Shown piece after piece: positions 1 through 64,000 of a stretch of 64,000 nucleotides of DNA. Source of the DNA: Candidatus Omnitrophota bacterium (GTDB taxonomy: Bacteria > Omnitrophota > Gorgyraeia > Gygaellales > UBA12090); assembly GCA_030674475.1 (NCBI GenBank), contig JAUSCZ010000023.1, forward strand, positions 87,819-151,818. The letters run 5' to 3'. Positions within the stretch are counted from its first letter, which is position 1. Each line of letters starts with the position of its first letter. Below the pieces are notes generated by a model. The model was given only the letters and a program-made list of their open reading frames with translations, was not told the origin of the DNA and did no database searches. The translations under genes and the position numbers were made by a program.

Positions 1-33
1 TGCCTTTCGGATCATAATGAGATAATTTCGCGG

Positions 34-711
34 GTGCGGGCTAAAAGGCCGCAACTTCTCATAGTGGACAAAGACCTGGCTCCGGCAGGAGGAATTCAGG
101 TTACCCGCGAGGCAAGAGAGCTTGACCGCGACCTGAAGATTGCGCTGTTAGCGAAAGATAATCTCGGCGCTGAAGATAAGTCTAAGGCCCTTCTCTTAAA
201 CGTGCGCGGCATTAAAAAGGATTTAGACAGCCATTTTACTCTTAAGGCGCTTTTGGAGATAAGCCTAGAAATTAATGATAAGGTTGAAGAGAGCCGCTAC
301 TTTCACTTAGGGAAGGTGCTTTTGGTGGATGATGCCGTTAAAATCCGGACGCCCTTGAAGATCTTTCTGAAGACGCGGGGTCTGGATGTCCGCGAGGCCG
401 CGGACGGCAGGCAGGCATTAAGCCGGGTATACGCCGAAAGGCCAAGGCTCGCGGTTATTGACGAAAGAATGCCGGGGATGAGCGGAACAGAACTTTTAAA
501 GAAGATAAAAGAATTTGACCCTTCAATACAGGTTATCTTGATCAGTGGCACCTATGATTCGGACAGCTTCCGGAAGGCGGCGGGATTAGGGGCTTGTGAT
601 TGTATTGCCAAACCCTTCAGCCTCCAGACCCTGGAGGCCTTGGTTTTGTCTGTTTTGATCGTGTCAAGAAAGGTAACAGATGGAAAAACCGACACTGCTT
701 GTGGTCAATGA
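34..711 (+). CDS. response-regulator receiver (REC) domain protein; reading frame is open to the window edge so the true 5' end may lie upstream
   Basis: GTG at 34. The C-terminal half has CheY-like receiver motifs (LLVDD acidic pair, VIDERMPGMSG phospho-acceptor Asp region, conserved Lys in IAKPF). No stop codon in frame between position 1 and 34. Confidence 0.55.
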   Translation: MRAKRPQLLIVDKDLAPAGGIQVTREARELDRDLKIALLAKDNLGAEDKSKALLLNVRGIKKDLDSHFTLKALLEISLEINDKVEESRYFHLGKVLLVDDAVKIRTPLKIFLKTRGLDVREAADGRQALSRVYAERPRLAVIDERMPGMSGTELLKKIKEFDPSIQVILISGTYDSDSFRKAAGLGACDCIAKPFSLQTLEALVLSVLIVSRKVTDGKTDTACGQ

Positions 712-1321
712 CCAAAAGGACCAGTGTGACTGTATCTGCGGATATTTTTCAGAGAGAAATTTCTCTGTGGTGAAGGCTATGACCGGGATTGATGCCCTTG
801 TCCTGGTCAGGAACCGCCGGCCGGATATAGTGCTCCTGGATTTCTCCCTTGGCGGGATTATGGATGGCAGGAATGTCTTAAGCGAGATACGCGTCTACGA
901 CCAAAGCTTGAAGGTGATTATCATTACCGGAGGCATCCTGGACGAAGAAGAGATACAGGAAATCGTCAGTTTAGGGGTAGTCAGCCTGATTCCCAAACCA
1001 ATTGATTTGCCGGGTTTGGAGACGGCGGTCCGGGATTCTTTGGGAACCAGCCGCAAAGGTCCGCTTGAGCTTGAGGAGGCAAAGGCCGCCTTGCGCAATG
1101 TTCAGTCCGGCGGCATATCCTTGATACGGCTAAGGCATAAACTGGCAAATATTTGTAACGATATCAGCGCCCAATGCGAGTTGTATCTTCTCAATGCCAA
1201 GGAAGGTTTTTACAAGGATAAAAACTGCCAGGAGCGCCTGGATATGGCAGTAGCGGTGATTAATTCTGTTTTAGACTCCACATTAAAACTTGCCGAATTA
1301 AGCCGTAAGATTACGGTTTAA
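680..1321 (+). CDS. stand-alone receiver-domain protein with C-terminal helical extension (partly degenerate REC: N in place of second acidic residue)
   Basis: ORF of 213 aa. Receiver-like block LLVVNDQ...DIVLLDFSLGG...KVIIITG...PKPIDL. Overlaps the upstream REC gene by 32 nt, suggesting co-transcription. Confidence 0.5.
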   Translation: MEKPTLLVVNDQKDQCDCICGYFSERNFSVVKAMTGIDALVLVRNRRPDIVLLDFSLGGIMDGRNVLSEIRVYDQSLKVIIITGGILDEEEIQEIVSLGVVSLIPKPIDLPGLETAVRDSLGTSRKGPLELEEAKAALRNVQSGGISLIRLRHKLANICNDISAQCELYLLNAKEGFYKDKNCQERLDMAVAVINSVLDSTLKLAELSRKITV

Positions 1322-1476
1322 GCGATAACCAACCCCCCGTTGAAAGCCTTTTCCATTTCCCCTGCGAAGTTATACTTTTGCCATTGCCCGGCTTAACTGG
1401 GCAATCTAGTGAAAGCGTTTTCTCAAAACCCCGGTTTTGCCCTTATTTTTGCCTTTTTATGTGATATACTTTAGGT

Positions 1477-4400
1477 ATGCTCCTCAAGCTTAAAAAGCTA
1501 ATATCCCTTTTTATCTCTTTTTGCCTCATTCTTGAGCAGACTACTTTTGCTCAAAGTATAAACCTGTCGCATTACTTTGCCAATCCCGGAAAACCTATTA
1601 TTCAAAGCGATAAGTTTAGGCCCTTACACCTAAGGTATCTGGGCTATGATAACCTGAGCCAGGACTTTAAGCTACTCTTAGACAGGGGAGATACCAAGAA
1701 GAAAGACCTGGAGAACAAGGCCTACATAGAGGAAAACACCCAAACCCTGCTCAAATACTTCTTCATCGGATTAGCCTTACCCAATGAGAAGTTCTGGGTC
1801 AACCTAAGGCCGGATGCCCCGGATAACATCATAGATGATGACTTGGCCCAGACAGATGTAGGCAAGATACTTCTTGAAGCAGACCTCCAACTTAAGAAAG
1901 ACACCGCCGGCTGGACCTCGCCCCAGACCCCGGAAGGCAAAGAATATTGGGATAAACTCTACCAGAAGGCTGGAGAGCTATTCGGAACCGAGAACATCAC
2001 TATTCCCACCCTCACCCGTCCCTGGATAGTCCCGGATGAAATAATAATCAGGGAAGCCCCGGATAATGCCTATATCTATAAGGCCACCTTGAAAGTGATG
2101 TTAGAGCAGGATTATCTCCAGGGGAATCCGCGCCTCGGGAGCGCGCAAGCAGTTTATAACTTTTCAGACCCCCGCTTGAAAGAGCTCAACGAATATTCCA
2201 CCCAGCTAATCAAAGAAAAAATAATTCCTAAGTTGACCTGTGAGGTGAATACTTCCAAGAGATACGCTCCCCTTAGACAAGTCTATTACTCTTTAATCTT
2301 AGCCCAGAATTTTAAAAAGAAGTTTAGCCAATCAACCGGAGAAAACCCCTATGTCAAGCTGATTGACTCTCGTAACCTCTCTAACCTCACCTCAAAAGGA
2401 CCCTGGGATAAGCGGACCTACTTTAGGGAATACCAGAAATCATTCCAGCAAGGCGAATACAACCTCAAAGCCACCGCATCCACAGTCTACGGTCAGACTA
2501 TCAGAAGCTATATGAGCGGGGGTGTAATAGTGGATATTACCTCTTCCAGTGTTAATATAACTAAGGTAGAGGCGAATAGAGAGTTGAAGCTAATAAGTAG
2601 TAGCGCGCTACTGGGGCCGATTAAGGTTCCTGCGCCCCCTGGATTTGAGCATAATGAAGCAGGCATTCTGGTCCCAGTCCCTAAGAAAAATAATAACGAT
2701 AACATATCCAATCAAGAACCTAAAGGGCATGAGCCTACAGAAGATAAAACAAAGCCGGAAATCATACTTCCTAACAGGGTAGATATTGATGCTGTCAGTG
2801 GTAAAGACCCGACACAAGAGCAATTCCATGATAAGTTTCTCCTGGAAAGTATGTCTGTTAAGGATATTCCTTTATTCTTCAAGGACTATTTAAAATCCTT
2901 GCGCCGCTACCATCTAAGACAAAAAGACAGGGATTCAGCTTATTCTTTGGAGTTGTCCGGGAAAGGAATCAGCCTGCCTGTTGGGTATGAACTCCTTTAT
3001 AAAATATTCGTTTCTGGCCAAGAAGAGGACATCCGGGAAGAAATGAAGCATCTTAGCCTTGAGGAAAGAAAGCAATTTGATCAGGCAGTGAAAGATTTAG
3101 AGAATCTGTTTATCTTGAAAGGAGTATTCGAGAAGTTTAATACAAATAATAAAGAAAAGATACAGCTTCAGCTTCTAAAAATGGCATATGCCTTTTTTAA
3201 GAAGTTAAAACAGGCAGGATTTAATTATTCTGAAGAGTTTGCTGAAAGTATATTGGAGGGATTAGAAGGAAATATTAAATTATGGGGGGCAATATACGAT
3301 GAACTGCAGATTCATTTACGCGTTGAGACTGAAAAGGCCGGACTCTCCCACCCGGAGGAATTATCGCGTTATTATTATCGGGAAAAATTCAAGCCTTATC
3401 TTGATGTTTCTAACCAGCTCCTCTCTTTGAACGTTTATTGGGATGCCTCCCGTAAAGCAAGGCTGTTAGATAACCTTGAGGAGTTGGTGGTTGTGGAGGC
3501 AATAGAGGAATTTTCCTGGGTTAAGGATATATTCAGTCAGGAGCAAAACCCCGAATTAAAGCTAAGATTTAAATTGATTGAGCCTTTCTTTGGTAAGGTA
3601 TCTTATGAGCCTCTTGAGCATTTAGGCCCGCAAGAAGCTTTTGGTCTGGAACTGGAAAAGGATGTCACGGATGAAGTCCGCTCAGGTAAACTTTTCAACA
3701 CTTCTAAGGGTTGGGAGGCTTTAAGAAAATACTTAAAAGAATACCAGCTGGACTACAATAATACTATGCATATCCATATAGATAGAGGCCGGGGGGATAT
3801 TAATCAGAGAAACCAAGAGGTCTTATATCTTGTAACTAGTTTTCTGGAAGGATACCTATTGTCGCTTAGTACTTCTCGCGCTATAGATTACCTGATGTTA
3901 GAAGCAGATGCCCAATATGCTTTAAGGTATGATTACCTCTCATATTTATATCAAACTATGAAACACGACAGAATGATCCAGTTTAATAATATGGGCAACA
4001 CCACCATAGAATTTCGTTTTGCCATGCCGCCGTTGAGGCATTTAGCCTTAAGTGAAAAAGCCAGGATAATTTATATCAAGGACCTGATTACTCTCTTTGC
4101 CGCGTTAAAAGAGATAATAATGCATCCTGAAGATAGGCTATCCTTAAAATATCTTGGTCTTCCGGTGCAAGCGGCTCAATATAAACAAAAGATTAATTTT
4201 AACCATTTAAATAGGATATTAGAAGTAGTATTCAGGGGGCATCCCCAAGCTAAGGAATCGTTCCGGAGATTGATGCTATTCAGCCAGCGCAAGAGTATTT
4301 GTTCTTATCGCAATAGCAGCAATAAGCAAATAGAGGAAAATGAGGCAAAGGCTTCTTTGCGGAAAGAGATAAGTAATTTTTACTATCTGCAAGGGTTAGG

Positions 4401-5478
4401 TCTGCTCTATGTTATTCATAGTGAATCAAAAGAAGGCATATCCTTGAATGTAGATGAAGACATAAAGGAAAAGATAGGGCAAGCAAAAACTCGTAAAAGA
4501 GAATATCCTCTTTACCATGAGGTCGCCATGTATTTACTTCGGACAGTAGCCGATGATTATGAAAATGAAGAAACAGTAAGAGTTATCTTGGGGGAAAAAA
4601 TGCAAGCTGATGAATATATAGTGGCCTTAGACAATGCTAGTACTTTTGTTGTTCCCGCTTTAGATAAAATTGGGAATAAGAGAGACTATTTTCTAACATA
4701 TGGTCTTCCGGCTTTAGTTCAAAGAGTCCATTATAACTATGAGATGTTTGGGCTCGCCTTAAAAGCCGCTACCGCCTTTAAAGATAGGGAAGAACGAAGC
4801 TATTTTCTGAACTACAGCATCCTGTTCCTGTGGCGGATGAGCGAAGGAGATGTAGCTAAGTTTAAGAAATTACTTGAGCTTGTTCAGCAGGGAGCCGTTG
4901 CCTTTGAGCCTGGGGTAGAACGAAACAATTTCCTGGAACAGGGAGTCAATAGGCTGGCCTACGGAATCAATTATAACTATGAGATATTTGCGGAGAGGTT
5001 GCTGAACATAAAGAATAAAGAATCTTCTTCAGCGCTCACTACAGAATTAAACAGAGGCGGCATTGATCTTACCGCACTGCCTATCACTACCCAACCACCC
5101 CTAAATCAGCCTTTGACGGCTAATATCTCTATAGCCAGCTTGGCTTTAAATCTCAATATTAACTTGGATAATGAGTTCAGGCAGATTCAGGATATGCTCA
5201 AGGCCGGGATTATGCCTTCAAGCGAAAGGATAAGGGAGTATGCTTTAACATCTTCATCTTTGCAAAAAGAGGAAGGCTATGCTCAGGAGATAGGTAGAAT
5301 ACTTGGCTGTATTGCGGAGATATTGAGGTTAGAAGAGGACAGGGGAGTGTCTACTGCTTTAGCCTTAAAGGAGATGCTCATTTTGTTTGAGTCGGATAAG
5401 CCCGCGCGGGATGTGCAGTTTGCCTTAAGCAAAATTACCGTTATGCCCAGGGAGCCGGCGAAGTATAGTTCGCAATAG
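1477..5478 (+). CDS. giant protein (1333 aa), paralog 1 of a three-member novel family. Hydrophobic N-terminal leader ending FAQS, conserved ~330-aa N module, long helical variable middle, conserved ~180-aa C module (GGIDLTALPITTQ ... LKAGIMPS ... LGCIAEILRLEE)
   Basis: Long uninterrupted ORF. N and C modules align residue-by-residue with the ORFs at 5517 and 52639 (and 8280 for the C module). ATG sits directly 3' of TATACT, so possibly leaderless or nearly so. Confidence 0.7.
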   Translation: MLLKLKKLISLFISFCLILEQTTFAQSINLSHYFANPGKPIIQSDKFRPLHLRYLGYDNLSQDFKLLLDRGDTKKKDLENKAYIEENTQTLLKYFFIGLALPNEKFWVNLRPDAPDNIIDDDLAQTDVGKILLEADLQLKKDTAGWTSPQTPEGKEYWDKLYQKAGELFGTENITIPTLTRPWIVPDEIIIREAPDNAYIYKATLKVMLEQDYLQGNPRLGSAQAVYNFSDPRLKELNEYSTQLIKEKIIPKLTCEVNTSKRYAPLRQVYYSLILAQNFKKKFSQSTGENPYVKLIDSRNLSNLTSKGPWDKRTYFREYQKSFQQGEYNLKATASTVYGQTIRSYMSGGVIVDITSSSVNITKVEANRELKLISSSALLGPIKVPAPPGFEHNEAGILVPVPKKNNNDNISNQEPKGHEPTEDKTKPEIILPNRVDIDAVSGKDPTQEQFHDKFLLESMSVKDIPLFFKDYLKSLRRYHLRQKDRDSAYSLELSGKGISLPVGYELLYKIFVSGQEEDIREEMKHLSLEERKQFDQAVKDLENLFILKGVFEKFNTNNKEKIQLQLLKMAYAFFKKLKQAGFNYSEEFAESILEGLEGNIKLWGAIYDELQIHLRVETEKAGLSHPEELSRYYYREKFKPYLDVSNQLLSLNVYWDASRKARLLDNLEELVVVEAIEEFSWVKDIFSQEQNPELKLRFKLIEPFFGKVSYEPLEHLGPQEAFGLELEKDVTDEVRSGKLFNTSKGWEALRKYLKEYQLDYNNTMHIHIDRGRGDINQRNQEVLYLVTSFLEGYLLSLSTSRAIDYLMLEADAQYALRYDYLSYLYQTMKHDRMIQFNNMGNTTIEFRFAMPPLRHLALSEKARIIYIKDLITLFAALKEIIMHPEDRLSLKYLGLPVQAAQYKQKINFNHLNRILEVVFRGHPQAKESFRRLMLFSQRKSICSYRNSSNKQIEENEAKASLRKEISNFYYLQGLGLLYVIHSESKEGISLNVDEDIKEKIGQAKTRKREYPLYHEVAMYLLRTVADDYENEETVRVILGEKMQADEYIVALDNASTFVVPALDKIGNKRDYFLTYGLPALVQRVHYNYEMFGLALKAATAFKDREERSYFLNYSILFLWRMSEGDVAKFKKLLELVQQGAVAFEPGVERNNFLEQGVNRLAYGINYNYEIFAERLLNIKNKESSSALTTELNRGGIDLTALPITTQPPLNQPLTANISIASLALNLNINLDNEFRQIQDMLKAGIMPSSERIREYALTSSSLQKEEGYAQEIGRILGCIAEILRLEEDRGVSTALALKEMLILFESDKPARDVQFALSKITVMPREPAKYSSQ

Positions 5479-5516
5479 AATTTAAAATCACGAATAGATA
5501 TTGTCCTTAACTAACT

Positions 5517-6419
5517 ATGCCCCCTAAGTCTAAAAAGCTAATCTCTCTTATCCTCTGCTTCTTACTTATCTTCCAGCAGACAGGCTTTGCCCAGACCGTC
5601 AGCCTTAACCTGGCTCACTATCTTAGTCAGGCCTCTTCGCCGGTAATCTCTGATACCTTCCGTCCAATCCACCTGCGCTATATCTCTTACGACAATCTAA
5701 GTAATAATTTTAAACTCCTCTTAGATAAGGGGGACTACTTAAAAGCATCGTCAGGCCGCCAGGATACAAAGTCGTCCGAGCAGGAAGATGATCTTAGTCG
5801 TCAGACGCAAGTTTTGCTGCGATATTTCTTTATCGGCTTAGCCCTGCCCAACAGTGCATTTTGGGTAAACCTTAGACCGGATGCTCCGGATAATATCATT
5901 GATGATGACTTGGCCAAGACCGACATCGGTAAGATACTCTTAGAAGCTGACCTCAACCTTAAGAAAGGCATCTCCAGCTTTACCTCACCCCAAACTCCGG
6001 AAGGCAAGGCCTATTGGGATAAACTTTACCAGAAGGCCGAAGAATTATACGGCACCAGCCAGATAACTATCCCCACCCTAACCCGTCCCTGGATAGTCCC
6101 GGATGAAATAATCTTAAGGGAATCTCCAGACACCAGCGCCTACGTCTACAAAGCCACCCTGAAGGTTATGCTGGAAGAAGACTATCTAGGAAAATCCGAA
6201 ACCCTAAACCCTGAATCCGAAACAAATTCCAATTTAAAAATCCAAAACCAAAAACCCTATGAATTCAAAGACCTAAGATTAAGAGAGCTCAATGAATACT
6301 CTACACAGCTGATCAAAGAGTTGATTATCCCCAAACTTACCCAGGAGATCAACTCTTCCAAGAGATACGCCCCCCCTGAGACAAGTCTATTACTCCTTAA
6401 TCTTAGCCCAGCATTTTAA
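5517..6419 (+). CDS. paralog 2 of the giant-protein family, N-terminal piece truncated by a +1 frameshift in a C7 tract
   Basis: Aligns with residues 1-270 of paralog 1 and paralog 3 up to RYAP. Paralog 1 has gctccccttag where this copy has gcccccccctgag (6370-6376). Confidence 0.55.
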   Translation: MPPKSKKLISLILCFLLIFQQTGFAQTVSLNLAHYLSQASSPVISDTFRPIHLRYISYDNLSNNFKLLLDKGDYLKASSGRQDTKSSEQEDDLSRQTQVLLRYFFIGLALPNSAFWVNLRPDAPDNIIDDDLAKTDIGKILLEADLNLKKGISSFTSPQTPEGKAYWDKLYQKAEELYGTSQITIPTLTRPWIVPDEIILRESPDTSAYVYKATLKVMLEEDYLGKSETLNPESETNSNLKIQNQKPYEFKDLRLRELNEYSTQLIKELIIPKLTQEINSSKRYAPPETSLLLLNLSPAF

Positions 6420-6621
6420 AAATAAGTTTAGAAACGAATCCGGCCCCTATTCAAATCTTATAGATTCAAGAGATCTTACTAATCTCACCTCTCAAGAGCC
6501 CTGGGATAAGCTTACTTATTTCAGGGAATATCAAAAATCTTTTCAAGAGGGCGAATATAATCTTAAAGCCAACCAGCCTACAGCCTATGGCCAGACTATC
6601 CGCAGGTATATAAGCGGGGGA

Positions 6622-8064
6622 GTGGAATTGGGAAATAGCGGTTCTTCAGCTCTGATTATTCCAACGAAAAATAACAGAATTATAGATCATCCTGAGATAT
6701 TAAAGGTTAGTAGTGTTATACTGCCAGGCGACCTTAAGGCGTTCGGTAGGTCAACCAGTAGTTCGGCAGTAAAATATGTGCCAGAGCCTGAAGATTTGCG
6801 GATTAGTGATAATCCTGAAATTAGCGGTATCTGGAGTAAAATGGTTGAGGAGAATCTGAAGTTAGGTGAATTTGCCCGGAAATTAGCCGAGTTTTCCCGT
6901 CGTTACGGCGTTATCAATAAATTCCCTCCGGATATATTAAATGAATTGCGCAAGTTTAGCGAGCTTTATAACATTCCGGATAGTAAAAACAAAGCCGATA
7001 AGGACACCATAGCTTATAATTTAGGTTTTATTACTCTTAATAGCGGTATAAAAGAAGAAGATGATTCGCTGTTAGTCGCGCAATTTAAATTCAACCTCTT
7101 GTTTTTAGTGAGCATGGTTAATGCCGGAATAAAACCAGTTGAACTTTTTAATCAATTTAAAGAGATTGATAAGGATAATTTAAATAAAATAGCTACTGGA
7201 GGAAAACTCAAAGATGGTAACGCGTTTTATGATTATACCTGGAAACCGTTTAAGGATATAAGAAGTATCGCTTGGAGTAGTCTTGGCAAAAAGAAAGTTA
7301 ACGATTTCTTTAAAAAATTTGAGTTTTTATTGAACCTTTTTCAGAAAGAACGTATATCATATCATGAGATTGCGCGCCGCCGCCATGCCGGGGAGAAACC
7401 GTATATGGTGATTTTAAAGCAATACCGCGGACAATTTCCCTCGGACATTATTAATTTTCCGCGGGAATATATTGAGCAGCAAGAACCTATTACCAAATAT
7501 GCCCCTGAAGGAGGGAAAATAGGAGATACAGTAAAAAACCCCGGCGGCTTGCTTTTACCGGGTGAATCTGCGGGAAAGGTAAGAAAATTCACGCTTAACG
7601 GCCTGGAGTTTTACGCGAAACGGGTTAATTCTTTATGGACGCGATATCCTGAGGAAGAAATCATGATTTCACTGAAAGCCGCCCAAAGTTTAAAGAAAGT
7701 CAGCCCTTATTTTGGCGTGCAAGAGTTTATCGGTATCGTTTATGACCAGGGAGCCTTTTACTTATTGTCTCGGGCTATTGTCAGTGAGCAGCCTAGACCA
7801 CCGGAAACAATAAGAGATTTGAATCGATTTAAATTAGACGTAGTAGATAGTATGGTTCGCTTAGGGATGCCGAAGCATGATATCCAAAAGGAGGTTGTTA
7901 ATAAATTTGGAGAGATAACTTGGGTATTTTTAGATTTTGAAACGTTTCCTTATCGTCTTGTCAAAGACGCAGCCAAAGCCCTGGAAGCCCTTAAGAGCAG
8001 AAATAACAAAGAAAAGGCAAATGAGAATACCGTATTACTAATGATAGTGATTCAGACGAGTTAA
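6622..8064 (+). CDS. paralog 2 middle piece; reading frame actually continues from the frameshift site near 6377 (YSLILAQHFKNKF...) through to 8064
   Basis: Translating 6377-6621 in this frame restores the conserved N-module sequence (LIDSRDLTNLTSQEPWDKLTYFREYQKSFQEGEYNLK...GQTIRRYISGG) seen in paralogs 1 and 3. Confidence 0.5.
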   Translation: MELGNSGSSALIIPTKNNRIIDHPEILKVSSVILPGDLKAFGRSTSSSAVKYVPEPEDLRISDNPEISGIWSKMVEENLKLGEFARKLAEFSRRYGVINKFPPDILNELRKFSELYNIPDSKNKADKDTIAYNLGFITLNSGIKEEDDSLLVAQFKFNLLFLVSMVNAGIKPVELFNQFKEIDKDNLNKIATGGKLKDGNAFYDYTWKPFKDIRSIAWSSLGKKKVNDFFKKFEFLLNLFQKERISYHEIARRRHAGEKPYMVILKQYRGQFPSDIINFPREYIEQQEPITKYAPEGGKIGDTVKNPGGLLLPGESAGKVRKFTLNGLEFYAKRVNSLWTRYPEEEIMISLKAAQSLKKVSPYFGVQEFIGIVYDQGAFYLLSRAIVSEQPRPPETIRDLNRFKLDVVDSMVRLGMPKHDIQKEVVNKFGEITWVFLDFETFPYRLVKDAAKALEALKSRNNKEKANENTVLLMIVIQTS

Positions 8065-8279
8065 TCTTTAAAGTTAAACCTAAAGCGGAAATATTAAAAA
8101 AGGCAATTGGGTCGCTTCAGCAAAAAGCAAAAAAAATAGAAGAAGAAGGAAAAGCAATAGAAATAGAAAATGAAAAAGTAAATATTTTTGAAAAATATAC
8201 AGCATTCAAGGATGTAATAGATAAAAATATTTTAAACGATCCTGAATTAATAAAGAAAGAGATAAAAAAATTTGGAGAA

Positions 8280-9068
8280 TTGTTAGATAAGTTTGGCGCG
8301 AAGGTGAAAAACATAGTGAAAAATAACAATGAAGAAAAAGTGTCTTTTTCAGGAATAAGTATTTCTATATTTTACGATTTAGTAGATAAATTGAATAAGG
8401 CCAGGCACTACCCGTATTATATTGATTATGGAGCTAAAGTGAATAGTTTTATAAGGGTGATGGATGCGTATATAAAATTATTGTCAGATATTCAAAACCC
8501 GGGAAAAATTGAGGAAGGATGCGCAGAAAGGATGGATGAGTCAAGGAGTGAGCCGGAATTAACCTATTGGTTATTGAAAGAATATAATAAATTGCCTCAA
8601 GAAAAAGAATCTATGAATTCTTCCCCCGTCTTAGCAAGTGAAATCGGTAGAAATATTTTTGCGCCAATTAAGAAAAAAGGCGGTATTGACCTTACCGCCT
8701 TACCCATAACCACCCAATCCCACTTAAATCAGCCTTTGACGGATAATATACCTATAGCAGGCTCGGCCTTAAATCTCAATCGCGCCCTGAGCGATAGTCA
8801 AAGGGTTAATTTAGATAAGGAGCTTCGGGATATTCAGAATATGCTTAAGGCTGGGATTATGCCTTCAGGTGAAAGAATAAAGGAATATGCCTTAGCCTCT
8901 TCGTCTTTGGGGCCGGAAGACCACAACTGGGAAATTGACCGTCTGCTGGGCTGTATTGCTGATGTTTTTAGATTAGAAGAAGAAAAGGCCAAACCCACCC
9001 CGCAAATCTTAAAAGATGTGCTTATTCTGCTGGAATCGGATAACCCCGCCCCGTTACAAATTCTCTGA
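8280..9068 (+). CDS. paralog 2 C-terminal piece carrying the conserved family C module; separated from the middle piece by a second frame change around 8036-8064
   Basis: GGIDLTALPITTQSHLNQPLTDNIPIAG...LKAGIMPSGERIKEYALASSSL...LGCIADVFRLEEE is about 85% DNA-identical to the 3' end of paralog 1. The frame is open back to 8039. Confidence 0.55.
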   Translation: MLDKFGAKVKNIVKNNNEEKVSFSGISISIFYDLVDKLNKARHYPYYIDYGAKVNSFIRVMDAYIKLLSDIQNPGKIEEGCAERMDESRSEPELTYWLLKEYNKLPQEKESMNSSPVLASEIGRNIFAPIKKKGGIDLTALPITTQSHLNQPLTDNIPIAGSALNLNRALSDSQRVNLDKELRDIQNMLKAGIMPSGERIKEYALASSSLGPEDHNWEIDRLLGCIADVFRLEEEKAKPTPQILKDVLILLESDNPAPLQIL

Positions 9069-9226
9069 AACCGTATTTTATGCTATAAGTCTATTGTAAT
9101 TTATTACCGTATGTGAGGTCTCTGCGGCAAGAAACGGGAATTTGTAACGGGGCCCGCCCAGGAATTACAACTTGCCTTAGCCGGGAAACGGTAAATAATA
9201 TTTCTAATTAACCAACTAATTGCGGG

Positions 9227-9242
9227 TGTGAATTATTTCACA
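9227..9242 (+). promoter_or_regulatory. perfect CRP/FNR-family palindrome TGTGA-N6-TCACA upstream of the nuo promoter
   Basis: tgtgaattatttcaca read directly. Its centre lies 15.5 bp upstream of the -35 hexamer. Confidence 0.45.
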
Positions 9243-9249
9243 GAATCGT

Positions 9250-9278
9250 TTGACAGTAATAGGCTTTTGTGTTAAATT
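9250..9278 (+). promoter_or_regulatory. sigma70-like promoter for the nuo operon (TTGACA-N17-TAAATT)
   Basis: ttgaca at 9250-9255, 17-nt spacer, taaatt at 9273-9278, about 57 nt upstream of the nuoA ATG. Confidence 0.5.
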
Positions 9279-9334
9279 AAACTTTCTTCGCTGGCGGGTG
9301 GTTTTGAAAGGATTAAAACTCAATACAGAGTAAT

Positions 9335-9694
9335 ATGTTAGTTAATACTTATAGTTGTGTACTTTTGTTTTTAGCGGCTTCAACTGTGTTTGTCCTGGCC
9401 TCTTTTGTTACCTCCTGGGTTTTAAGGCCGCATAAGCCCAGCCCCCAGAAGCTCTCTACCTATGAATGCGGTGAACCGACTAAAGGGACCAGCTTTATCC
9501 AGTATAATGTTCGCTATTACTTGTTTGCCTTAGCCTTTGTTATTTTTGACGTGGAGGCGGTGTTTTTACTGCCTTGGGCCGTGGTCTGCAAAGACTTCGG
9601 CCTTTTCGGCTTTATTGAGGCAGTGGTTTTCATCTTTATCCTTTTGGCCGGCTTAGTTTATGCCTGGAAAAAGAAGGTGCTGGAATGGCTCTAA
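9335..9694 (+). CDS. nuoA: NADH-quinone oxidoreductase subunit A
   Basis: 119 aa, three TM helices. Typical NuoA/ND3 length and the YECGEP motif. First gene of a contiguous nuo cluster. Confidence 0.85.
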
Positions 9695-10191
9695 TCAATA
9701 AGCTTCCCATAATTACCGAGAAATTGCCCGGCGGCCAGATTATCCTGGCTTCGGTAGATTTTATCCTGAATTGGTCTAAGGAATCCAGCCTCTGGCCGAT
9801 GAGCTTTGGCCTGGCCTGTTGCGCCATTGAGATGATGGCTGCCGGCGCCGCCCGATATGATATGGACCGTTTTGGGGCCGGGGTTTTTCGGGCTTCTCCC
9901 CGGCAGTGCGACCTGATGATTGTTGCCGGCACCGTTAATGAGAAGATGTCCAAGCGGCTCAGGTTGTTATACGACCAGATGCCTGAACCCAAATATGTGA
10001 TGGCTATGGGCAGCTGCGCTATTTCCGGCGGGCCGTATTATTATGATAGTTATAATGTGGTTAAGGGCGTGGATTTAATTGTTCCGGTGGATGTGCATAT
10101 TCCGGGTTGCCCTCCCCGGCCAGAGGCTTTGCTTTTCGGCCTGATGCAGTTACAGAAAAAAATCAAGAAGGAAAGTATTAAAAATGGCTGA
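9685..10191 (+). CDS. nuoB: NADH-quinone oxidoreductase subunit B (N2 Fe-S cluster subunit)
   Basis: [15 protein letters not shown] and PGCPP cysteine motifs of NuoB/PSST. Confidence 0.9.
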
Positions 10192-10633
10192 TCCGGATTG
10201 GGTTTTGGCCCTGAAAAATAAATTTTCTGATACAGTTGAGGAAGTCTCTATCGGCTGTTTGGTCCTGCCCAAGGAAGATATTTTTAGGGCTATTAATTTC
10301 TTAAAGAGAGAATATGGCTTTGATTATCTGATGAATCTGGCGGCTTTGGATTATAAGGATAGATTGGCCGTGGTTTATAATCTGTATTCGTTTAGGCTTA
10401 AGGGTAAGCTTTGCCTGAAGGTATTCTTGCCTCGGGATAATCCCGCCCTAGAAAGCATAACCGGGATTTACGCGGCGGCTAATTGGCAGGAAAGGGAGGC
10501 CTTTGATTTGATGGGAATAAATTTTACCGGCCATCCGGATTTAAGAAGAATCCTCCTGCCGGATGATTATGCCGGATACCCTTTAAGAAAAGATTACACT
10601 AAAGAAGGCTTTCTTCCCATGCCCGCGGTTTAA
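10184..10633 (+). CDS. nuoC: NADH-quinone oxidoreductase subunit C
   Basis: 149 aa, NuoC/30-kDa subunit-like. Position between nuoB and nuoD; not fused to nuoD. Confidence 0.8.
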
Positions 10634-10634
10634 T

Positions 10635-11741
10635 ATGCCTACCTTAGAGACTCAGCAATTTAGCGTAAGTTTTGGCCCTCAGCACCCTTCCACCCACGGA
10701 GTTTTGCATCTGCAGATGGATTTGGACGGCGAGGTGATTGTCAATTGCACGCCCCATATTGGCTATCTCCACCGCGATTTTGAGAAAATCTGCGAAAATA
10801 GAACTTATACCCAGATTATCCCTTTTACCGACCGCCTGGATTATCTGGGGGCGATGAATAATAACTTTGGATACTGTTTGACGGTAGAGAAACTACTGGG
10901 AGTGGTTATTCCGGAGCGCGCCGAATATATCCGGGTGATTATTGCCGAGTTAAACCGGATTGCCAGCCACTTATTGGCCGTGGGCACCTTTGTCCAGGAC
11001 CTGGGGGCCTTTGGCACGCCTCTTTTATATTGCTTCCGGGAAAGGGAGATGATCCTGGATATCTTTGAGCTGACCTGCGGAGCCCGGCTTACCTATAATT
11101 ACTATCGTCTGGGTGGAGTTTCCGCGGATATCCCGGAGGGGTTTGTCCAAAAGGTCAAGGATTTTATCCGCTATTTCCGGCCAAAGTTAACTGACTATCA
11201 CCGTCTAATTACCAATAATGCCATTTTTCTTATCCGCACCAAAGACATTGGGGTTTTGAGTAAGGAAAAGGCGCTTAACTATGCTATTAGCGGCCCCAGC
11301 CTAAGGGCCAGCGGGATAAAGTTTGATTTAAGAAAGGAAGAGCCTTATTCTATTTATCCGCGTTTTGAATTTGACATTCCCACCAGAAATAGCGGCGACT
11401 GCTGGGATAGATATATTGTCAGGATGGAAGAGATGGAGCAGTCCCTGCGCATAGTGGAACAGGCCATAGATAAGATTCCCGAAGGGGATTTTAGCGCCAA
11501 ACTGCCCAAGATTATCAAGGTGCCTGCCGGTGAGTTGTATTTCCGGACTGAATCTCCCCGCGGGGAGCTGGGTTTCTATCTAATCAGCGATGGCTCGGCT
11601 AAGCCTTATCGCTTGAAATGTCGGGCGCCTTCATTTTCCAATTTAAGTGTTATCGCGGAATTAGTCAAAGGGGTAAAGATAGCCGATGTAATCGCTATCC
11701 TGGGAAGCCTGGATATTGTGTTGGGTGAGATAGACCGATGA
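10635..11741 (+). CDS. nuoD: NADH-quinone oxidoreductase subunit D (49-kDa subunit)
   Basis: 368 aa; NiFe-hydrogenase large-subunit-like fold motifs (HPSTHGVL..., RGELGFYL). Confidence 0.9.
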   Translation: MPTLETQQFSVSFGPQHPSTHGVLHLQMDLDGEVIVNCTPHIGYLHRDFEKICENRTYTQIIPFTDRLDYLGAMNNNFGYCLTVEKLLGVVIPERAEYIRVIIAELNRIASHLLAVGTFVQDLGAFGTPLLYCFREREMILDIFELTCGARLTYNYYRLGGVSADIPEGFVQKVKDFIRYFRPKLTDYHRLITNNAIFLIRTKDIGVLSKEKALNYAISGPSLRASGIKFDLRKEEPYSIYPRFEFDIPTRNSGDCWDRYIVRMEEMEQSLRIVEQAIDKIPEGDFSAKLPKIIKVPAGELYFRTESPRGELGFYLISDGSAKPYRLKCRAPSFSNLSVIAELVKGVKIADVIAILGSLDIVLGEIDR

Positions 11742-12727
11742 TGTTTAAAATATCCCCGGAAAATTGGGCTTTTTTAATTGAGTTTGCTTGGCTTTGCGCC
11801 AAGGCCGCCGGGCTTTTGGGCTTTGTCAGCCTTTCGGTTATGTTTTTAATCTGGTGGGAGAGAAAAGTCAGCGCCCATATCCAGTCGCGCCTGGGGCCGA
11901 TGCGGGTGGGTTGGCATGGCTGTCTGCAGACCATTGCCGACACCATCAAGCTTTTGCTTAAAGAAAATATCGTGGCCAAGGATACGGATAAGGTTTCTTT
12001 TTGGCTGGCTCCGCTGGTGTCTTTTGTGGCGGCTTTTCTGCCTTTCGCGGCTATACCTTTTGCTAAGAATTTGGTGGTTCAGGATTTTGGGTTAGGCTTG
12101 CTCTATATCTTCGCGGTGAGCAGTCTGGGAGTAATCGGGGTGTTTATGGCCGGTTGGGGCTCCGGGAATAAATATTCTTTGCTGGGGGCAATGCGGGCCT
12201 CGGCCCAGATTATCAGCTATGAGATTCCTCTGGTGCTTTCGGTCTTAAGTATTGTGATGCTCACCGGAAGCCTGAATATGACTAAGATTGTGGAGGCTCA
12301 AGGGCAGGTGTGGTTTGCCTTTAGCCAGCCGATAGCCTTTTTGATTTATTTCATTTCCGCCTTAGCTGAGACCAACCGGGCCCCTTTTGACATCTCTGAG
12401 GCTGAGTCTGAACTGGTGGCCGGATTTCACACCGAATACAGCGGGATGAAATTTTCCATGTTTTTCCTGGCTGAATATACCAATATGTTTGTTGTTTCCG
12501 CCATAGCCGCCACGCTTTTTTTGGGCGGCTGGCAGGGGCCGTTTTTACCGGGAATATTCTGGTTTCTGGCTAAGGTCTATTTTCTTATATTTTTAATGAT
12601 GTGGATACGTTGGACCTTTCCCCGTTTTAGGGTTGATCAGCTGATGAACTTTGCCTGGAAATTTTTAGTGCCGTTGGCTTTCCTGAATATCTTAGCCACC
12701 GCGTTATTCTTAGTACTAAAAAAATAA
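11738..12727 (+). CDS. nuoH: NADH-quinone oxidoreductase subunit H
   Basis: 329-aa polytopic membrane protein; NuoH/ND1 signatures (ERKVSAHIQSRLGP, EAESELVAGFHTEYSG). Confidence 0.9.
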   Translation: MMFKISPENWAFLIEFAWLCAKAAGLLGFVSLSVMFLIWWERKVSAHIQSRLGPMRVGWHGCLQTIADTIKLLLKENIVAKDTDKVSFWLAPLVSFVAAFLPFAAIPFAKNLVVQDFGLGLLYIFAVSSLGVIGVFMAGWGSGNKYSLLGAMRASAQIISYEIPLVLSVLSIVMLTGSLNMTKIVEAQGQVWFAFSQPIAFLIYFISALAETNRAPFDISEAESELVAGFHTEYSGMKFSMFFLAEYTNMFVVSAIAATLFLGGWQGPFLPGIFWFLAKVYFLIFLMMWIRWTFPRFRVDQLMNFAWKFLVPLAFLNILATALFLVLKK

Positions 12728-12729
12728 AA

Positions 12730-13149
12730 ATGATCAAGAGAATAAAAAGAATATTTTCTGATAGTTTCAGCCTGCTCCAGGGTTTAGCGGTTACCGCCAA
12801 GTATTTATTTAGCCCGGCAGTTACCCTGCAATATCCCACACAACGCTGGACGCCTCCGGAGCGTTACCGGGGGAGGGTGGCTTTGCGGCCGAAGAAATGT
12901 ATCTCTTGCCAGATGTGCGTCCGGGCCTGTCCGAATTATTCCTTAGAGGTGAAGTTTAGCCTGGGGGAAGATAAGAAGAGAAAATTGAGTGGCTTTATAT
13001 ATCATTTAGATACCTGCTTGTTCTGCGGCTTATGCGTTGAACCCTGCCCTACCGCGGCGATATTTATGAACCAGGAGTATGAGCTCGCGGTGTATGAGCG
13101 CAAGGAACTAGTGATGGACTTGACTGAGGCGGATAAAAATGTGGAGTAA
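12730..13149 (+). CDS. nuoI: NADH-quinone oxidoreductase subunit I (2x[4Fe-4S] ferredoxin-like)
   Basis: Two CxxCxxCxxxCP motifs (CISCQMCVRACP, CLFCGLCVEPCP). Confidence 0.9.
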   Translation: MIKRIKRIFSDSFSLLQGLAVTAKYLFSPAVTLQYPTQRWTPPERYRGRVALRPKKCISCQMCVRACPNYSLEVKFSLGEDKKRKLSGFIYHLDTCLFCGLCVEPCPTAAIFMNQEYELAVYERKELVMDLTEADKNVE

Positions 13150-13639
13150 TTTTCTTAGCGCGTCAATTTTTTATCTGATAGCTATAGTCGGCATTATTTT
13201 CGCCATACTCTCGGTTACCTTGAAGAATATGTTTCATAGCGCCCTGGCCTTAATCGTGATGCTTCTGGGTGTAGCGGTGGTCTATATCTATTTAGACGCG
13301 GAGTTTCTGGCCCTGGTCCAGATTTTGATTTATGTGGGGGCGATTATGACCCTGGTTATCTTTGCCATAATGCTTACCGCGGAAATCTATAATAAAAACA
13401 TTAAGCGCCACAACCAGCAGAAGCTGATTTCCCTTATCATTGCCTCCAGTATGGCCGGTTTCCTAATCTTTGTCTTGAGCCGCTTTAAGGCCCAGGCAGG
13501 AGTAAGTTTTTTTGAACCGCTGACTTTAGCCATGATTGGAAAAGAACTATTAACTAAGTATGTGTTGCCTTTTGAGCTGATTTCAATAATCCTGCTGGCG
13601 GCCCTGGTGGGCTCGGCGGCTATAAGCAAGAAAGAATGA
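13139..13639 (+). CDS. nuoJ: NADH-quinone oxidoreductase subunit J
   Basis: 166-aa membrane protein, ND6-like; position in the operon. Confidence 0.8.
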   Translation: MWSNFLSASIFYLIAIVGIIFAILSVTLKNMFHSALALIVMLLGVAVVYIYLDAEFLALVQILIYVGAIMTLVIFAIMLTAEIYNKNIKRHNQQKLISLIIASSMAGFLIFVLSRFKAQAGVSFFEPLTLAMIGKELLTKYVLPFELISIILLAALVGSAAISKKE

Positions 13640-13944
13640 TACCTTTAAGCCATTATCTGATTTTATCGGCCATATTATTTTCTATCGGCCTTTACGGGGT
13701 CTTTACCCGTCGTAGCGCGATAGGGATTTTATTGTCTTTGGAGATTATGCTCAATGCCGTAAATATCAATTTTGTGGCCTTTGCTAAATTTATGGCTCCG
13801 CAAGCCCTCGCCGGGCAGATTTTTGTCATCTTTACTATTGGCGTAGCCGCGGCTTCCACCGTGGTGGGCCTGGCTATAATCGTGGCTATCTACCATAATT
13901 ATAAGACTATTTTTGTGGATGAGATAGATGTGATGAAATGGTAA
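13636..13944 (+). CDS. nuoK: NADH-quinone oxidoreductase subunit K
   Basis: 102 aa, three TM helices, ND4L-like; position in the operon. Confidence 0.85.
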   Translation: MIPLSHYLILSAILFSIGLYGVFTRRSAIGILLSLEIMLNAVNINFVAFAKFMAPQALAGQIFVIFTIGVAAASTVVGLAIIVAIYHNYKTIFVDEIDVMKW

Positions 13945-15857
13945 ACTACGCGTATCTAATTCCTCTGTTTCCTTTGCTGGCTTTCGCGGTTAATATCTTC
14001 TGGGGCCGCAGGCTAAAGGCTAAAAGCGCGCCGGTGGCTATTCTGGCTATGCTGGGCTCTTTGGTTATTTCCTGCCTAATCCTTAAAGAAGTTATTACCG
14101 GGAAAACCCTGGAGCAGAGCGTAGAGTGGTTTAAAGTTGGCCGGTATTCTTTTGAGGCCGGCTTTTTGGTTGACCCCTTGAGCGCGATGATGTTGTGTGT
14201 GGTTACCCTGGTGGGGCTTTTGGTTGAGGTATATTCCATCGGCTATATGCGCGGGGATAAGCGCTATCATCTTTTCTTTGCCTATGTATCCTTATTTATC
14301 TTTTCAATGTTGGGCCTGGTTTTATCCAACAATCTTATCCAGACGTATGTATTTTGGGAGTTGGTGGGGGTGTGTTCGTATCTGTTGATTAGCTTCTGGT
14401 TTGAGAAGAAATCCGCCGCCGACGCCGGGAAAAAGGCCTTTATCACTAACCGGATAGGAGATGCCGGATTTTTCTTAGGCTTGTCTACCCTGTTTTATTA
14501 TTTAGGCACGGCTAACTTTACTCAAATCAGCCAAAGATTAATGCATCATCCTGAGGGCTTAAGCCAGGGTATTTTGGCCCTGGCGGCAGTGCTGATTTTC
14601 TGCGGGGCAGTGGGTAAATCGGCCCAGTTTCCCCTGCATGTCTGGCTGCCGGACGCGATGGAGGGCCCTACCCCGGTAAGCGCTTTGATTCACGCCGCCA
14701 CCATGGTTGCCGCCGGAGTGTATCTGGTTGCCCGAAGCTACGCGGTCTTTGCCGCGGGGCATCTTTCCTTAGAAGTAGTTTCTTATATCGGAATCATCAC
14801 TTCGTTTATGGCCGGCTCAATCGCCCTGGTGCAGACCGATATCAAGCGCATCCTGGCTTATTCCACGGTCAGCCAATTAGGCTATATGATGATAGCTTTG
14901 GGGGTGGGTGGTTATAGCGCCGGGGTGTTTCATTTGATGACCCACGCCTTTTTTAAGGCCCTGCTTTTCCTGTGCGCCGGAAGCGTAATTCATGCTTGCG
15001 GGGTTCAGGATATCCGCCAGATGGGCGGTTTATTCGGGAAGATGAAGGTAACCGCGACTACCTGCCTGATTGGCTGTCTGGCTATTTCCGGGGTTCCGCC
15101 CTTAAGCGGCTTCTGGAGCAAGGATGAGATTTTATTATCGGTGTATAACAGCGGAAACCGGGTGCTTTACGGCCTGACTTTAATTGTGGCTTTTATGACC
15201 GCCTTTTATATGTTCCGGCTTTTGTTTTTGACATTTTTCGGAAAACCCAGGGAGAAACTGCATATCCATAAACCGGCCCCAACCATGGATTGGCCGTTGA
15301 TTATTTTAGCGGTATTCAGTATATTTTCCGGATTTGTCGGCTCACCTTTGATGGGCCATGCCTTTTCCCGTTTTATCTATTTTCATCCTGAGCATACTGA
15401 ACCGAATTATATGGTGATGATTTCTTCTGTTATCGTAGGTTTGGCCGGCATATCTTTGGCTTGGGTATTTTATATTTTATCTCCGGCACTACCCGCGGCC
15501 CTGGCTAAAAATTTCCAGCCGGTTTATAATCTTTTGCTGAATAAATACTGGATTGATGAGATTTACGACAGGTTTATCATTCAGCCGTTTTTACGCCTGA
15601 CCAAGTTTGCTTTCTCCTTTGACCGCTATCTGATTGACGGGGCAGTGAATCTTACCGGAACATCCTGCGTGGCGGTCAGCCGGGTTAAGGGCTGGATTGA
15701 TAAATATATCGTTGACGGTCTGGTTAACCTGATTGCCCTGGTGGTGGGGGCATTGGGTGAGGTTTTCCGCCGCTTACAGACCGGACTTATTCAAAACTAT
15801 ATCCTGTTGATTTTTACCGGGGTGGTGGTAATTGTTTTCTTGTTGAGATTTATTTAA
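13938..15857 (+). CDS. nuoL: NADH-quinone oxidoreductase subunit L (antiporter-like)
   Basis: 639 aa; Mrp/ND5 antiporter-like motifs (WLPDAMEGPTPVSALIHAATMV). Confidence 0.9.
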   Translation: MVNYAYLIPLFPLLAFAVNIFWGRRLKAKSAPVAILAMLGSLVISCLILKEVITGKTLEQSVEWFKVGRYSFEAGFLVDPLSAMMLCVVTLVGLLVEVYSIGYMRGDKRYHLFFAYVSLFIFSMLGLVLSNNLIQTYVFWELVGVCSYLLISFWFEKKSAADAGKKAFITNRIGDAGFFLGLSTLFYYLGTANFTQISQRLMHHPEGLSQGILALAAVLIFCGAVGKSAQFPLHVWLPDAMEGPTPVSALIHAATMVAAGVYLVARSYAVFAAGHLSLEVVSYIGIITSFMAGSIALVQTDIKRILAYSTVSQLGYMMIALGVGGYSAGVFHLMTHAFFKALLFLCAGSVIHACGVQDIRQMGGLFGKMKVTATTCLIGCLAISGVPPLSGFWSKDEILLSVYNSGNRVLYGLTLIVAFMTAFYMFRLLFLTFFGKPREKLHIHKPAPTMDWPLIILAVFSIFSGFVGSPLMGHAFSRFIYFHPEHTEPNYMVMISSVIVGLAGISLAWVFYILSPALPAALAKNFQPVYNLLLNKYWIDEIYDRFIIQPFLRLTKFAFSFDRYLIDGAVNLTGTSCVAVSRVKGWIDKYIVDGLVNLIALVVGALGEVFRRLQTGLIQNYILLIFTGVVVIVFLLRFI

Positions 15858-15929
15858 ATGAAAGTTTTCCCTTGCGTAAACGCTCGTAAATTTCTGCGAA
15901 ATTTACTTCGCACGCTACGGGATTAATTC

Positions 15930-15982
15930 GCGCATAAACTTATGCCTTCCTGCCTACCGGCAGGCAGGCATAAGTTTAGCGC
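15930..15982 (+). repeat. long imperfect palindrome / stem-loop in the nuoL-nuoM intergenic gap; its core TATGCC-TYCCTGCC-TACCGGCAGG resembles the palindrome inside the heptamer-array element at 59918-60024
   Basis: gcgcataaacttatgcc...ggcataagtttagcgc arms of about 15 bp with a central CCTACCGGCAGG, read directly. Confidence 0.5.
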
Positions 15983-16001
15983 TCATTAAGGAGGCTTAGC
16001 A

Positions 16002-17483
16002 ATGTTAGGTTTTCCACTTTTAAGTTCAGCTGTATTCTTGCCGATTTTGGGGATTTTGATTTTGTTTTTTATCCCTAAAAATAAAACCGCTCTAATCCGG
16101 GTAACCAGCGGCATAATTACTTTTCTTACCCTGATTGTTTCGCTGGTAATCTTTACTCACTTTAATAGCAATGACCCCGGCCTGCAATTGCAGGAACGCT
16201 TGAGCTGGATACCCCAGGTGAATATCAATTATCATTTGGGAGTTGACGGATTAAGCTATTCTATGGTTTTCCTGACCGCGCTTTTGTGTTTTCTGGCCTG
16301 CATTGCCTCTAATTCCATCAAGGAGAGAATTAAGGAGTATTATATCTTCTTTCTGCTCTTAGAAACCGGGATGATGGGGACATTCCTGGCTTTGGATCTG
16401 TTTTTGTTTTATGTCTTCTGGGAGATAACCCTGGTTCCGATGTATTTCTTAATCGGTATCTGGGGCGGGCCGAGAAAGGAATACGCGGCCATAAAGTTTT
16501 TCCTGTATACCTTAGCCGGCAGTGTCTTTATGCTCCTGGGTATTTTAGCTTTGTATTTTACCAGCACTCCCCATACCTTTAATATTTTAGAGTTGACCCA
16601 GCAGTCTAAGTTTTTCGCCCAGGCTTTTCAGAACATTGTCTTTTTGGCCTTGTTTTTCGGCTTCGCGGTTAAGGTGCCGGTGTTTCCTTTTCATACCTGG
16701 CTGCCGGATGCCCATGTGGAGGCCCCGACTCCGATAAGCGTGCTTTTGGCCGGGGTTTTGCTGAAGATGGGCGCGTATGGTTTTTTCAGGATAAGCTATC
16801 CTATATTACCCCAGGCCGCCAATTATTTCGGTTTCGCCATCGCGGTGCTGGCGGTAATCAATATCGTGTATGGGGCTTTTGTAGCCATGGCCCAGACGGA
16901 TTTCAAGAAGATGGTGGCCTATTCCAGCGTCAGCCATATGGGCTTTGTAATGCTGGGCCTGGCGGCCTTAAGCCCGGTGGGCTTTAGCGGCGCGGCAATG
17001 CAGATGTTTAACCACGGGATCATCACCGGGGCTATGTTTTTATTGGTGGGAGTTCTTTATGACCGCTCGCATACCCGGGAGATGGGCGCTTTTGGAGGCC
17101 TACGGGTAAACTTGCCGGTTTTCTCGGCAGTGTTGATTTTCTTTTCCATGGCTTCTTTGGGGCTTCCCGGTTTAAGCGGTTTTATCGGTGAGTTTTTATC
17201 TTTGCTGGGCGGCTTTAAGGCTTTTAAGCTGCTCACCGCCATCTCGGTCCTGGGCATTGTGATTACTGCCGGGTATATCCTGGTGATGATTCAAAAGGTT
17301 CTCTTGGGGCCGATGAATGACAAATGGAAGGGCCTGAGCGAAATTAGCTTTCGGGAATTGGTAACCGTGGTGCCTTTGTTAGTTATTGTCTTGGTTTTAG
17401 GGGTTTATCCCAAGCTGGCCCTGGATATTATCAATCCCGCTTTAAATCTTATTCTGAATAATATGGGAGTGGTTTTACCTTGA
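16002..17483 (+). CDS. nuoM: NADH-quinone oxidoreductase subunit M (antiporter-like)
   Basis: 493 aa, ND4-like (WLPDAHVEAPTPISVLLAGVLLKMG). Confidence 0.9.
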   Translation: MLGFPLLSSAVFLPILGILILFFIPKNKTALIRVTSGIITFLTLIVSLVIFTHFNSNDPGLQLQERLSWIPQVNINYHLGVDGLSYSMVFLTALLCFLACIASNSIKERIKEYYIFFLLLETGMMGTFLALDLFLFYVFWEITLVPMYFLIGIWGGPRKEYAAIKFFLYTLAGSVFMLLGILALYFTSTPHTFNILELTQQSKFFAQAFQNIVFLALFFGFAVKVPVFPFHTWLPDAHVEAPTPISVLLAGVLLKMGAYGFFRISYPILPQAANYFGFAIAVLAVINIVYGAFVAMAQTDFKKMVAYSSVSHMGFVMLGLAALSPVGFSGAAMQMFNHGIITGAMFLLVGVLYDRSHTREMGAFGGLRVNLPVFSAVLIFFSMASLGLPGLSGFIGEFLSLLGGFKAFKLLTAISVLGIVITAGYILVMIQKVLLGPMNDKWKGLSEISFRELVTVVPLLVIVLVLGVYPKLALDIINPALNLILNNMGVVLP

Positions 17484-18919
17484 TGAATTTATTGCTTGAT
17501 TTAAAATTTATCCAGCCGGAGATTATCTTAATTATTGCCTCTATCCTGGTATTGATGCTGGATTTTATATTCAAATCCAAGCGCCTGTTGGCCTATTTTT
17601 CCCTGTTTTCTTTATTTTCGGCTTTGCTGGTTTTGGGCCGGGGAACTCTATCGGCTCACAGCCTGTTTTCCGGGATGTTGGTCAGCGACCCCCTGGCTTT
17701 GTTTTTACGGATACTCTCGGTTTTTATTACGGCAATGGTAATTTTGCTCTCCATTGATTATCAGGAGATAGGCCCGGGAATGAGGTCAGAGCTTTATTCC
17801 CTCTTATTGATGGCGGCTTCGGCAATGATGTTTCTTTCCGCTGCCAACAATCTCTTGATGATTTATTTGGGGATTGAATTCATCAGCCTGATTTCTTATG
17901 TCCTGGCCGCCTACTGGAAAGGGAATCTTAAATCCAGCGAGGCCGGACTTAAATATTTTCTTTTTGGTACCGCCTGCTCCATCACTATGCTTTATGGTAT
18001 GTCAATTATCTACGGCATAACCGGCACCCTGGACTTACCGCAGATGAACCAGGCCTTGTTCAATAATCAATTTAGCCCTATAGTCATTTACATTGCTATC
18101 TTGATGGTCTCGGTGGGCCTGGCCTTTAAAGTGGCGATGGTGCCCTTTCATTTCTGGTGCCCGGATGTCTACGAGGGGGCTCCTACGCCGGTAACCGCCT
18201 TTTTCTCCGTGGGCCCTAAGCTGTTGGGATTCGCGGTGTTATTAAGATTTTTGCTCGGAGGCAGTGCTTTATTCTATCAGCATTGGATGCATCTTTTGGG
18301 GATTCTGGCCATCGCCACTATGGTGGTAGGAAATCTGACCGCCCTGGCCCAGACTAATATTAAGAGATTGCTGGCCTATTCTTCAATTGCCCACGCCGGC
18401 TATGCCTTAATTGGCTTAGTGGTCAATACCACTGCCGGATACATTAGCCTGTTTATTTATTTATCAACCTACATCGTGATGAATTTGGGGGCCTTTGCCG
18501 TGGTAATCGCGGTCTCGAACCAGACCAAAAGCGATGAGATCAAGGATTACGCCGGTTTATCGGTCCATTCCCCTTATTTAGCCGCCCTGTTTAGTCTGTT
18601 TCTGATTTCTTTAGCCGGCATCCCGCCCCTGGCCGGCTTTATCGGCAAGTTTTATATCTTTAGCTCGGCCATTAAAGAAGGTTTTCTCTACTTAGCGATT
18701 GCCGCGGTCCTCAACAGCGTCATTGCCGCCTACTACTATTTTAATATCATCCGCGTAATGTATTTAGTTCCCCCTTGCGCCTCAGCCGTAAAAATCAAGC
18801 CCTCCCCAGCCTTAAATCTGGCCCTAGTCTTAAGCTTACTCCTGGTTTTAGCTATGGGCTTGTATCCCAAACCGGTTATAGACTGGGTCAGTGCCGCCCT
18901 AGTCTTTCCCTCGCCCTAA
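17480..18919 (+). CDS. nuoN: NADH-quinone oxidoreductase subunit N (antiporter-like)
   Basis: 479 aa, ND2-like (FHFWCPDVYEGAPTPVTAFF). Confidence 0.9.
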   Translation: MMNLLLDLKFIQPEIILIIASILVLMLDFIFKSKRLLAYFSLFSLFSALLVLGRGTLSAHSLFSGMLVSDPLALFLRILSVFITAMVILLSIDYQEIGPGMRSELYSLLLMAASAMMFLSAANNLLMIYLGIEFISLISYVLAAYWKGNLKSSEAGLKYFLFGTACSITMLYGMSIIYGITGTLDLPQMNQALFNNQFSPIVIYIAILMVSVGLAFKVAMVPFHFWCPDVYEGAPTPVTAFFSVGPKLLGFAVLLRFLLGGSALFYQHWMHLLGILAIATMVVGNLTALAQTNIKRLLAYSSIAHAGYALIGLVVNTTAGYISLFIYLSTYIVMNLGAFAVVIAVSNQTKSDEIKDYAGLSVHSPYLAALFSLFLISLAGIPPLAGFIGKFYIFSSAIKEGFLYLAIAAVLNSVIAAYYYFNIIRVMYLVPPCASAVKIKPSPALNLALVLSLLLVLAMGLYPKPVIDWVSAALVFPSP

Positions 18920-18965
18920 AATTCATCTCAATCCGTTTATCACGTTTAACTATTTTCTCTCTATT

Positions 18966-19050
18966 TCCTCTCCCCTTGCGGGAGAGGTAAGAAATCCTCC
19001 CCTTACCAAGGGGAGGCGAGGAGGGGTTAGGTGAGGGGAAAAATTGCGAG
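18966..19050 (+). terminator. tandem GC-rich hairpins downstream of nuoN (cctctcccc/gggagagg, cctcccctt-acc-aaggggagg, ggggaaa-...-tttcccc)
   Basis: Three perfect 7-9 bp stems read directly after the operon's last stop codon. Confidence 0.5.
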
Positions 19051-19435
19051 TTTCCCCTGATAATTGACTGGCTACCCTAATTGTGATATTTTTATCGACA
19101 ATGGCAATGGCTGTGATAAACTGGGTGTATAAATTGGCCAAAGTAGCTTTGTTACGAGAGTGGAACTATTAGCGGGGTATTGGGATAGATTGGTAAGGCA
19201 ATGGAAGCGAATGATAAAGTTTTGGATTCGTCAGTCATTTGATAGCATCGAACAAGTTGAAAATAGATACGCGAATTTAACCGTGCCTGTTGAAGTGGCT
19301 TTGCAGTAGTTTCCACGAATCAACTTGTTGATAAGGGTACCAATGAAACTATGGAGAGAAACGAGGGATTAAAATCACTCACATTCAGGCGGTGTCATCA
19401 ATAGGGCATTGTGGCCACTGGGGAGCAAGGATATA

Positions 19436-19465
19436 ACACCTTGGCCTATCGGAAGGCCAAGGTGT
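19436..19465 (+). promoter_or_regulatory. perfect 11-bp-arm inverted repeat (acaccttggcc-tatcggaa-ggccaaggtgt) immediately upstream of the hsdM ribosome-binding site
   Basis: Read directly; followed by AAGGAG at 19476-19481 and GTG at 19489. Confidence 0.4.
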
Positions 19466-19488
19466 TCGCTTGTGCAAGGAGATCTCGA

Positions 19489-21495
19489 GTGACAATCAAT
19501 TTTAAAGAAAGCGCAAATTTTATCTGGGGTATTGCCGATCTTTTGCGCGGTGACTATAAACAGTCCGAATATGGTCGTATAATACTGCCTCTCACGGTTT
19601 TACGGCGTTTGGACTGTGTGCTTGAGCCGACCAAGGAAGCGGTTTTGTCATATCTTCCGCAGACCAAAGGCTTATCTCCGGAAGCCGCTGAGACGGTGCT
19701 TAAGAAAAAAGCGAAGTTGTCATTTTGTAATAAGAGCAAATTTGATTTCCAAAAACTGGTTGCCGACCCGAACGATATCGCCGTTAATCTTCGCAATTAC
19801 ATCAATGGTTTCTCCAAAAATGCCCGCAATATTCTGGAGCATTTCAACTTTGATGACCACATCGAGCGGCTCGATAAATCAAACCTCTTATATATGATCG
19901 TCAAGCGTTTTGCCGAAGTTGATTTGCATCCGAACAAGATCCAAAACATCGAGATGGGCTATATATTTGAAGAGCTTATCCGCAAATTCGCTGACTTATC
20001 AAACGAGACTGCCGGAGAACACTTTACGCCTCGTGAAGTTATTCGGCTTATGGTTAATATTCTCTTTCTAAACGACAAGGATGTCCTTACAAAGAAAGGA
20101 ATCGTTAAAACCTTATATGACCCGGCCTGTGGAACCGGCGGCATGCTTTCTGTGGCAGAAGAATATCTTCGCGAGCTTAACCCCGATGCGGATTTACGCG
20201 TATTCGGTCAAGAGTTAAATCCCGAGTCTTACGCTATTTGCAATTCCGATATGCTCATCAAGGGGCAGAATACCGATCACATCAAGTTTGGCAACTCTTT
20301 TACGCAAGACGGCCTTAAGGATGAAAAGTTTGATTATATGCTTAGCAATCCGCCTTTTGGCGTGGAGTGGAAAAAGATAGAAGAAGAGATTACTAAAGAA
20401 TACGAGCAGTTAGGTTTCTCCGGCCGTTTTGGCGCGGGGTTTCCGCGGATTAGCGACGGGTCTTTTCTGTTTCTACAGCATATGATTTCAAAGATGAAGC
20501 CGGAGAATGGCGGCGCGCGGCTGGGGATAGTCTTTAATGGTTCGCCTCTTTTTTCAGGCGGAGCCGGAAGCGGTGAAAGCGAAATCCGCAAATGGATCAT
20601 TGAAAATGATATGCTTGAGGCCATTATCGCGATGCCGGATCAGCTTTTCTATAACACCGGTATTTCAACTTATATCTGGATTGTTACCAACCGTAAGCTC
20701 AAGGATCGTAAAGGAAGAATTCAACTTATCAACGCGGTCGGATTCTTCAAGAAGATGTCCCGGAGCCTCGGCAACAAACGTAATGAGATCAGCGATGAAC
20801 ATATCGCGGAGGTCACAAAGATTTATGGCGCGTTTAAAAATGGGGAATTCAGCAAGATCTTTCCTAATGAGTATTTTGGGTATACCCGTGTAACGGTCGA
20901 GCGGCCATTGCGGTTGAATTTTCAAACTTCCAATGAGAGGATCTCCCGGCTGGATCAGCAAACAGGATTCGTTAATCTTGCCAAGTCTAAGAAAAAAGGC
21001 AGGGAAGGTATCAAAGAGGTTGAGGAAGGCGAAAAATCACAGAAAGCAATCAAAGCTATGCTTGCGGGAATAGACGGAACTCATTTCTATAAGAACCGGG
21101 AGAAGTTTGTAAGGGTTATGGAAGCGGCTATAGATAAGGCTGAATTAAAGATTAAAGCGCCGGTAATAAAAGCTATTCTTGGGGCCCTTTCGGAGAGGGA
21201 TGAGACAGCGGATGTGTGCAAGGACAGGGATGGTAAGCCGGAACCCGACAGCGAATTACGCGACTGTGAGAATGTGCCGCTCGCAGACAACATTGAAACC
21301 TATTTTAAGCGTGAAGTTCTACCTCACGTGCCGGACGCGTGGATGGACAGAGGCAGGGACAAGGTTGGATATGAGATCAACTTTACGAAGGAATTCTACA
21401 AATACAAACCATTGAGAAGCATCAAGGAGATACAAAAAGACATTTTAGAATTAGAGCAACAAACAGAAGGTTTATTAAAGGAGATTTTGCAATGA
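19489..21495 (+). CDS. hsdM: type I restriction-modification N6-adenine DNA methyltransferase subunit M (ORF is open from 19411; the GTG at 19489 has a perfect AAGGAG box 7 nt upstream)
   Basis: HsdM N-terminal domain (NFKESANFIWGIADLLRGDYKQSEYGRIILPLTVLRRLDCVL), motif I DPACGTGGML, motif IV NPPFG. Confidence 0.9.
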   Translation: MTINFKESANFIWGIADLLRGDYKQSEYGRIILPLTVLRRLDCVLEPTKEAVLSYLPQTKGLSPEAAETVLKKKAKLSFCNKSKFDFQKLVADPNDIAVNLRNYINGFSKNARNILEHFNFDDHIERLDKSNLLYMIVKRFAEVDLHPNKIQNIEMGYIFEELIRKFADLSNETAGEHFTPREVIRLMVNILFLNDKDVLTKKGIVKTLYDPACGTGGMLSVAEEYLRELNPDADLRVFGQELNPESYAICNSDMLIKGQNTDHIKFGNSFTQDGLKDEKFDYMLSNPPFGVEWKKIEEEITKEYEQLGFSGRFGAGFPRISDGSFLFLQHMISKMKPENGGARLGIVFNGSPLFSGGAGSGESEIRKWIIENDMLEAIIAMPDQLFYNTGISTYIWIVTNRKLKDRKGRIQLINAVGFFKKMSRSLGNKRNEISDEHIAEVTKIYGAFKNGEFSKIFPNEYFGYTRVTVERPLRLNFQTSNERISRLDQQTGFVNLAKSKKKGREGIKEVEEGEKSQKAIKAMLAGIDGTHFYKNREKFVRVMEAAIDKAELKIKAPVIKAILGALSERDETADVCKDRDGKPEPDSELRDCENVPLADNIETYFKREVLPHVPDAWMDRGRDKVGYEINFTKEFYKYKPLRSIKEIQKDILELEQQTEGLLKEILQ

Positions 21496-22583
21496 AAAAA
21501 CCATATGCTCCGCAATCATTGCCGCTTGATTCATTAGATTGGGTTAGATTTGTTTCGCTTATAGGACCGGCCAATGCCGAATTGGCGCGCTATGACGGAA
21601 TTCTGCAAGGGATTCTTAACCCTAGAGTACTGCTTTCCCCGCTAACAACCAATGAGGCAGTTCTTTCTTCAAAAATTGAAGGAACGCAGGCTTCGTTACA
21701 GGAAGTTTTGGAGTTTGAGGCATCCCCTGATTTAAGAACAGAGAAGCGAGAAGATATTCTGGAGATTCTCAATTATCGTAAGGCGATGCAGTTGTCCGTA
21801 GATTGGCTTAAGTCCAAGCCCATTACGCTTAATATGATCAAGGATGTTCATAACACGCTTTTAGACAGCGTGAGAGGTAAGGATAAAGCCCGCGGGCAAT
21901 TTCGCAGGTTACAAAATTGGATTGGGAAACCCGGGACGCCCATGGAAGAAGCTATGTATATTCCTCCAGACCCTATGTTTCTCATGGATCATTTATCCAA
22001 TTTTGAGAAATATATCCATTTTGATGAAAAAGACCGGCTTGTTCAGTTAGCCATCGTTCACGCGCAGTTTGAAATTATTCATCCTTTTTTAGATGGGAAT
22101 GGACGTTTGGGGCGTATTCTGATACCACTCTTTCTTTATGAGAAGAAAGCATTAGGGTCGCCGATGTTTTATATCAGTGAATATCTGGAATCCCATCGCG
22201 ATGAATATTACGCCAGGTTGAACGCGATAACCTCCGATGGGCAATGGAACGACTGGATTGAGTTTTTCTTAAAAGCCGTGCTTGAACAGGCAAAGAATAA
22301 TAGCGCAAAGGCAAAGGCTATCTTAGATCTTTACAATGCCAAAAAAGATAAGATTATGGCCGTAACTCATTCGCAATATACAGTTAAAATTTTGGATACT
22401 TTATTCAAGACGCCGATTTTTAATATGACTGATTTTATAAAAATTTCAGGTATTCCCAAAGCAAGCGCAACCCGAATTCTGAATATTCTTAAAAAAGAAG
22501 AAATGCTGGCGGTTTTACATCAAGGGAGAGGGAGATCTCCCGGGGTTATGGCTTTTACCAAATTATTAAAGATTTGTGGCTAA
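21492..22583 (+). CDS. Fic/Doc family protein (AMPylase-type, with C-terminal winged-helix) inserted between hsdM and hsdS
   Basis: Canonical Fic motif HPFLDGNGRLGR; overlaps the hsdM stop by 4 nt. Confidence 0.85.
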   Translation: MKKPYAPQSLPLDSLDWVRFVSLIGPANAELARYDGILQGILNPRVLLSPLTTNEAVLSSKIEGTQASLQEVLEFEASPDLRTEKREDILEILNYRKAMQLSVDWLKSKPITLNMIKDVHNTLLDSVRGKDKARGQFRRLQNWIGKPGTPMEEAMYIPPDPMFLMDHLSNFEKYIHFDEKDRLVQLAIVHAQFEIIHPFLDGNGRLGRILIPLFLYEKKALGSPMFYISEYLESHRDEYYARLNAITSDGQWNDWIEFFLKAVLEQAKNNSAKAKAILDLYNAKKDKIMAVTHSQYTVKILDTLFKTPIFNMTDFIKISGIPKASATRILNILKKEEMLAVLHQGRGRSPGVMAFTKLLKICG

Positions 22584-22735
22584 TAAAATTGCCTTTATCG
22601 TACATAACAATTCTTGTGTATATTCTATTGCGCGCAAATTACTTTGTGTCTCGTAATATCATATAAATGAGACACAAATTGGTTTATGAATAATGCGTGA
22701 AACACGAGCCATTTATAGCATAACTCATTATTTAA

Positions 22736-22861
22736 CAGACGGTTATGAAATACATAAAAATAGAATATCAGTCTTTACGTAGCCTTGAGGAAATTAGCAA
22801 AGATATCCTGGCCCTGGAAAAAGGAACTGAGGGGTTGATGGATGAGATTTTGGGAGGATAG
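22736..22861 (+). pseudogene. remnant of a second hsdM 3' end (about 40 codons)
   Basis: Translation TVMKYIKIEYQSLRSLEEISKDILALEKGTEGLMDEILGG parallels the C-terminus of the intact HsdM (TKEFYKYKPLRSIKEIQKDILELEQQTEGLLKEILQ). Confidence 0.6.
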
Positions 22862-22866
22862 ATAGT

Positions 22867-24213
22867 ATGAGTAACAATGATAATTATAGGATTGGAGAAC
22901 ATATCCGTGAAGACGGAAAGAAATATGCGGAGTTTGATACATTGGGTTTTGACTCTACGCGGGAAATTTTCATAAAAGTCATTAAGCCTGCGGGGCCTCC
23001 TCTGACGATTGGACTATATGGCTCGTGGGGAAGCGGAAAAACTGAGATGATAAAGGCGCTGGAAGAGGATTTAAAAACCAGCGACTGTTTAACGTTGATT
23101 TTTGATGCGTGGAAATATAGATATGAATGCAACTTGATTTTGCCTCTTATCTGTGCCCTTCAGCGGGAGCATCTATCTAAAATTGAGGATGCCAAAGATA
23201 GCGCTAAGAAGATAGTAACAAGCGCCGCGCTGGTTATGGCTAATCAGTTTCTTAAAAATAAGATAGGAGTTAATATCGGAGAAGTAAAGATGGCTCTCCA
23301 GACTTATGAGGAGGAATACAAACACTACAAGAAATACGATGATAATGTTGCGTTGATAGAGAAAGAATATAAGGATTTTATTGGGGTCCTTTTGAATAAA
23401 ACAGAGAAGAAAAAATTAACAGTATTCATCGATAATCTTGATCGTTGCCTTCCGGATATTACTGTAAACCTTTTAGAGGATATTTCTAGTTTTCTTTCGA
23501 TTCAAGGGGTGCCATGTATTTACGTGTTAGCAATGGATAAAGAGAATGTTATTAAGGCAATAAATCATCGTTACCCGGATTTTGACGGAATGCATTATTT
23601 AGAGAAAATCGTACATATCGGATTGAAGATGCCTTTGCCACGTAAAAGAGAAAATCACAACTCCAGTTATGGGACATATCATTTTCTCAAAAGATATGAG
23701 TGGGGTAAAAAATATGAAGCAGTTTCAAAATCTGGGGATTCAAGGGATAAATTGTTTGAAAGATTAGTTGCTATCGATAATGTGTTTGGAGGTGACCTTT
23801 TAGGAAATCCTCGGCGTGCAGAGCGTATCGTGAATAAGCTGATGATGTTAGAGATAATGGGGTTATTCCAGGCAGAAAGAAGCCATGACGACGTCTCTAT
23901 GTTGATTTTTTTATTGCTTCTTTGCGAGTATTTCCCGAAAATTTACGAGTCTTTAAAAGATAATGCGGATTTTAAATATCTGTTGGAAAATTTACAGATG
24001 TGCAAACAAAAAGAAACCACGCCATTTAATCAAAGAAAAGAAAGAGAAAGGCTTGAACCAAACTCGCGCATTCCAAACGAGATTATCTTTAATGCATATT
24101 GCGACGATGAAAAATTTTTCCATTTTATTAGAGACTTTGCAGATTTGGCAAATATTAATGATCTGCCAAAAAGGTTGATGGAAATAAAAAGTAATTTGGG
24201 TTATATCGGATGA
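22867..24213 (+). CDS. KAP-family P-loop NTPase
   Basis: Walker A GLYGSWGSGKT near the N-terminus, Walker B-like VFIDNLDRC, 448 aa; typical KAP NTPase architecture. Confidence 0.7.
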   Translation: MSNNDNYRIGEHIREDGKKYAEFDTLGFDSTREIFIKVIKPAGPPLTIGLYGSWGSGKTEMIKALEEDLKTSDCLTLIFDAWKYRYECNLILPLICALQREHLSKIEDAKDSAKKIVTSAALVMANQFLKNKIGVNIGEVKMALQTYEEEYKHYKKYDDNVALIEKEYKDFIGVLLNKTEKKKLTVFIDNLDRCLPDITVNLLEDISSFLSIQGVPCIYVLAMDKENVIKAINHRYPDFDGMHYLEKIVHIGLKMPLPRKRENHNSSYGTYHFLKRYEWGKKYEAVSKSGDSRDKLFERLVAIDNVFGGDLLGNPRRAERIVNKLMMLEIMGLFQAERSHDDVSMLIFLLLLCEYFPKIYESLKDNADFKYLLENLQMCKQKETTPFNQRKERERLEPNSRIPNEIIFNAYCDDEKFFHFIRDFADLANINDLPKRLMEIKSNLGYIG

Positions 24214-24229
24214 TGGCGAAGAAGAACTT

Positions 24230-25474
24230 ATGAAAAGGTATCCTGTATATAAAAATTCGGGGATTGAGTGGATTGGGAAAGTGCCGCAAGATTGGCAAGT
24301 TAATCGCCTGAAAACAGTCTGTACTTTTACCTATGGAGATTCTTTGGCGGATGAAGATCGGATTGAGGGCGGCATCCCTGTTTATGGCTCAAACGGAATT
24401 GTCGGTTATCATAACAAAGCAATTACCCATAAGCCGTGCATTATTATCGGGCGCAAAGGTTCATACGGCAAAGTGAATTTTTCGCAAACAGAATGCTTCC
24501 CAATTGATACTACCTATTTTGTTGATGATCGTTCAGCAAAATGTGATTTGAAATGGCTTAGCTATGTTTTGCCGCTTTTAGAACTGGATAAATTTTCCAA
24601 GGACACCGGCGTTCCAGGGCTTAATCGCGAAGATGCGCATGATAAAAGAGTGCCAATTCCTGAAAGTGAGGTTAAAAAAGTCATTACTGATTATCTTAAC
24701 CGCAAGACGGCGCAGATTGATGACCTGATTGCTAAAAAAGAGCGCATGATTGAGCTTCTCAAGGAGGAGCGGACGGTGATTATCAATCAGGCTGTGACAA
24801 AGGGGCTTAATCCCAAAGCTGAAATGAAAGAATCTGGCATTGAATGGTTAGGTAGGGTACCGAAACATTGGAGACTAAAACGGCTGAAATATGTCGTCAA
24901 TATCAATCCAGTAAGACCAAATACAATTTCAGAAGAATCAAAGGTTATTTTTATAGCCATGGAATCTATGAGTACTGACGGAACTTATGACAATTCTGTT
25001 ATGCGTTCATATTTAGAAGTAAAGACCGGATTTACTTATTTTGCTGAAGACGATGTAATTTTTGCTAAAATAACACCATGTTTTGAAAATGGCAAGGGGG
25101 CATTACTCCGTAATTTAGGATCTGCCATTGGCTTTGGCTCAACAGAATTTCATGTTTTGCGTTCAGTGAGAAATGAAACAATTCCAGAATATTTGTATTT
25201 TCTTACAATCTCTGGGTTATTCCGGAGATTAGGCGAAGCATTTATGCAGGGCGTGGCTGGACAGAAAAGAGTAACAAACGATTTTGTGCAAAATTTTCTT
25301 ATTGGAGTGCCTCCGATTGATGAGCAAGAGGCCATTTCCTCTTTTCTTGCAGATAAAATAAGAAAAATCGATGCGCAAGTGGCGCGAGAACAAAAATCAA
25401 TCGAGCTGCTCAAAGAATACCGCACTTCTTTGATCTCTGAAGTAGTAACGGGGAAAATCTGTTTATGCGAGTAA
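24230..25474 (+). CDS. hsdS: type I restriction-modification specificity subunit S (two target-recognition domains)
   Basis: Two variable TRDs separated by the conserved central repeat (TAQIDDLIAKKERMIELLKEERTVIINQAVTKGL) and C-terminal repeat (IRKIDAQVAREQKSIELLKEYRTSLISEVVTGKI). Confidence 0.85.
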   Translation: MKRYPVYKNSGIEWIGKVPQDWQVNRLKTVCTFTYGDSLADEDRIEGGIPVYGSNGIVGYHNKAITHKPCIIIGRKGSYGKVNFSQTECFPIDTTYFVDDRSAKCDLKWLSYVLPLLELDKFSKDTGVPGLNREDAHDKRVPIPESEVKKVITDYLNRKTAQIDDLIAKKERMIELLKEERTVIINQAVTKGLNPKAEMKESGIEWLGRVPKHWRLKRLKYVVNINPVRPNTISEESKVIFIAMESMSTDGTYDNSVMRSYLEVKTGFTYFAEDDVIFAKITPCFENGKGALLRNLGSAIGFGSTEFHVLRSVRNETIPEYLYFLTISGLFRRLGEAFMQGVAGQKRVTNDFVQNFLIGVPPIDEQEAISSFLADKIRKIDAQVAREQKSIELLKEYRTSLISEVVTGKICLCE

Positions 25475-25483
25475 TGTTACGAG

Positions 25484-26692
25484 GTGTTGATTATGCCACA
25501 TAGTATTCCGGCACTTGTTACGCCATCGGTTATGAGGTGGGCGCGAGAACAGGCAGGGTTTGACATCCCGACTGCTGCGCATCGTATTGGACGTTCAGAA
25601 GCAGATATTCGAGCATGGGAAAATGAAGCGACAACGACAAGGCCAACTTTGGCGCAAGCTCGTAAAGCAGCTGAAGTATATCGTAGGGCACTGGCAGTTT
25701 TTTATCTATCGGAACCACCCAAAGGATACCAAGTTATTAGGGACTTTAGACATTTAACAGATGCCAGTCTGCAAGCATTTAGTCCTGAATTGATGCAGGT
25801 AATTAATTTATTAGAATATAGACAAGAGTGGTTAAGAGAGTGGCGGATTGAAGAAGGGGAAAAAAAGATTGATTTTATTGGGTCTATAGCGATTACTATG
25901 GCGCCAGATAAAGTCGCTGGTGAAATAAAAGATAAGCTAGGCGTTGATTTCAAAGAGCATTTTAAGCGTCGGACTCGCGAGGATACATTATTGTTATGGG
26001 TTCGTTATGCAGAAGCTTTAGGCATTAATATCTGTCGTCAAGGCGAAATTGCATGTGAAGAAGCTAGGGGCTTCGTACTAACGGATGAATACGCCCCCTT
26101 TGTGTATATTAATAGTTCTGATGCAAAGGTGGCCCAACTTTTTACCTTAGTTCATGAGTTGGTACATTTGTGGCTTAACTTGTCAGGTATTTCTAATCTT
26201 GAAGGTATTGGGCGCACTGGGAAGACAGAAAACGACCGGATTGAAATATTTTGCAATAAAGTCGCATCGTTAGTATTGCTGGATGATAAACTATTCTTAG
26301 AGAAATGGGCAAAAACAGATACAAACGACCCTCTTGAAAAAAAGATAGCAGATGTCGCTAACATTGCAAAGGTTAGCGATGAAGTAGTTGCTAGGCGTCT
26401 TTTAGACAAGAGTATAATTACCATTGATAAATACGTTGATTTACGCAGGCAGTTTCAAGAGCGCTGGATACAGCATAAAAAAGACGCAAAGATTAGAAGA
26501 CAGGATTCCAAGGGTTATCCTTCTCCGCACTTAATGGCTGTCTTGGGAAATGGAAGGCTTTTTACCACAGCTGTCTTAGATTCATATTCTGGGGGATTTT
26601 TGTCGAGTACAATCGCGGCTAGTTTGTTAAATGCGAAAGTTAACAATTTCCAGAAGCTATCCGTATATGCCGGTATGGGTGAGGGGAAATAA
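25484..26692 (+). CDS. ImmA/IrrE-family zinc metallopeptidase fused to an N-terminal Xre-type HTH (COG2856-like)
   Basis: HEXXH motif HELVHLWL, N-terminal HTH region, 402 aa. Confidence 0.7.
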   Translation: MLIMPHSIPALVTPSVMRWAREQAGFDIPTAAHRIGRSEADIRAWENEATTTRPTLAQARKAAEVYRRALAVFYLSEPPKGYQVIRDFRHLTDASLQAFSPELMQVINLLEYRQEWLREWRIEEGEKKIDFIGSIAITMAPDKVAGEIKDKLGVDFKEHFKRRTREDTLLLWVRYAEALGINICRQGEIACEEARGFVLTDEYAPFVYINSSDAKVAQLFTLVHELVHLWLNLSGISNLEGIGRTGKTENDRIEIFCNKVASLVLLDDKLFLEKWAKTDTNDPLEKKIADVANIAKVSDEVVARRLLDKSIITIDKYVDLRRQFQERWIQHKKDAKIRRQDSKGYPSPHLMAVLGNGRLFTTAVLDSYSGGFLSSTIAASLLNAKVNNFQKLSVYAGMGEGK

Positions 26693-27186
26693 TGGACTTG
26701 AATAAGAAATACTGTCTTGATGCCAATGCATTTATTGAGCCATGGAATAAATATTTCACTATTAACCGGTGTCCTGGATATTGGGATATTTTAGAGGATT
26801 TGGGCAAGAAGCTAATTATTTTTTGCCCTGATCAAGTTAAGCGAGAAATTGATAGGGTCGACGATGGTCTAAAATCGTGGCTCGATGCGAGGCATTTCTT
26901 CTTTAGGCAAGAAACAGAGGTTGTACAGCAACATGTGCGTACGATTTTAAAAGCATTTCCTCAGTTAATCAATGTTGGGGCAAATCGGTCTATGGCCGAT
27001 CCATGGGTTATTGCTCACGCAATGGCTGAACAGGCGGTTGTAGTAAGTAAAGAATATCTGGTGCGTCCGGGACAGAAGAGTGCACAAATAAAGGTCCCAG
27101 ATGTGTGTAAGCATTTCAAGATCGCCTGTATTAATGATTTTAGTTTTATTGATGAGCTTGGCATAAAATTTAAGGCTAGTATTTAA
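26692..27186 (+). CDS. DUF4411-family protein (recalled as a predicted PIN-like nuclease partner of ImmA/IrrE; not verified)
   Basis: 164 aa; start overlaps the ImmA/IrrE stop (ATGA). Family assignment is from memory of the sequence pattern and the usual ImmA/IrrE pairing. Confidence 0.45.
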   Translation: MDLNKKYCLDANAFIEPWNKYFTINRCPGYWDILEDLGKKLIIFCPDQVKREIDRVDDGLKSWLDARHFFFRQETEVVQQHVRTILKAFPQLINVGANRSMADPWVIAHAMAEQAVVVSKEYLVRPGQKSAQIKVPDVCKHFKIACINDFSFIDELGIKFKASI

Positions 27187-27619
27187 ATTTGCGGATGAGG
27201 CAGTTTAAGTGCTATTTATAGTTTTTTTGAAGGGTTAATGAGGAGCTGGGGGGATTGATAAAATGAAAAGGGGCTGTTAGGTTCGGGCCAACAACCCCTC
27301 AGAAATGCCGACGGCTTTACTTGGTAAAGCCTTTATATAGTATATCATAGCATAGCATATATGCAAAAAAATAAAATTTTAGTGGATGGTGCAAAGTTGT
27401 TATTGAAATACGTGCATCAACAATGCAAGAAATATTACTCCAACCGCTGGTTGGAGTAATCGGCTGAGATGTTAGCTATATTTTGTTTTGGGCCTGATTT
27501 TTTATGTAACGCGATGTAACTGAAAGTGTTTAAAAATATAAACATTATTACAATACATTGATAATAAATGAGTTATGAGCATAAAGCATGTATCTTATAT
27601 GTAATTTTTGAAATAATTT

Positions 27620-30600
27620 ATGAGGCTTAGAATGGTTTCAATTATTAACGAAAAAGCTTTTGAAGAATCCATCGAACAAAGCCTGATTGATCATGGCGGC
27701 TATGTGAAGGGCGATCCGAATAATTTCAGTCGGGATCTGGCGATTGATCAAGCGGTCCTGTTTCAGTTCATCAAGGATACCCAGAAGAATGTTTGGGATA
27801 GCTTGACGGCTATCCATGGCGCGGATGTTGAAAAGAAGTTTTTATATCGTCTCAATCAAGAACTGGACGCGCGTGGAATGCTTGATTGTTTGCGCCGCGG
27901 CGTCACTGATTATGGCAAGAAAATCATGCTCGCCTATTTTAAGCCGGTCAGCAAATTAAACCCGGAAACCCAGAAACTGTTCGATAAAAACATCCTCACC
28001 GTTACCCGGCAGGTTCATTACAGCACCAAAGATGAAAGCTCGATAGACATGCTTTTGTCTATCAACGGCCTTCCTGTGGCTACCATTGAGTTAAAGAACC
28101 CGTTTACCGGTCAGGATGTGGATGATGCCAAGCGGCAGTATAAATATGACCGCGACGAGCGTGAGCTTTTGTTTCAGTTTAAGAAGCGCGCCCTTGTCCA
28201 CTTTGCCGTGGATACGGATGTTATTTACATGACTACGCGCCTTCAGGGGAGCAAGACAAGGTATTTGCCTTTTAATAAAGGCTATAACAAAGGTTCCGGG
28301 AATCCCCCGAATCCAAGCGGCCATAAGACAGCGTATTTATGGGAAGTCGTCTTGGTAAAAGATAGCTGGATGGATATCTTGGGAAGATTTTTGCATTTAG
28401 AAGTTGAAGAAAAGGCTTTTGATGGTAGAAAGTTCAAGATTGAGACACTGATATTCCCGCGCTATCACCAGCTTGATAGCGTCCGGAAGCTTTCCTCCGA
28501 TGCTCTTGCAAATGGAGCAGGAAAGAATTATTTGATTCAACACAGCGCCGGGAGCGGAAAAAGCAATTCTATCGCATGGCTTGCCTATCATTTGGCGGGC
28601 CTGTATGACAAAGGCGATAAGCGGATATTTGACGCAGTGATTGTGATCACCGATCGCATTGTTCTGGATAAGCAGTTACAGGATACGATTTATCAATTTG
28701 AGCACAAGTTAGGGGTGGTTGAGAAGATTGACAAAGATTCTACCCAATTGGCTCAAGCTCTCACCAGCGGAACGAATATTATTATCACCACGCTTCAAAA
28801 ATTTCCCTTTGTTTTGGATAAGGTTGGGGCATTGCCTAGGCGAAATTACGCGGTTATTGTTGATGAGGCGCATAGCTCGCAGGGTGGCGAATCCGCTAAA
28901 AAAATGAAAGACGTTCTTTCGGCCCTTGATAAAACCGAGATCGTATCGGAGAAGGCCGATGAGGACGATGATATTGAAGATGAAATCCGTGAATCCATGC
29001 TTAAACGGGGCCCTCGGCCAAATTTGAGCTTCTTTGGATTTACCGCAACACCCAAAGCAAAAACGCTGGAGTTTTTTGGACAAAAGGGCATAGACGGCAA
29101 ACCACAACCATTTCATCTTTATTCTATGCGGCAGGCGATCGAAGAAAGATTTATTTTTGATGTCCTTGAAAACTACACTAGCTATCAAACATTTTTCCAG
29201 TTGTCCAAGAAGATCGAAGACGACCCGAATATGAATAAGAAAAAGGCCGCCTGCGCGATTGCGCGCTTCTTGACGCTCCATCCGTATAACTTGGCGCAGA
29301 AGACCGAGGTCATGATTGAGCATTTCCGGCAGGTCACTATGAAAAAGATCGGTGGTAAAGCTAAAGCGATGGTAGTTACGGCTTCGCGCGAGCATGTGGT
29401 GCGGTATAAACATGAGTTTGACCGTTATCTAAAAGAAAAAGGGTATAAAGATATAAAGGCTCTCGTTGCTTTTTCCGGAAAAGTTTTATTGGATGGAATT
29501 CCTCCGGAATATACCGAAGAGGGTATTAATACCTATATTGATAAACAAGGGCAAACCAGATATGTTAGGGAAAAGGAGTTACCTGGGAAGTTTGCTACTT
29601 CTGAATATCAGATTTTACTTGTAGCAGAAAAATATCAGACCGGCTACGATGAGCCGCTTTTGCATACCATGTATGTGGATAAGCGGCTTGACGGCGTTAA
29701 AGCGGTGCAGACGATGAGCCGTTTAAACAGGACGTGTCCGGGTAAAGAAGATACATTTATCTTGGACTTCGTTAATAAGCGCGAAGACATATTAGCGGCT
29801 TTCCAGCCATATTATGAGCAGACCCAGTTAAGCGATGTTACGGATCCGAACAAGCTTTACGACCTCAAAACCAAGCTGGATTCGTTTAGGGTGGTATATC
29901 AATCAGACATTGATGCATTCTGTGTCGTATTCTTCAGGAATAAAGAATTACAGACGAAGCGCGAGCATGCTCAATTGAATTCAATAGTAGATGTGGCGGT
30001 TGAGCGGTTTAAGGTAATTGAAAAAGATGAGCACAAAGAAGATTTTGTCAATACCTTGGGCGTATTTGTTCGGCTGTATGCGTTCTTGGCGCAGATTATG
30101 CCCTTTCAGGATATTGAGCTCGAGAAATTCTACGCCTATTCCCGACTATTGTTGAAAAAACTTCCGGGGCCTGACCGCGGCGAAAGGTATCATCTTGGCG
30201 ATGAGGTCGCTCTTGAGTATTACCGCCTGCAAAAAATAGCTGATGGCAAAATTCAATTGCAAAAGGATTCGGGTGCGGCTATCGAGCCGATTTCAGAGGC
30301 CGGAACAAAGAAAGACAAAGACGAATACGCCTTGTTGTCCGAAATAATCAATCTTCTTAATGACAGATTCGGGACTGATTTTACCGAAGCCGACAAGCTT
30401 TTCTTCGATCAGATTGAAGAAGAAATGGTTATGGATGAGAAATTAGGCGTTCAAGCCAAGACCAACACAATGGATAATTTCAAATACGGGTTTGAAGATG
30501 TGTTTATCGCGAAGCTTGTTGACCGGATGGATCAGAATCAGGATATCTTCAACAAAATTATGGATGACAAAGCTTTCGCGGCTGTCGTAAAAGACTATTT

Positions 30601-31150
30601 ATTGAAAAAGGTTTACGATCGCTTAAATAAGGACAGTGGCGATCAGCCAGAACGTCCGTTGTTTTTTAAAGATGTGAGTCCGGATGAAGAGGTTGCGGAG
30701 GACCAGAAGTATGTTGATTTTCTGCCGGTATATTCGCTCCAGGCTGTAGCGACAAGCTTTGGTAAGGAAGAGCACGTGGAAATGCTTGGATGGAAGAAAA
30801 TAAAAAATAAACGGCTGAATAAAGACATGTTTATTGCTCAGGTTGTTGGTAAGTCAATGGAGCCGACAATTTTGGATGGTAGTTTTTGTCTTTTCCGCTT
30901 TGAGCGGGGCGGCTCGCGCAATGGTTTGGTGGTGCTTGTCGAATCTCGGTTGGTTACCGATCCTGAAACCAGCCAGAAATTTACAATCAAGCGCTATAAA
31001 AGTGAAAAAGAAACTTTGCCCGATGGCGGGTGGAGGCACAAGCGCATAATACTCTCACCTGATAACAAAGACTTTAAAGATATCACTCTGGAGAATGTGA
31101 GCGGTGATGATTTTAGAATCGTAGCAGAATTTGTAGAGGCATTATCTTAA
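27620..31150 (+). CDS. hsdR: type I restriction enzyme R subunit with a C-terminal LexA/UmuD-like S24 serine peptidase domain fusion
   Basis: SF2 helicase motifs (GSGKS Walker A, VIVDEAHSSQ DEAH box, GFTATP, QTMSRLNR). The C-terminal ~110 aa carry S24 motifs: VVGKSMEPTILDGSFCLF (Ser nucleophile), FTIKRYK (catalytic Lys), RIILSPDNKDF...GDDFRIVAEFVEAL. Confidence 0.85.
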   Translation: MRLRMVSIINEKAFEESIEQSLIDHGGYVKGDPNNFSRDLAIDQAVLFQFIKDTQKNVWDSLTAIHGADVEKKFLYRLNQELDARGMLDCLRRGVTDYGKKIMLAYFKPVSKLNPETQKLFDKNILTVTRQVHYSTKDESSIDMLLSINGLPVATIELKNPFTGQDVDDAKRQYKYDRDERELLFQFKKRALVHFAVDTDVIYMTTRLQGSKTRYLPFNKGYNKGSGNPPNPSGHKTAYLWEVVLVKDSWMDILGRFLHLEVEEKAFDGRKFKIETLIFPRYHQLDSVRKLSSDALANGAGKNYLIQHSAGSGKSNSIAWLAYHLAGLYDKGDKRIFDAVIVITDRIVLDKQLQDTIYQFEHKLGVVEKIDKDSTQLAQALTSGTNIIITTLQKFPFVLDKVGALPRRNYAVIVDEAHSSQGGESAKKMKDVLSALDKTEIVSEKADEDDDIEDEIRESMLKRGPRPNLSFFGFTATPKAKTLEFFGQKGIDGKPQPFHLYSMRQAIEERFIFDVLENYTSYQTFFQLSKKIEDDPNMNKKKAACAIARFLTLHPYNLAQKTEVMIEHFRQVTMKKIGGKAKAMVVTASREHVVRYKHEFDRYLKEKGYKDIKALVAFSGKVLLDGIPPEYTEEGINTYIDKQGQTRYVREKELPGKFATSEYQILLVAEKYQTGYDEPLLHTMYVDKRLDGVKAVQTMSRLNRTCPGKEDTFILDFVNKREDILAAFQPYYEQTQLSDVTDPNKLYDLKTKLDSFRVVYQSDIDAFCVVFFRNKELQTKREHAQLNSIVDVAVERFKVIEKDEHKEDFVNTLGVFVRLYAFLAQIMPFQDIELEKFYAYSRLLLKKLPGPDRGERYHLGDEVALEYYRLQKIADGKIQLQKDSGAAIEPISEAGTKKDKDEYALLSEIINLLNDRFGTDFTEADKLFFDQIEEEMVMDEKLGVQAKTNTMDNFKYGFEDVFIAKLVDRMDQNQDIFNKIMDDKAFAAVVKDYLLKKVYDRLNKDSGDQPERPLFFKDVSPDEEVAEDQKYVDFLPVYSLQAVATSFGKEEHVEMLGWKKIKNKRLNKDMFIAQVVGKSMEPTILDGSFCLFRFERGGSRNGLVVLVESRLVTDPETSQKFTIKRYKSEKETLPDGGWRHKRIILSPDNKDFKDITLENVSGDDFRIVAEFVEALS

Positions 31151-31181
31151 GGTAAAAATAAATAAATAAGGGATAGCTCAA

Positions 31182-31209
31182 TTGATTTAAAAGGTTTATT
31201 TGTTATAAT
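31182..31209 (+). promoter_or_regulatory. sigma70-like promoter TTGATT-N16-TATAAT upstream of the ABC-F gene
   Basis: ttgatt at 31182-31187, tataat at 31204-31209. Confidence 0.45.
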
Positions 31210-31306
31210 GGCGCTAAACTTCCTAACACTGGTTTGTTTATGCCGAATTCGTGGCGCGATGTCTACCGCGGCAATCGTTTTTTATGAAAGGTTAAAGGGA
31301 TAAAAT

Positions 31307-32941
31307 ATGATTTCAGTTAATAATGTGTCATTACAATTCGGTCAGCGTAAGCTGTTCTCAGAGGTCAGCATTGTTTTTTCGCCGGGCAACTGCTATGGCT
31401 TGATTGGCGCCAATGGTTCGGGTAAATCCACATTTTTAAAGATTCTTTCCGGAGAGGTTGATTCGTCCGCGGGAGAAGTTGCTATTGCTCCGGGTAAGCG
31501 GCTCTCTACCTTAAGACAGGATCAATTTGCCTTTGATGAATATACGGTATTAACCACGGTGATTATGGGGCATAAAAAGCTTTATGAAATTATGCTGGCC
31601 AAAGACGCGATATATTCTAAAACGCCTTTTACCGACGCTGACGGAATGCACGCCGCGGAGCTGGAGGGAGAGTTCGCTGAACTAGAGGGATGGAACGCTG
31701 AATCCGACGCGGCTAAGTTGTTAAGCGAACTGGGTATTGAGGAATTCCTGCATACGGCGCAAATGAAAACGCTTGAGGCCGGGCAGAAGGTGCGAATATT
31801 GTTGGCCCAGGCCTTATTTGCTAATCCCGATATCCTGCTCTTGGATGAGCCTACCAATTATCTGGATGTTGAGTCGAGTATGTGGCTGGAGGAATTTCTC
31901 TACGCTTTTGAGAATACCGCTATCATTGTCTCGCACGACCGGCATTTCTTAGATAAAGTCTGCACCCATATCGCGGATATTGATTTCGGTAAGATCCATC
32001 TCTATCCCGGCAATTATACTTTTTGGTCGGAGGCCAGCCAGCTGGCGGCGCGCCAGCGCAGTGAATCTAACAAAAAGATAGAAGAGCGGCGCAAGGAATT
32101 GAAAGATTTTATTATGCGTTTTTCCGGCAACGCCTCTAAGGCCCGCCAGGCCACCAGCCGCAAAAAAACCCTGGAAAAGCTTACTATAGAGGACATTGAA
32201 CCTTCTTCGCGCAAATACCCCTATATCAATTTTGAACCGGAGCGCGAGGCCGGCAATGACCTCCTGAATATAGATCATCTGTTTAAAACAGTTGACGAGC
32301 AGAGTATGTTTGAGCGGTTGAATATTACCATTCGCAGGGGTGATAAGGTTGCTTTTGTCGGCCCAAATGACCTGGCCAAGACCATACTTTTTCAGATTTT
32401 GATGAATGAGGCTCAATCGGATAGCGGCACTTTTAAGTGGGGCTCTTCTACCAAGCGGGCGTATTATCCCAGAGATAATTCCGCGTTTTTTAGCCGGGAC
32501 CTGACCATTATTGATTGGCTCAGGCAGTATTCCGCCAACACGGAACAGGAGTTTATCCGCGCCTTCTTAGGCCGGATGCTTTTTTCCGGGGAAGAATCGC
32601 TTAAGCCGGTAACTGTTTTATCCGGAGGAGAGAAGGCGAGGTGTATGTTAGCCCGGATGATGGTTTCTCAGCCTAATGTGCTTATTCTGGATGAACCGAC
32701 CAATCATCTGGACTTGGAAGCGATCACCTCCTTAAACCGAGGCCTGGAGAAATTCCGCGGGACCATCTTGTTTTCTTCCCACGATCATCAGTTAGTCCAG
32801 ACGGTAGCCAACCGCATTATCGAGATTACCCCTAAGGGATATATTGACCGGGTGGACACCACCTATGATGAATACCTGGCCAATGAGCAGATAAAACAAC
32901 AGCGCCATGAACTATACGCGGGGCGCCCGCTAAGTAAATAA
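31307..32941 (+). CDS. ABC-F family ATPase (two nucleotide-binding domains, no TM domain)
   Basis: NBD1 Walker A GANGSGKST, Walker B ILLLDEPTNYLD. NBD2 signature LSGGEKAR, Walker B ILILDEPTNHLD. NBD2 Walker A (GPNDLAKT) and NBD1 signature (LEAGQ) are degenerate. Confidence 0.8.
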   Translation: MISVNNVSLQFGQRKLFSEVSIVFSPGNCYGLIGANGSGKSTFLKILSGEVDSSAGEVAIAPGKRLSTLRQDQFAFDEYTVLTTVIMGHKKLYEIMLAKDAIYSKTPFTDADGMHAAELEGEFAELEGWNAESDAAKLLSELGIEEFLHTAQMKTLEAGQKVRILLAQALFANPDILLLDEPTNYLDVESSMWLEEFLYAFENTAIIVSHDRHFLDKVCTHIADIDFGKIHLYPGNYTFWSEASQLAARQRSESNKKIEERRKELKDFIMRFSGNASKARQATSRKKTLEKLTIEDIEPSSRKYPYINFEPEREAGNDLLNIDHLFKTVDEQSMFERLNITIRRGDKVAFVGPNDLAKTILFQILMNEAQSDSGTFKWGSSTKRAYYPRDNSAFFSRDLTIIDWLRQYSANTEQEFIRAFLGRMLFSGEESLKPVTVLSGGEKARCMLARMMVSQPNVLILDEPTNHLDLEAITSLNRGLEKFRGTILFSSHDHQLVQTVANRIIEITPKGYIDRVDTTYDEYLANEQIKQQRHELYAGRPLSK

Positions 32942-32963
32942 AGGACCCCACGATTCTGAAAAT

Positions 32964-34487
32964 ATGAAAAAAATTATAATAGTGGGTTTTGTTATGTCAG
33001 TAAGCGTTAGCATCGGTATTTTTTTTATTCTTCAAAAGCGTTCAGTGCCGCCACCGGTTAGTAAATGCGGCGATAACATCTGCGATGAATTTGAAAAAAG
33101 AAGCCCTTATTTATGTCCCAAAGATTGCGTATCTCTGCCCAGCGTTTTTAATAGGTCATCGCTTGATTCTCCCTTTGGAATGTTGCCATTTTTTTCGTTT
33201 GATAAGTCTCTTCGCGAAGGCCCGCCGCCGAAGCCCGAGCACTTTGATTTTAAGCCAACCGAAGATTTGGGTCTTAAATGGGGCAGGGCTCATTATTTAA
33301 TATGGTCAATGGTTCAGCCCACAAAGAACGATGTTGATAAAGAAAGGTATGATTGGTCGGATAGTGATTCGGTTTTAGGCTCTTATCCGGAGGGTTTCAA
33401 TGCCGTTGAAAACATAATAGCGTTTTCCGCCAAGGTGGATGATGAAGGAGAACATCTGGATAATTTTTCCTTTCCCAATAAAGAAGCAGAGGAGGAATAT
33501 ATTCGTTTTGTCAAAAAAGGAGTAGAAAGATATGACGGAGACGGCAAAGATGATATGCCTGGTTTGAAAAACCCGATAAAATATTGGCAAGTTGAAAACG
33601 AGCCGGACTTAAAAGCGAAAAAAGATTGGAGCGGTTACGCGAATTTGCTGAAAATAACTTATGAGGGGATAAAATCGGTGTGCGCCGATTGCCAGGTTAT
33701 AATCGGAGGAATGGGCGGGGAAATGAGAGGGTTAAATGAATTTTTTAAACCTGCTTTAGAAAAGCTTGGCGGGAAATATTTTGATATTTTTGACTACCAT
33801 TGTTATGGGAGTAAGGAAGATTGGTATAAATGCGGGCGCTTGGCGGAAGAAATAAAGATGGCTTTCCCGGATAATAATTTTGAAATCTGGCTTACTGAAA
33901 CGGGCACATGGAGTGGAAATCATAACGACCCGTCCGGCCAACCTTCCAAAATACAAACAGAAGAGGATCAGGCAAAAGCCCTTGTCAAATTCTATGTGTA
34001 TCCTCTTTCTAGGGGGGTTAAGAAAGTTTTCTGGGCATGGGGAATTTTGGAGGGTTTTGGAGGTCCGGAAAATAACATTTTTGATAAAACAGGTTTGATG
34101 TATGACGGTTATTATTCTGATGATCTTGGTTTCGGAGTCAAAAAACTCTCCTATTACACCTACAAAAAAATGGTGGAAATGCTTGAAGGCAGTGAGTGGG
34201 ATACTATTGAAACAATTACCGAGAAAAATGATATGTACGCGTATAAGTTTTTAAGAGGCGGCAAAACTGTCTGGATCGCGTGGAACGATAGCGATAGCGA
34301 GAAAGAGGTGGTAATAGAAGATATTGGTTCGCAAGAAGTTAAAATAACCGAAGCAGTCGCGAATTGCGACTCAGGAAAAGAGGTTAAGGATCGCTCAACC
34401 GCCTTCTCAACAAAAACTGAAGGCATTAAAAACGGGAAGATAATGCTAAAGATAAAAGATATACCGGTTTTTGTGGAGGAAATTTAG
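32964..34487 (+). CDS. membrane-anchored or secreted glycoside hydrolase, clan GH-A (cellulase-like TIM barrel)
   Basis: N-terminal hydrophobic helix. ENEP (acid/base) in WQVENEPDL and TETG (nucleophile) in IWLTETGTW, spaced as in GH5/GH39-type enzymes. Confidence 0.55.
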   Translation: MKKIIIVGFVMSVSVSIGIFFILQKRSVPPPVSKCGDNICDEFEKRSPYLCPKDCVSLPSVFNRSSLDSPFGMLPFFSFDKSLREGPPPKPEHFDFKPTEDLGLKWGRAHYLIWSMVQPTKNDVDKERYDWSDSDSVLGSYPEGFNAVENIIAFSAKVDDEGEHLDNFSFPNKEAEEEYIRFVKKGVERYDGDGKDDMPGLKNPIKYWQVENEPDLKAKKDWSGYANLLKITYEGIKSVCADCQVIIGGMGGEMRGLNEFFKPALEKLGGKYFDIFDYHCYGSKEDWYKCGRLAEEIKMAFPDNNFEIWLTETGTWSGNHNDPSGQPSKIQTEEDQAKALVKFYVYPLSRGVKKVFWAWGILEGFGGPENNIFDKTGLMYDGYYSDDLGFGVKKLSYYTYKKMVEMLEGSEWDTIETITEKNDMYAYKFLRGGKTVWIAWNDSDSEKEVVIEDIGSQEVKITEAVANCDSGKEVKDRSTAFSTKTEGIKNGKIMLKIKDIPVFVEEI

Positions 34488-34565
34488 TAAACTTGGTTTC
34501 TGTGATAAAGTAGTAGCACGAAAATAGCTATTGTTAGGTAATGCTCCCCATTACGCAAGGACAGA

Positions 34566-34802
34566 ATGAATAATAGTATTGAAAGGGATTTGGGCGAACA
34601 GCCTATAGCGCGGATAATGATAGCGGATGGATTAAGCCCGCATGATATTGTAGCCGCCTCAACCAAACAGATGACGCACAAGATGATATCGCGCGCGGCC
34701 AAGGGCAGAAGATTGACGCCCCCGGTGCAATTAAAGATTCTTAACGCCTTAAACAAAGCCACAGGAAAAAACTATTCATTAAGGGATCTCTTTAATTATT
34801 AA
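34566..34802 (+). CDS. small hypothetical protein (78 aa), possibly DNA-binding
   Basis: ORF preceded by AAGGA 5 nt upstream of ATG; preferred over the overlapping minus-strand ORF. Confidence 0.35.
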   Translation: MNNSIERDLGEQPIARIMIADGLSPHDIVAASTKQMTHKMISRAAKGRRLTPPVQLKILNALNKATGKNYSLRDLFNY

Positions 34803-34833
34803 ATCAAAGACCTTTAGAGGAAGGGAGTGAGCT

Positions 34834-36144
34834 ATGAATAAGATGGGTATAAAGTGGCTTTATCAGGAGTTGCCTGAGTTAATAATCAGGGGTGTTTTGA
34901 CCCAAGAAGCGGCTGATAAGATACGGCAGTATTATGGCGAAGTAAAAAGTATAAGTAAAACGACTGTAATGCTGATTATTTTAGGAACCATAGGAGCTCT
35001 TTTAATCGGCCTGGGGATAATCCTTTTGCTTGCCCACAACTGGGAGCAGCTTTCACGATTTACCAGAGCTGTCCTTTCTTTGGTCCCCTTAGTCATAGGA
35101 CAAGCCTTGGCCTTATGGGTTTTGTGGAAAAGGCCGCAATCCGGCGCGTTCAAAGAAGGCTCGGCAACTTTTTTGAGCCTCATGGCGGGAGCCTCAATAG
35201 CCTTAATCAGTCAGACCTATAATATCCCAGGAGATACAGGGACTTTTATTTTAACCTGGATGCTTCTTATTATCCCTTTGGTGTATCTTATGCAAGCGTC
35301 AATACCCGCGGTAATTTATTTAATAGGCATTACCGCCTGGTCCGGAACCCATGGGGATAACCCGGTTACGTCGGTTCTGTTCTGGCCTTTAGCGGCCATA
35401 GCTATGCCGCATTTTATCTGGGCTTTACGTCAAGAGATGTATGCCTTGCGCGCTGCCTTATTTTCTTTAACTATGATTATCTGCGTTTCTTATGCCGCCA
35501 GTTTCAGCTTGGGAAAAACCTGGCCCGGCTCCTGGGTTATTATTTTCCCCAGCATATATTCTGTGTTTTATTTTCTTGGGCGATTAGAAGTTAACAAGAT
35601 TACTACTAATTGGCAAAGGCCGTTACGTCTGATAGGGGCCATAGGGTTATTTATACTCGCGTTTCTATTTACCTTTCGTTATATCTGGCAGTATTTAGAT
35701 GATTATTCTTACGGAATGAGCGGAAATATCGCCGGCATCAGCGCTCTGCCGGATTATATTATAACCTTAGCGATCATAGCCGCGGCAATATTGTTATTCT
35801 ACGACCAGGTTAAACGTAAGAACATTACGATTTCATTGCCGGGGGCAGTTCCTTTATTAGCAATAATAGCTTATTTTTTTCGCGGACAGTCAATAGTCTT
35901 ACCTTTAATGATTTTTAATCTTTACCTGTTTATTTTGAGTCTGAGCCGGATGACAGCCGGTATTCGCGGCAATAATCTGGCGGTTATTAATACCGGGATG
36001 TTGATGCTGGCGATACTCATTATCGCCAGGTTTTTTGACAGCGATATTAGTTTTATCATAAAAGGGCTGGTATTCATAATCGTAGGTATCGGATTTTTAG
36101 TTACCAACGCGATACTCGTCCGCCGAATGAGAGGTGTAAAATGA
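34834..36144 (+). CDS. polytopic membrane protein, DUF2157-like
   Basis: 436 aa, about 12 predicted TM helices. Translationally coupled (ATGA overlap) to the downstream GDYXXLXY-like gene, a pairing I recall for DUF2157. Confidence 0.45.
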   Translation: MNKMGIKWLYQELPELIIRGVLTQEAADKIRQYYGEVKSISKTTVMLIILGTIGALLIGLGIILLLAHNWEQLSRFTRAVLSLVPLVIGQALALWVLWKRPQSGAFKEGSATFLSLMAGASIALISQTYNIPGDTGTFILTWMLLIIPLVYLMQASIPAVIYLIGITAWSGTHGDNPVTSVLFWPLAAIAMPHFIWALRQEMYALRAALFSLTMIICVSYAASFSLGKTWPGSWVIIFPSIYSVFYFLGRLEVNKITTNWQRPLRLIGAIGLFILAFLFTFRYIWQYLDDYSYGMSGNIAGISALPDYIITLAIIAAAILLFYDQVKRKNITISLPGAVPLLAIIAYFFRGQSIVLPLMIFNLYLFILSLSRMTAGIRGNNLAVINTGMLMLAILIIARFFDSDISFIIKGLVFIIVGIGFLVTNAILVRRMRGVK

Positions 36145-36701
36145 ATCGCAGGCTGATTATCGGATTATTTATATGCCTATCCTTTATTCAAATCACTGCT
36201 CCTCTGTCCATGATTATAAGGCGGGAATCTGTTCTTAAGAATGGCGAGCAGTTTAAATTCAAGACCGCGCCGGTTGATCCTTACGATGCCTTTAGGGGAA
36301 GATATGTTGCCTTGCGCCTTGAAGAGAATTATGTTCCTGCCGTGAAAGAAATAAAATTAAGCCGGGGCCGGACGGTATACGCGCTTATCACTACAGATAG
36401 CCAGGATTTCGCGAGATTTACTGCCGTAGTTACCGCCAGGCCGTCCGATAAACCGTATATTCAGACAAAGGTGCTATATGTCACCAGTGATAAAGTATAT
36501 TTAGATTTACCAATTGACCGGTATTATATGGAAGAAACTGCCGCTCCTGCGGCAGAAAGAATTTATCAGGAACACGCTCAGCGCGGCGCGCAAGACGCCT
36601 ATATTATGGTGAGGATAAAAGACGGCTTCGCTGTTATAGAAAGTCTTTATGTCGGCGCTCAGACCATTGAAGACGCGCTTAGGCAGGAAAGAAAAAGATA
36701 A
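36141..36701 (+). CDS. GDYXXLXY-domain-like protein with N-terminal signal/anchor
   Basis: 186 aa, N-terminal hydrophobic helix. C-terminal QDAYIMVRIKDGFAVIESLYVG resembles the GDYxxLxY motif region. Confidence 0.4.
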   Translation: MNRRLIIGLFICLSFIQITAPLSMIIRRESVLKNGEQFKFKTAPVDPYDAFRGRYVALRLEENYVPAVKEIKLSRGRTVYALITTDSQDFARFTAVVTARPSDKPYIQTKVLYVTSDKVYLDLPIDRYYMEETAAPAAERIYQEHAQRGAQDAYIMVRIKDGFAVIESLYVGAQTIEDALRQERKR

Positions 36702-36719
36702 TAGGTTTGAGCCGGCTAG

Positions 36720-36753
36720 GTCTTGAAACTTGACGGTTACTTTCTAAACATGG
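36720..36753 (+). repeat. direct repeat copy 1 (GTCTTGAAAnTTGACnGTTACTTTC...ATG) flanking the 36982-38016 cassette
   Basis: gtcttgaaacttgacggttactttctaaacatg; matches 38065-38097 at about 28 of 33 positions. Confidence 0.55.
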
Positions 36754-36981
36754 TAAAACATATCAGGGATATCTTTGAGGAAAATAAATCCGGGAGCGAA
36801 TATTAAAATTAATAATTAAGTATCGTATCCCGCTAATCTTTATGCGAGATACCGTTTGACTAAGAAGGGTGCTAAGGAAAAGATGAGATAATGTTTAATG
36901 TCCGGGTCTGACCCCTAAAGTTTCTGGTAACGCTAAAGCTATTTATTTTTTGGGTAATTAAGATGGTGAAGGAGAAATAAA

Positions 36982-37395
36982 ATGAAAAAACTAACGGTTT
37001 TGTTATTGTGCTTATTTTGTTTTGGTTGCGAGCAGAAATCAATCAAACCACCTTCAAAATTAGAAGACAGAGAAGCAGAACTTTTAATGAAAAATTCACT
37101 TAATGAAAATATAGAATTATTGGCTGTCAAATATGGCGTTGATACAAAGACTCTGGAAGGGGTTATTGGCGATTATGAAGAATTAACTCAAGGGATTAGT
37201 ATAACAAGAGCAATGCATAATATTGCAGATAAAACCAATGAAGAAAAAGCTACGACTTTAAAGCCGCAAATCGTGAGTATTCAGGTTGCTATAGAAGCGG
37301 TAAGCAACAAGTATCAAATTCCTAAGGAGAAAGTCGGCAATATATTGATTGATAACAAAATGATGATGCAGTATTCAGGGGAGCGAGATGAATAA
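36982..37395 (+). CDS. small lipoprotein (lipobox LFCFGC)
   Basis: Signal peptide plus lipobox cysteine MKKLTVLLLCLFCFGCEQ; GGAGA 6 nt upstream of ATG. Confidence 0.5.
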   Translation: MKKLTVLLLCLFCFGCEQKSIKPPSKLEDREAELLMKNSLNENIELLAVKYGVDTKTLEGVIGDYEELTQGISITRAMHNIADKTNEEKATTLKPQIVSIQVAIEAVSNKYQIPKEKVGNILIDNKMMMQYSGERDE

Positions 37396-37615
37396 AAAAC
37401 AATTAATAGTTGCTTGGGTGTCAATTTTATCTTATTGCTTAATGCTTTTATATTTTATGCTAAAGCGTTGGGCTTTATTCTATGAAACTGGGGGGTATGG
37501 TAAAAGCTTATCTGAACTTTTAACCGGAGTATACCAAGTTATAACACTATACTTTATTCCAATCTTTATTATTGGCGGTCTCATAATCTATACTCTAAGG
37601 GACAAGAAGAAATGA
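37388..37615 (+). CDS. small membrane protein (75 aa, 2 TM)
   Basis: Overlapping start/stop with neighbours, indicating a three-gene operon. Confidence 0.4.
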   Translation: MNKKQLIVAWVSILSYCLMLLYFMLKRWALFYETGGYGKSLSELLTGVYQVITLYFIPIFIIGGLIIYTLRDKKK

Positions 37616-38016
37616 AAAATAAAGCGTTGGTTCAAAAACAATTTGATAAAATTTTTGAATATTTTAAAGAAGATGTTTTTACTGGACAGACTGATAGAAA
37701 AAAAATGGAGAAAATAGCCAAATTGGTTGCTGATAATATTAATAATAACTATAAACAATTAATCTTCTTTTTATTATTAAAACTTGCAAAAATAGATAAA
37801 AAAATTGATGAGTATTTTGAGTTCATTGGGGTTAGTTCTGCAGCTAATGCGTATTGCATTGTAAAGAAGTTAGGTTTAAATAATAAGGAAACCAAAGAAA
37901 TTTTTGCTGATATGCAGACAGAAACTAAGTGGGGTATAGAAAAAATAAGAAAAGAAAAGAAAGAAATAAGAGAATTGGTAAAGATGTTTTCATTAAGATT
38001 GAGAAGAAAAAAATGA
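37612..38016 (+). CDS. hypothetical lysine-rich protein (134 aa)
   Basis: ORF coupled to the upstream gene; no recognisable motif. Confidence 0.35.
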   Translation: MKNKALVQKQFDKIFEYFKEDVFTGQTDRKKMEKIAKLVADNINNNYKQLIFFLLLKLAKIDKKIDEYFEFIGVSSAANAYCIVKKLGLNNKETKEIFADMQTETKWGIEKIRKEKKEIRELVKMFSLRLRRKK

Positions 38017-38064
38017 CTTTCAGGCTAATACAGACGTCTTAAATAGAGCATTAAAGGGGTCAAG

Positions 38065-38097
38065 TCTTGAAAATTGACAGTTACTTTCCAGATATGA
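38065..38097 (+). repeat. direct repeat copy 2 (partner of 36720-36753)
   Basis: gtcttgaaaattgacagttactttccagatatg. Confidence 0.55.
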
Positions 38098-38339
38098 GAG
38101 AATGGCGGGGTTAACCCTTGTCCCGACGAAAAGTCGGGATCCCGACCTTGTCGGGAAAATGTGAAAAGATTTGATAAATAAAGAAAAGGATTGCCCATAA
38201 TTTTAGAGTTAGGTTGATTGAGGCATATAGTTGTTATAAAAACTTGTAATTTACGGCAAAGAGTGATGTAATTGTATCAGATATTGAAGCGATTAATAAG
38301 CTTAATCGCCTCTCGGATTATTAATTTTATCTTTTCTAC

Positions 38340-38669
38340 ATGGCAACAAGTAATTGCAGAGATTTTGGCATTGAAAACATCAATGCTTTCCGCGTTAATG
38401 AAAATATTCACGATTTTTCAAATTTGATTAAAGATTATAAGCATAGATTAAAAACAACAGCAGAAAAATGTTCACGTTCATATCCTTCAGGAATAGTAGA
38501 ATATGATGAATATTATCCTGCAAAATCAAGGGATATCATCGACCAGATTGACTGTCTTCTTGCCCAGCACTACGGTTTCACCCACGAGGAGTTGGATTTC
38601 ATCATTAACTACGACAACAAATACCGCATGGGCAAGGAACTGGACAATGGGGAGGAGAATGAAAAATGA
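38340..38669 (+). pseudogene. 3'-terminal fragment of a DNA methyltransferase / type IIG-like restriction-modification gene
   Basis: C-terminal block LAQHYGFTHEELDFIINYDNKYRMG is the characteristic tail of N6-adenine MTase/Eco57I-like proteins; no catalytic domain is present upstream. Confidence 0.5.
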
Positions 38670-39700
38670 GCAAAACGATGCGTAAAACTTTTATCTCTGA
38701 AATCAAAGAAATCATAAACCAATCACGCAGAGCGGCCATTCGTAATGTGGACTTTCAACGTGTGTTAATGTATTGGCATATTGGGAAAGGTATATTTGAA
38801 GAAGAACAGCATGGCAAAGAGCGAGCTTACTATGGTGATTATCTTATTAAGAACCTGGCTAAAGAATTGGAACCAGAATATGGAAGTGGTTTCTCAGTAA
38901 GAATTTTGGAAATCAGCCGCCAATTTTATCGTACTTATCCAATTGCGAACGCGCTGCGTTCGCAATTGAACTGGAGTCAGTACCGGCTTTTGTTACGCAT
39001 TGGGAATCAGGATAAAAGAGAATACTATCTGCTCGAAGCAATTAATAATAGCTGGACTGGCAGGGAATTGGAGAGACAGATAAACTCAGGTCTGTATGAA
39101 CGATTGTTATTAAGCAACAATAAAGAAGCGGTTTTATCTGTAGCCCGCAAAGAGAAGATGCCTGAAGAACCGCAGGAAATCATCAAAGACCCAATGGTGT
39201 TAGAATTCCTTGGTTTGGAGCGTAAAGCAAAATACTATGAAAGAGATCTCGAAACCGCGATAATCAATCATCTTCAAATCTTCTTGCTGGAATTGGGAAA
39301 TGGTTTTTCTTTTGTAGCAAGACAAAAGCGGATACTCTTAGAAGATGATGAGTTTTTTGTGGACTTGGTGTTTTACAACCGCTTGCTGCGGTGTTTTGTC
39401 ATTATTGAGATCAAAGCGCAAAAACTCACGCATCAGGATTTAGGACAGCTGCAAATGTATGTGAATTACTACGACCGCACTGAAAAGTTACCAAAAGAAA
39501 ATCCGACTATCGGAATTTTACTTTGCGCTGATAAAAATAATACAGCGGTTAAATTTGCCCTCCCGGAAGATAATAAGACGATTTTGACGAGTCAATATCA
39601 GTTGTATCTGCCCACAGAAAAGCAGTTAATCAGTGAAGTAAAAAAAGACTTGGAAAGATACCGCATGGGCAGCCAACAGGATAACGGGGACGAGAAATGA
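38666..39700 (+). CDS. DUF1016 (YhcG-like) PD-(D/E)xK nuclease-family protein
   Basis: N-terminal YhcG_N-like block (NVDFQRVLMYWHIGKGIFEEEQHGKERAYYGDYLIKNLAKELEPEYGSGFSVRILEISRQFYRTYP). C-terminal PD-(D/E)xK core (VDLVFYNRLLRCFVIIEIKAQK). Confidence 0.7.
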   Translation: MSKTMRKTFISEIKEIINQSRRAAIRNVDFQRVLMYWHIGKGIFEEEQHGKERAYYGDYLIKNLAKELEPEYGSGFSVRILEISRQFYRTYPIANALRSQLNWSQYRLLLRIGNQDKREYYLLEAINNSWTGRELERQINSGLYERLLLSNNKEAVLSVARKEKMPEEPQEIIKDPMVLEFLGLERKAKYYERDLETAIINHLQIFLLELGNGFSFVARQKRILLEDDEFFVDLVFYNRLLRCFVIIEIKAQKLTHQDLGQLQMYVNYYDRTEKLPKENPTIGILLCADKNNTAVKFALPEDNKTILTSQYQLYLPTEKQLISEVKKDLERYRMGSQQDNGDEK

Positions 39701-39909
39701 TTGCGGCAGTTGATGCCGGAAGATTGTTGATTGTTACACCGTTTGTAAATAGCGTGAAGCGCGTATCAGCAGAAACCGCGGAAAAAAGAAATCGATTCAT
39801 GTTTGAACTGGCGGATGAGATTGCCATTGGCTATGCCGGCAAGGGCGGTATGTTAGAGAGGCTGGTTGCAGAAGTTAAAGGTAAGAAAGTAATCAGGATT
39901 CAAGAATGA
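39697..39909 (+). CDS. short ORF (70 aa), probable gene remnant of unknown family
   Basis: Coupled to the DUF1016 stop. Contains IVTPF...GYAGKGGMLERL resembling the C-terminal part of a Rossmann-like enzyme; no full domain. Confidence 0.25.
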   Translation: MIAAVDAGRLLIVTPFVNSVKRVSAETAEKRNRFMFELADEIAIGYAGKGGMLERLVAEVKGKKVIRIQE

Positions 39910-39942
39910 ATGTCCCGCTAATCTTTCTCCAGGAGGTGAAAA

Positions 39943-41904
39943 ATGGACTCAAGGGCGAAAAAAATGGAAACAGTTTCATCGGAAAATAGGCAATTCCCTC
40001 CGTCAGAGGCTTTCCGCCGGCAGGCCTATATTTCTTCAATGGCAGAGTACACCAAACTCTATAAAAAAAGTATTCGCGATCCCGAAGGTTATTGGGAATC
40101 CGTGGCCAAGGAACTTACCTGGTTTCAGAAATGGGATAAAGTCCTGGATGAGAGCGGCGCCCCTTTTTACAAATGGTTTGTCAACGGAAAAACAAATATT
40201 ACCTATAACTGCCTTGACCGCCATTTAGGAAGCGCGACGGGTAATAAGGCGGCGCTGATCTGGGAAGGGGAGACCGGGGAACAGCGCACGCTTACCTATA
40301 TCCAGCTCCACCGGCAGGTATGCCGGTTTGCCAATGCTTTAAAAAATATGGGTATTGGCCGCGGTGACCGGGTGGCTATTTACCTGCCTATGATTCCGGA
40401 GCTGGTTATCAGTATGCTGGCCTGCGCCAGGATAGGGGCGGTGCATTCGGTGATTTTCGCGGGATTTTCCGCGGACTCTATCCGTGACCGCGCGCTTGAT
40501 TGCGAGGCTAAGCTTATTATCACCGCTGATGGCGGATGGCGCCGGGGTAACATTTTACAGCTAAAAAATATTGTGGATGAAGCGATGCATGAGTGCGCCT
40601 GCGTTAAAAACATTATTGTAGTCAGGCGCTCTCCGGATAATTCTTTTCCCTGCCATATGAAAGAAGGGCGCGACCATTGGTATCATAGCATTATTGACGG
40701 TGTTTCTTCGGAGTGCGCGCCTCTGCCAATGGATAGCGAAGATATGCTTTTCCTTCTTTATACCAGCGGAACCACCGGCAAGCCCAAGGGAATTATCCAT
40801 ACCACCGGTGGATATATGGTGTATACCTACATTACTACCAAATATGTATTTGATTTAAAACCTCACGATGTTTATTGGTGCACTGCTGATATTGGGTGGG
40901 TTACCGGCCATAGCTATACGGTGTATGGGCCGCTGGCTAACGCCGCAACAGTGCTTATTTACGAAGGCGCGCCGAACTGGCCGGATAAAGGGCGCCTATG
41001 GAAAATGGTTGAGGAACATTCGGTAACCATATTCTATACCGCGCCGACCGCTATTCGCTCATTTATGAAATGGGGAGATGAATGGCCCAATAAATACAAT
41101 CTTTCCTCACTGCGCTTACTGGGGACAGTGGGAGAGTCAATTAACCCTGAGGCCTGGATGTGGTATCAACGCGCTATCGGTAAAGACCGATGTCCTATTG
41201 TGGATACCTGGTGGCAGACTGAAACCGGCGGGATTATGATTACTCCTTTACCCGGCTGCACATCTACCAAGCCGGGCAGCGCCACTCTGCCTTTTTTTGG
41301 GATAGAGGCGGCAGTTTTATCGGAAGAAGGTAAAGATGTTGAAGCCGGGATACTTGCTATCTGTAAGCCGTGGCCGGGAATGTTGCGGGGGATTTACGGT
41401 GATAATGAACGTTATAAGCAGGCCTATTGGTCAAAATGGCCGGGAAAATATTTTCCCGGGGACGGTGCCAAGAAAGACAAAGACGGTTATTATTGGATTT
41501 TGGGCCGGATAGACGATGTGGTTAATGTTGCCGGGCACAGGATAGGCACCGCGGAGCTGGAGAGCGTGTTTGTTGAGCATGAGACTGTCGCGGAAGCGGC
41601 AGTTATTAGTATTGACCATGAAATTAAGGGTCAGTGTTTGGTGGGTTTTATCAGTTTAAAAGAAAGCCGTCAAGCTGATGATAAACTGGCTGAGGAATTA
41701 AAAGAGTGGATTGGCAAAAAGATTGGACGATTCGCCATGCCGGAGAAAATTATTTTTGCCTCCGACCTTCCTAAAACCCGATCGGGAAAGATTATGCGAC
41801 GCCTCCTGCGTGATATCGCTAGCGGACGCGCGTTGGGTAATGTTGCTACTTTGGCCGACGCCAGTGTGGTTGAGCAATTAAAAAAGAAATACGAAGAGGA
41901 TTAG
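39943..41904 (+). CDS. acs: acetyl-CoA synthetase (AMP-forming)
   Basis: [14 protein letters not shown]-binding motif, [27 protein letters not shown]-terminal [11 protein letters not shown]; 653 aa. Confidence 0.85.
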
Positions 41905-41923
41905 AAAAAACATGGGAGCGGAT

Positions 41924-42052
41924 ATGATTAAGAAAACATTCAAGTTTATTATTGTGGGGATATTGTTGCTGTCTACTTCAGGCTGTGCCTTATTGGGTAT
42001 CGCGGCGAGCGCGGCGGCCAGCTATGGAATTTACCAGGCTACCAGGAAATAA
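41924..42052 (+). CDS. small lipoprotein peptide (42 aa, entericidin-like size)
   Basis: ATG at 41924 preceded by GGGAG. MIKKTFKFIIVGILLLSTSGC lipobox; below the ORF-track length cutoff. Confidence 0.4.
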   Translation: MIKKTFKFIIVGILLLSTSGCALLGIAASAAASYGIYQATRK

Positions 42053-42246
42053 ACTCAGGCCCTGGACTTAAAACTTGGCAGACACCTTGGCGTTTTGGCT
42101 ATATTGAAAGCCAATGCCAAAGATATTAAATAAAAGGATTGGATTCCGCGAAGGGTTTATGCTAATATAGCGGAAGTTTAATTATAGGCTCTTGCCGGAG
42201 TTTTTAGAGAAGTTGGCAGGAGAGAGTATTACAAAAAGGAGGTAAG

Positions 42247-42417
42247 ATGGGATATCAAGATGGTGGTGGTGGTGGATTTAATAGGGGGCCGCGGGAAATG
42301 CACAAAGCGGTTTGCGATGATTGCAAAAAAGAGTGCGAAGTTCCTTTCAAGCCCAGCGGAGGCCGTCCGATTTACTGTAAGGATTGTTTCTCTAAGCGCA
42401 AAGACAGCGGTCGTTAA
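42247..42417 (+). CDS. small zinc-ribbon protein (56 aa, Gly-rich N-terminus, CxxC...CxxC)
   Basis: MGYQDGGGGGFNRGPREMHKAVCDDCKKECEVPFKPSGGRPIYCKDCFSKRKDSGR. AAAGGAGGT 4 nt upstream of ATG, intrinsic terminator immediately downstream; missed by the 60-aa ORF cutoff. Confidence 0.55.
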   Translation: MGYQDGGGGGFNRGPREMHKAVCDDCKKECEVPFKPSGGRPIYCKDCFSKRKDSGR

Positions 42418-42430
42418 GAAGGCCATAAAG

Positions 42431-42476
42431 GAAACAAAAGGGACGGTTCTATTTTTTAAAGAATAGAATCGTCCCT
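42431..42476 (+). terminator. intrinsic terminator after the zinc-ribbon gene
   Basis: aaagggacggttcta-ttttttaaagaa-tagaatcgtccctttt: about 14-bp stem followed by a T run. Confidence 0.6.
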
Positions 42477-42527
42477 TTTGTTCAAATATCGTTGCCTGGC
42501 ATTATTTCTTGTGATAAGATAAGGCTT

Positions 42528-44252
42528 ATGAACGTGGATATTACCATAAAAATAGCCGGGGAGGCCGGCCAGGGCTTGCAGACTATTGGCCGGCTTCTGG
42601 CTAAGGCGTTTTCCCGGGGAGGCTGGCATGTATTTGCCAATCAGGTTTTGCAATCAAGAATCCGGGGCGGGCACAATTGGTTTCAAGTCCGAGTCTCGGA
42701 TATTAAAATTTTGGCCCCCGCGGAGGTTACTGATATTCTGATTGCCCTGGATAATGAAAGTGTTTATCATACCCGAGAGCTTAGTGAAAATTCGATTACC
42801 ATCTTTGATTCTTCCCTGATTAAATATAATTCCGAAAAGGGATTAATTTTGGATATTCCCTTTGAAAAGACCGCCAAAGAAAGCGGGGGAAATAAGCTGA
42901 TAAGTAATACCGTGGCCCTGGGAGCGGTGTTAGGCCTTCTGGAATACGATATAAATATTTTATTTGGCCTGCTTAAGGAAAGCTTTCAAGAAAAGGATCA
43001 AGGGATTGTTCAGGCTAATATTCAGGCGGCCCAGGCCGGATACAATCTCGCCTACCAAAAGATTAAAGCAAATAAGCTTCCCCGTTTAAACAGGACAAAC
43101 GGCCATCCGAGGATGCTGATTAATGGAAGCGAGACCATAGCTTTAGGGGCCTTGGCCGCCGGATGTAAATTTATCTCAGCTTATCCGATGAGCCCTTCCA
43201 CCGGCATAATGACCTATCTTGCTTCCCAGGCGGAGGAGTTTAAGGTATTAGTGGAGCAGTCCGAGGATGAGATTGCTTCCATAAATCTGGCCTTAGGGGC
43301 TTCTTATGCCGGGGTCCGGGCCATGACCGCTACCAGCGGCGGAGGTTTCGCCCTGATGGTTGAGGGCCTCAGCTTAGCCGGGATGACTGAAACCCCAATA
43401 GTTATTGTGGATGCCCAAAGGCCGGGCCCGGCCACCGGTCTGCCTACCCGGACCGCCCAGGAGGATTTGGAGTATGTAATTTATGCCGGTCACGGTGAAT
43501 CTCCCCGGGCGGTATTGGCTCCTCTAAGCATAGAAGATGCCTTTTATCTGACGGTAAAGGCCTTTAACCTGGCGGATAAATACCAGATACCGGTAATAAT
43601 TTTGAGCGACCAATTATTAGCTGATTCCTATTTAACCGTGGATAGTTTTGATGTTGAAAGCCTAAAGATTGAAAGGCATATCTTAAGCGATGAGGAGTTA
43701 AAGAATATAAAAAACTACAAAAGATACCAAATTACCGATTCGGGAATTTCTCCCCGGGCCTTGCCGGGAAATCCTTACGGCCTGGTGGTGGCGGATAGTG
43801 ATGAACACGATGAAGAGGGCCATATTACCGAGGATGTGGATTATATACGCCCGGAGATGGTCAAGAAAAGAAATCGTAAGACAGCCGGTTTATTGAAAGA
43901 GATGTCCGCGCCGATACAATACGGCCCCCCGGAGGCCAAAAACATAATCATCGGTTGGGGTTCAAGTTACGGCGCGCTTAAAGAAGCGGTGGATATCCTG
44001 AATTCGGAAAAAGAAAAGGTGAGCTTAGCGCATTTTAACCAGGTCTGGCCTTTAAATAAAGAATATTTTGACTTTCTGAATACGGCGGAATTCGTCTGCG
44101 TTGCGGAAAATAATTTCCGCGGGCAATTCGCCCATTTGATTGCCGGGGAAACCGGAAAGGTAATCAAAAACAGGATAAATAAATTTAACGGCTTGCCTTT
44201 TTCGGCGGCAGAGATAGTCCGGGAATATAAGAGGCTAAAAAATAGTTTATAG
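42528..44252 (+). CDS. korA: 2-oxoacid:ferredoxin oxidoreductase, fused gamma-alpha subunit (ORF opens with TTG at 42492; ATG at 42528 preferred)
   Basis: N-terminal gamma-like domain (IKIAGEAGQGLQT), alpha domain (SETIALGALAAGCKFISAYPMSPST), C-terminal domain III; 574 aa from 42528. Confidence 0.8.
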   Translation: MNVDITIKIAGEAGQGLQTIGRLLAKAFSRGGWHVFANQVLQSRIRGGHNWFQVRVSDIKILAPAEVTDILIALDNESVYHTRELSENSITIFDSSLIKYNSEKGLILDIPFEKTAKESGGNKLISNTVALGAVLGLLEYDINILFGLLKESFQEKDQGIVQANIQAAQAGYNLAYQKIKANKLPRLNRTNGHPRMLINGSETIALGALAAGCKFISAYPMSPSTGIMTYLASQAEEFKVLVEQSEDEIASINLALGASYAGVRAMTATSGGGFALMVEGLSLAGMTETPIVIVDAQRPGPATGLPTRTAQEDLEYVIYAGHGESPRAVLAPLSIEDAFYLTVKAFNLADKYQIPVIILSDQLLADSYLTVDSFDVESLKIERHILSDEELKNIKNYKRYQITDSGISPRALPGNPYGLVVADSDEHDEEGHITEDVDYIRPEMVKKRNRKTAGLLKEMSAPIQYGPPEAKNIIIGWGSSYGALKEAVDILNSEKEKVSLAHFNQVWPLNKEYFDFLNTAEFVCVAENNFRGQFAHLIAGETGKVIKNRINKFNGLPFSAAEIVREYKRLKNSL

Positions 44253-44329
44253 TTTATAGTTGATAGTTTATAGTTAATAGCAAATATAGCTAAAACCCTA
44301 AACCCTAAACCCTAAACCCTAAACTAAAT
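44244..44329 (+). mobile_element. heptamer-array element copy A: (AGTTKAT)x5 - AGCAAATATAGCT - (AAACCCT)x4, filling the korA-korB gap
   Basis: Tandem 7-mers read directly. The korA stop codon lies inside the first array and the korB ATG abuts the last repeat; related copies at 52528-52638 and 59918-60024. Confidence 0.6.
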
Positions 44330-45184
44330 ATGATGGTTGATTTGAACAGTTTTGGAAAATTTGAAACGGCCTGGTGTCCGGGATGCGGAGACTTCGGGAT
44401 TCTGGGGGCGCTCAAAGACGCCTTGGTTAAGCTTGACCTTGAGCCGCATAAAATGGTCCTGGTTTCCGGCATAGGCCAGGCGGCGAAATTGCCCCATTAT
44501 CTTTATAGTAATGTTTTTAACGGCCTGCACGGCCGGGCCATTCCGGCGGCCACCGGCATCAAGATGGCCAACAATAAATTGACGGTGTTAGTTACCTCCG
44601 GTGACGGGGATATCTATGGCGAAGGCGGTAATCATCTTATCCACGCTATCCGCCGGAATATAGATATAACCGTGATAGTGCATAATAATCAGGTGTATGC
44701 CCTCACCCTGGGCCAGGCTTCTCCCACCAGTGACTTAGGCTATGTAACCAGGGTCCAGCCGCGCGGGGTGATTGATGAGCCGATTCATCCTCTGGCTATG
44801 GCCATAGCTTTGGGCGCAGGTTTCGCGGCCAGGAGTTTTGCCGGGGACAAGGAGCATCTTTCTTTGATGATTCAGGAGGGGGTAAAATACCGGGGTTTGG
44901 CCATTATTGATGTCTTGCAGTGGTGCGTTACCTTTAATAAAAAAAATAATTTTGCCTGGTATAAAAAACGGGTTTATAAATTAGGGCCGGAGTATGATTC
45001 TTCTGATAAAACTAAGGCCTTAGAAAAATCCCTGGAATGGGGAGATAAAATTCCCCTGGGAATAATCTATAAGAACGGCCGACCCAGTTTTGAAGAGGCC
45101 TACGGCCTGCCGAAAGACAAGGCCCTGGTAGATGAGGAAATTGAGCCGGCCAAAGTAAATTCAATCTTAAAGGAATTTATTTAG
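44330..45184 (+). CDS. korB: 2-oxoacid:ferredoxin oxidoreductase beta subunit (TPP-binding)
   Basis: CPGCGDFGIL N-terminal motif and TPP-binding GDGD (TSGDGDIYGEGGNH). Confidence 0.85.
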   Translation: MMVDLNSFGKFETAWCPGCGDFGILGALKDALVKLDLEPHKMVLVSGIGQAAKLPHYLYSNVFNGLHGRAIPAATGIKMANNKLTVLVTSGDGDIYGEGGNHLIHAIRRNIDITVIVHNNQVYALTLGQASPTSDLGYVTRVQPRGVIDEPIHPLAMAIALGAGFAARSFAGDKEHLSLMIQEGVKYRGLAIIDVLQWCVTFNKKNNFAWYKKRVYKLGPEYDSSDKTKALEKSLEWGDKIPLGIIYKNGRPSFEEAYGLPKDKALVDEEIEPAKVNSILKEFI

Positions 45185-45192
45185 AGATAAAG

Positions 45193-47061
45193 ATGATTGA
45201 TTATCGGAATTTTTTATCCAGCCTTTCTAAAAAGCAGTGGGAAAGGATTGGTTTACAGCGGCGCTCCGGGGTAGTCGCGCCTTTGTTTTCCCTTTATTCG
45301 CAATACAGCTCCGGAATAGGGGAATTGACGGATTTAATCTTTTTGATTGATTGGTGTAAGGCTTGCGGGATGAGTATTATCCAATTACTTCCGATGAATG
45401 ATGTGGGTTTTGACTTCCGGCCTTACGATGCCCAGAGCACTTTTGCCCTGGAGCCGATGTATCTGTCTTTGCGGGGGCTAAAGGCAGTCAAGATGTCTGC
45501 TTTTAAGGCTAAGCTGGATAAGCTCAGTGAGAAGTTTCCGGCCGGGGGAGAGCGGGTGGATTATGGAATAAAACAGGCTAAGCTAGAGCTTCTCTGGGGA
45601 GTCTTCGAGAATCACCGGGATTTGACTGACTCCGGCGGCGTTAAAGATTTCAACCGTTATTTAGAGGAGAATAAATTTTGGCTCGCGGATTATGCCTTAT
45701 TCAAGGTAATTAAGGAAAAGAATAATCAGTCCGGATGGGAAGCCTGGGAAGATAAGCTGAAATATCGGGATCAAAAGGCCCTTGAATTATTTGAGCAAGA
45801 TAATTTAGAAAGGATAAGTTTTCACAAATGGCTGCAGTGGCAGTTATATGAGCAGTTTAGGGTGATCAAGAAATATGCCCAAGGCCGGCAGGTTTTCATA
45901 ATGGGAGATTTGCCGTTTTTGGTTTCCCGGGACAGCGCTGATGTCTGGGCCAAGCAGGATTATTTTAAGTTGCATCTTTGCTCCGGAGCGCCCCCGGATA
46001 TGTATTTTGCTCACGGCCAGCGCTGGGGGATGCCGGTGTATAATTGGCCGGCGATTGAGAAGAATGATTACGATTACCTGAAAGAAAAATTAAAATATGC
46101 CCAGAATTTCTACGATTTTTTTCGGATAGACCATGTGGTGGGAATATTCCGGGTCTGGACTATACCTTTAGATGAGCCTCAGGAAACCGGCGGCCTAAAT
46201 GGCACCTTTGACCCGGCTGATGAAAGCGTATGGGAGGAACACGGCCGCAAGATCCTTACGGTGATGGTGGAAAATACCACTATGCTGCCTTGCGCCGAGG
46301 ACTTAGGGGTAATACCACCTTGTTCTAATAAAGTTTTGTATGAACTGGGCATCCCCGGCATAGAGGTCCAGCGCTGGTCTAAGGATTGGGGCCGGACCTA
46401 TAATTTTAAGGCCCCGGGTGATTACCGGATAAATTCGGTGGCTACGGTTTCAACTCACGACAGCAGTTCGCTGTGCGCCTGGTGGCAGTTTGAGGCCGGG
46501 ACTATTGATGAACAGCTTTTTAAGAGAAAGTGCAAAAAATGGGGAGTGAACTTTGAGGAGTTAAGGAATGAACTTTTTGATTTAAAGCAATCAACGCATA
46601 ACCGTCTGCGCTGGAAAGAGAGCGTCCAAAACCCGGATGTCCTGCTTGAGAAATTGAAATTACCCCGGGATAGGGCCGGAGAATTTATCAATTTGTACTT
46701 AGAATCCCACGGAGAAAAAGGCAAGTTCTTAAATTATTTGGAGCCACAGGCGAAGCAGAAGGCAGGTCCTTCCGAGCCCGCTCGCATAGCTATGGAGAAG
46801 GCCTGTCTTTCTGACCTTATCCGTATGGCTATGGAGAAGGCCAGTAACACCGCTTCTATTTTCAGTATTCAGCTTCTCCATGATTGGATTTCCATAGACT
46901 GCCTGAATGAATGCGACCTTTGGGAATTCCGGATTAATTTTCCCGGAACCGTCAGCCCTAAGAATTGGTCATTAGTTATGCCTTTGTCTTTAGAGGATAT
47001 GCTGGCTTTACCGATGAATACTATTATCAAAAATATTAATTCCAAAGCCGAAAGGATATAA
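45193..47061 (+). CDS. malQ: 4-alpha-glucanotransferase (amylomaltase, GH77)
   Basis: GH77 catalytic motifs (RIDHVVGIFRVW, MGDLPFLVSRDSADVWA, LPCAEDLGVIP, STHDS); 622 aa. Confidence 0.8.
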   Translation: MIDYRNFLSSLSKKQWERIGLQRRSGVVAPLFSLYSQYSSGIGELTDLIFLIDWCKACGMSIIQLLPMNDVGFDFRPYDAQSTFALEPMYLSLRGLKAVKMSAFKAKLDKLSEKFPAGGERVDYGIKQAKLELLWGVFENHRDLTDSGGVKDFNRYLEENKFWLADYALFKVIKEKNNQSGWEAWEDKLKYRDQKALELFEQDNLERISFHKWLQWQLYEQFRVIKKYAQGRQVFIMGDLPFLVSRDSADVWAKQDYFKLHLCSGAPPDMYFAHGQRWGMPVYNWPAIEKNDYDYLKEKLKYAQNFYDFFRIDHVVGIFRVWTIPLDEPQETGGLNGTFDPADESVWEEHGRKILTVMVENTTMLPCAEDLGVIPPCSNKVLYELGIPGIEVQRWSKDWGRTYNFKAPGDYRINSVATVSTHDSSSLCAWWQFEAGTIDEQLFKRKCKKWGVNFEELRNELFDLKQSTHNRLRWKESVQNPDVLLEKLKLPRDRAGEFINLYLESHGEKGKFLNYLEPQAKQKAGPSEPARIAMEKACLSDLIRMAMEKASNTASIFSIQLLHDWISIDCLNECDLWEFRINFPGTVSPKNWSLVMPLSLEDMLALPMNTIIKNINSKAERI

Positions 47062-47063
47062 GT

Positions 47064-47366
47064 ATGTTTATTTTTTCTAACTTTTTAATGGCTATTGCCC
47101 ATATCTTAGAAATTGCTTTGACTATTTTCTATTGGCTAATACTCATCCGGGCTCTGATCAGCTGGGTGAGCCCTGACCCTTATAATCCGGTAGTACAGTT
47201 TCTGGAGAAAGCTACCGAATGGGTGCTCTCGCCGATAAGGAGGATGCTCCCCCATAACCTTAGAATGGGAATTGACCTCTCGCCCCTGATTGCTTTCTTC
47301 GCGATCATGTTCTTAAAGTCGTTTTTGGTCAAGACCTTAGCGGATATAGCGTTAAGAATGAGATAG
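47064..47366 (+). CDS. yggT: YggT/Ycf19-family small membrane protein
   Basis: 100 aa, two TM helices, LIRALISWVSPDPYNPVVQFL...SPIRRMLP characteristic of YggT. Confidence 0.7.
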   Translation: MFIFSNFLMAIAHILEIALTIFYWLILIRALISWVSPDPYNPVVQFLEKATEWVLSPIRRMLPHNLRMGIDLSPLIAFFAIMFLKSFLVKTLADIALRMR

Positions 47367-47368
47367 GG

Positions 47369-48112
47369 ATGTTTAATAAAATATTCAAAGCGGACACCCG
47401 TTGGTATGCCGCGGCCTTTATTGTTATCCTTCTGGTATCGGCAAAGTTTTATCAGCCTAAGGATATAGGCTATGTATTTTCAATCTGTGTTTCAAGCTGT
47501 ATTTTAGATTTTATCATACTGTGTTTAATCAACCGCAGGCCTTCTTTTCCCTTGAGCGCCCTGGTAAGCGGCTTAATAATCTCCGGGGTATTGGCCCCCG
47601 GCAGTTTTTCTTATGTGGCGGCGCTGGCGGCTATTTTTTCTAAACATATAATCAGGATTTCCGGAAGGCATATCTTTAATCCGGCTGGGTTCGGACTTTT
47701 TATTGCCAACGTTTTTTTAGGCCTGCCGCTTATCTGGACAGTATACGTGAATCCCTGGTTAGCGGTTCTATTCGGCCTGTTCCTGGCTTATAGGGTTAGA
47801 AAGCTAAGTTTAGTTCTTAGTTTCACCTTAAGCCTTTTTTTGTTATCCTTAGCGTATAGCCTGATTACGCGTCAGGGAGCATGGGCTAATGCCGGGCTTC
47901 TGAATTATTTCTTTATTTTCTTTATGCTCATTGAACCTAAGACCTCCCCGGTTTATTTAAGAAGCAAGATTATCTATGGTATAATAGTTAGCGTTTTGGT
48001 TATTCTGTGTTTTGCCTTTTTGCCCAAATATGACTTTTTGGTCTTGGGTTTGTTGTCGGGAAATATGCTACATGCCCTGTTGCGGCGAAAGACAGCTTTA
48101 AACTGGAGGTGA
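47369..48112 (+). CDS. short RnfD/NqrB-like polytopic membrane protein (247 aa), lacking the usual C-terminal flavin-attachment region
   Basis: HIFNPAGFGLF resembles the GxNxFNPA motif and FFMLIEPKTSP resembles the FFMxTDPVTSP motif of RnfD/NqrB. The protein is about 100 aa shorter than canonical RnfD. Confidence 0.4.
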   Translation: MFNKIFKADTRWYAAAFIVILLVSAKFYQPKDIGYVFSICVSSCILDFIILCLINRRPSFPLSALVSGLIISGVLAPGSFSYVAALAAIFSKHIIRISGRHIFNPAGFGLFIANVFLGLPLIWTVYVNPWLAVLFGLFLAYRVRKLSLVLSFTLSLFLLSLAYSLITRQGAWANAGLLNYFFIFFMLIEPKTSPVYLRSKIIYGIIVSVLVILCFAFLPKYDFLVLGLLSGNMLHALLRRKTALNWR

Positions 48113-48115
48113 AAT

Positions 48116-48226
48116 ATGGTTACAGTTATAGTGGTATTAGTCGTGGTTTTGATTATCGCGGCCTTCTTGCTCAAGAATAAAGGCGGTGGATGCGGCTGTG
48201 GAAGCACTCCTGAGAAAAAAGCTTGA
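48116..48226 (+). CDS. FeoB-associated Cys-rich membrane peptide-like small ORF (36 aa)
   Basis: MVTVIVVLVVVLIIAAFLLKNKGGGCGCGSTPEKKA: single TM helix, then basic residues, then a GCGCG cluster. GGAGGT 5 nt upstream of ATG. Overlaps the start of the next gene in another frame. Confidence 0.4.
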   Translation: MVTVIVVLVVVLIIAAFLLKNKGGGCGCGSTPEKKA

Positions 48227-49034
48227 GAAATTAAAAGAGGCCCTCTTATCCTATAAGAAGGTGGTTATTGCTTATTCCGGCGGGGTTGATTCCAGCTTCT
48301 TGCTTAAATGCTGTGTTGATTTTTTAGGTCCAGACCAGACTATCGCGGTAACCGCGGTTTCGCCTACCTATACCCGAAAAGAACTGCAAACCGCCCAGGA
48401 AATTGCCCAAGGGTTAGGGGTTATTCACAAAATTATTCACACCTCGGAAGTAGATGACCCAAATTTCAAGGCCAATCCCCAGAACCGCTGTTACTATTGT
48501 AAGAGCGAACTATTTTCCCTGTTGCAGTCATTAGCCAAAAAAGAGAAGGTGAGCTTTGTCCTGGACGGCACCAATGCCGATGACCTGAAAGACTATCGTC
48601 CGGGAAGCCTGGCTAAGAATGAGTTGGGAGTAAAATCGCCATTGGCTGAGGCGAATTTTACCAAAGAAGAAATCCGTGCTGCCTCTAAGGAATTGGGATT
48701 AGCAACCTGGGACGCGCCCCAGATGTCCTGTCTGGCCTCGCGTTTTGCCTACGGCCAGGAAATAAGATTAGAGGATTTAAGCCGGATTGAAAAAGCGGAA
48801 AATTACATCCGCGCCTTAGGCTTTAAGATGGTGCGCCTGCGGCATTATAAGCTCGCGGATGAAACCCTTTTGGCCCGCCTGGAGGTGGAGGGGGAAGATG
48901 TAGAGAAGGTTGCAAGTTACAAGTTGCAAGTTACAAATAAATTGAAAGAATTGGGATATAATTATATCACGCTGGATTTGGAAGGATATCGAACAGGAAG
49001 CATGAATGAGGGAATAACCGGAGGTAAGATATAA
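48186..49034 (+). CDS. PP-loop ATP pyrophosphatase, LarE-like ATP-dependent sulfur transferase family (COG1606)
   Basis: SGGVDSS PP-loop motif (VVIAYSGGVDSSF), 282 aa; family-typical Cys (QMSCLASRF). Confidence 0.6.
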   Translation: MDAAVEALLRKKLEKLKEALLSYKKVVIAYSGGVDSSFLLKCCVDFLGPDQTIAVTAVSPTYTRKELQTAQEIAQGLGVIHKIIHTSEVDDPNFKANPQNRCYYCKSELFSLLQSLAKKEKVSFVLDGTNADDLKDYRPGSLAKNELGVKSPLAEANFTKEEIRAASKELGLATWDAPQMSCLASRFAYGQEIRLEDLSRIEKAENYIRALGFKMVRLRHYKLADETLLARLEVEGEDVEKVASYKLQVTNKLKELGYNYITLDLEGYRTGSMNEGITGGKI

Positions 49035-49035
49035 A

Positions 49036-50199
49036 ATGGAACGGATATATTTAGATTACGCGGCTACTACGCCTTGCGACGCGCGGGTAGTGGAGGCAAT
49101 GCAGCCGTATTTTAGCGAGAAGTTCGGCAATCCCTCAAGCATACATTCTTTTGGTCAGGAGGCCAAGAAGGGTTTGGAGGATAGCCGTCAGGTTTTAGCG
49201 GATTTTTTGGGGGCAAAGCCTGAAGAGATTGTTTTTACCTCTGGTGGCACTGAGTCTAATAATTTTGCAATTTTTGGCATTGCCGCGGCGCAAGAGAAAA
49301 AAGGTAATCATATTATTACCAGCGTGATTGAACATCACGCGGTGAGCGAGCCGTGCAAAGTTTTAGAGAAGAAAGGCTATGCTACAACTTATGTGAAAGT
49401 GGATAAAGAGGGCATAATTGATCCGGCCGAGGTTAAAAAAGCGATTACCGATAAAACGGTCTTGATCTCCATAATGCAGGCTAATAATGAAATTGGGACC
49501 ATTCAGCCCATAGCGGAAATCGGTAAAATTGCCAAAGAAAAAGGGATTACCTTTCATACCGACGCGGTGCAAAGCGTAGGCCATATCCCGGTCAATGTCA
49601 ATGAGTTGAGTGTGGATTTATTAAGCCTTTCGGCGCATAAGTTTTACGGGCCCAAAGGGGTCGGGGCGTTGTATATCCGTAAGGGCATCCGGATAAACCG
49701 TCTTTTGCATGGTGGAGACCAGGAAAAAGGCCGCCGGGCCTCAACCTCTAATGTCAGCGGTATTGTGGGCATGGCCAAGGCCATTGAATTATGTAAAGAA
49801 AAGTTAAATGAGGAAGTCAAATTTCAGTCTGATTTACGCGATACCCTGATTAAAGGTTTAACGGCTAAGATTGAGAGAATTTATCTTAATGGCCATTCTA
49901 AATTGAGACTGCCTAACAATGTAAATATATCTTTTGAGTATATTGAAGGCGAGTCAATGCTTTTGAATCTGGATATGTTAGGGATTGCCGCTTCCACCGG
50001 CTCAGCCTGCACCTCCAGTTTTTTAGAGCCTTCCCATGTCCTGCTGGCTATTGGCCGTCCGCATGATCTAGCCCATGGCTCATTAAGGTTTTCTTTAGGC
50101 CGCTGGACTAAAAAAAGCGATATTGATTACCTTATTGAGGTTCTTCCGGGAATAGTGGATAAATTGCGCCAGATGTCGCCTCTATATGAAAAAAAATAA
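49036..50199 (+). CDS. nifS: cysteine desulfurase (NifS/IscS class)
   Basis: PLP-Lys motif SAHKFYGPKG, active-site loop SGSACTS, 387 aa. Confidence 0.85.
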   Translation: MERIYLDYAATTPCDARVVEAMQPYFSEKFGNPSSIHSFGQEAKKGLEDSRQVLADFLGAKPEEIVFTSGGTESNNFAIFGIAAAQEKKGNHIITSVIEHHAVSEPCKVLEKKGYATTYVKVDKEGIIDPAEVKKAITDKTVLISIMQANNEIGTIQPIAEIGKIAKEKGITFHTDAVQSVGHIPVNVNELSVDLLSLSAHKFYGPKGVGALYIRKGIRINRLLHGGDQEKGRRASTSNVSGIVGMAKAIELCKEKLNEEVKFQSDLRDTLIKGLTAKIERIYLNGHSKLRLPNNVNISFEYIEGESMLLNLDMLGIAASTGSACTSSFLEPSHVLLAIGRPHDLAHGSLRFSLGRWTKKSDIDYLIEVLPGIVDKLRQMSPLYEKK

Positions 50200-51217
50200 G
50201 AAAGCGTTAAGAACTAAAAAATACAGGCTGATGCCAGGAGATGGTAGTTTTATAGCGCGTATCACGGATAGCGTGCTTAAAGGGAGAGAGGTGAATCTCA
50301 GGCAGGCTAAGAGGCTGAACGCGATAAAAGGCGACGATATTTACAGTCTTTTTAATTCGGCCTACAAAATCCGCAAGAAATTTCGGGGGAAAAAGGTGGA
50401 GCTTTGCGCCATCACCAATGCCCGAAGCGGGGCCTGCGCGGAGAACTGCGCTTTTTGCGCCCAGTCCAGTTGGAATAAAACCGCGGTTAAGGTTTATCCC
50501 TTACTTAGCGAGAATGAGCTCTTTAAAAGGGCTAAGCAGGCCCAAAAAACCGGGGCGGGTTATTTTTGTATTGTTACCAGCGGCCGGCGCATCCAGAAGA
50601 AAAGCGATTTTTTGAAAATCTGTAAGGCTATTTCCAAAATCCGCTCTAAGCTAAAACTTAATGTTGATGCCTCATTAGGAGAACTAAGCCTTGATGAAGC
50701 CCGGGCGCTTAAAGACGCTGGCTTATTTCGCTATAACCATAACTTGGAGACTGCCGCAAGCCTGTATCCGGAAGTCTGCACTACCCACACCTATTCTGAC
50801 CGGATAAGGACAATTGAAAATGTCAAACAGGCGGGTTTAGAACTTTGCTGCGGCGGGATATTCGGGATGGGGGAGAGCTGGGCCCAGAGACTGGATCTGG
50901 CTTTTGCCTTGAAAAAGTTTAACCCGGAGTGCATCCCGGTAAACTTCCTGAATCCTGTTGCCGGAACTAGACTTGGCCGGAAAAAACCCTTATCTCCCCT
51001 GGAATTCCTCAAGATTACCGCTATCCTGCGTTTTATCTTTCCCCGCCAGGAAATAAAAATCTGCGGTGGCAGAGAGACCAACCTAAGGAGCCTTCAGCCG
51101 TTAATGTTTTTGGCCGGAGCAGACTCAATGATTATCGGCGACTACCTCACCACCAAAGGCAATCCTCCCCAGGACGACCTTAAAATGATTCAGGATTTAG
51201 GTTTATCCACGAATTGA
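50186..51217 (+). CDS. bioB: biotin synthase-like radical SAM enzyme
   Basis: CxxxCxxC (CAENCAFC) radical-SAM triad, YNHNLETA motif as in BioB; genomic context with bioF/bioC/bioH/bioDA. Confidence 0.65.
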   Translation: MKKNKKALRTKKYRLMPGDGSFIARITDSVLKGREVNLRQAKRLNAIKGDDIYSLFNSAYKIRKKFRGKKVELCAITNARSGACAENCAFCAQSSWNKTAVKVYPLLSENELFKRAKQAQKTGAGYFCIVTSGRRIQKKSDFLKICKAISKIRSKLKLNVDASLGELSLDEARALKDAGLFRYNHNLETAASLYPEVCTTHTYSDRIRTIENVKQAGLELCCGGIFGMGESWAQRLDLAFALKKFNPECIPVNFLNPVAGTRLGRKKPLSPLEFLKITAILRFIFPRQEIKICGGRETNLRSLQPLMFLAGADSMIIGDYLTTKGNPPQDDLKMIQDLGLSTN

Positions 51218-51232
51218 CCCGGACGTGCTACA

Positions 51233-51275
51233 GTAGCGGCGCGATTTATCGCGCTTGGAAGGAGATTTTCGGGTG
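51233..51275 (+). promoter_or_regulatory. conserved leader element (palindrome GGCGCGAT-TT-ATCGCGCT + AAGGAG + N8 + GTG) upstream of bioF; second copy at 62324-62366
   Basis: 43-nt sequence about 88% identical to 62324-62366; the differences inside the palindrome are compensatory. Confidence 0.55.
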
Positions 51276-52436
51276 ATAAATTTTAAAGAAGAATTGGCCG
51301 CGCTGGAAGCCAGAGGCTTAAGGCGCAAAATGCGCTTTGTTTCTTCGTCTTGCGATAGATACATCACGATTGAGGGTAAAAAGGTTTTAAACTTTTGCTC
51401 CAATAATTATCTGGGCCTGGCTAATGATAAACGGCTGAAAGCGGCGGCAATCTCGGCAATCAATAAATTTGGAGTGGGAACTGGGGCCTCAAGATTAGTT
51501 TCCGGCAGTAATATCCTGCATAAGCAATTAGAAGAAAAATTGGCTGATTTTAAAAGGCAGGAAGCCTGTTTAGTTTATCCCAGCGGCTATAGCGCCAATT
51601 TAGGGATAATTTCCGCCTTGGCAGATAGAAACAGTATTGTTTTTTGCGACCGCTTGAATCACGCTTCAATTATTGACGGGATTATCTTAAGCCGGGCCGA
51701 GCTGGTGAGGTATCCGCATCGGGATGTAGAAGCGTTAGAAAAATTGTTAGGTTACCATGTCACAAAGTCACAAAGTCACCAGAAACGATTGATAGTAACC
51801 GATAGCGTATTTAGTATGGATGGGGATATTGCTCCTTTGCCGGAGCTTTTGCGCTTAGCCAAAAAATACGATTGCCTGCTGATGATTGATGAAGCCCACG
51901 CCACCGGCGTTTTGGGTAAGAGCGGCAGAGGGACCTTGGAACATTTTGGCCTCAAGGCCAATAAGCGGATAATCCAGATGGGGACTTTGAGCAAGGCTTT
52001 GGGTGGCCTGGGCGGATTTCTCTGCGCAAGCCGGGAGCTGATTGACTATTTGGTTAACCGTTCGCGTTCCTTTATCTTTAGCACTGCCTTGCCCGCGGCT
52101 CTATGCGCCAGCGCTTTAGAGGCAATCAGGATAATTGAGAGAGGCGGCAATCAGCACGCAAGGCTTTTAAGTAATGCCAATTTTTTAAGAGACGGCCTAA
52201 ACTCCTTAGGTTTTAATACCTTAGAGTCTCAAACCCCGATTATTCCCATCCTCACCAAAGAACCGCGCCTAACCATGGAGTTCAGCCAAAAGCTATTTGA
52301 AAAAGGCATCTTGGTTCAAGGCATCCGCCCCCCGGCTGTCCCCGATAACCTCTGCCGTCTCCGGGTCACGGTGACGGCCAGCCACACCAAAGGCGATTTA
52401 GAGTTTGCCTTAAGTATGTTTAAAAAGATAAGATAA
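51273..52436 (+). CDS. bioF: 8-amino-7-oxononanoate synthase (ORF track starts at TTG 51255; GTG 51273 has AAGGAG 8 nt upstream)
   Basis: Class II aminotransferase fold of alpha-oxoamine synthases; PLP-Lys in TLSKALGGLGG; context with other bio genes. Confidence 0.65.
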   Translation: MINFKEELAALEARGLRRKMRFVSSSCDRYITIEGKKVLNFCSNNYLGLANDKRLKAAAISAINKFGVGTGASRLVSGSNILHKQLEEKLADFKRQEACLVYPSGYSANLGIISALADRNSIVFCDRLNHASIIDGIILSRAELVRYPHRDVEALEKLLGYHVTKSQSHQKRLIVTDSVFSMDGDIAPLPELLRLAKKYDCLLMIDEAHATGVLGKSGRGTLEHFGLKANKRIIQMGTLSKALGGLGGFLCASRELIDYLVNRSRSFIFSTALPAALCASALEAIRIIERGGNQHARLLSNANFLRDGLNSLGFNTLESQTPIIPILTKEPRLTMEFSQKLFEKGILVQGIRPPAVPDNLCRLRVTVTASHTKGDLEFALSMFKKIR

Positions 52437-52527
52437 TAGTAGCTCCTGCCCAAGAAAGCGCTTGCCCAAAACCCCTGTTTTGCCCTTGTTTTTACCCCTT
52501 TTATGTGGTTTACTTTAGGTAGCCGAA

Positions 52528-52638
52528 TTAGTTTATAGCTGATAGTTGATAGTTTAGAGCAAAAGATTAGCGAACTAAATAGAATTTATGTTTGTTTTTT
52601 TGCTATCAACTATCCGCTATCAACTATCAACCAAATAT
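52528..52638 (+). mobile_element. heptamer-array element copy B with terminal inverted heptamer arrays, inserted exactly between the ancestral leader (…CTTTAGGT) and the start codon of giant paralog 3
   Basis: Left array agtttat-agctgat-agttgat-agtttag, right array (reverse complement) gctatca-actatcc-gctatca-actatca. The flanking 52464-52524 aligns with 1424-1476 upstream of paralog 1, where the ATG follows immediately. Confidence 0.65.
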
Positions 52639-55600
52639 ATGCCTTTACGCCTAACCAAATTCCTATCTCTGTTTCTCTCTTTCTGCCTTATCCTTGAGCA
52701 GAGCGTCTTTGCTCAAAGCATAGACCTTTCCCATTACTTTGCCAACTCTGGCAAACCTATTATCCAGAGCGATAAATTTCGGCCCTTACACCTAAGGTAT
52801 CTAGGCTATGATAACTTGAGTCAGGACTTTAAGCTACTTTTAGATAAGGGAGATACTAAGAAGGAGGACTTAGAGAACAAAGCCTACATAGAAGAAAACA
52901 CCCAAACCCTGCTCAAATACTTCTTCATCGGATTAAGCCTGCCTAATGATAAGTTTTGGGTTAACCTAAGGCCGGATGCCTCGGAGAATATCATAGATGA
53001 CGACTTAGCCAAGACAGATATCGGCAGGATTATGCTGGAAGCTGATGTCCAGCTAAAGAAGGATACTGCAAGCTATACCTCACCCCAGGCCAAAGAAGGC
53101 CGGGAATACTGGGATAAGCTGTATAAGAAAGCAGAAGAGCTATTCGGAACCGAAAACATCACCATCCCCACCCTAACTAGGCCATGGATTGTCCCGGACG
53201 AGATTATTTTAAGAGAATCTCCGGATAACAGCGCCTACATTTACAAAGCTACCCTCAAGGTGATGTTGGAAGAGGACTACCTAAAAACCAGCAACCAGCC
53301 CGTCCTGGCAAAGCGAAGCGGGCCAGGGAAACCAGTAACCAGTAACCAGGTATATTCTTTTAGTGACCCCAGGCTAAAAGAGCTTAATCAATATTCTACC
53401 CAGCTAATCAAGGAAACCATAATCCCCAAGCTCACCCAGGAGATCAACTCATCCAGGAGATACGCTCCCCTAAGACAAGTCTATTACTCTCTCATCTTAG
53501 CCCAGCACTTTAAACGGAAGTTTGCCAAGCAGCCCTCGGGGCAGGCAGGAGAAAATCCCTATGTTAAGCTGATTGACTCCTGTAACCTTACCAACCTAAC
53601 CTCCAAAGAACCCTGGGATAAACTTACCTGCTTCCAAGGCTATCAGAAATCCTTTCAGCAGGGAGAATACAATATTCAAGAGCCGGTGTATACGCCTACG
53701 GGGCAGGCAATAAGAAGCTATTTTAGTGGGGGGCAGCTTCTAACAAATATTCTCAGAGTAACAACGGTAACCCCGGGGTTTGGACCACCTTCTATTTCAG
53801 GCAGCATCCATTTGAAAAAAATTGACTATTCTGTTTCGCCGGTTGCCAAAGGGGACGTAAGCCTTTTGACTGGGTTAAGGTCAAGCTCAGCGATTGAGGA
53901 AAGAAATAATGCGTCTTTATTATCTATGGGAAACTCGACCTTGAAAGGAAGGCCAACGAGAATAATGCTTTCTTTCTTTTCTAACGTTCGTGATAAATCT
54001 AAGCTTGACAATCCATTGGGAGTCGCAGTCTTAGGTGGTACTTTGAAACAGCAACTTAAGGATACTGTCCATATTGTTATGGCACATCATCTGATTGATG
54101 GCGGAGTAGAAGGAATCATCGAAAAAATAAAGATTGAGCATCCGGAAATATTAGGATTATCTCTCGGCTTTGGTTCTTTGCAACAACTGATTACTGTTAT
54201 GCAATATATTCGTTCATTGCCAGCCGCGGAAAGACCCATTGTTGCTTTAGGTAATGTTGTAGCGACTTATAACACAGAATTTTTTCTGAAGCAATACCCG
54301 GAGGTTTTTATTTGTGCAGGGCAAGGTGAAATGGCAATAGTCGATCTCGTCAAATATCGCAGAGGCGAAATAAAGAAAAATGAAATACATGATGTTGTGT
54401 ATATGAATGATGGTCAGATTATTGCAAATCCAAGGAGTCAGTCATTTCTCGTAGATATGGGAACGCCTATGACAGACTTTTTGCCCGATGTAGTAAAATC
54501 CGGGGGTGTTGTTTATATGGAGACCTCGCGCGGCTGTCCTTTTAATTGTACGATATGCGCGCGCAGACCTTTTTTGGGCATAGGTTGGAAAGGCAGGAAT
54601 TTAGATAATATTATTGGCGATATGGAGAAGGCGGCTAACTTGGGCGTCAAATTTATTAACTTTGTTGATGAAGATCTATTTGCTGGCGGTATGAAAAGGG
54701 TGATTCGTTTTGCTCAAATGATTCATGAGGCAAGAAAAGCAGGACGGATTCCTGATGATCTTATTTTTGGTACATCGGTAAGCGTAAGGAATATTTACAG
54801 AATAAATGATTCATTAGAAAATAATCTAAAAAGAAAGCAAGCCTTGGAATTATTGAAAGAGGCCGGCCTTACAGTTCTTTTCATAGGGATTGAATCTGGT
54901 TCGCCAAAGCAACTCGAGCGCTATGGTAAGGCTGCAACCATCAAAGAGAACGAGGAAGCCATTAGGATTATTGAGGATTGTGGAATATGGACTATCCCGG
55001 GTTTTATTATGCTGGATCCGCTTGTGACAATAGAGGAGATCAGGGAGAATATTGATTTTTTAAGACGAACAGGGATGGATGCCCGGATTACGTATCCTTT
55101 AAAGACATATATCCCAATGATAGGAAGCTCTTACACTCAAAAATTAATTGAAGAAGGTTTAGTTTATTCAGTCTCCTATATTCCTGATCGGTTAGCATAC
55201 GAATATTCATTTAGAGAAAAAAGAGTCGCAGATATCTTAAAAAGAATAAAAGATTGGGAAGAAAGCCAAGCAATGTTTTTCTGGGATCTAAAAATTATTT
55301 TTCGTTCCTCGCGTTTTGGTGAATTAAGCCGGGATAAACAAGAATTGGTTAGGACATTAGTTGATAAACAAACCAAGATTTTATTAGATTATTTGGATGA
55401 AATGGTTAATCTAAGCTTGAGCGAAATAGAACAAAAAGAAGTTTTTCAGAGAATATCTTTTAAGTTTGGCGTCCGCTTGATTAACGATATGTTGGAGGCC
55501 TTGCAGTACGTGGAAAATGGTTATTTGCCGCTTGGAGACAAAGAATTCAGAAGTATTATACAGAAAAGTATTATTCGGGAGATTTTGCGGTTATACTTTA

Positions 55601-56247
55601 CACAAAAACAATTTTCGATGGAGGAAGTAAGGCGTATTATCTCTGAGGAATTCCACTATAAATTTAAAGAAGATATTTTAAAGGAAATTTTTGCTTTGTT
55701 TATTAAGGAAGAACGCATCAAACAAATAGACGATAAGACGTTCTGCTTACACGAAAAGTTTTTTGTCTACAGGAATATTCCGTGGCCAGATTTGCCTAGG
55801 CCAGCTAAAGTTATAGTTGGCATTGATGATTTGGCAAGCTCGCCGTTGATTCCTCAGAAAGTTAAATTCCCGGGTGGCATCGACTTACGTTTTCTCCCTA
55901 TAGTTACCCAGGCCATAAGCAACCTAAGTTTGAACGCTTCCCGTATTCCTTTAAGCAAGTTGGATAGCATTAACCTTAATCAGGAATGGCGCCAGATACA
56001 AAAGATGGTTGAAGCCGGCATTACGCCATCAGCGGAGAGGATTAAGGAGTATATCCAGCTATCTTATCTTAATAAAGGTGAACCTAATGATATGCAGAAA
56101 GTCATTTCTTGCATTGCGGATATATTAAGATCTGAAGAAGAGCGCTGCGTTTCTACTGAGCCAACGCTAAAAGATATTCTGGTTGTGCTTGAGTCAGGAC
56201 GGTCGGCTCAGGAACTAAAAGCTGTTTTTACCGGTAGTCAGTCCTAA
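52639..56247 (+). CDS. giant paralog 3 (1203 aa from ATG 52639; ORF track begins at 52588 inside the inserted element). Family N module + B12-binding-like domain + radical-SAM core + family C module
   Basis: N-terminal 330 aa align with paralogs 1 and 2. Middle has a Rossmann-like B12-binding region, then radical SAM CxxxCxxC (CPFNCTIC) and FINFVDEDLF. C-terminus has the family C module (GGIDLRFLPIVTQ ... VEAGITPSAERIKEY ... ISCIADILRSEEER). Confidence 0.7.
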   Translation: MPLRLTKFLSLFLSFCLILEQSVFAQSIDLSHYFANSGKPIIQSDKFRPLHLRYLGYDNLSQDFKLLLDKGDTKKEDLENKAYIEENTQTLLKYFFIGLSLPNDKFWVNLRPDASENIIDDDLAKTDIGRIMLEADVQLKKDTASYTSPQAKEGREYWDKLYKKAEELFGTENITIPTLTRPWIVPDEIILRESPDNSAYIYKATLKVMLEEDYLKTSNQPVLAKRSGPGKPVTSNQVYSFSDPRLKELNQYSTQLIKETIIPKLTQEINSSRRYAPLRQVYYSLILAQHFKRKFAKQPSGQAGENPYVKLIDSCNLTNLTSKEPWDKLTCFQGYQKSFQQGEYNIQEPVYTPTGQAIRSYFSGGQLLTNILRVTTVTPGFGPPSISGSIHLKKIDYSVSPVAKGDVSLLTGLRSSSAIEERNNASLLSMGNSTLKGRPTRIMLSFFSNVRDKSKLDNPLGVAVLGGTLKQQLKDTVHIVMAHHLIDGGVEGIIEKIKIEHPEILGLSLGFGSLQQLITVMQYIRSLPAAERPIVALGNVVATYNTEFFLKQYPEVFICAGQGEMAIVDLVKYRRGEIKKNEIHDVVYMNDGQIIANPRSQSFLVDMGTPMTDFLPDVVKSGGVVYMETSRGCPFNCTICARRPFLGIGWKGRNLDNIIGDMEKAANLGVKFINFVDEDLFAGGMKRVIRFAQMIHEARKAGRIPDDLIFGTSVSVRNIYRINDSLENNLKRKQALELLKEAGLTVLFIGIESGSPKQLERYGKAATIKENEEAIRIIEDCGIWTIPGFIMLDPLVTIEEIRENIDFLRRTGMDARITYPLKTYIPMIGSSYTQKLIEEGLVYSVSYIPDRLAYEYSFREKRVADILKRIKDWEESQAMFFWDLKIIFRSSRFGELSRDKQELVRTLVDKQTKILLDYLDEMVNLSLSEIEQKEVFQRISFKFGVRLINDMLEALQYVENGYLPLGDKEFRSIIQKSIIREILRLYFTQKQFSMEEVRRIISEEFHYKFKEDILKEIFALFIKEERIKQIDDKTFCLHEKFFVYRNIPWPDLPRPAKVIVGIDDLASSPLIPQKVKFPGGIDLRFLPIVTQAISNLSLNASRIPLSKLDSINLNQEWRQIQKMVEAGITPSAERIKEYIQLSYLNKGEPNDMQKVISCIADILRSEEERCVSTEPTLKDILVVLESGRSAQELKAVFTGSQS

Positions 56248-56329
56248 CCAAAAAGTGGCATTTCCCGCCTAGTTTATTTTTTTTCCGCCTTCTCTTCCAT
56301 TATTCAATTTATCATTAGTAACTGTTAAG

Positions 56330-56400
56330 CCAAACCTACCCCGCTAACCTTAAAAGATGTGCTTATCCGGCTGGAAAATGACCCATCCTTATTTGACTAA
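56330..56400 (+). pseudogene. orphan 3'-end remnant of another giant-family paralog
   Basis: cctaccccgctaaccttaaaagatgtgcttatccggctggaaaatgac parallels 8994-9045 of paralog 2 (…TPQILKDVLILLESDNP); an in-frame stop interrupts it. Confidence 0.5.
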
Positions 56401-56537
56401 AGAGGGCTGGAAGAAGCTGGGGGGAGATAAAAGAGGGGGAGGAGATTGCCTGCCTATCCTGCCATCGGCTTCCCGTCTCGCCTTTGGCTCGCCGAGGCGG
56501 ACGCCGCGAGGCGAGCAGTCAAGCGGTATTAGGAGAT

Positions 56538-56801
56538 TTATCTTCTACGGTAGGCGTCTTCGCGGGTGTCAACGCCGTCAATAATTATATTAAGGCCTTC
56601 AATATAGAAACAAATACGATACTTTCCGACTCTGAATCTATGTGTAGCTGGCGGAAGATTAACCAGGGGTTTGGCAAAATGCAGGGGATTGCGGGAGGAA
56701 ATATATAGGCCGATTTTCTCGATAATTCTGTTTTGCAGTTGGTGGGAGAGCCTCTTGAAGTCTCGTTCTCCGGCAGGGGTAAATTCAAGACTTTCAATCA
56801 T
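56538..56801 (-). CDS. RelE/ParE-family type II toxin
   Basis: 87 aa; LEFTPAGERDFKRL ... HRFRVGKYRICFYI ... VDTREDAY matches the RelE/ParE fold signature. Confidence 0.75.
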   Translation of the reverse strand: MIESLEFTPAGERDFKRLSHQLQNRIIEKIGLYISSRNPLHFAKPLVNLPPATHRFRVGKYRICFYIEGLNIIIDGVDTREDAYRRR

Positions 56802-56809
56802 CTTGCTGG

Positions 56810-57262
56810 TCAGGATAATCCTAGCTCATGCTTGATCTTCTCAAAAGGAACCAGCCCTAACTTTTGGGCTTCAACAATGCCCTTTTTTAGTTTTAGCGCT
56901 AATTTAGGGTTGACCGGCAGGTGGGTTTCGATGGCGTCAATAAGCCAGCCGACAGGATTGTGGTGGACATATTCTTTGGCTGGAACGTTTTCTTCAAATT
57001 TCGTATCAAAGGCACAAAGCATATCCCAAAGCGAATATGTGTCAAATATAAAATACTTAGGAGAGCCGCCCTTATCTGTTATTACTCCGGCTTTGAAATT
57101 TTTAGGAGAAGATAATCCGGCATTTTTAAGCTCTTTGGCAGAAACAGCTGAAAATTTTGTCAGCTTCTCTAGCTTCACTAATTTTTTCCCCAAAGATATA
57201 CTGGACAATGATTTTGCTTTCATTTCTTTGCTCCTCAATAAAGAGGATAACATATCCAGCAA
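56810..57262 (-). CDS. Phd/YefM-like antitoxin (start codon uncertain; internal Met codons possible)
   Basis: Directly upstream of and co-oriented with the RelE gene (8-nt gap); the central region resembles the Phd/YefM fold. Confidence 0.5.
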   Translation of the reverse strand: MLDMLSSLLRSKEMKAKSLSSISLGKKLVKLEKLTKFSAVSAKELKNAGLSSPKNFKAGVITDKGGSPKYFIFDTYSLWDMLCAFDTKFEENVPAKEYVHHNPVGWLIDAIETHLPVNPKLALKLKKGIVEAQKLGLVPFEKIKHELGLS

Positions 57263-57329
57263 TTCAAGTCAAGGCAATTTCCAGGATTTGTCTTGATACT
57301 GAGTGATTACTTTAAGATTATATAGTATC

Positions 57330-57360
57330 TTGACAAGTCATATATAATATGTTATATAAT
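57330..57360 (+). promoter_or_regulatory. sigma70-like promoter (TTGACA-N17-TATATA/TATAAT) positioned so that transcription would start at or within about 3 nt of the ATG of the HTH-Fic gene (leaderless mRNA candidate)
   Basis: ttgaca at 57330-57335; tatataat at 57353-57360; ATG at 57365; no SD. Confidence 0.4.
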
Positions 57361-57364
57361 AATT

Positions 57365-58291
57365 ATGCTGAATAGCAATAATTATATTGGCAAAATCAGG
57401 GAAATGCTGGAAAAAACCGGCTGGGGGCAAGCTCAATTTGCCCAGGAGCTGGGCGTAACTTTTGCCACAGTTAACCGCTGGCTCAACGGCCACCACAGGC
57501 CGCATTTGAGCCAGATACGCCAGATTGAGAGGTTACATAAAAACATTATCGGAATCATCCCGGTAACCAAGCAAGAAATGGAGCAGATTATTTTACAGTT
57601 GAAGGCCAAGATAAAGCAGTATCCGGATATTAAGAAAATCTTGCGGGATGATACAACATCCGAGGAGTTTCTGTTGGAGTTGACCTATAATTCCGACGCC
57701 ATTGAGGGGAATACATTAACTAAGAAAGAGACGGAAACAGTTATCTTCAATAACGCCTCTATCAAGGATAAAAGCTTAATTGAACATCTGGAGGCGGTAA
57801 ATCATGCGGTGATCCTGAAGGATATTTTTTCGGGGAAGATTGGCTGCCCGGTTGATGAAGAGCTGATAAAAAAGACGCATAAGATATTGATGCAGGGCAT
57901 CCGGGATGACGCCGGCGAATACGCCAGCCATCAGAGGGCAATCCGGGGGGTGGATTTGATCCTGCCGTCCCCCGATGATATTGCCGGGGAAATGAAGTTA
58001 TTTTTAAGCAAAGTTAATGACTTCCCGCCTCGACCGATTGAGCATATTGCCAGGATGCACGCGGATTTTGAGGCGATTCATCCTTTCGGCGACGGCAATG
58101 GCCGCGTAGGACGGCTGATTATGATTGTTCAGTTAATTCATTGTGGTTTTGCTCCCTGTATCATTAGCGTTAATGAAAAAGCCCGGTATTATGAATCCCT
58201 AGAATATGTCCAAAAAAAGTCTGAAACGCATCTTGTGTGTTTCCTGGCTGAAGCGGTATTGAAGGGCTATGAGTTAATTAGTTCTCACTGA
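57365..58291 (+). CDS. Fic-family protein with N-terminal Xre-type HTH
   Basis: HTH (GQAQFAQELGVTFATVNRWLNG) and Fic motif HPFGDGNGRVGR. Confidence 0.8.
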   Translation: MLNSNNYIGKIREMLEKTGWGQAQFAQELGVTFATVNRWLNGHHRPHLSQIRQIERLHKNIIGIIPVTKQEMEQIILQLKAKIKQYPDIKKILRDDTTSEEFLLELTYNSDAIEGNTLTKKETETVIFNNASIKDKSLIEHLEAVNHAVILKDIFSGKIGCPVDEELIKKTHKILMQGIRDDAGEYASHQRAIRGVDLILPSPDDIAGEMKLFLSKVNDFPPRPIEHIARMHADFEAIHPFGDGNGRVGRLIMIVQLIHCGFAPCIISVNEKARYYESLEYVQKKSETHLVCFLAEAVLKGYELISSH

Positions 58292-58450
58292 AAAACTCTC
58301 GTTTTTCAGTGAGAACTAATTCCAAAGGGGCTCACGCCCCTATGGCGTTCGTTCCGACTCCGTCGGAACTCACTGTTACCCCTTAAGGGGGTTGCCTGCA
58401 ACCCCCTTAAAATCCCCCAGTAGTTACCACTTTTTCAGTGGTAACTAATT
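58279..58450 (+). other. cluster of five consecutive perfect stem-loops bounded by direct repeats TTTTTCAGTGRKAACTAATT (58302-58321 and 58431-58450); candidate structured RNA or REP/MITE-like insertion
   Basis: Five stems read directly: a 17-bp stem covering the Fic stop; aggggc-tcac-gcccct; gttccgac-tcc-gtcggaac; ttaagggggttg-cctg-caacccccttaa; agttaccact-ttttc-agtggtaact. Confidence 0.5.
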
Positions 58451-58469
58451 GGCAAGAGATATAAATGAT

Positions 58470-59171
58470 ATGGTTAAGACCCTGGTCTTTATCCACGGCT
58501 GGGCCAGCGCGCCGGAGATCTGGCAGAGGCAGAGGGAATATTTTGCCAAAGATTATGAGGTTGTCCTGCCGGATATAAGTCCGGCCCGGGATATTCAAGA
58601 AGCGGCAGGCCTGCTCAAGGATGCAATTAAAGACAGGAAGGATTTTGTCCTGATTGGCTGGTCTCTGGGCTGGATGGTGATTTTAGAAGCGCTCAAGAGT
58701 TTATCCTTAAAGCCTAAGGCCGTGGTGGCGGTAAATTCTACGCCTAATTTTTGCTCTGACGAATATCTGGAGACAGGTTTTACCCAAACCCATCTGAATA
58801 AGATGATAAGGGATTGTAAGCGCGATCCCCAAAAGACCAGGGAGAATTTTTATAAAGGACTCCTTACAGAGAGCGGAAAGAGCATGGCCAGCAGTTTTCA
58901 GTTTAAAAACATAGATTATAGCAAGCTGATTTATGGCTTGTCCATGCTTAAGGATGCTAATTACCGGGATTTTATCCGGGCTATAGATATCCCGGCGCTG
59001 ATTATTACCGGGGCCAGGGATACTATTTGTGTTCCTCAGGTATCCGAATATATGCGTCAGAGGATTAAGCAGTCGGAATTAAAGGTTTTTGACTGTGGGC
59101 ACTTGCCGTTTCTGGATAAGGCTGAGGAATTTAATTTCGCGATAGCTGATTTTATTAGAAAGTTAAAATGA
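58470..59171 (+). CDS. bioH: alpha/beta hydrolase, BioH-like pimeloyl-ACP methyl ester esterase (ORF track starts at TTG 58449)
   Basis: VFIHGW N-terminal motif, nucleophile elbow GWSLG, C-terminal His in CGHLPF; adjacent and coupled to bioC. Confidence 0.55.
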   Translation: MVKTLVFIHGWASAPEIWQRQREYFAKDYEVVLPDISPARDIQEAAGLLKDAIKDRKDFVLIGWSLGWMVILEALKSLSLKPKAVVAVNSTPNFCSDEYLETGFTQTHLNKMIRDCKRDPQKTRENFYKGLLTESGKSMASSFQFKNIDYSKLIYGLSMLKDANYRDFIRAIDIPALIITGARDTICVPQVSEYMRQRIKQSELKVFDCGHLPFLDKAEEFNFAIADFIRKLK

Positions 59172-59929
59172 TTTCCACTCAAAAAATAAGAGATAATTTT
59201 TCCCGCAGCGCGATACATTATGAGAAATACGCGGATATTCAGGCCAAGCTGGCCCAAGAACTACTGGAAGAGGTAATCGGAGCAGGATATACAGCGAATG
59301 AGGTCTTGGACATTGGATGCGGAACCGGATGGCTATTGGGTGAGCTAAAGAGATTTCTGCCCCAAAGCCGGCTCTGGGGTTTGGATATCAGCCTGGCAAT
59401 GGCGCGTAAGACAAAAGCAAAGATTGAAGAGGTGTTGACCGCGGATGCCGCCTTTTTGCCGTTTAAGGATAAGGCCTTGGACCTGGTTTTATCCAATGCC
59501 GTTTATCAATGGGTGCCGGATTTGGAGGCGGCCTTTAAAGAGGCGCGTAGGATTCTTAAATCCGGCGGCTGTTTTATGTTTAATTGCTTTGGGGCCAAGA
59601 CCTTGCGGGAACTGCGCCAGTGTTTTGGGATAGAGGAAACCTTTCTTCCTCGGGCGGATTTTATAAGAGAGGCGTTGGAGAGGGCAGGGTTTTCCTGCCC
59701 GGAGTTTAAGGTCAGGGAGTGCAACCGGCATTTTGATAATTTAGCCGATATCTTAAGCTGGCTGAAATATATCGGGGTAAACCGGATTAATCAGCATCAG
59801 GGGTTTTTAACCCCGTCCCGGCTGGCTAAGGCCGACCATTTCTATCGCAGTAACTTTCGCGGTAACGGCCAGGTCTATGCCACCTTTGAGGTCATCAGCG
59901 TAAAAGCAATAAAAGCAGTTGATAGTTGA
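59168..59929 (+). CDS. bioC: malonyl-ACP O-methyltransferase
   Basis: SAM-binding motif LDIGCGTGW, about 250 aa, N-terminal YEKYADIQ typical of BioC; the stop codon lies inside element copy C. Confidence 0.6.
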   Translation: MISTQKIRDNFSRSAIHYEKYADIQAKLAQELLEEVIGAGYTANEVLDIGCGTGWLLGELKRFLPQSRLWGLDISLAMARKTKAKIEEVLTADAAFLPFKDKALDLVLSNAVYQWVPDLEAAFKEARRILKSGGCFMFNCFGAKTLRELRQCFGIEETFLPRADFIREALERAGFSCPEFKVRECNRHFDNLADILSWLKYIGVNRINQHQGFLTPSRLAKADHFYRSNFRGNGQVYATFEVISVKAIKAVDS

Positions 59930-60024
59930 TAGTGTATGCCTGCCTGCCGGCAGGGTTTATAGCAAATAAATTAAAACTGTTTATCAATGAGCTATAAACT
60001 ATCAACCATAAACCATAAACTAAA
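59918..60024 (+). mobile_element. heptamer-array element copy C (GTTGATAGTTGATAGT - palindrome CCTGCCGGCAGG - …AAACTAT CAACCAT AAACCAT AAACTAA) between bioC and bioDA
   Basis: Read directly; provides the bioC stop codon and abuts the bioDA ATG with no SD. Confidence 0.6.
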
Positions 60025-62049
60025 ATGTCTAATTCTATATTTATCACCGCAACCGATACCGGAGCCGGGAAAACCATTATTTCCTGCGCCATTGGCCTGG
60101 CCTTGCAAAAAAAAGGTATTGATGTTGGATATATGAAACCATTTCAATGCTCCGGCGATGACACGGATTTTGTGATTAAGACCTTAGGTATTCAAGACGA
60201 TAAAAATTTGGTTAATCCTTATTACGCGAAAGAGCCGCTTGCTCCCTATGTCGCCTTTAAAAGGGAAAAAATAAGGATCAATTTAGATAAAGTCTTTTCC
60301 GCGTATCATAAGTTAAAAAAAAGACACGAATTCCTTATCATTGAAGGCGCCGGCGGGCTGTTAGTTCCCTTGCGAGAAAATTATCTGGTTGCGGATTTGA
60401 TCCGGGACCTGGATGTCCCGGCGCTCATTGTGGCCAGGGCAGGCTTAGGGACATTGAATCATACTTTGCTTACCCAAAGATACGCCCTGGATTACGGGGT
60501 TAAGGTTAAAGGCGTAATCATTAATAATTATCAAGGAAAGACTGCCGCGGAAAAGACCAATCCCAATGTCTTAAAGGAATTCCTGGATGTGCCTATTTTA
60601 GGAATAGTTCCTTGGTTGAAAAATGTTAAGTCTAAAGATGGCTTGAGGAGGCTGGGGAAAATAGCCGGGGAAAATATAGATTTAAAGACTTTACTAAAAA
60701 CAGAAAAGCCCCTCACCCGGCAGTTGATTAAGCGGGATAAGGATTTCCTCTGGCATCCTTTTACCCAGATGCGGGATTGGCTTAAGGATGAGCCTTTAAT
60801 TATTGATGAGGCCAAGGGGAATTATTTGAAAGATACTAACGGCAAATGGTATTTAGACGGAGTCTCCAGCCTTTGGGTGAATGTTCACGGCCACCGCAGA
60901 AGAGAGATAGACATAGCCATAAATAGACAACTGAATAAGGTGGCCCATAGCACATTGTTGGGATTAAGCAATGTGCCTTCTATTGAATTGGCCCAGCGGC
61001 TGGTAGAGATTGCCCCCAAAGGCCTGATCAAGGTTTTTTATTCCGACAGCGGCTCAACCGCGGTGGAGATTGCCTTGAAGATGGCTTATCAATATTGGCA
61101 GTATCTGGATAAGGCTAAAACAAGATTTATTCATTTGGAGAACGCCTATCATGGAGATACCATAGGCTCGGTGAGTGTGGGCGGGATGGATTTGTTTCAT
61201 AAGACCTACAAGGGTCTGCTTTTTGAGAGCTATAAGGCGGATTCGCCTTATTGCTACCGCTGTCCCAAGGGTAAAAATTATCCTGGGTGTAATTTTGAGT
61301 GTCTGGATAGGCTAAGAGATATTTTAAGACAACATCATTCTTCAACTGCCGCGCTTATAGTTGAGCCTTTAGTCCAGGCCGCCGGCGGTATCATTGTTTG
61401 GCCTGAAGGCGTATATAGGAAGATGCGCGAGCTTTGCCATAAGCATAATGTGCTTTTGATTGCCGATGAGGTGGCCGTAGGTTTTGGGAGGACTGGCTAT
61501 ATATTTGCCTCTGAGACTGAAGGTGTAACGCCGGATATCTTGTGCTTAGCCAAGGGGATTACCGGGGGGTATCTGCCTTTAGCCGCCACCCTGACTACCC
61601 AAAAGATATTTGATGCCTTTTCGGGAGAGTATAAGGAACAAAAGACTTTTTTTCACGGACACACCTATACCGGAAATCCCCTGGCCTGCGCCGCTGCCTT
61701 GGCCAATTTAGGGCTTTTTAAAAAAGAAAAAACCCTCCAAAAACTTCAGCCCAAGATTAAATTTTTAGGAAAAGAATTAGAGAAGTTTAAGAAATTGGAG
61801 CATATCGGAGACATCCGCCAGAAGGGTTTTATGGTGGGAATTGAACTGGTAAAAAATAAAGGAACCAAAGAGCCGTATTCCTGGGAAGAAAGGATTGGGA
61901 TAAAGATTTGCCAAAAGGCCAGGGAATATGGGGTCATCCTGCGCCCCTTAGGCAATGTCATTGTCCTTATGCCGCCTTTGGCGATAAGCAAAGAGGAATT
62001 GAAACAGCTTGTTGATGCCGCCTATAAGGCGATAAGTTTTGTGCAATGA
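60025..62049 (+). CDS. bioDA: bifunctional dethiobiotin synthetase / adenosylmethionine-8-amino-7-oxononanoate aminotransferase fusion (BioD-BioA)
   Basis: N-terminal BioD P-loop FITATDTGAGKT and EGAGGLLVP. C-terminal class-III aminotransferase motifs (DEVAVGFGRTG, HGHTYTGNPLACAAALA). 674 aa, a single ORF. Confidence 0.8.
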   Translation: MSNSIFITATDTGAGKTIISCAIGLALQKKGIDVGYMKPFQCSGDDTDFVIKTLGIQDDKNLVNPYYAKEPLAPYVAFKREKIRINLDKVFSAYHKLKKRHEFLIIEGAGGLLVPLRENYLVADLIRDLDVPALIVARAGLGTLNHTLLTQRYALDYGVKVKGVIINNYQGKTAAEKTNPNVLKEFLDVPILGIVPWLKNVKSKDGLRRLGKIAGENIDLKTLLKTEKPLTRQLIKRDKDFLWHPFTQMRDWLKDEPLIIDEAKGNYLKDTNGKWYLDGVSSLWVNVHGHRRREIDIAINRQLNKVAHSTLLGLSNVPSIELAQRLVEIAPKGLIKVFYSDSGSTAVEIALKMAYQYWQYLDKAKTRFIHLENAYHGDTIGSVSVGGMDLFHKTYKGLLFESYKADSPYCYRCPKGKNYPGCNFECLDRLRDILRQHHSSTAALIVEPLVQAAGGIIVWPEGVYRKMRELCHKHNVLLIADEVAVGFGRTGYIFASETEGVTPDILCLAKGITGGYLPLAATLTTQKIFDAFSGEYKEQKTFFHGHTYTGNPLACAAALANLGLFKKEKTLQKLQPKIKFLGKELEKFKKLEHIGDIRQKGFMVGIELVKNKGTKEPYSWEERIGIKICQKAREYGVILRPLGNVIVLMPPLAISKEELKQLVDAAYKAISFVQ

Positions 62050-62323
62050 GGATGAAGAGAATGTGGCTGACGGTTTTCTCGCTCAAGTCGATTTTGCCCC
62101 GCCTTTGGCGGGGCCGCCAAAGGTCTTTCGTATTTTCGGCGGCGGCGGGCCTCGCCCCGGCGGCCTCGTCGGGGCTCCGACAGCCGCGCCGTCCCGATAT
62201 TGTCCCGACTATCGTCGGGACATCGGGATTCCCGAAAATCCGAAAGCTGCTTTGGCTAAAATCGACATTCGCTGCGAAAACCGTCAGCCCCATTATTTAC
62301 ATTCTATCTTTTAGAAGTTTTAT

Positions 62324-62366
62324 GTAGCGGTGCGATTTATCGCACCTGTAAGGAGATTTTCAGGTG
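62324..62366 (+). promoter_or_regulatory. second copy of the conserved leader element (palindrome GGTGCGAT-TT-ATCGCACC + AAGGAG + N8 + GTG) upstream of the YjeF-N gene
   Basis: See 51233-51275; the palindrome arms carry compensatory substitutions. Confidence 0.55.
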
Positions 62367-63017
62367 AAAAATATAATTTCTGTCAGCCAGGCCAGAGAAA
62401 TTGATAACAGGATGCGGGAGAATTTTGGCGTGCCTTGTCTTGTGCTTATGGAAAATGCCGGAAGGTCGGTTGCTGAGGAGGCATTAAAGGCGTTAAGGGA
62501 TAAGAAAAGAACAGGTGTTGTTATCGTATGCGGAAAAGGTAATAACGGCGCTGACGGATTGGCCGCCTGCCGCCATCTGATGTGCCGGGGAATCAAGCCC
62601 AAGATATTCTTAGCCGCAAAGATTAGCCAGGTGCGGGGTGAAGCCAGGGTAAATTTGGATATTCTCTTAAAAATGAAACAGAAGGTGGTTGAGGTAAATA
62701 ATAAGAACTTAGCATTGGTAAGAAGATCTATTCTTGAATCCGGTTTGATTATTGATGCCCTTTTGGGAATAGGGATAAAAAGAGAGGTAAGAGGGATATT
62801 CCGGGATTTGATAAATATTATTAATGTCAGTAAGGCTTATATAATCGCGGTGGATGTCCCTTCAGGCCTGGATGCGGATAGCGGTAAGGCGCTGGGTTGT
62901 TGCGTAAAGGCGGATAAGACCGTAACCTTTGTGGCTAAGAAACAAGGAATGATTTCAGGGGCCGGCCCTGAATACTGCGGCAGGGTGATTGTGAGAGATT
63001 TAGGCGTAAAAATATAA
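62364..63017 (+). CDS. nnrE: NAD(P)H-hydrate epimerase (YjeF N-terminal domain, stand-alone)
   Basis: VIVCGKGNNGADG motif of the YjeF-N domain; 217 aa, with no C-terminal dehydratase domain. Confidence 0.65.
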   Translation: MKNIISVSQAREIDNRMRENFGVPCLVLMENAGRSVAEEALKALRDKKRTGVVIVCGKGNNGADGLAACRHLMCRGIKPKIFLAAKISQVRGEARVNLDILLKMKQKVVEVNNKNLALVRRSILESGLIIDALLGIGIKREVRGIFRDLINIINVSKAYIIAVDVPSGLDADSGKALGCCVKADKTVTFVAKKQGMISGAGPEYCGRVIVRDLGVKI

Positions 63018-63024
63018 CTTACTT

Positions 63025-63858
63025 ATGTCTGGGATTTTTAAGACGGAGAATACTCCGACTATTCTTTATCGGCAATGGATGATTCCAGAGTCCGGGGTGG
63101 TGTTGTTGCTGGTCCACGGTCTTGGCGCGCATACCGAGCGTTGGGAAGCCTTGGCGGATTTTTTTCAAAAGAATAATATCTCATCTTACGCCCTGGAACT
63201 TAAGGGTTTTGGCCGAACACAAGGAGAAAGAGGGGATGTGGATAGTCTGGATACCTACTTTCAGGATATTCGCTCACTCTATGATATAATCAGACAGGAG
63301 AATCCGAATAAAAAAATCTTTCTCCTGGGCGAGAGTATGGGGGCATTGATTTGTTTTTTATTTGCCGTTTCAGCCCCGCGGCTTTTTCCCGGCTTAATCT
63401 GTATCAGCCCGGCCTTTGCCGGTAAACTGCATTTTAACCTTTGGACATATCTAAATATAGGGCTGGCCTTGGTTTTTAATCTTAAAAGGCATTTTCCAGT
63501 GCCGATTACTCCTCAAATGTGCACCCAGGATACTGAATATCAAAAGATAATTGATGCTGACCCTCTGGATAAGCATACTGCCACAGCCCGGCTTTACTGG
63601 AATATCTTTAAGGCTCAAAAGAAGGTTAAATCTTGGGGAGATAAAATCAATATTCCCTTGTTGGTTTTAACCGCGGGAGAAGATACGGTAGTGGATTCTT
63701 TAGCCACGCGCAAAATTTTCAACAGCTTAAGAATTAAAGACAAAGAGATTATCAATTATGCCGGCATGCGCCATGCCCTTTCCGTTGATTTAGGAAAGGA
63801 AAAGGTTTTTGGAGATATTTTACGCTGGTTAGAGAAAATAATGAGAGGATCGCTATGA
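63025..63858 (+). CDS. alpha/beta hydrolase (lysophospholipase/monoacylglycerol lipase-like)
   Basis: LLVHGLGAH, nucleophile elbow GESMG, C-terminal His in MRHAL; 277 aa. Confidence 0.6.
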
Positions 63859-64000
63859 AAAAATGTCCTTATTGCGCTGAAGAGATACAGGATGAGGCCC
63901 TTAAATGCAAGCACTGCGGGGAGTTCCTGGAGAAGAAAGAAAAGGAGAAATGGTATCTTAAGACTAATATACTGATAATTTCTTTTCTCTGCACGGGGCC
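63856..64000 (+). CDS. partial ORF (runs off the window end): zinc-ribbon (CPYC...CKHC) followed by a TM segment
   Basis: ATG at 63856 overlaps the upstream stop; [45 protein letters not shown]…. Confidence 0.35.

Follow-up and report, generated by a model that had tools for sequence, protein, structure and literature searches.

The window analysed here, a stretch of 64,000 nucleotides from a Candidatus Omnitrophota MAG, contains three genes of one large, multi-copy protein family in which the ends are constant and the middle is swapped wholesale. The architecture runs from a predicted signal peptide through a constant N-terminal domain (the N module) and a variable middle of 0.1 to >6 kaa, the putative cargo, to a constant C-terminal domain (the C module). 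Omnitrophota are widespread and, to our knowledge, without any pure-culture isolate, and they present a puzzle of their own, namely, many unexplained long proteins and enzymes with cytoplasmic cofactors behind export signals, for which this family offers a concrete handle.

Three family members in one window

A tblastn search of the window detects exactly three copies of the family, with the following features.

1477..5478, + strand: paralog 1, intact gene, 1333 aa (ORF list; modules by BLASTP and tblastn)
1477..1551, + strand: paralog 1 leader, aa 1-25, consisting of MLLKLKK, a 12-aa uncharged core and EQTTFA/Q (slash, predicted Sec/signal peptidase I cleavage, from the family leader statistics)
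1552..2523, + strand: paralog 1 N module, aa 26-349, ending ...GQTIRSYMSGG
2524..5055, + strand: paralog 1 variable middle, aa 350-1193, no recognisable domain
5056..5475, + strand: paralog 1 C module, aa 1194-1333, consisting of GGIDLTALPITTQ, a linker and a small helical bundle (BLASTP)
5517..9068, + strand: paralog 2, in tandem with paralog 1, same architecture, two frameshifts (three-frame translation)
6371..6377, + strand: first frameshift of paralog 2, +1, at a C7 run inside the N module (RYAP/LRQ)
8025..8062, + strand: interval of the second frameshift of paralog 2 (frame 0 stop just before, frame 1 stop at the end)
8679..9065, + strand: paralog 2 C module (motif position)
52639..56247, + strand: paralog 3, intact gene, 1202 aa (ORF list, leader comparison)
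52714..53733, + strand: paralog 3 N module, ending at SGG (BLASTP, motif position)
54013..55062, + strand: paralog 3 cargo, B12-binding domain (54013-54348) and radical SAM domain (54517-55062) (Pfam, NCBIfam)
54535-54558, + strand: intact CxxxCxxC motif of paralog 3, CPFNCTIC at aa 633
55873..56244, + strand: paralog 3 C module (BLASTP, motif position)

The initial annotation had proposed that the three genes share an N module, and this is borne out by BLASTP, with 63% identity over 411 aa between paralogs 1 and 2 (E 1e-155), 71% over 404 aa between paralogs 1 and 3 (E 0) and 62% over 391 aa between paralogs 2 and 3 (E 4e-148). The C module is common to the three as well (58% identity over 145 aa, E 3e-40, for paralogs 1 and 2; 45% over 125 aa, E 4e-23, for 1 and 3; 43% over 129 aa, E 4e-21, for 2 and 3), but its length is ~125-145 aa rather than the ~180 aa originally assigned to it. 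Between the two modules, BLASTP yields no alignment of the middles, as had been claimed. The C modules of paralogs 1 and 2 had also been considered ~85% identical in DNA, and hence subject to recent gene conversion, whereas the measured identity is 72% over 244 nt; given DNA identity of only 71-76% among the paralogs of the window, we reject recent gene conversion, for which the longest exact DNA matches (32 and 42 nt) are suggestive at most. Nor is the label of giant proteins appropriate for paralogs 1-3, which span only 1.2-1.3 kaa, although the family reaches at least 6.4 kaa.

The cargo of paralog 1 is an orphan, with no match in Pfam, NCBIfam, PADLOC, PHROGs or PDB. It is rich in helix-favouring residues, but the long helical repeats that had been noticed in it are not there: self-BLAST finds no internal repeats. 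The GC content of this middle is 0.394, compared to 0.454 and 0.453 in the flanking N and C modules, respectively. For paralog 3, the start was set at 52639 because the resulting leader matches that of the family, unlike the one from the upstream ATG at 52588. By its sequence signatures, the cargo of this protein is a B12-binding radical SAM enzyme, as had been recognised from the start: Radical_SAM (PF04055) reaches 58.6 bits, with its cut-off at 29.5, the cysteine motif is intact, the B12-binding domain (PF02310) is just under its cut-off (28.2 versus 32.1 bits), and 22 NCBIfam families of B12-radical SAM proteins match, none of them at the equivalog cut-off.

Paralogs 1 and 3 are intact open reading frames as described, but paralog 2 is split by two frameshifts into three (5517-6419, 6622-8064 and 8280-9068) and is probably a decaying pseudogene, judging from its sequence. 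At the site of the first shift, intact relatives carry C2-C6 as opposed to the C7 of paralog 2; the interval of the second shift contains no homopolymer. An intact 1453-aa relative (locus L002) is 62% identical to paralog 2 across both shift sites, and the last of the three reading frames contains, from an internal Met, the whole of a 250-aa public protein (P0124) from a Candidatus Omnitrophota MAG. Among the ~50 ORFs that the window contains, no other obviously split gene was seen. We also considered and rejected phase variation through the poly-C tract: in most members the tract is C2-C4, with no conserved slippery run. The paralog 2 cargo is an orphan, too. A kinase-like segment had been suspected in it, but a kinase assignment finds no statistical support, with no Pfam, NCBIfam or PDB-sequence match even for a four-sequence profile; the resemblance is at the motif level only, with GKVRKF..YAKR, PEEE, DI[EQ] and FLDFET kept in relatives.

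Constant modules across the Omnitrophota

In GTDB species genomes, the family architecture was found at 420 loci, one MAG alone having at least nine copies, and members range from 0.6 to at least 6.4 kaa. In a profile search of the kind that had been recommended, the C module retrieves 1126 representative clusters, is located at the extreme C-terminus in every match listed, and occurs in proteins of up to 6439 aa, the largest member seen; each of the full-length matches has the N module at its start. Among the locus ORFs, 48 combine N at the start with C at the end, and there is at least one complete member, L047, without the C module. All 369 matches of the N module in the database search are Omnitrophota or unnamed metagenome proteins, so that, among the data searched, the family was seen only in Omnitrophota records or on unnamed metagenome contigs. 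A viral or mobile-element origin was rejected, with the N module present on only 2 of the 2.9 million IMG/VR contigs and neither PHROGs nor PADLOC matching the modules. Full-text literature searches found no description of the family modules. Two sharply bounded constant domains label well over a thousand proteins; N and C profiles would permit a genome-by-genome catalogue of the cargo, and localisation, interaction and export experiments could start from the modules themselves.

The N module (~325 aa) has no fold match in the PDB libraries searched and is predicted by structure modelling to be a compact alpha/beta domain. The C module starts sharply at GGID(L/F) and consists of the motif GGID(F/L)xxLPIxTQ and, behind it, a small helical bundle of the TPR/PPR-like type, modelled as five helices (pLDDT ~90) in the homolog P0054. 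In 102 full-length members, the identity of the N modules has a median of 65% and a minimum of 52% (range 52-100%), making this module approximately as conserved as housekeeping enzymes; the median is 42% for the C module, whereas, for the middles, 4941 of the 5151 pairs are without BLAST similarity. Conservation drops away immediately after SGG and returns precisely at GGID.

Stops or frameshifts that arose independently disrupt approximately 10% of the members. A conserved split gene or programmed read-through was rejected: the in-frame TAA/TAG stops of L055, L070, L071 and L032 are differently placed in unrelated middles, which implies independent nonsense mutations.

Exchange of the middles at module borders

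Replacement of the middle can be followed at loci with the gene order dnaN-gyrB-gyrA-glmS-rsmI-[gene]-pyrR-pyrB-pyrC, where glmS is a neighbour in 27 of the 79 loci included in the clustering of neighbouring ORFs. Between syntenic loci in which GlmS is 93-94% identical, the middles are 2051, 1092 and 945 aa long and mutually dissimilar. In positional orthologs from close species, the two modules and their neighbouring genes are collinear at 81-84% DNA identity, and blastn similarity stops 10-46 nt from SGG and restarts 0-72 nt from GGID. The middles really are exchanged at fixed module borders between positional orthologs, and the proposal of a modular, cassette-exchanging family is hence upheld. 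Furthermore, the N and C modules of the same protein have different nearest relatives, and the GC3 of the middle is ~0.11 below that of the two modules in 47 of 48 genes. Even without delivery to a host, the family is a clear natural case of cassette exchange inside a single ORF.

Could the shared ends instead be an artefact, either of assembly, as chimeras formed at repeats, or of chance similarity? Many of the database matches are fragments on short contigs, as expected if a repeated N module breaks assemblies. However, the E-values for the modules extend to 0, intact single ORFs with the N...C layout reside on 100-580 kb contigs that come from many independent studies, and the synteny is collinear on both sides. 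This explanation is already refuted, and we give it virtually no credence.

What are the cassettes? The identified middles are cytoplasm-type enzyme domains, among them Metallophos, FHA, several SAM methyltransferases, HATPase_c, Fic, GNAT, HD and ABC1 kinase, along with ROK, DHQ synthase, NAD epimerases, HAD, GT1/GT9, PGK, enolase, HEAT and radical SAM. Many of these are housekeeping-type metabolic enzymes.

The leader and the possible roles of the family

Across 99 members, the leader is typically 25 aa long, with a net charge of +2 to +4 in the n-region, 12 uncharged residues in a row in 81 of the 99, G at -3 in 75, A at -1 in 92 and Q at +1 in all 99. A positively charged n-region, a hydrophobic core within 7-15 residues and small amino acids at positions -3 and -1 fit what is expected of a substrate of Sec and signal peptidase I, with cleavage predicted at GFA/Q. 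A Tat signal (S/T-R-R-x-F-L-K) was rejected, the leaders mostly carrying KK, RK or KR, with RR only sporadic; so was a lipoprotein signal, the conserved Cys being in the middle of the h-region and the lipobox absent. The leader is the only hydrophobic span in 23 of 46 full-length members, and is so in paralogs 1-3 as well; in 8 of the 46 no span is detected at the threshold used, and in 15 there is at least one further span. Neither paralogs 1-3 nor the family members scanned have a C-terminal hydrophobic span.

We tentatively favour, at somewhat less than even chances, the scenario in which each member is an exported carrier, with a Sec signal and constant N and C domains around an exchangeable cargo. 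Sec would export the proteins, and the constant ends, to judge from their conservation, might be the handles by which all paralogs attach to one conserved cellular machinery or assembly; candidate partners would be a structure of the envelope or surface, or a type II or Tad-like secretion route. Docking to common machinery would explain why the ends, the N modules in particular, stay so similar despite the turnover of the cargo. The conserved ends could double as homology arms, such that the cargo is swapped by recombination, and the cargo would act on the cell surface or within a host or prey cell. A putative role in surface variation or effector delivery is possible.

The main difficulty of the carrier scenario is biochemical. 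Radical SAM enzymes with 4Fe-4S clusters and B12, PGK, enolase and enzymes dependent on SAM, ATP or acetyl-CoA cannot work in the periplasm or outside the cell after Sec transport, and some of these cargos cannot even be matured outside the cytoplasm. The complete member that does without the C module also counts against this scenario, and so does the genomic context. Clustering of the neighbouring ORFs at the 79 loci gave dnaN, gyrB, gyrA, glmS, rsmI and pyrR/B/C, all of them housekeeping genes, as the sole recurrent neighbours. Conserved partner genes, including any gene for partner machinery, are accordingly rejected among these flanking ORFs, and nothing in this genomic context ties the family to a secretion system.

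Alternatively, the proteins could be intracellular, the leader being an uncleaved membrane tether or non-functional, and the modules serving as a scaffold for enzymes that face the cytoplasm, either along the inner membrane or within an intracellular assembly. The cofactors of all recognisable cargo domains are cytoplasmic, the cysteine motif of the paralog 3 radical SAM domain is intact, and a recent preprint on long Omnitrophota proteins of similar domain content also weighs inner-membrane-anchored cytoplasmic enzymes (2026 preprint, 10.64898/2026.06.07.730766). We nevertheless regard this possibility as unlikely: the 12-aa core of most leaders is too short for a membrane span, it is followed by the near-invariant small-x-small site G-F-A/Q, and the positively charged n-region places the bulk of the protein outside under the positive-inside rule.

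A more adventurous extension of the exported carrier, to which we assign a slightly lower probability still, is that the N and C modules are recognition and translocation handles of an Omnitrophota-specific delivery system through which the Sec-exported enzymes would enter host or prey cytoplasm. Omnitrophota have been characterised as ultra-small, host-dependent or predatory bacteria (PMC10066038). The double glycines at the two borders (...SGG, cargo, GGID...) are invariant, and the cargo might be cut out there. If true, this scenario would resolve the conundrum of cofactor-dependent enzymes behind signal peptides in Omnitrophota and would define a new class of effector carriers built around a domain without a PDB fold match.

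The original proposal of delivery akin to that of polymorphic toxins deserves separate consideration. Under this hypothesis, the family would mediate contact-dependent inhibition of, or intoxication of, competing bacteria, with the N module as a trafficking domain. In its favour, polymorphic toxins elsewhere include Fic, kinase and acetyltransferase domains, all with counterparts here, and the family is multi-copy, with ends that stay constant, cargo that turns over rapidly and many pseudogenes. However, the variable part is internal, with a constant module at the extreme C-terminus in all matches listed. Downstream, there is no small gene of the immunity type: paralog 1 leads into paralog 2, nuoA comes after paralog 2, and the syntenic copies precede pyrR (the downstream neighbours in the window also include a RelE-like/Fic region). 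The 56 scanned members contain no nuclease, deaminase or pore-forming domain, many cargos are metabolic enzymes of the housekeeping type, and Fic, found once, is the only cargo with a toxin precedent. The toxin hypothesis is thus quite improbable, and this part of the initial annotation was not supported.

Comparison with known systems

The closest comparison is with the giant proteins of Omnitrophota dubbed Archaeovorins (West-Roberts et al., 2023, bioRxiv 10.1101/2023.11.21.568195; 2026 preprint, 10.64898/2026.06.07.730766). These come from the same phylum and, like the present family, possess N-terminal signal peptides, poorly conserved bodies and cytoplasm-type domains behind the export signal (methyltransferase, HATPase_c, GNAT, HAD, HD, radical SAM, HEAT and glycolytic enzymes). 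Archaeovorins, however, are 10-147 kaa long, usually with many TM helices, SecA-like helicase domains and adjacent type II/Tad-like loci, whereas the family described here comprises proteins of 0.6 to at least 6.4 kaa, approximately two thirds of them without a TM segment beyond the leader, and has housekeeping genes as its recurrent neighbours. Paralogs 1-3 fall outside the Archaeovorin range in length (>10-30 kaa), in TM content and in the SecA DEAD-like domain, with no SecA match in Pfam. Neither 10.1101/2023.11.21.568195 nor 10.64898/2026.06.07.730766 mentions the conserved pair of N and C modules.

The combination of a Sec signal, a variable passenger and a constant C module is reminiscent of sorting-tag systems, but the family differs from these in its additional constant domain, the larger of the two, at the N-terminal end and in the nature of the C module, a predicted soluble helical bundle. 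Cargo of the T9SS carries an Ig-like beta-sandwich CTD, and no Pfam CTD match was found; type V autotransporters end in a beta-barrel as opposed to the all-helical C module; substrates of sortase (LPXTG), exosortase (PEP-CTERM) or rhombosortase have a motif followed by a TM helix and a basic tail, whereas a C-terminal hydrophobic span is lacking here; and cellulosomal dockerins are a duplicated calcium-binding module, with no Dockerin_1 match in the family and five helices in its C module. Polymorphic toxin, CDI and Rhs systems are defined by a C-terminal variable toxin and a downstream immunity gene, neither of which is encountered in the family.

In MARTX toxins, constant ends surround a central array of effectors that is reshuffled by recombination between strains, a layout that parallels the central variable region of the present family. 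The ends of MARTX are glycine-rich repeats, secretion is by the type I route without a Sec signal, and an internal cysteine protease frees the effectors. In contrast, the family has a Sec-type leader, no HemolysinCabind/RTX match in Pfam among 58 members and no Peptidase_C80, and its N module is modelled as a compact alpha/beta domain rather than the A/B/C repeats. Finally, the MIX, FIX, RIX and WHIX classes of T6SS effectors join one constant delivery domain to many unrelated active domains (PMC10435454, PMC12135965), as the N module is joined to many unrelated cargos, but these effectors have neither a Sec signal nor a constant C domain and end in a C-terminal toxin that is accompanied by an immunity gene. 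If the cargo of the Omnitrophota family is delivered to hosts, it would represent a new effector-carrier system.

Constant ends and variable middles in the window genes

Three genes in the window encode proteins in which a constant front domain (N module) and a constant tail domain (C module) enclose unrelated middles, and in one of these genes the reading frame is broken twice.

1477-5478, paralog 1: intact ORF of 1333 aa (ORF list)
5517-9068, paralog 2: begins 38 nt past paralog 1; ORFs 5517-6419, 6622-8064 and 8280-9068
6371-6377, first break in paralog 2: +1 shift in a C7 run, between RYAP and LRQVYY (all-frame translation of 5517-9068)
between 8025 and 8062, second break in paralog 2: without a homopolymer (same translation)
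52639-56247, paralog 3: third copy in the window (ORF list)

For paralog 3, the ATG at 52639 fits the family leader and the upstream ATG at 52588 does not. No further copies were found in the window by tblastn; the large ORF at 27620-31150 (1176 aa) lies outside the family.

When the three products were compared by BLASTP, with paralog 2 in reconstructed form, the N modules aligned at 63%, 71% and 62% identity over 391-411 aa (E 1e-155 to 0) and the C modules at 58%, 45% and 43% over 125-145 aa (E 3e-40 to 4e-21), with no alignment between any of the middles, which bears out the shared modules described in the initial annotation. That description was right in large part and wrong in several details. 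By blastn, the N modules of the window paralogs are 71-76% identical in DNA, and the C modules of paralogs 1 and 2 reach 72% over 244 nt rather than the 85% from which recent gene conversion had been deduced, so this deduction fails; self-BLAST of paralog 1 finds none of the helical repeats ascribed to its middle.

The same architecture holds throughout the family. Among 102 full-length members, N modules are 52-100% identical (median 65%) and C modules 17-100% (median 42%), and 4941 of 5151 pairs of middles lack BLAST similarity. The borders are sharp: conservation drops right past ...GQxIRSYxSGG, the end of the N module (SGG border), and returns right at GGID(F/L)RxLPIxTQ, the start of the C module (GGID border). 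As initially stated, neither module is recognisable as a known domain, with no match in Pfam, NCBIfam, PADLOC or PHROGs and nothing significant when module profiles were compared with all PDB sequences. A natural minimal member, the public protein P0054, consists of N module, linker and C module, and its AlphaFold2 model has pLDDT >90 over most of both domains and a disordered linker. The N module of paralog 1, modelled alone (pLDDT 82, pTM 0.80), packs three long beta-hairpins against about six long helices.

The leader is typically 25 aa long, with an n-region of net charge +2 to +4, a core of 12 uncharged residues in 81 of 99 members, and then (E/Q)Q(S/T)GFA with Q past the predicted cleavage site (G at -3 in 75/99, A at -1 in 92/99, Q at +1 in 99/99). 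This geometry predicts a cleavable Sec signal. At this length the leader could not span a membrane, and it has neither the lipobox that would mark a lipoprotein signal nor the twin arginine that would mark a Tat signal. Of 46 full-length members, 23 have no hydrophobic span besides the leader, 8 score none at the threshold used, and 15 have further spans.

Distribution

The family has expanded across the phylum Omnitrophota. The N module gave 369 word-index matches, the named ones almost all from Omnitrophota and none with a Pfam domain over the module. A profile built from eight C modules matched 1126 proteins (236 below 1e-30) among 1.84 billion representatives. In every match listed, the C module is the extreme C-terminus, in proteins of up to 6439 aa; a local N-module HMM shows that the full-length matches all begin with the N module too, and those without it are fragments that start mid-sequence. 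Sampling a single genome for each GTDB species gives 420 loci, with at least 9 copies in one MAG and with tandem pairs like paralogs 1 and 2. The best 79 all belong to Omnitrophota MAGs or doubtfully labelled records; within them, 48 ORFs of 612-3375 aa begin with N and finish with C, and one complete ORF is missing the C module. In IMG/VR, just 2 contigs out of 2.9 million contain the N module.

The labels 'uncultured Planctomycetales', 'Margulisiibacteriota', 'Desulfocucumaceae' and 'Colwellbacteria' occur among the family-bearing records L013, L020, L028, L032, L033, L037, L048, L059, L064, L065, L075, P0165 and P0240. The likely cause is wrong labelling or wrong binning of Omnitrophota contigs.

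Replacement of the middles at fixed borders

The proposal of modular exchange is backed by the loci of relatives. One member of the family has a fixed position in the gene order dnaN-gyrB-gyrA-glmS-rsmI-[gene]-pyrR-pyrB-pyrC, and glmS is a neighbour in 27 of the best 79 loci. In three species with GlmS 93-94% identical, the gene at this site has mutually dissimilar middles of 2051, 1092 and 945 aa. By blastn, the flanks and the N module are collinear at 81-84%, the match ends 10-46 nt beyond the SGG border, no similarity is seen across the middles (6.2 kb vs 3.3 kb), and the match returns 0-72 nt from GGID and continues through pyrR-pyrC. Therefore, the breakpoints coincide with the module borders.

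Within one protein, the two modules often have different nearest relatives: in paralog 1, the N module has its closest match in paralog 3 (78%) and the C module in L012, a locus from another genome (85%). The window trees conflict accordingly, with ((p1,p3),p2) for N and ((p1,p2),p3) for C. GC3 in 48 genes is 0.478 for N, 0.365 for the middle and 0.476 for C (0.51 in housekeeping neighbours); the middle is below N in 47 of 48 (p=1e-14), about 0.11 lower than N and C, and the window genes follow the same pattern, which could reflect either foreign origin or relaxed codon selection. Exact DNA matches inside N modules with an identity of otherwise 72-76%, of 42 nt between paralogs 1 and 3 (1732-1773 vs 52894-52935) and of 32 nt between paralogs 1 and 2 (2014-2045 vs 6081-6112), exceed expectation under uniform divergence, and homologous recombination can be seeded by matches of this length. 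The constant ends may also supply the homology for cassette exchange.

A separate feature of the fixed site is that the GyrA ORFs of L041 (397-4182) and L011 (1504-5274) are ~440 aa longer than those of L015, L050 and L060 (1257-1262 vs 810-816 aa). The insertion in L041 starts between AAMRY and CVSGDT and ends between FISHN and TEARL; it resembles an intein carrying a homing-endonuclease-like insert, and appears as a gap in the L011/L015 blastn collinearity.

Decay of family members

Pseudogenes are frequent. The frameshifts of paralog 2 look like genuine decay rather than assembly noise, since there are two in one gene and no split gene is apparent among the ~50 other window ORFs. Coding character is kept in all three segments, and an intact relative of 1453 aa from another Omnitrophota genome (L002) is 62% identical to paralog 2 over residues 7-1031, across both shift sites. 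ORF 8280-9068 includes, from an internal Met, the entire 250-aa P0124, a public protein from a Candidatus Omnitrophota MAG. In the best 79 loci, in-frame TAA/TAG stops or frameshifts interrupt about six family ORFs, among them:

L055:11759-11761, in-frame TAA/TAG stop
L070:1666-1668, in-frame TAA/TAG stop
L071:2011-2013, in-frame TAA/TAG stop
L032:6252-6254 and 7125-7127, in-frame TAA/TAG stops
L034 near 13588-13603, interrupted member

About one family member in ten looks like a pseudogene, and these pseudogenisations are independent because the stops lie at different positions in unrelated middles.

Genes around the window copies

Paralog 1 is directly preceded by two response-regulator receiver genes that overlap (34-711 and 680-1321), and a nuoA-B-C-D-H operon begins 266 nt beyond paralog 2. 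Directly adjoining paralog 3 upstream, on the same strand (49036-52436), are a NifS-like cysteine desulfurase, biotin synthase BioB and BioF; BioB is a radical SAM enzyme, as is the cargo of paralog 3, an adjacency that is possibly coincidental. Three ORFs follow directly downstream (56538-58291):

56538-56801, minus strand: small RelE/ParE-like ORF, without a Pfam match at 1e-5
56810-57262, minus strand: ORF adjoining the RelE/ParE-like ORF
57365-58291: HTH_3 plus Fic/DOC protein

Cargo and possible mode of action

Many middles are orphans without a recognised domain. The others match Metallophos, FHA, four kinds of SAM methyltransferase, HATPase_c, Fic, GNAT, HD, ABC1 kinase, ROK, dehydroquinate synthase, NAD-dependent epimerases, HAD, M48 peptidase, GT1/GT9, HEAT, phosphoglycerate kinase (PGK) and enolase in Pfam, with no adhesin, Ig-like or glycoside hydrolase domains among the matches returned. 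PF14890 (Intein_splicing) is present in P0186, a C-module-bearing fragment. The cargo of paralog 3 is, as first annotated, a B12-binding radical SAM enzyme with its CxxxCxxC motif intact. For the middle of paralog 2, the motifs on which a kinase-like reading was based (GKVRKF..YAKR, PEEE, DI[EQ], FLDFET) are conserved in four relatives; statistical support for a kinase is absent and we do not assign it as one.

So where would such proteins act? Nearly all recognised cargo domains are of cytoplasmic type and require cytoplasmic cosubstrates. Under the favoured scheme, the proteins would be exported by Sec, the constant ends would be handles kept compatible in all paralogs with a single conserved partner or assembly of the cell's own, and the cargo would be put to use at the surface or in a host; such a role of the ends would explain the housekeeping-level conservation of the N module. 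The main difficulty for this scheme is that a periplasm does not allow radical SAM enzymes, PGK, kinases and the like to work, which favours either delivery into the cytoplasm of another cell or proteins that stay on the cytoplasmic side. Both borders have an invariant double glycine that could serve as a processing site. Giant Omnitrophota proteins are reported to contain C39 double-glycine peptidase domains; no C39 domain occurs in the family members scanned, so the link is a lead only.

Comparison with known systems

The giant and long proteins of Omnitrophota (10.1101/2023.11.21.568195; 10.64898/2026.06.07.730766) combine signal peptides with the same unusual set of domains, and the same localisation paradox is debated for them; however, they are much longer, have many transmembrane helices and adjoin secretion loci, and the N and C modules go unmentioned in those papers. 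In architecture, the nearest counterpart is MARTX, in which constant ends enclose a central array of effectors that is reshuffled; in logic, the nearest are the T6SS effector classes defined by delivery domains (MIX, RIX or WHIX) and cargo that bears both a signal peptide and a C-terminal tag domain. The family was tested for the features that define each of these systems, and for those that define polymorphic toxin-immunity systems, and was found to lack them. We therefore file it as a family of constant-handle, variable-cargo, presumably exported proteins, built on two domains undescribed in the libraries and papers searched.

Follow-up and report, generated by a model that had tools for sequence, protein, structure and literature searches.

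Is the frameshift in one of the paralogous genes of a Candidatus Omnitrophota MAG a reversible switch, the mark of a dying gene, or an error of assembly? The question arises from a stretch of 64,000 nt (the window), part of a 153,877-bp contig whose genes bear the locus tags Q7J72_*, in which the gene termed paralog 2 sits between paralog 1 and nuoA and carries a C7 homopolymer. The original prediction offered three readings of this tract: a slipped-strand phase-variation switch in a surface-protein-like family, an early step of pseudogenisation, or a homopolymer assembly error. Early pseudogenisation fits best, in view of two lesions, intact orthologues and agreement between assemblies. We put at roughly 0.75 the probability that paralog 2 was recently inactivated by two independent indels and is an ordinary young frameshift pseudogene.

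Paralog 2 is one gene in three reading-frame pieces

The features concerned are the following.

1477..5478, + strand: paralog 1, intact, 1333 aa (Q7J72_05135, MDO8748482.1)
5517..9068, + strand: paralog 2, in origin a single gene of about 1182 codons, in three reading-frame pieces (from tblastn and the orthologue L002, described below)
5517..6419, + strand: piece 1, the leader peptide, the first 286 residues of the N domain and a 14-residue out-of-frame tail (PETSLLLLNLSPAF); in GenBank the hypothetical protein Q7J72_05140 (MDO8748483.1, 300 aa)
6370..6376, + strand: C7 homopolymer, site of the +1 insertion (sequence read as tacg CCCCCCC tgagac)
6417..6419, + strand: premature TAA in frame 0 (from the sequence)
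6377..8064, + strand: piece 2, in the +1 frame, the remaining N domain and a middle domain specific to paralog 2, open for about 560 codons; in GenBank Q7J72_05145 (MDO8748484.1, 480 aa), given as 6622-8064 with a GTG start
8034..8037, + strand: second lesion, net -1 (placed by homology with the intact orthologue L002)
8025..9068, + strand: piece 3, in frame 0, module X and the conserved C-terminal domain (GGIDLTALPITTQ..., about 8667-9050); in GenBank Q7J72_05150 (MDO8748485.1, 250 aa), given as 8316-9068
9335..18919, + strand: nuoA-N operon, directly downstream of paralog 2, the synteny anchor for orthologues
52588..56247, + strand: paralog 3, intact, 1219 aa, annotated 'radical SAM protein'

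Across the C7, frame 0 of paralog 2 reads ...KRYAPPETSLLLLNLSPAF and runs into the TAA at 6417-6419, an out-of-frame stop 14 codons past the tract, with which the ORF from 5517 ends (...INSSKRYAPPETSLLLLNLSPAF). Removal of one C gives YAPLRQVYYSLILAQHFKNKF, regains the family motif KRYAPLRQVYYSLILAQ and leaves a frame of 848 codons that ends at 8062-8064; the +1 frame past the tract, LRQVYYSLILAQHFKNKF..., is open up to the TAA at the same position. A +1 frameshift within the C7, recovery of the conserved frame by deletion of one C, and family sequence in the +1 frame had all been predicted, and all three are borne out. This site (site 1) lies within KRYAxLRQVYYSLILAQW, the most conserved motif of the family's N domain, and in a C6 state it would read GCC CCC CTG, Ala-Pro-Leu within KRYAPLRQVYYSL. 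Paralog 1 has TAC GCT CCC CTT AGA CAA GTC here (TAC to AGA at about 2266-2280) and paralog 3 has TAC GCT CCC CTA AGA CAA GTC (TAC to AGA at about 53464-53478); of the CTT that had been read in both, that of paralog 1 stands, the Leu codon of paralog 3 being CTA.

By tblastn, the reconstructed protein is made up of 5517-6374 in frame 0, 6331-8034 in frame +1 and 8025-9065 in frame 0. Piece 2 shares 57-73% identity with its counterparts in the orthologues L002, L003 and L004; for the C-terminal domain of piece 3, identity is 58% with paralog 1 and 43% with paralog 3. Q7J72_05140, Q7J72_05145 and Q7J72_05150 are fragments of one disrupted gene. Entries such as these inflate protein-family counts, which makes the case useful for annotation. 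The three fragments are present in the protein collection used here, yet lie outside the best 120 matches to the reconstructed protein, so that absence from that list is not evidence of absence.

Paralog 3 has a B12-binding and radical SAM module as its middle, and its annotated start (52588-52640) adds 17 residues (MFVFLLSTIRYQLSTKY) ahead of the family-typical leader MPLRLTKFLSLF; the real start is probably the second Met.

A second frame change in the linker beyond the middle domain

A second change of frame near 8036-8064, which the original prediction also called for, is indeed required, for the C-terminal domain is back in frame 0. That frame is open again after the TGA at 8022-8024 and runs to 9068; the sequence by itself permits the lesion to lie anywhere in 8025-8061, and a codon alignment with L002 narrows it to about 8034-8037. 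Where L002 has AAT ATC GTT TCT TCG GCA ACT GAT GGC GAT TCA, the window has AAT ACC GTA, then TT, then ACT AAT GAT AGT GAT TCA: only two bases are left between GTA and ACT, a net loss of one. The lesion falls within a low-complexity, Ser/Asn/Asp-rich linker (GTATTACT) that forms a module junction and is rich in indels in alignment A1, and the sequence at about 8034-8037 holds no repeat or homopolymer.

The consequences for the C6 state follow from this. Lying outside any repeat, the second lesion offers no high-frequency reversion, and the product of a C6 (or C9) allele, of 848-849 aa, ends at 8064 without module X and the C-terminal domain. The claim that a change from C7 to C6 gives an intact gene must be divided accordingly: the family frame is restored, but the product stops at the second frameshift. 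Such a protein of 848 aa would be atypical of the family, in which 115 of the 120 best-matching members have the C-terminal domain.

The Ser/Asn/Asp-rich linker that follows the middle domain is found at about 8000-8060 in the window, at 7270-7350 in L002, at 2400-2460 in L003 and at about 700-830 in L006. The modules that lie past it differ from one orthologue to the next, with none in L006, X in the window, X and Y in L002, and another, containing HExxH, in L003; the sequences suggest that gain, loss or swapping of modules at this linker may be frequent.

Orthologues of paralog 2 are read in a single frame

Four loci with a matching middle domain (L002, L003, L004 and L006) served as orthologues of paralog 2. 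In the Hainich aquifer MAG CAKKRH010000001 (L002), one intact ORF of 1449 codons (4672-9021), directly upstream of nuoA, covers both lesion sites in one frame. On a Rifle groundwater contig (L006), whose nuo genes are 92% identical to those of the window in nucleotide sequence, the middle domain, a Ser-rich linker of 25 aa and the C domain all lie in a single frame. L003 (73% amino acid identity) and L004 (60%) are in frame over site 1. The codons at that site are GCT CCA CTA in L002, L003 and L001 (an assembly considered below) and GCC CCT CTT in L004; none of the four orthologues and neither paralog has the C7 tract, so the C run is specific to the copy of paralog 2 found here. L002 does hold two C6 runs, both harmless, from which it follows that C6 runs are ordinary coding sequence. 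Comparison with orthologous loci in related genomes, which the original prediction had proposed as a check, thus gave a clear result: the syntenic orthologues upstream of nuoA are single-frame and free of the C run.

One further broken copy was considered and discarded. L001 (ENA ERZ1286166 contig_28, 2.15 Mb, a near-complete Omnitrophota genome) is L002's organism in a long-read-like assembly, from whose gene table the Pfam names of the nuo genes were taken. Its orthologue of paralog 2 is broken into four frames, but nuoD, nuoH and a P-type ATPase gene are split there too, among many others; its indel noise looks uncorrected, and its proteins (for example P0001) accordingly look like truncated artefacts. 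L003, a Hainich H43 contig of coverage 3 and by protein identity the closest of the orthologues, has an in-frame stop at about nt 1390 (SSSAI-stop-YVS), where a linker joins the N domain to the middle one; this stop may mark another decaying copy or a low-coverage error.

Probable recent inactivation by two indels

Both lesions are present in the consensus of the reads, as two assemblers agree. Logan contig L008 (SRR13727527_245894, 2,923 nt) matches window positions 6083-9005 at 100%, without gaps, and carries the C7 and the -1 lesion together on one unbroken contig; the MAG and Logan contigs probably derive from the same reads, and are in that case independent assemblies, not independent sequencing experiments. 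At the level of assembly, then, the lesions are real, and they disrupt a frame that is intact in orthologues (L002, L006) at the equivalent genomic position.

The ratio dN/dS is 0.21-0.24 between paralog 2 and its orthologues, not above the 0.29 between intact orthologues, and none of the three pieces contains a further stop; a ratio of about 0.2 without added stops suggests that inactivation was recent. Relaxed selection on paralog 2 would agree with the finding of two lesions in this one gene of 3.5 kb and of none in the rest of the window. A relative-rate test (paralog 2 had 71 unique changes, L003 had 31) was dropped as a measure of such relaxation, because dS makes L002 and L003 sisters. 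A switch or a sequencing error would equally leave all pieces open and well conserved but for the two indels.

The course of events that best accommodates these observations would begin with a synonymous change of GCT to GCC, by which Ala-Pro-Leu came to be encoded by GCC-CCC-CTG, a slippage-prone C6. Replication slippage would then have added one C, turning C6 into C7, with the effect that translation leaves its frame amid the most conserved motif of the family and would stop 14 codons on. A separate net loss of one base would have struck the non-repetitive, indel-prone linker before or after this; we infer, rather than observe, the order of the two. The paralog 2 locus would now be non-functional, and the C7 is probably a mutational scar and not a selected switch. 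The mechanism, homopolymer slippage followed by or following a second indel, is routine; the case adds that a conserved Ala-Pro-Leu motif can conceal a latent C6 run that predisposes to frameshifts.

Phase variation

Slipped-strand phase variation would have the C tract toggle a secreted member of the family within the population, C6 being ON and C7 OFF, and we consider this unlikely. The tract does lie within the 5' quarter of the gene, in a family with a leader peptide and many paralogs; the frame is restored by C6 and by C9, and C5 and C8 lead to an immediate TGA. At 7 nt it is just long enough to count as a potentially phase-variable poly-G/C tract by the most permissive cut-off in print, at least 7 in Campylobacter phasomes (PMC6321876), but is below the 9-10 nt typical of working tracts, and mutability at the cut-off may be <1e-5 (PMC6321876). 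An intragenic tract of barely sufficient length is therefore what this reading has; it has neither conservation of the tract, which is missing from the four orthologues and two paralogs, nor a complete ORF in the ON state, which at C6 meets the second, non-repeat frameshift and loses the near-universal C domain. Nor are G/C tracts enriched in the 64 kb. The C7 at 6370-6376 is the sole G/C run of at least 7 in the window, shuffled sequences leading one to expect about 0.5 such runs of C (1 observed) and 2.5 of G (0 observed); with about 0.5 expected, the C7 by itself is not statistically unusual.

Alternative tract lengths were sought in other data. The Logan contig, which is the only other copy, is unbroken at the tract and likewise has C7. 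No C5, C6, C8 or C9 product was present in a collection of 15 billion proteins, and in JGI metagenome contigs the pattern CCAAGAGATACG-N{3,12}-TGAGACAAGTCTA had 0 matches; each of these is a weak negative. A minority of the population may still have C6. The phase-variation switch of the original prediction thus finds little support.

A variant of this reading, that the tract is a newly born contingency switch toggling one member of the leader-peptide family in a possibly host-dependent Omnitrophota lineage, appears very improbable to us. The linker lesion would then be a hitch-hiking polymorphism, or would be tolerated, for example through a functional 848-aa product. Were it true, it would be the first evidence of SSR phase variation in Omnitrophota; a full-text literature search found no paper in which phase variation and Omnitrophota occur together.

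Agreement of assemblies

That the gene is in truth unbroken, at least one of its two indels being a sequencing or assembly artefact, we judge distinctly unlikely. Homopolymers are the classic site of indel errors, and the related long-read-like assembly L001 has many split genes, this orthologue among them. Against this stands the agreement, base for base, of two assemblies over the 2,923 nt of L008, which span both sites, and again over window positions 8996-11007, to which Logan contig L007 (SRR13727527) is 100% identical. The second lesion, besides, is outside any homopolymer. The other window genes that were checked bear no trace of such errors: 20 of them give near-complete to complete Pfam domain matches and none appears split, the seven nuo ORFs visible in L002 (nuoA-J) equal the window's in length, and no gene is disrupted by any of the window's 40 A/T runs of length at least 7. 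The Logan match over both lesions and the intactness of the other genes checked together make an assembler artefact, or an assembly prone to indels in general, unlikely; an error specific to the sequencing chemistry is a slight possibility. The homopolymer assembly error that had been proposed is made improbable by an independent assembly 100% identical at both sites and 64 kb otherwise intact. Misassembly induced by repeats was also rejected, the words common to the paralogs around site 1 being at most 17 nt long, too short to tangle a de Bruijn graph.

Gene fission and recoding

Fission of the gene, with Q7J72_05140, _05145 and _05150 expressed separately and at least one of them functional (for example a leaderless middle domain from TTG 6628), is in our estimate very unlikely. 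All three pieces are still open, and a Shine-Dalgarno (SD)-like GGGGGA, formed by conserved Gly-Gly codons, lies 6 nt upstream of TTG 6628, where gene callers choose starts. This GGGGGA is nevertheless a by-product of invariant SGG residues; piece 1 breaks off within the most conserved motif of the N domain, piece 3 is without a start codon over its first 85 codons, and no orthologue is split in the same way.

Recoding, which would yield a full-length protein through a -1 shift near 8035 combined with either transcriptional slippage or a programmed +1 ribosomal frameshift on CCC-CCC-C, is scarcely credible: CCC-C is a known shift-prone context for tRNA-Pro and the +1 and -1 shifts would cancel, but site 1 has no stop, hungry codon or upstream SD-like stimulator, 8025-8061 contains no slippery heptamer, and the feature is missing from all orthologues and paralogs. 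Programmed frameshifting was rejected on the absence of downstream RNA structure at both sites (z +1.45 and -0.49) and of the heptamer at site 2. Slippage of tRNA-Pro on CCC-C might give a leaky +1 shift at a level of at most about 1%.

The protein family

The gene that these two indels have probably inactivated belongs to a family, specific to Omnitrophota and examined here in window paralogs 1-3 and proteins P0003-P0224, whose members begin with a leader peptide and a conserved N domain (about 350 aa) and, after a variable middle, close with a conserved C-terminal domain (about 120 aa). The MAG encodes at least 8 paralogs, namely the three of the window and five outside it: Q7J72_02515, _02570, _03780, _05740 and an L11-methyltransferase-like protein. 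A search with the N domain returned at least 7,267 representatives of clusters at 50% identity (4,774 with E <=1e-30), in proteins of up to 7,391 aa; the domain always occupies residues of about 45-340 and is 54-81% identical across aligned and best-scoring members. The hydrophobic leader (..LSLLLCFLLIFEQSGFAQ) and N domain are present in all 120 best matches. The C-terminal domain (GGIDxxxLPIxTQ...CIADILRxEEE...LES) is present in about 96% of the same 120 and is nearly always at the extreme C terminus. Between them lie unrelated middles: radical SAM with B12-binding modules, class I methyltransferases, kinases, HEAT repeats, M23 peptidase, GNAT, phosphoglucomutase, glucose-6-phosphate isomerase and others.

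Neither Pfam nor NCBIfam has a model over the N or C domain, a PDB sequence search with the two domains gave no match, and Foldseek comparison of their models with the PDB gave nothing significant. AlphaFold models the N domain with confidence as helices and two beta hairpins (pLDDT 85-93 over residues 45-330), and likewise the C domain as a bundle of five helices (pLDDT 84-88). The description of the family as surface-protein-like is not established by these data: the leader resembles a signal peptide, but the middles are enzymes of cytoplasmic type, and the conserved domains match no known fold. The Omnitrophota literature that was searched yielded no description of the family. Its thousands of Omnitrophota proteins, in which two conserved modules enclose unrelated enzymes, are of more interest than the frameshift.

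Other features of the window

Beyond the nuo operon lies a type I restriction-modification island (19411-31150), with HsdM at 19411-21495, HsdS at 24230-25474 and HsdR at 27620-31150; a Fic protein, a KAP-family P-loop NTPase and an M78-peptidase/DUF4411 pair break it up. At the C terminus of HsdR sits an S24 (LexA-like) peptidase domain, which is an unusual fusion. All gene-like ORFs of at least 100 aa in the 64 kb (about 50) are on the + strand, a complete strand bias, and cumulative GC skew climbs almost monotonically over positions 1-64000.

Comparison with known systems

With +1 frameshifting of the prfB/RF2 type and with tRNA-Pro slippage, site 1 has in common the +1 direction and a Pro CCC-C context; unlike the prfB/RF2 type it has no in-frame stop, SD stimulator or conservation, and it needs an opposite second shift at a place without a slippery site.

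The family as a whole invites comparison with polymorphic toxins, Rhs and CDI systems, with which it shares many paralogs per genome, a conserved N-terminal module (54-81% identity), swapping of the modules that follow, and junctions rich in indels. It differs from them in being conserved at both ends and variable in the middle, and in having there, instead of toxins, ordinary enzyme folds (radical SAM, methyltransferases, kinases, sugar-phosphate enzymes); immunity genes were not seen, and no homology to polymorphic toxins, Rhs or CDI was found.

SSR contingency loci of Campylobacter, Neisseria and Haemophilus (PhasomeIt, PMC6321876) resemble paralog 2 in having an intragenic poly-C that sets the frame, at the minimal cut-off of 7 in this instance, in a multi-copy leader-peptide family. 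The tract of paralog 2, unlike theirs, is at the bottom of the length range (typically 9-10), unconserved and unenriched, and the second, non-repeat frameshift leaves the gene without a full-length ON state.

The closest likeness is to pseudogenes made by homopolymer slippage. The uncultivated Omnitrophota MAG that is its host and the undescribed family to which it belongs set paralog 2 apart from other examples, in nothing essential; it shares with them the insertion of one base in a short G/C run, a second and independent lesion, intact orthologues, untouched neighbours, and a gene that the annotation pipeline splits into several 'hypothetical proteins'.

Follow-up and report, generated by a model that had tools for sequence, protein, structure and literature searches.

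An operon for complex I (nuo) that lacks nuoE, nuoF and nuoG raises the question of where the encoded enzyme obtains its electrons and how its synthesis is controlled. We analysed such an operon in a stretch of 64,000 nucleotides from a Candidatus Omnitrophota bacterium (the window). This uncultured organism falls in the GWA2_41_15 / UBA10183 group. It is a single operon of 11 translationally coupled genes, nuoA-B-C-D-H-I-J-K-L-M-N, on the + strand (9335-18919). The gene order and coordinates given in an initial annotation of this DNA proved exact, and each gene was identified by an NCBIfam or Pfam model. The operon and the elements in front of it are as follows.

9226..9243, no strand assigned: 18-bp operator-like repeat gTGTGAA-TTAT-TTCACAg, a perfect TGTGA-N6-TCACA palindrome resembling the Rex-operator type
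9250..9278, + strand: sigma-70-type promoter, TTGACA-17 nt-TAAATT, 10/12 matches, extended -10 TG
9335..9694, + strand: nuoA, 119 aa (NF005839, E = 3e-38)
9685..10191, + strand: nuoB, 168 aa (NF005012, 246 bits, cut-off 116)
10184..10633, + strand: nuoC, 149 aa (TIGR01961, 127 bits, cut-off 122)
10635..11741, + strand: nuoD, 368 aa, short form (NF008974, 561 bits, cut-off 522)
11738..12727, + strand: nuoH, 329 aa (NF004741, 388 bits, cut-off 305)
12730..13149, + strand: nuoI, 139 aa (TIGR01971, 117 bits, cut-off 113)
13139..13639, + strand: nuoJ, 166 aa (NCBIfam/Pfam)
13636..13944, + strand: nuoK, 102 aa (NF004320, 111 bits, cut-off 57)
13938..15857, + strand: nuoL, 639 aa (NF005141, 711 bits, cut-off 556)
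15858..16001, + strand: nuoL-nuoM spacer with a folded strain-specific insertion
16002..17483, + strand: nuoM, 493 aa (TIGR01972, 610 bits, cut-off 264)
17480..18919, + strand: nuoN, 479 aa, TTG start (TIGR01770, 422 bits, cut-off 333)

The reported lack of nuoEFG between nuoD and nuoH was borne out, since these two genes overlap by 4 nt and leave no space for nuoEFG, and homologues were not found anywhere in the 64 kb. Pfam families typical of NuoE, NuoF and NuoG were not detected among the window's + strand ORFs of 100 aa or more, and a tblastn search of its six frames with the verified NuoE, NuoF and NuoG of a 14-subunit relative (L060) gave a best E of 0.018. NuoE, NuoF and NuoG were likewise not found by tblastn in the loci of 11 relatives, 10 from the Omnitrophota lineage and one from Planctomycetia. 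NuoD lacks a 25-aa insert that is present wherever nuoEFG separate nuoD from nuoH. In a neighbour-joining tree built with the insert columns removed, it grouped with operons where nuoH directly follows nuoD, that is, in a 'short NuoD' clade of operons natively without nuoEFG. Both gene content and NuoD clade show this complex I of 11 subunits without an N-module to be genuine.

The subunits that are present have kept their motifs. In the Q-module (NuoB, C, D and I), NuoB contains the ligands of cluster N2, including the PGCPP motif, NuoD contains the quinone-site His (HPSTHG) and Tyr (RLDY) and has no NiFe-binding cysteine motifs, and NuoI contains two CxxCxxCxxxCP motifs with a Lys/Arg-rich loop (EDKKRKL) in between. 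In the P-module (NuoA, H, J, K, L, M and N), NuoL has a long C-terminal extension and keeps the conserved Glu and Lys of the channel. Across the whole complex the cofactor (N2, N6a/N6b), quinone-site and proton-channel residues are intact. We are practically certain that the operon encodes an intact but ordinary 11-subunit complex I of the N-module-less kind. Such enzymes are already well known from many anaerobes, and the Omnitrophota operon adds a member, not a system.

An 11-subunit operon described in 2024 (PMC11238625) shares all 11 genes and their order, likewise as a single operon and without nuoEFG; its Q- and P-module motifs are also intact, its host is likewise an anaerobe-type organism and ferredoxin is its proposed donor. 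The differences are that the host here belongs to another phylum, the Omnitrophota, with a genome of ~1.5-1.8 Mb, that relatives fuse nuo to the ATP synthase operon and abut it to a two-subunit 2-oxoacid:ferredoxin oxidoreductase (OFOR), and that the window lineage has its own promoter and Rex-like operator. The likeness to cyanobacterial NDH-1 and archaeal Fpo that had been drawn for this operon holds for the 11-subunit core, but the enzyme belongs to neither family: scores fall under the NCBIfam cut-offs and neither NdhS/V/O nor FpoF is encoded. Cyanobacterial and plastid NDH-1 (a ferredoxin:plastoquinone oxidoreductase; PDB 6HUM, 6KHI) has an N-module-less 11-subunit core, and its NdhI also carries a Lys-rich loop between the two cluster motifs. 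Among solved structures, the ferredoxin-dependent cyanobacterial NdhH scored best for NuoD (404 bits versus 369 for Thermus) and cyanobacterial NdhI for NuoI (95 versus 78 bits). In contrast to NDH-1, the window lacks the accessory subunits NdhL-V, notably the ferredoxin-docking NdhS/V/O, its NuoD has no counterpart of the 25-aa insert of NdhH, and its genes form one operon whereas those of NDH-1 are dispersed; the NdhH and NdhI models scored 430 and 99 against cut-offs of 583 and 302. The archaeal F420H2 dehydrogenase Fpo/Fqo shares the 11-subunit core, and the short FpoD aligns end to end and free of inserts, but all Fpo models scored far below their cut-offs (FpoD 391 versus 600, FpoL 503 versus 1050), FpoF and FpoO are missing from the window, the host is a bacterium, and the predicted acceptor is a quinone whereas that of Fpo is methanophenazine. 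The Fpo of Methanothrix lacks FpoF and uses ferredoxin. The canonical 14-subunit NADH:quinone oxidoreductase (Thermus Nqo1-14, E. coli NuoA-N) has homologous Q- and P-modules and coupling residues, but the window lacks NuoE, F and G, the carriers of FMN and the NADH site, and has a NuoD of the short type and a NuoI of just 139 aa.

With NuoE, F and G missing, the enzyme would be unable to oxidise NADH directly, and from sequence the most likely donor is ferredoxin. The initial annotation treated the use of ferredoxin or another donor by such enzymes as established, which overstated the case: for the 11-subunit enzymes of non-photosynthetic bacteria ferredoxin use is still a hypothesis (PMC11238625). 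Reduced ferredoxin would deliver electrons to NuoI's exposed distal [4Fe-4S] cluster, the predicted entry point, and the second NuoI cluster followed by N2 of NuoB would relay them to a quinone, whose type, like the donor, we infer, at the NuoD/NuoB/NuoH site. Quinone reduction would drive proton pumping via NuoH/A/J/K and the three antiporter-like subunits, and the gradient would serve the F-type ATP synthase, encoded in relatives by an operon fused to nuoA. One source of reduced ferredoxin, among others, would be the two-subunit 2-oxoacid:ferredoxin oxidoreductase, whose genes immediately adjoin nuo in related genomes. Transcription is predicted to start from the sigma-70-type promoter with its extended -10, and a dimeric regulator, most probably the NADH/NAD+-sensing repressor Rex, would bind the 18-bp inverted repeat just 5' of the -35. 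We regard this model as a whole, ferredoxin donor included, as moderately probable.

The presence in the window of a 2-oxoacid:ferredoxin oxidoreductase (korAB), which had also been noted earlier, was confirmed by two models.

42492..44252, + strand: 2-oxoacid:acceptor (ferredoxin) oxidoreductase alpha subunit, a gamma-alpha fusion (TIGR03710, 674 bits)
44330..45184, + strand: 2-oxoacid:acceptor oxidoreductase beta subunit, TPP-binding (TIGR02177, 352 bits)

The alpha subunit has an alternative ATG start at 42528, the one taken in the initial annotation, and the korAB start lies about 23.5-23.6 kb downstream of the stop codon of nuoN. The proposed link between korAB and complex I was strengthened by two relatives, L085 and L087, in which korAB-malQ orthologues lie directly 3' of nuoN and whose NuoD is 82-84% identical to that of the window. 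The order is atpD-atpC-(8 nt)-nuoA..N-(89 nt)-korA-korB-malQ in L085 and atpC-nuoA..N-yjeF_N-korA-korB in L087. Adjacency of nuoN and korAB was observed in 2 of ~7 relatives with readable downstream DNA, and adjacency of nuo to more distant KorA homologues was not seen. Genes for ATP synthase also precede nuo in L088 (atpIBEFHAGDC-(3 nt)-nuoA), and in L082 atpI comes after nuoN. In the window the interval between nuoN and korA consists of low-GC defence and accessory DNA, and L002 carries another defence module at the same spot; the ~23.5-kb gap looks like an inserted defence/accessory island. A terminator of its own lies upstream of the window korAB, and the korAB of L085 has its own promoter-like sequence. 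A ferredoxin gene is not encoded in the 64-kb window.

The same neighbourhood could be read with electrons flowing the other way. Complex I is reversible in principle, and for the D. hafniense enzyme a reverse mode has already been put forward. A proton gradient, built by ATP hydrolysis or an H+-pyrophosphatase, would then drive quinol electrons up to ferredoxin, and OFOR would spend the reduced ferredoxin on the carboxylation of acetyl-CoA to pyruvate, letting acetate be assimilated. An AMP-forming acetate-CoA ligase is encoded just 5' of korAB (39943-41904, TIGR02188, 982 bits), a pairing also present in L089, and in L088 an H+-PPase and the atp operon lie directly 5' of nuo. However, no quinol source is visible in the window and the forward direction fits the same synteny equally well. 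Sequence alone does not discriminate between the two; we consider reverse operation unlikely. It seems to us quite improbable that NADH or another soluble donor feeds the complex via an input module encoded elsewhere in the genome. The partner docking on NuoI could then be a diaphorase resembling NuoEF, HydBC or HoxEFU, a hydrogenase or a formate dehydrogenase. The literature does hold the idea of a docking platform for several partners, and an NADH-sensing Rex-type operator would suit an NADH-linked enzyme. Moreover, of 176 complete Omnitrophota genomes 24-43 carry KOs of the NuoE or NuoF type, but nuoG, the bridge between NuoEF and NuoI, occurs in none of the 176 (preprint 10.64898/2026.06.07.730766). 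A NuoEF-like diaphorase may possibly lie elsewhere in the genome, unlinked to the window; bifurcating [FeFe] hydrogenases are reported in the phylum, and the KOs would more simply represent their subunits. No such module was found in the 64-kb window or in the examined loci of relatives, and the clade to which NuoD belongs also speaks against one.

The control region was examined in the same way. The palindrome TGTGAATTATTTCACA (9227-9242) is the sole exact copy in the window and was found in 0 of 100 shuffles (analytic expectation 0.07 per window and ~2 per 1.8 Mb genome); the nuoA ATG lies 57 nt downstream of the promoter. The palindrome is unchanged in three strains despite diverged, indel-bearing intergenic DNA around it, the -35 and a TGTGnTAAAT block are kept in the window, L002 and L003, and a block of 92% identity common to the window and L002 begins at 9225. 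Of 57 loci from other lineages, 6 had a site with at most one mismatch 5' of nuoA, compared with 0.6-0.85% in controls (P ~1e-5 to 1e-6), and in other phyla similar sites are ~15-fold enriched at this position. Relatives whose NuoD is 80-85% identical lack the palindrome. The palindrome and promoter first described for this locus are real, conserved and non-random, but among relatives the palindrome is confined to the window's species group and it is not specific to 11-subunit operons.

CRP/FNR-type control had been suggested for this site. The FNR motif TTGAT-N4-ATCAA is unmatched and CRP fits less well than Rex; the conserved palindrome is better explained as a putative Rex-type site. It agrees with the Rex operator TTGTGAA-W4-TTCACAA at 16/18 positions with a spacer of A/T only, and since scanning the window for this 18-mer with up to 3 mismatches allowed gave 3 matches versus 3.79 expected, which is not above chance, the agreement only describes the type of site. 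The consensus TTGTGAAW4TTCACAA is that of S. aureus Rex (PMC2883068), in Streptomyces avermitilis (PMC5355995) Rex operators (ROP) are located at respiratory promoters such as those of nuoA1, atpI and cydA1, and repression of nuo operons by Rex is documented (PMC2883068, PMC5355995). The window site shares with these an 18-bp inverted repeat and a place in a nuo promoter region, but it lies just 5' of the -35 whereas the known sites overlap it, and the enzyme that it would control has no NADH site. Both readable Omnitrophota KO lists contain the Rex KO (K01926) and neither contains the CRP or FNR KOs; a search for a rex gene found none in the window or the loci of relatives.

Binding of a CRP/FNR-family activator to the palindrome, from a site centred ~50 bp upstream of the start point, is conceivable but rather doubtful. 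The core TGTGA-N6-TCACA is the CRP consensus core, and the window site lies upstream of the -35 and not over the core promoter, a position also compatible with an activator. The inner flanks, however, are A...T (TGTGAA/TTCACA) as in Rex sites, whereas those of E. coli CRP are T...A, and the last spacer base is T in 8 of 10 listed sites (the 10 include the window, L002, L003 and the weaker matches of L033 and L036). Neither the window nor the nuo loci yielded a cNMP-binding (CRP-family) regulator. The L052 site lies across the -10, a repressor-type position that suggests repression, and a site in L021 ends ~30 nt 5' of the nuoA ATG.

Within the operon, the nuoL-nuoM spacer contains a strain-specific insertion of ~110 nt with a long near-perfect hairpin, which is absent in L002 and folds strongly (MFE -58.6 kcal/mol, z = -6.5).

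The complex I operon consisted of eleven plus-strand genes, nuoA, B, C, D, H, I, J, K, L, M and N, which were colinear between 9335 and 18919 and were assigned by product profile matches. Neighbouring genes overlapped by 4-11 nt or were separated by 1-2 nt, with the sole exception of nuoL and nuoM (144 nt), and all eleven formed one transcription unit of the bacterial 11-subunit complex I-like type. Since nuoD overlapped nuoH by 4 nt, the usual position of nuoEFG was closed. No match to the NuoE, NuoF or NuoG Pfam families was found among the plus-strand ORFs of at least 100 aa in the window. We also used as tblastn queries the Pfam-verified NuoE, NuoF and NuoG encoded between nuoD and nuoH of a 14-subunit operon from Ktedonobacter (L060). 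Searched in all six frames, neither the window nor 11 related loci (10 of Omnitrophota lineage and one from Planctomycetia, L001) gave anything better than E = 0.018. Gene order, the nuoD/nuoH overlap and this negative search bear out the initial annotation, which had described eleven nuo genes with nuoD running straight into nuoH and no nuoEFG in the operon. A canonical 14-subunit NADH:quinone oxidoreductase, in which NuoEFG provide FMN and the NADH site, was not present in the window. A 2026 preprint on 176 complete Omnitrophota genomes (10.64898/2026.06.07.730766) reports no genome with nuoG, 24-43 with nuoE and nuoF, and about 11 with the remaining nuo subunits.

The motifs expected of a functional enzyme were intact. 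NuoB contained the tandem-cysteine motif of cluster N2 and NuoI contained two CxxCxxCxxxCP motifs, corresponding to two [4Fe-4S] clusters. NuoD kept the quinone-site His (HPSTHG) and Tyr (RLDY) and lacked the NiFe-binding cysteine motifs, and the Glu and Lys channel residues were retained in NuoL, NuoM and NuoN, NuoL having in addition a long C-terminal extension. Hydrogenase models matched the subunits at E = 3e-4 or weaker. Because these motifs were intact and the NiFe cysteines absent, the enzyme looks, from its sequence, like a working proton-pumping quinone reductase without hydrogenase identity. The NuoD protein, for which an exact look-up returned no identical protein on record, passed the NCBIfam equivalog NF008974 (561 bits; cut-off 522). 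Cyanobacterial NdhH and NdhI were the top-scoring solved structures for NuoD and NuoI. Membership in cyanobacterial or plastid NDH-1 was nevertheless rejected on scores for NdhH (430, cut-off 583), NdhI (99, cut-off 302) and NdhF (634, cut-off 963), and the accessory subunits of oxygenic phototrophs (NdhL-Q, S and V) had no Pfam matches among the window ORFs. The archaeal Fpo family was rejected in the same way, with FpoD at 391 (cut-off 600), FpoH at 318 (cut-off 475) and FpoL at 503 (cut-off 1050); neither FpoF nor FpoO was found, no ORF in the window being FpoF-like. With its NuoD well below the NdhH and FpoD cut-offs, the enzyme does not belong to those two families.

The closest NuoD proteins, 95-98% identical, came from the groundwater Omnitrophota bins GWA2_41_15 (L002) and UBA12090 (L003). 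GWA2_41_15 has been placed in the class Gorgyraia (GTDB Koll11), genus UBA10183, with a genome estimated at 1.5-1.8 Mb (Seymour et al., PMC10066038). For a broader comparison we aligned 82 NuoD sequences from the loci retrieved with NuoD as query, the window included. A 25-residue insert (…PPPKxE…SMEALIHHFKLxTEG) occurred in every operon having a nuoEFG-sized gap of 4-7 kb between nuoD and nuoH, and was missing from the window NuoD and from nearly all operons in which nuoD abuts nuoH. In a neighbour-joining tree built after removal of the insert columns, from NuoD sequences without NdhH or FpoD outgroups and without bootstrap, all insert-bearing proteins fell into one clade. The window protein stood beside NuoD from Omnitrophota and Planctomycetia operons with directly adjoining nuoD and nuoH genes, and had Ignavibacteria and Bdellovibrionota as neighbours. 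The common 25-aa deletion and this grouping thus suggest that the eleven-gene architecture is native to the NuoD clade of the window and did not arise by a recent deletion. We considered the indel as a docking surface for the N-module and dropped that reading, since the insert is present in cyanobacterial NdhH, whose complex has no N-module either. The indel serves only to mark the clade.

Other gene layouts were seen among the loci. Five loci from Chloroflexia and Chlorohelix (L024, L039, L050, L053 and L068) have nuoD abutting nuoH and no nuoEFG; their NuoD carries the insert variant LPPKELAMSQAEAMQRHFYQVIHG and groups with the 14-subunit clade, so that nuoEFG may have been lost or moved elsewhere in them secondarily and independently. 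Eleven loci from Bdellovibrionota and 'Deltaproteobacteria' MAGs (L006, L008, L010, L013, L014, L017-L020, L023 and L037) contained only nuoB-C-D-I in a row, and nuoA, H and J-N were not detected near them. Their NuoD was of the short type and sister to the Ignavibacteria 11-subunit clade. An Anaerolineales MAG locus (L025) had the nuoB-C-D-I layout too, with a KorAB-like 2-oxoacid:ferredoxin oxidoreductase (OFOR) about 6 kb downstream, and its NuoD was placed elsewhere in the tree, with those of L032 and L046.

The window was confirmed to encode a 2-oxoacid:acceptor oxidoreductase of two subunits (korAB, from 42492 or 42528 to 45184), which the initial annotation had connected with complex I. 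At a distance of 23.6 kb from nuo, position alone was uninformative. Relatives in which the genes surrounding nuo could be compared added support. The atp/nuo junction regions were the following:

31-10298 of L085, relative with NuoD 84% identical, atp/nuo junction region
992-10961 of L087, relative with NuoD 82% identical, atp/nuo junction region
1-14022 of L088, relative, atp/nuo junction region
18220-18672 of L082, relative with 80% NuoD identity, atp/nuo junction region

In L085 the order was atpD-atpC, 8 nt, nuoA to nuoN, 89 nt, and then korA-korB-malQ, korAB seemingly having its own promoter; KorA, KorB and MalQ were 73%, 81% and 70% identical to those of the window. L087 showed atpC, nuoA to nuoN, yjeF_N, korA and korB. 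L088 had a gene for an H+-pyrophosphatase followed by a complete atp operon that ended 3 nt before nuoA, and in L082 atpI followed nuoN. In related Omnitrophota the atp operon and nuoA were 3-27 nt apart, and the two may thus form an atp-nuo super-operon. In the window, korAB and malQ were oriented as in L085, and yjeF_N was found at 62364-63017. The 23.5 kb between nuoN and korA contained type I restriction-modification genes interleaved with Fic, KAP-NTPase and IrrE/DUF4411 genes, as well as genes for ABC-F, DUF2157 and GDYXXLXY proteins, a YhcG nuclease and acs, and small ORFs. GC content in this stretch fell to 0.375-0.41 at its lowest, compared with 0.44-0.48 in nuo and kor, and L002 carried an AbiEi/AbiEii module directly after nuoN instead. 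Read most simply, the ancestral order was (atp)-nuo-korAB-malQ, and accessory DNA inserted in the lineage of the window has split it. Scanning metagenomes with KorA returned no additional informative nuoN-korA junctions and just two close relatives, L089, with the acs-korAB arrangement of the window, and L090, whose sequence ends 200 nt upstream of korA; about 78 KorA homologues at around 50% identity had no nuo nearby. The synteny accordingly rests on L085 and L087, and the genomic association in these two relatives supports a role of OFOR as the supplier of complex I.

Two further features were noted next to these genes. Between acs and korA the window contained a 56-aa ORF (42248-42418), followed by a strong terminator hairpin; the N-terminus of its product is rich in glycine, and the protein has two CxxC pairs (CDDCKKEC…YCKDCF). 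Proteins with DUF5981 (MTHFR C-terminal-like) and DUF116 were encoded directly before nuoA in L081 (7504-8603) and L082 (7498-8600); this pair, kept in both loci (80% NuoD identity) and absent from the window, could be an accessory or redox partner.

A palindrome and a promoter, which the initial annotation had reported, were found upstream of nuoA at the same positions:

9227-9242, upstream of nuoA, palindrome TGTGAATTATTTCACA
9250-9278, promoter TTGACA-17-TAAATT with an extended -10 TG

Chance would give 0.07 copies of the exact palindrome per window and about two in a genome of this size, so its single occurrence in the window was only mildly unusual and conservation was the stronger argument. 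Upstream of nuoA, the window, L002 and L003 shared 63% column identity with large indels, and GGTGTGAATTATTTCACA, the -35 TTGACA and the extended -10 TGTGnTAAAT were invariant among them. A block 92% identical between the window and L002 started at 9225, 2 bases before the palindrome, and ended 14 nt past the nuoN stop codon, its flanks being 74% identical or unrelated. The palindrome was confined to loci whose NuoD is at least 95% identical (window, L002, L003 and L086) and was absent from relatives with 80-85% identity, in which nuo was fused to atp (L085, L087 and L088) or preceded by other upstream genes (L081, L082 and L084). In other lineages, TGTGA-N6-TCACA with at most one mismatch lay no more than 300 nt ahead of nuoA at 6 of 57 loci, compared with 0.6-0.85% in the controls (P about 1e-5 to 1e-6). 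These six loci belonged to Zixibacteria, Anaerolineae, other Chloroflexota, Gemmatimonadota and one unclassified bacterial MAG (L046), and such sites preceded 11- and 14-subunit operons alike. In locus L052 the site overlapped the -10, a repressor-type position. In the Zixibacteria locus L021 about 30 nt separated the end of one site from the ATG of nuoA, and no promoter was recognised for it. The L021 leader (8570-8620) held three TGTGA-type half-site pairs in 45 nt, TTGTGAAAATTAATTTGTGACAGTCACATTGTGACATAAATCACAA, an arrangement that suggests multiple or cooperative operator sites.

As to the regulator, the palindrome had been described as CRP/FNR-type. The CRP core TGTGA-N6-TCACA was indeed matched, while the FNR consensus TTGAT-N4-ATCAA was not, and the inner flanks (TGTGAA…TTCACA) with an all-A/T spacer were Rex-like. 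The last spacer base was T in eight of the ten listed sites (including the window, L002, L003 and the weaker L033 and L036), which is likewise Rex-like rather than CRP-like. Rex is an NADH/NAD+-sensing repressor with the operator consensus TTGTGAAW4TTCACAA, and in Streptomyces it binds and represses the nuoA1-N1, atp and cyd promoters (PMC2883068, PMC5355995). Compared with the 18-bp Rex operator (ROP) TTGTGAA-N4-TTCACAA, GTGTGAATTATTTCACAG matched at 16 of 18 positions and the L002 site at 17 of 18. With at most three mismatches the 18-mer was found 3 times in the whole window against 3.79 expected, so it was no rarer than chance and the 16/18 match only describes the type of site. Location in the promoter region of a redox/energy operon, conservation, and enrichment in other phyla agree with a ROP; a second member of a Rex regulon was not identified in the window. 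The Rex KO (K01926) was present in both Omnitrophota KO lists examined and the CRP/FNR KOs (K10914 and K01420) in neither. With Rex of Bacillus and Thermus and with E. coli CRP as queries, tblastn detected none of these near any nuo locus (the window and 168 loci), and no CRP-family gene was found in the window or the nuo loci. We favour Rex as the probable regulator. A CRP-family protein, for which the matched core speaks, seems rather unlikely, and what probability remains goes to a protein of neither family. A protein bound at this site, just upstream of the -35, could be a repressor or an activator.

The gene content, the intact motifs, the clade, the synteny and the conserved operator were observed; the donor, the direction of electron flow, the quinone and the regulator are inferred, and the scheme proposed is as follows. 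Ferredoxin reduced by OFOR, and possibly by other enzymes, would deliver electrons to the exposed distal cluster of NuoI; the second NuoI cluster and then N2 would relay them to the NuoD/B/H site, where a quinone is reduced. Protons would be pumped and the gradient would drive the neighbouring ATP synthase, with nuo transcription following the cellular redox state through the operator. A search for the motif CxxCxxCxxxC[PA] found within the window only NuoI and no ferredoxin gene. A weakly RnfD/NqrB-like ORF (47369-48112) was rejected as an electron input, having no NCBIfam match and lying outside any Rnf cluster.

One main rival of this ferredoxin-to-quinone scheme is operation in reverse, in which the complex would feed ferredoxin to OFOR for acetate assimilation; the position of acs next to korAB speaks for it. 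The other is an input module of the diaphorase type encoded at an unlinked site. For transcription control, the main rival is a CRP-family activator bound at the palindrome. We also considered a bolder, joint proposal, which we regard as very improbable: in this Omnitrophota family ATP synthase, the 11-subunit complex and OFOR would constitute one dedicated energy module in which OFOR, having no ferredoxin-like delta subunit, docks directly onto NuoI in place of an N-module. The result would be a supercomplex that works as a 2-oxoacid:quinone oxidoreductase independently of free ferredoxin, and its expression, tied to Rex, would follow NADH/NAD+ though the enzyme never touches NADH.

Complex I without the N-module is widespread in bacteria and considered ancestral; as its donor, ferredoxin is the candidate most favoured, and a docking platform for multiple partners has also been proposed (PMC3144371, PMC11238625). 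The complex I of the window belongs to a kind already known and adds a new host, a useful synteny clue and a re-assigned operator; none of these findings is a new kind of system. In Omnitrophota, complex I has been scored by PF00346 (NuoD) alone and drawn with NADH as the donor (Seymour et al., PMC10066038). The window and its relatives indicate that the NADH-donor reading probably does not hold for this lineage: no NADH module is encoded with its enzyme, which has physical links to ATP synthase and to an OFOR that reduces ferredoxin. The energy metabolism predicted for these ultra-small Omnitrophota would therefore no longer be NADH respiration, but respiration driven by ferredoxin or electron flow in reverse. 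A further piece of genomic evidence on what feeds the bacterial 11-subunit complex I comes from the atp-nuo-korAB synteny, and the Rex-like operators before nuoA in several phyla would modestly widen the known Rex regulon.

The nuoL-nuoM spacer (15858-16001) contained an insertion of about 110 nt, absent from the sister strain L002, that folded into a long near-perfect hairpin around CCTGCCTACCGGCAGG (MFE -58.6 kcal/mol, z = -6.5). Possible identities of this insertion are a small element of the REP/MITE type and a signal within the operon for RNA processing or stability. A related GC-rich hairpin was located at 59937-59956, between two biotin-pathway genes. Rfam gave no match in the whole window at gathering thresholds and no credible match at E <= 1 within 8900-19500, and the window contained no tRNA genes.

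A family of large signal-peptide proteins was also detected around the operon:

1477-5478 of the window, large signal-peptide protein family
5517-9068 of the window, large signal-peptide protein family
52588-56247 of the window, large signal-peptide protein family
4060-8409 of L002, large signal-peptide protein family

Common to these proteins are an N-terminal domain (about 380 aa, 71% identity) and a C-terminal one (about 125 aa, GGIDLxxLPIxTQ…, 45-58% identity), and their central regions are wholly different, one being a B12-binding radical SAM enzyme and the others having no Pfam match. The copy next upstream of nuoA was broken into three ORFs in the window, compared with an intact 1449-aa ORF in L002. 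On the other side of the operon, the position directly after nuoN was a variable defence hotspot (19411-31150 in the window, 18354-20620 in L002). The restriction-modification genes of the window encoded HsdM, HsdS and an HsdR with a C-terminal S24-peptidase-like domain, and the genes interleaved with them included those for the KAP P-loop NTPase and, with DUF4411, an IrrE-like M78 peptidase; the module occupying the same position in L002 was AbiEi/AbiEii-WYL.
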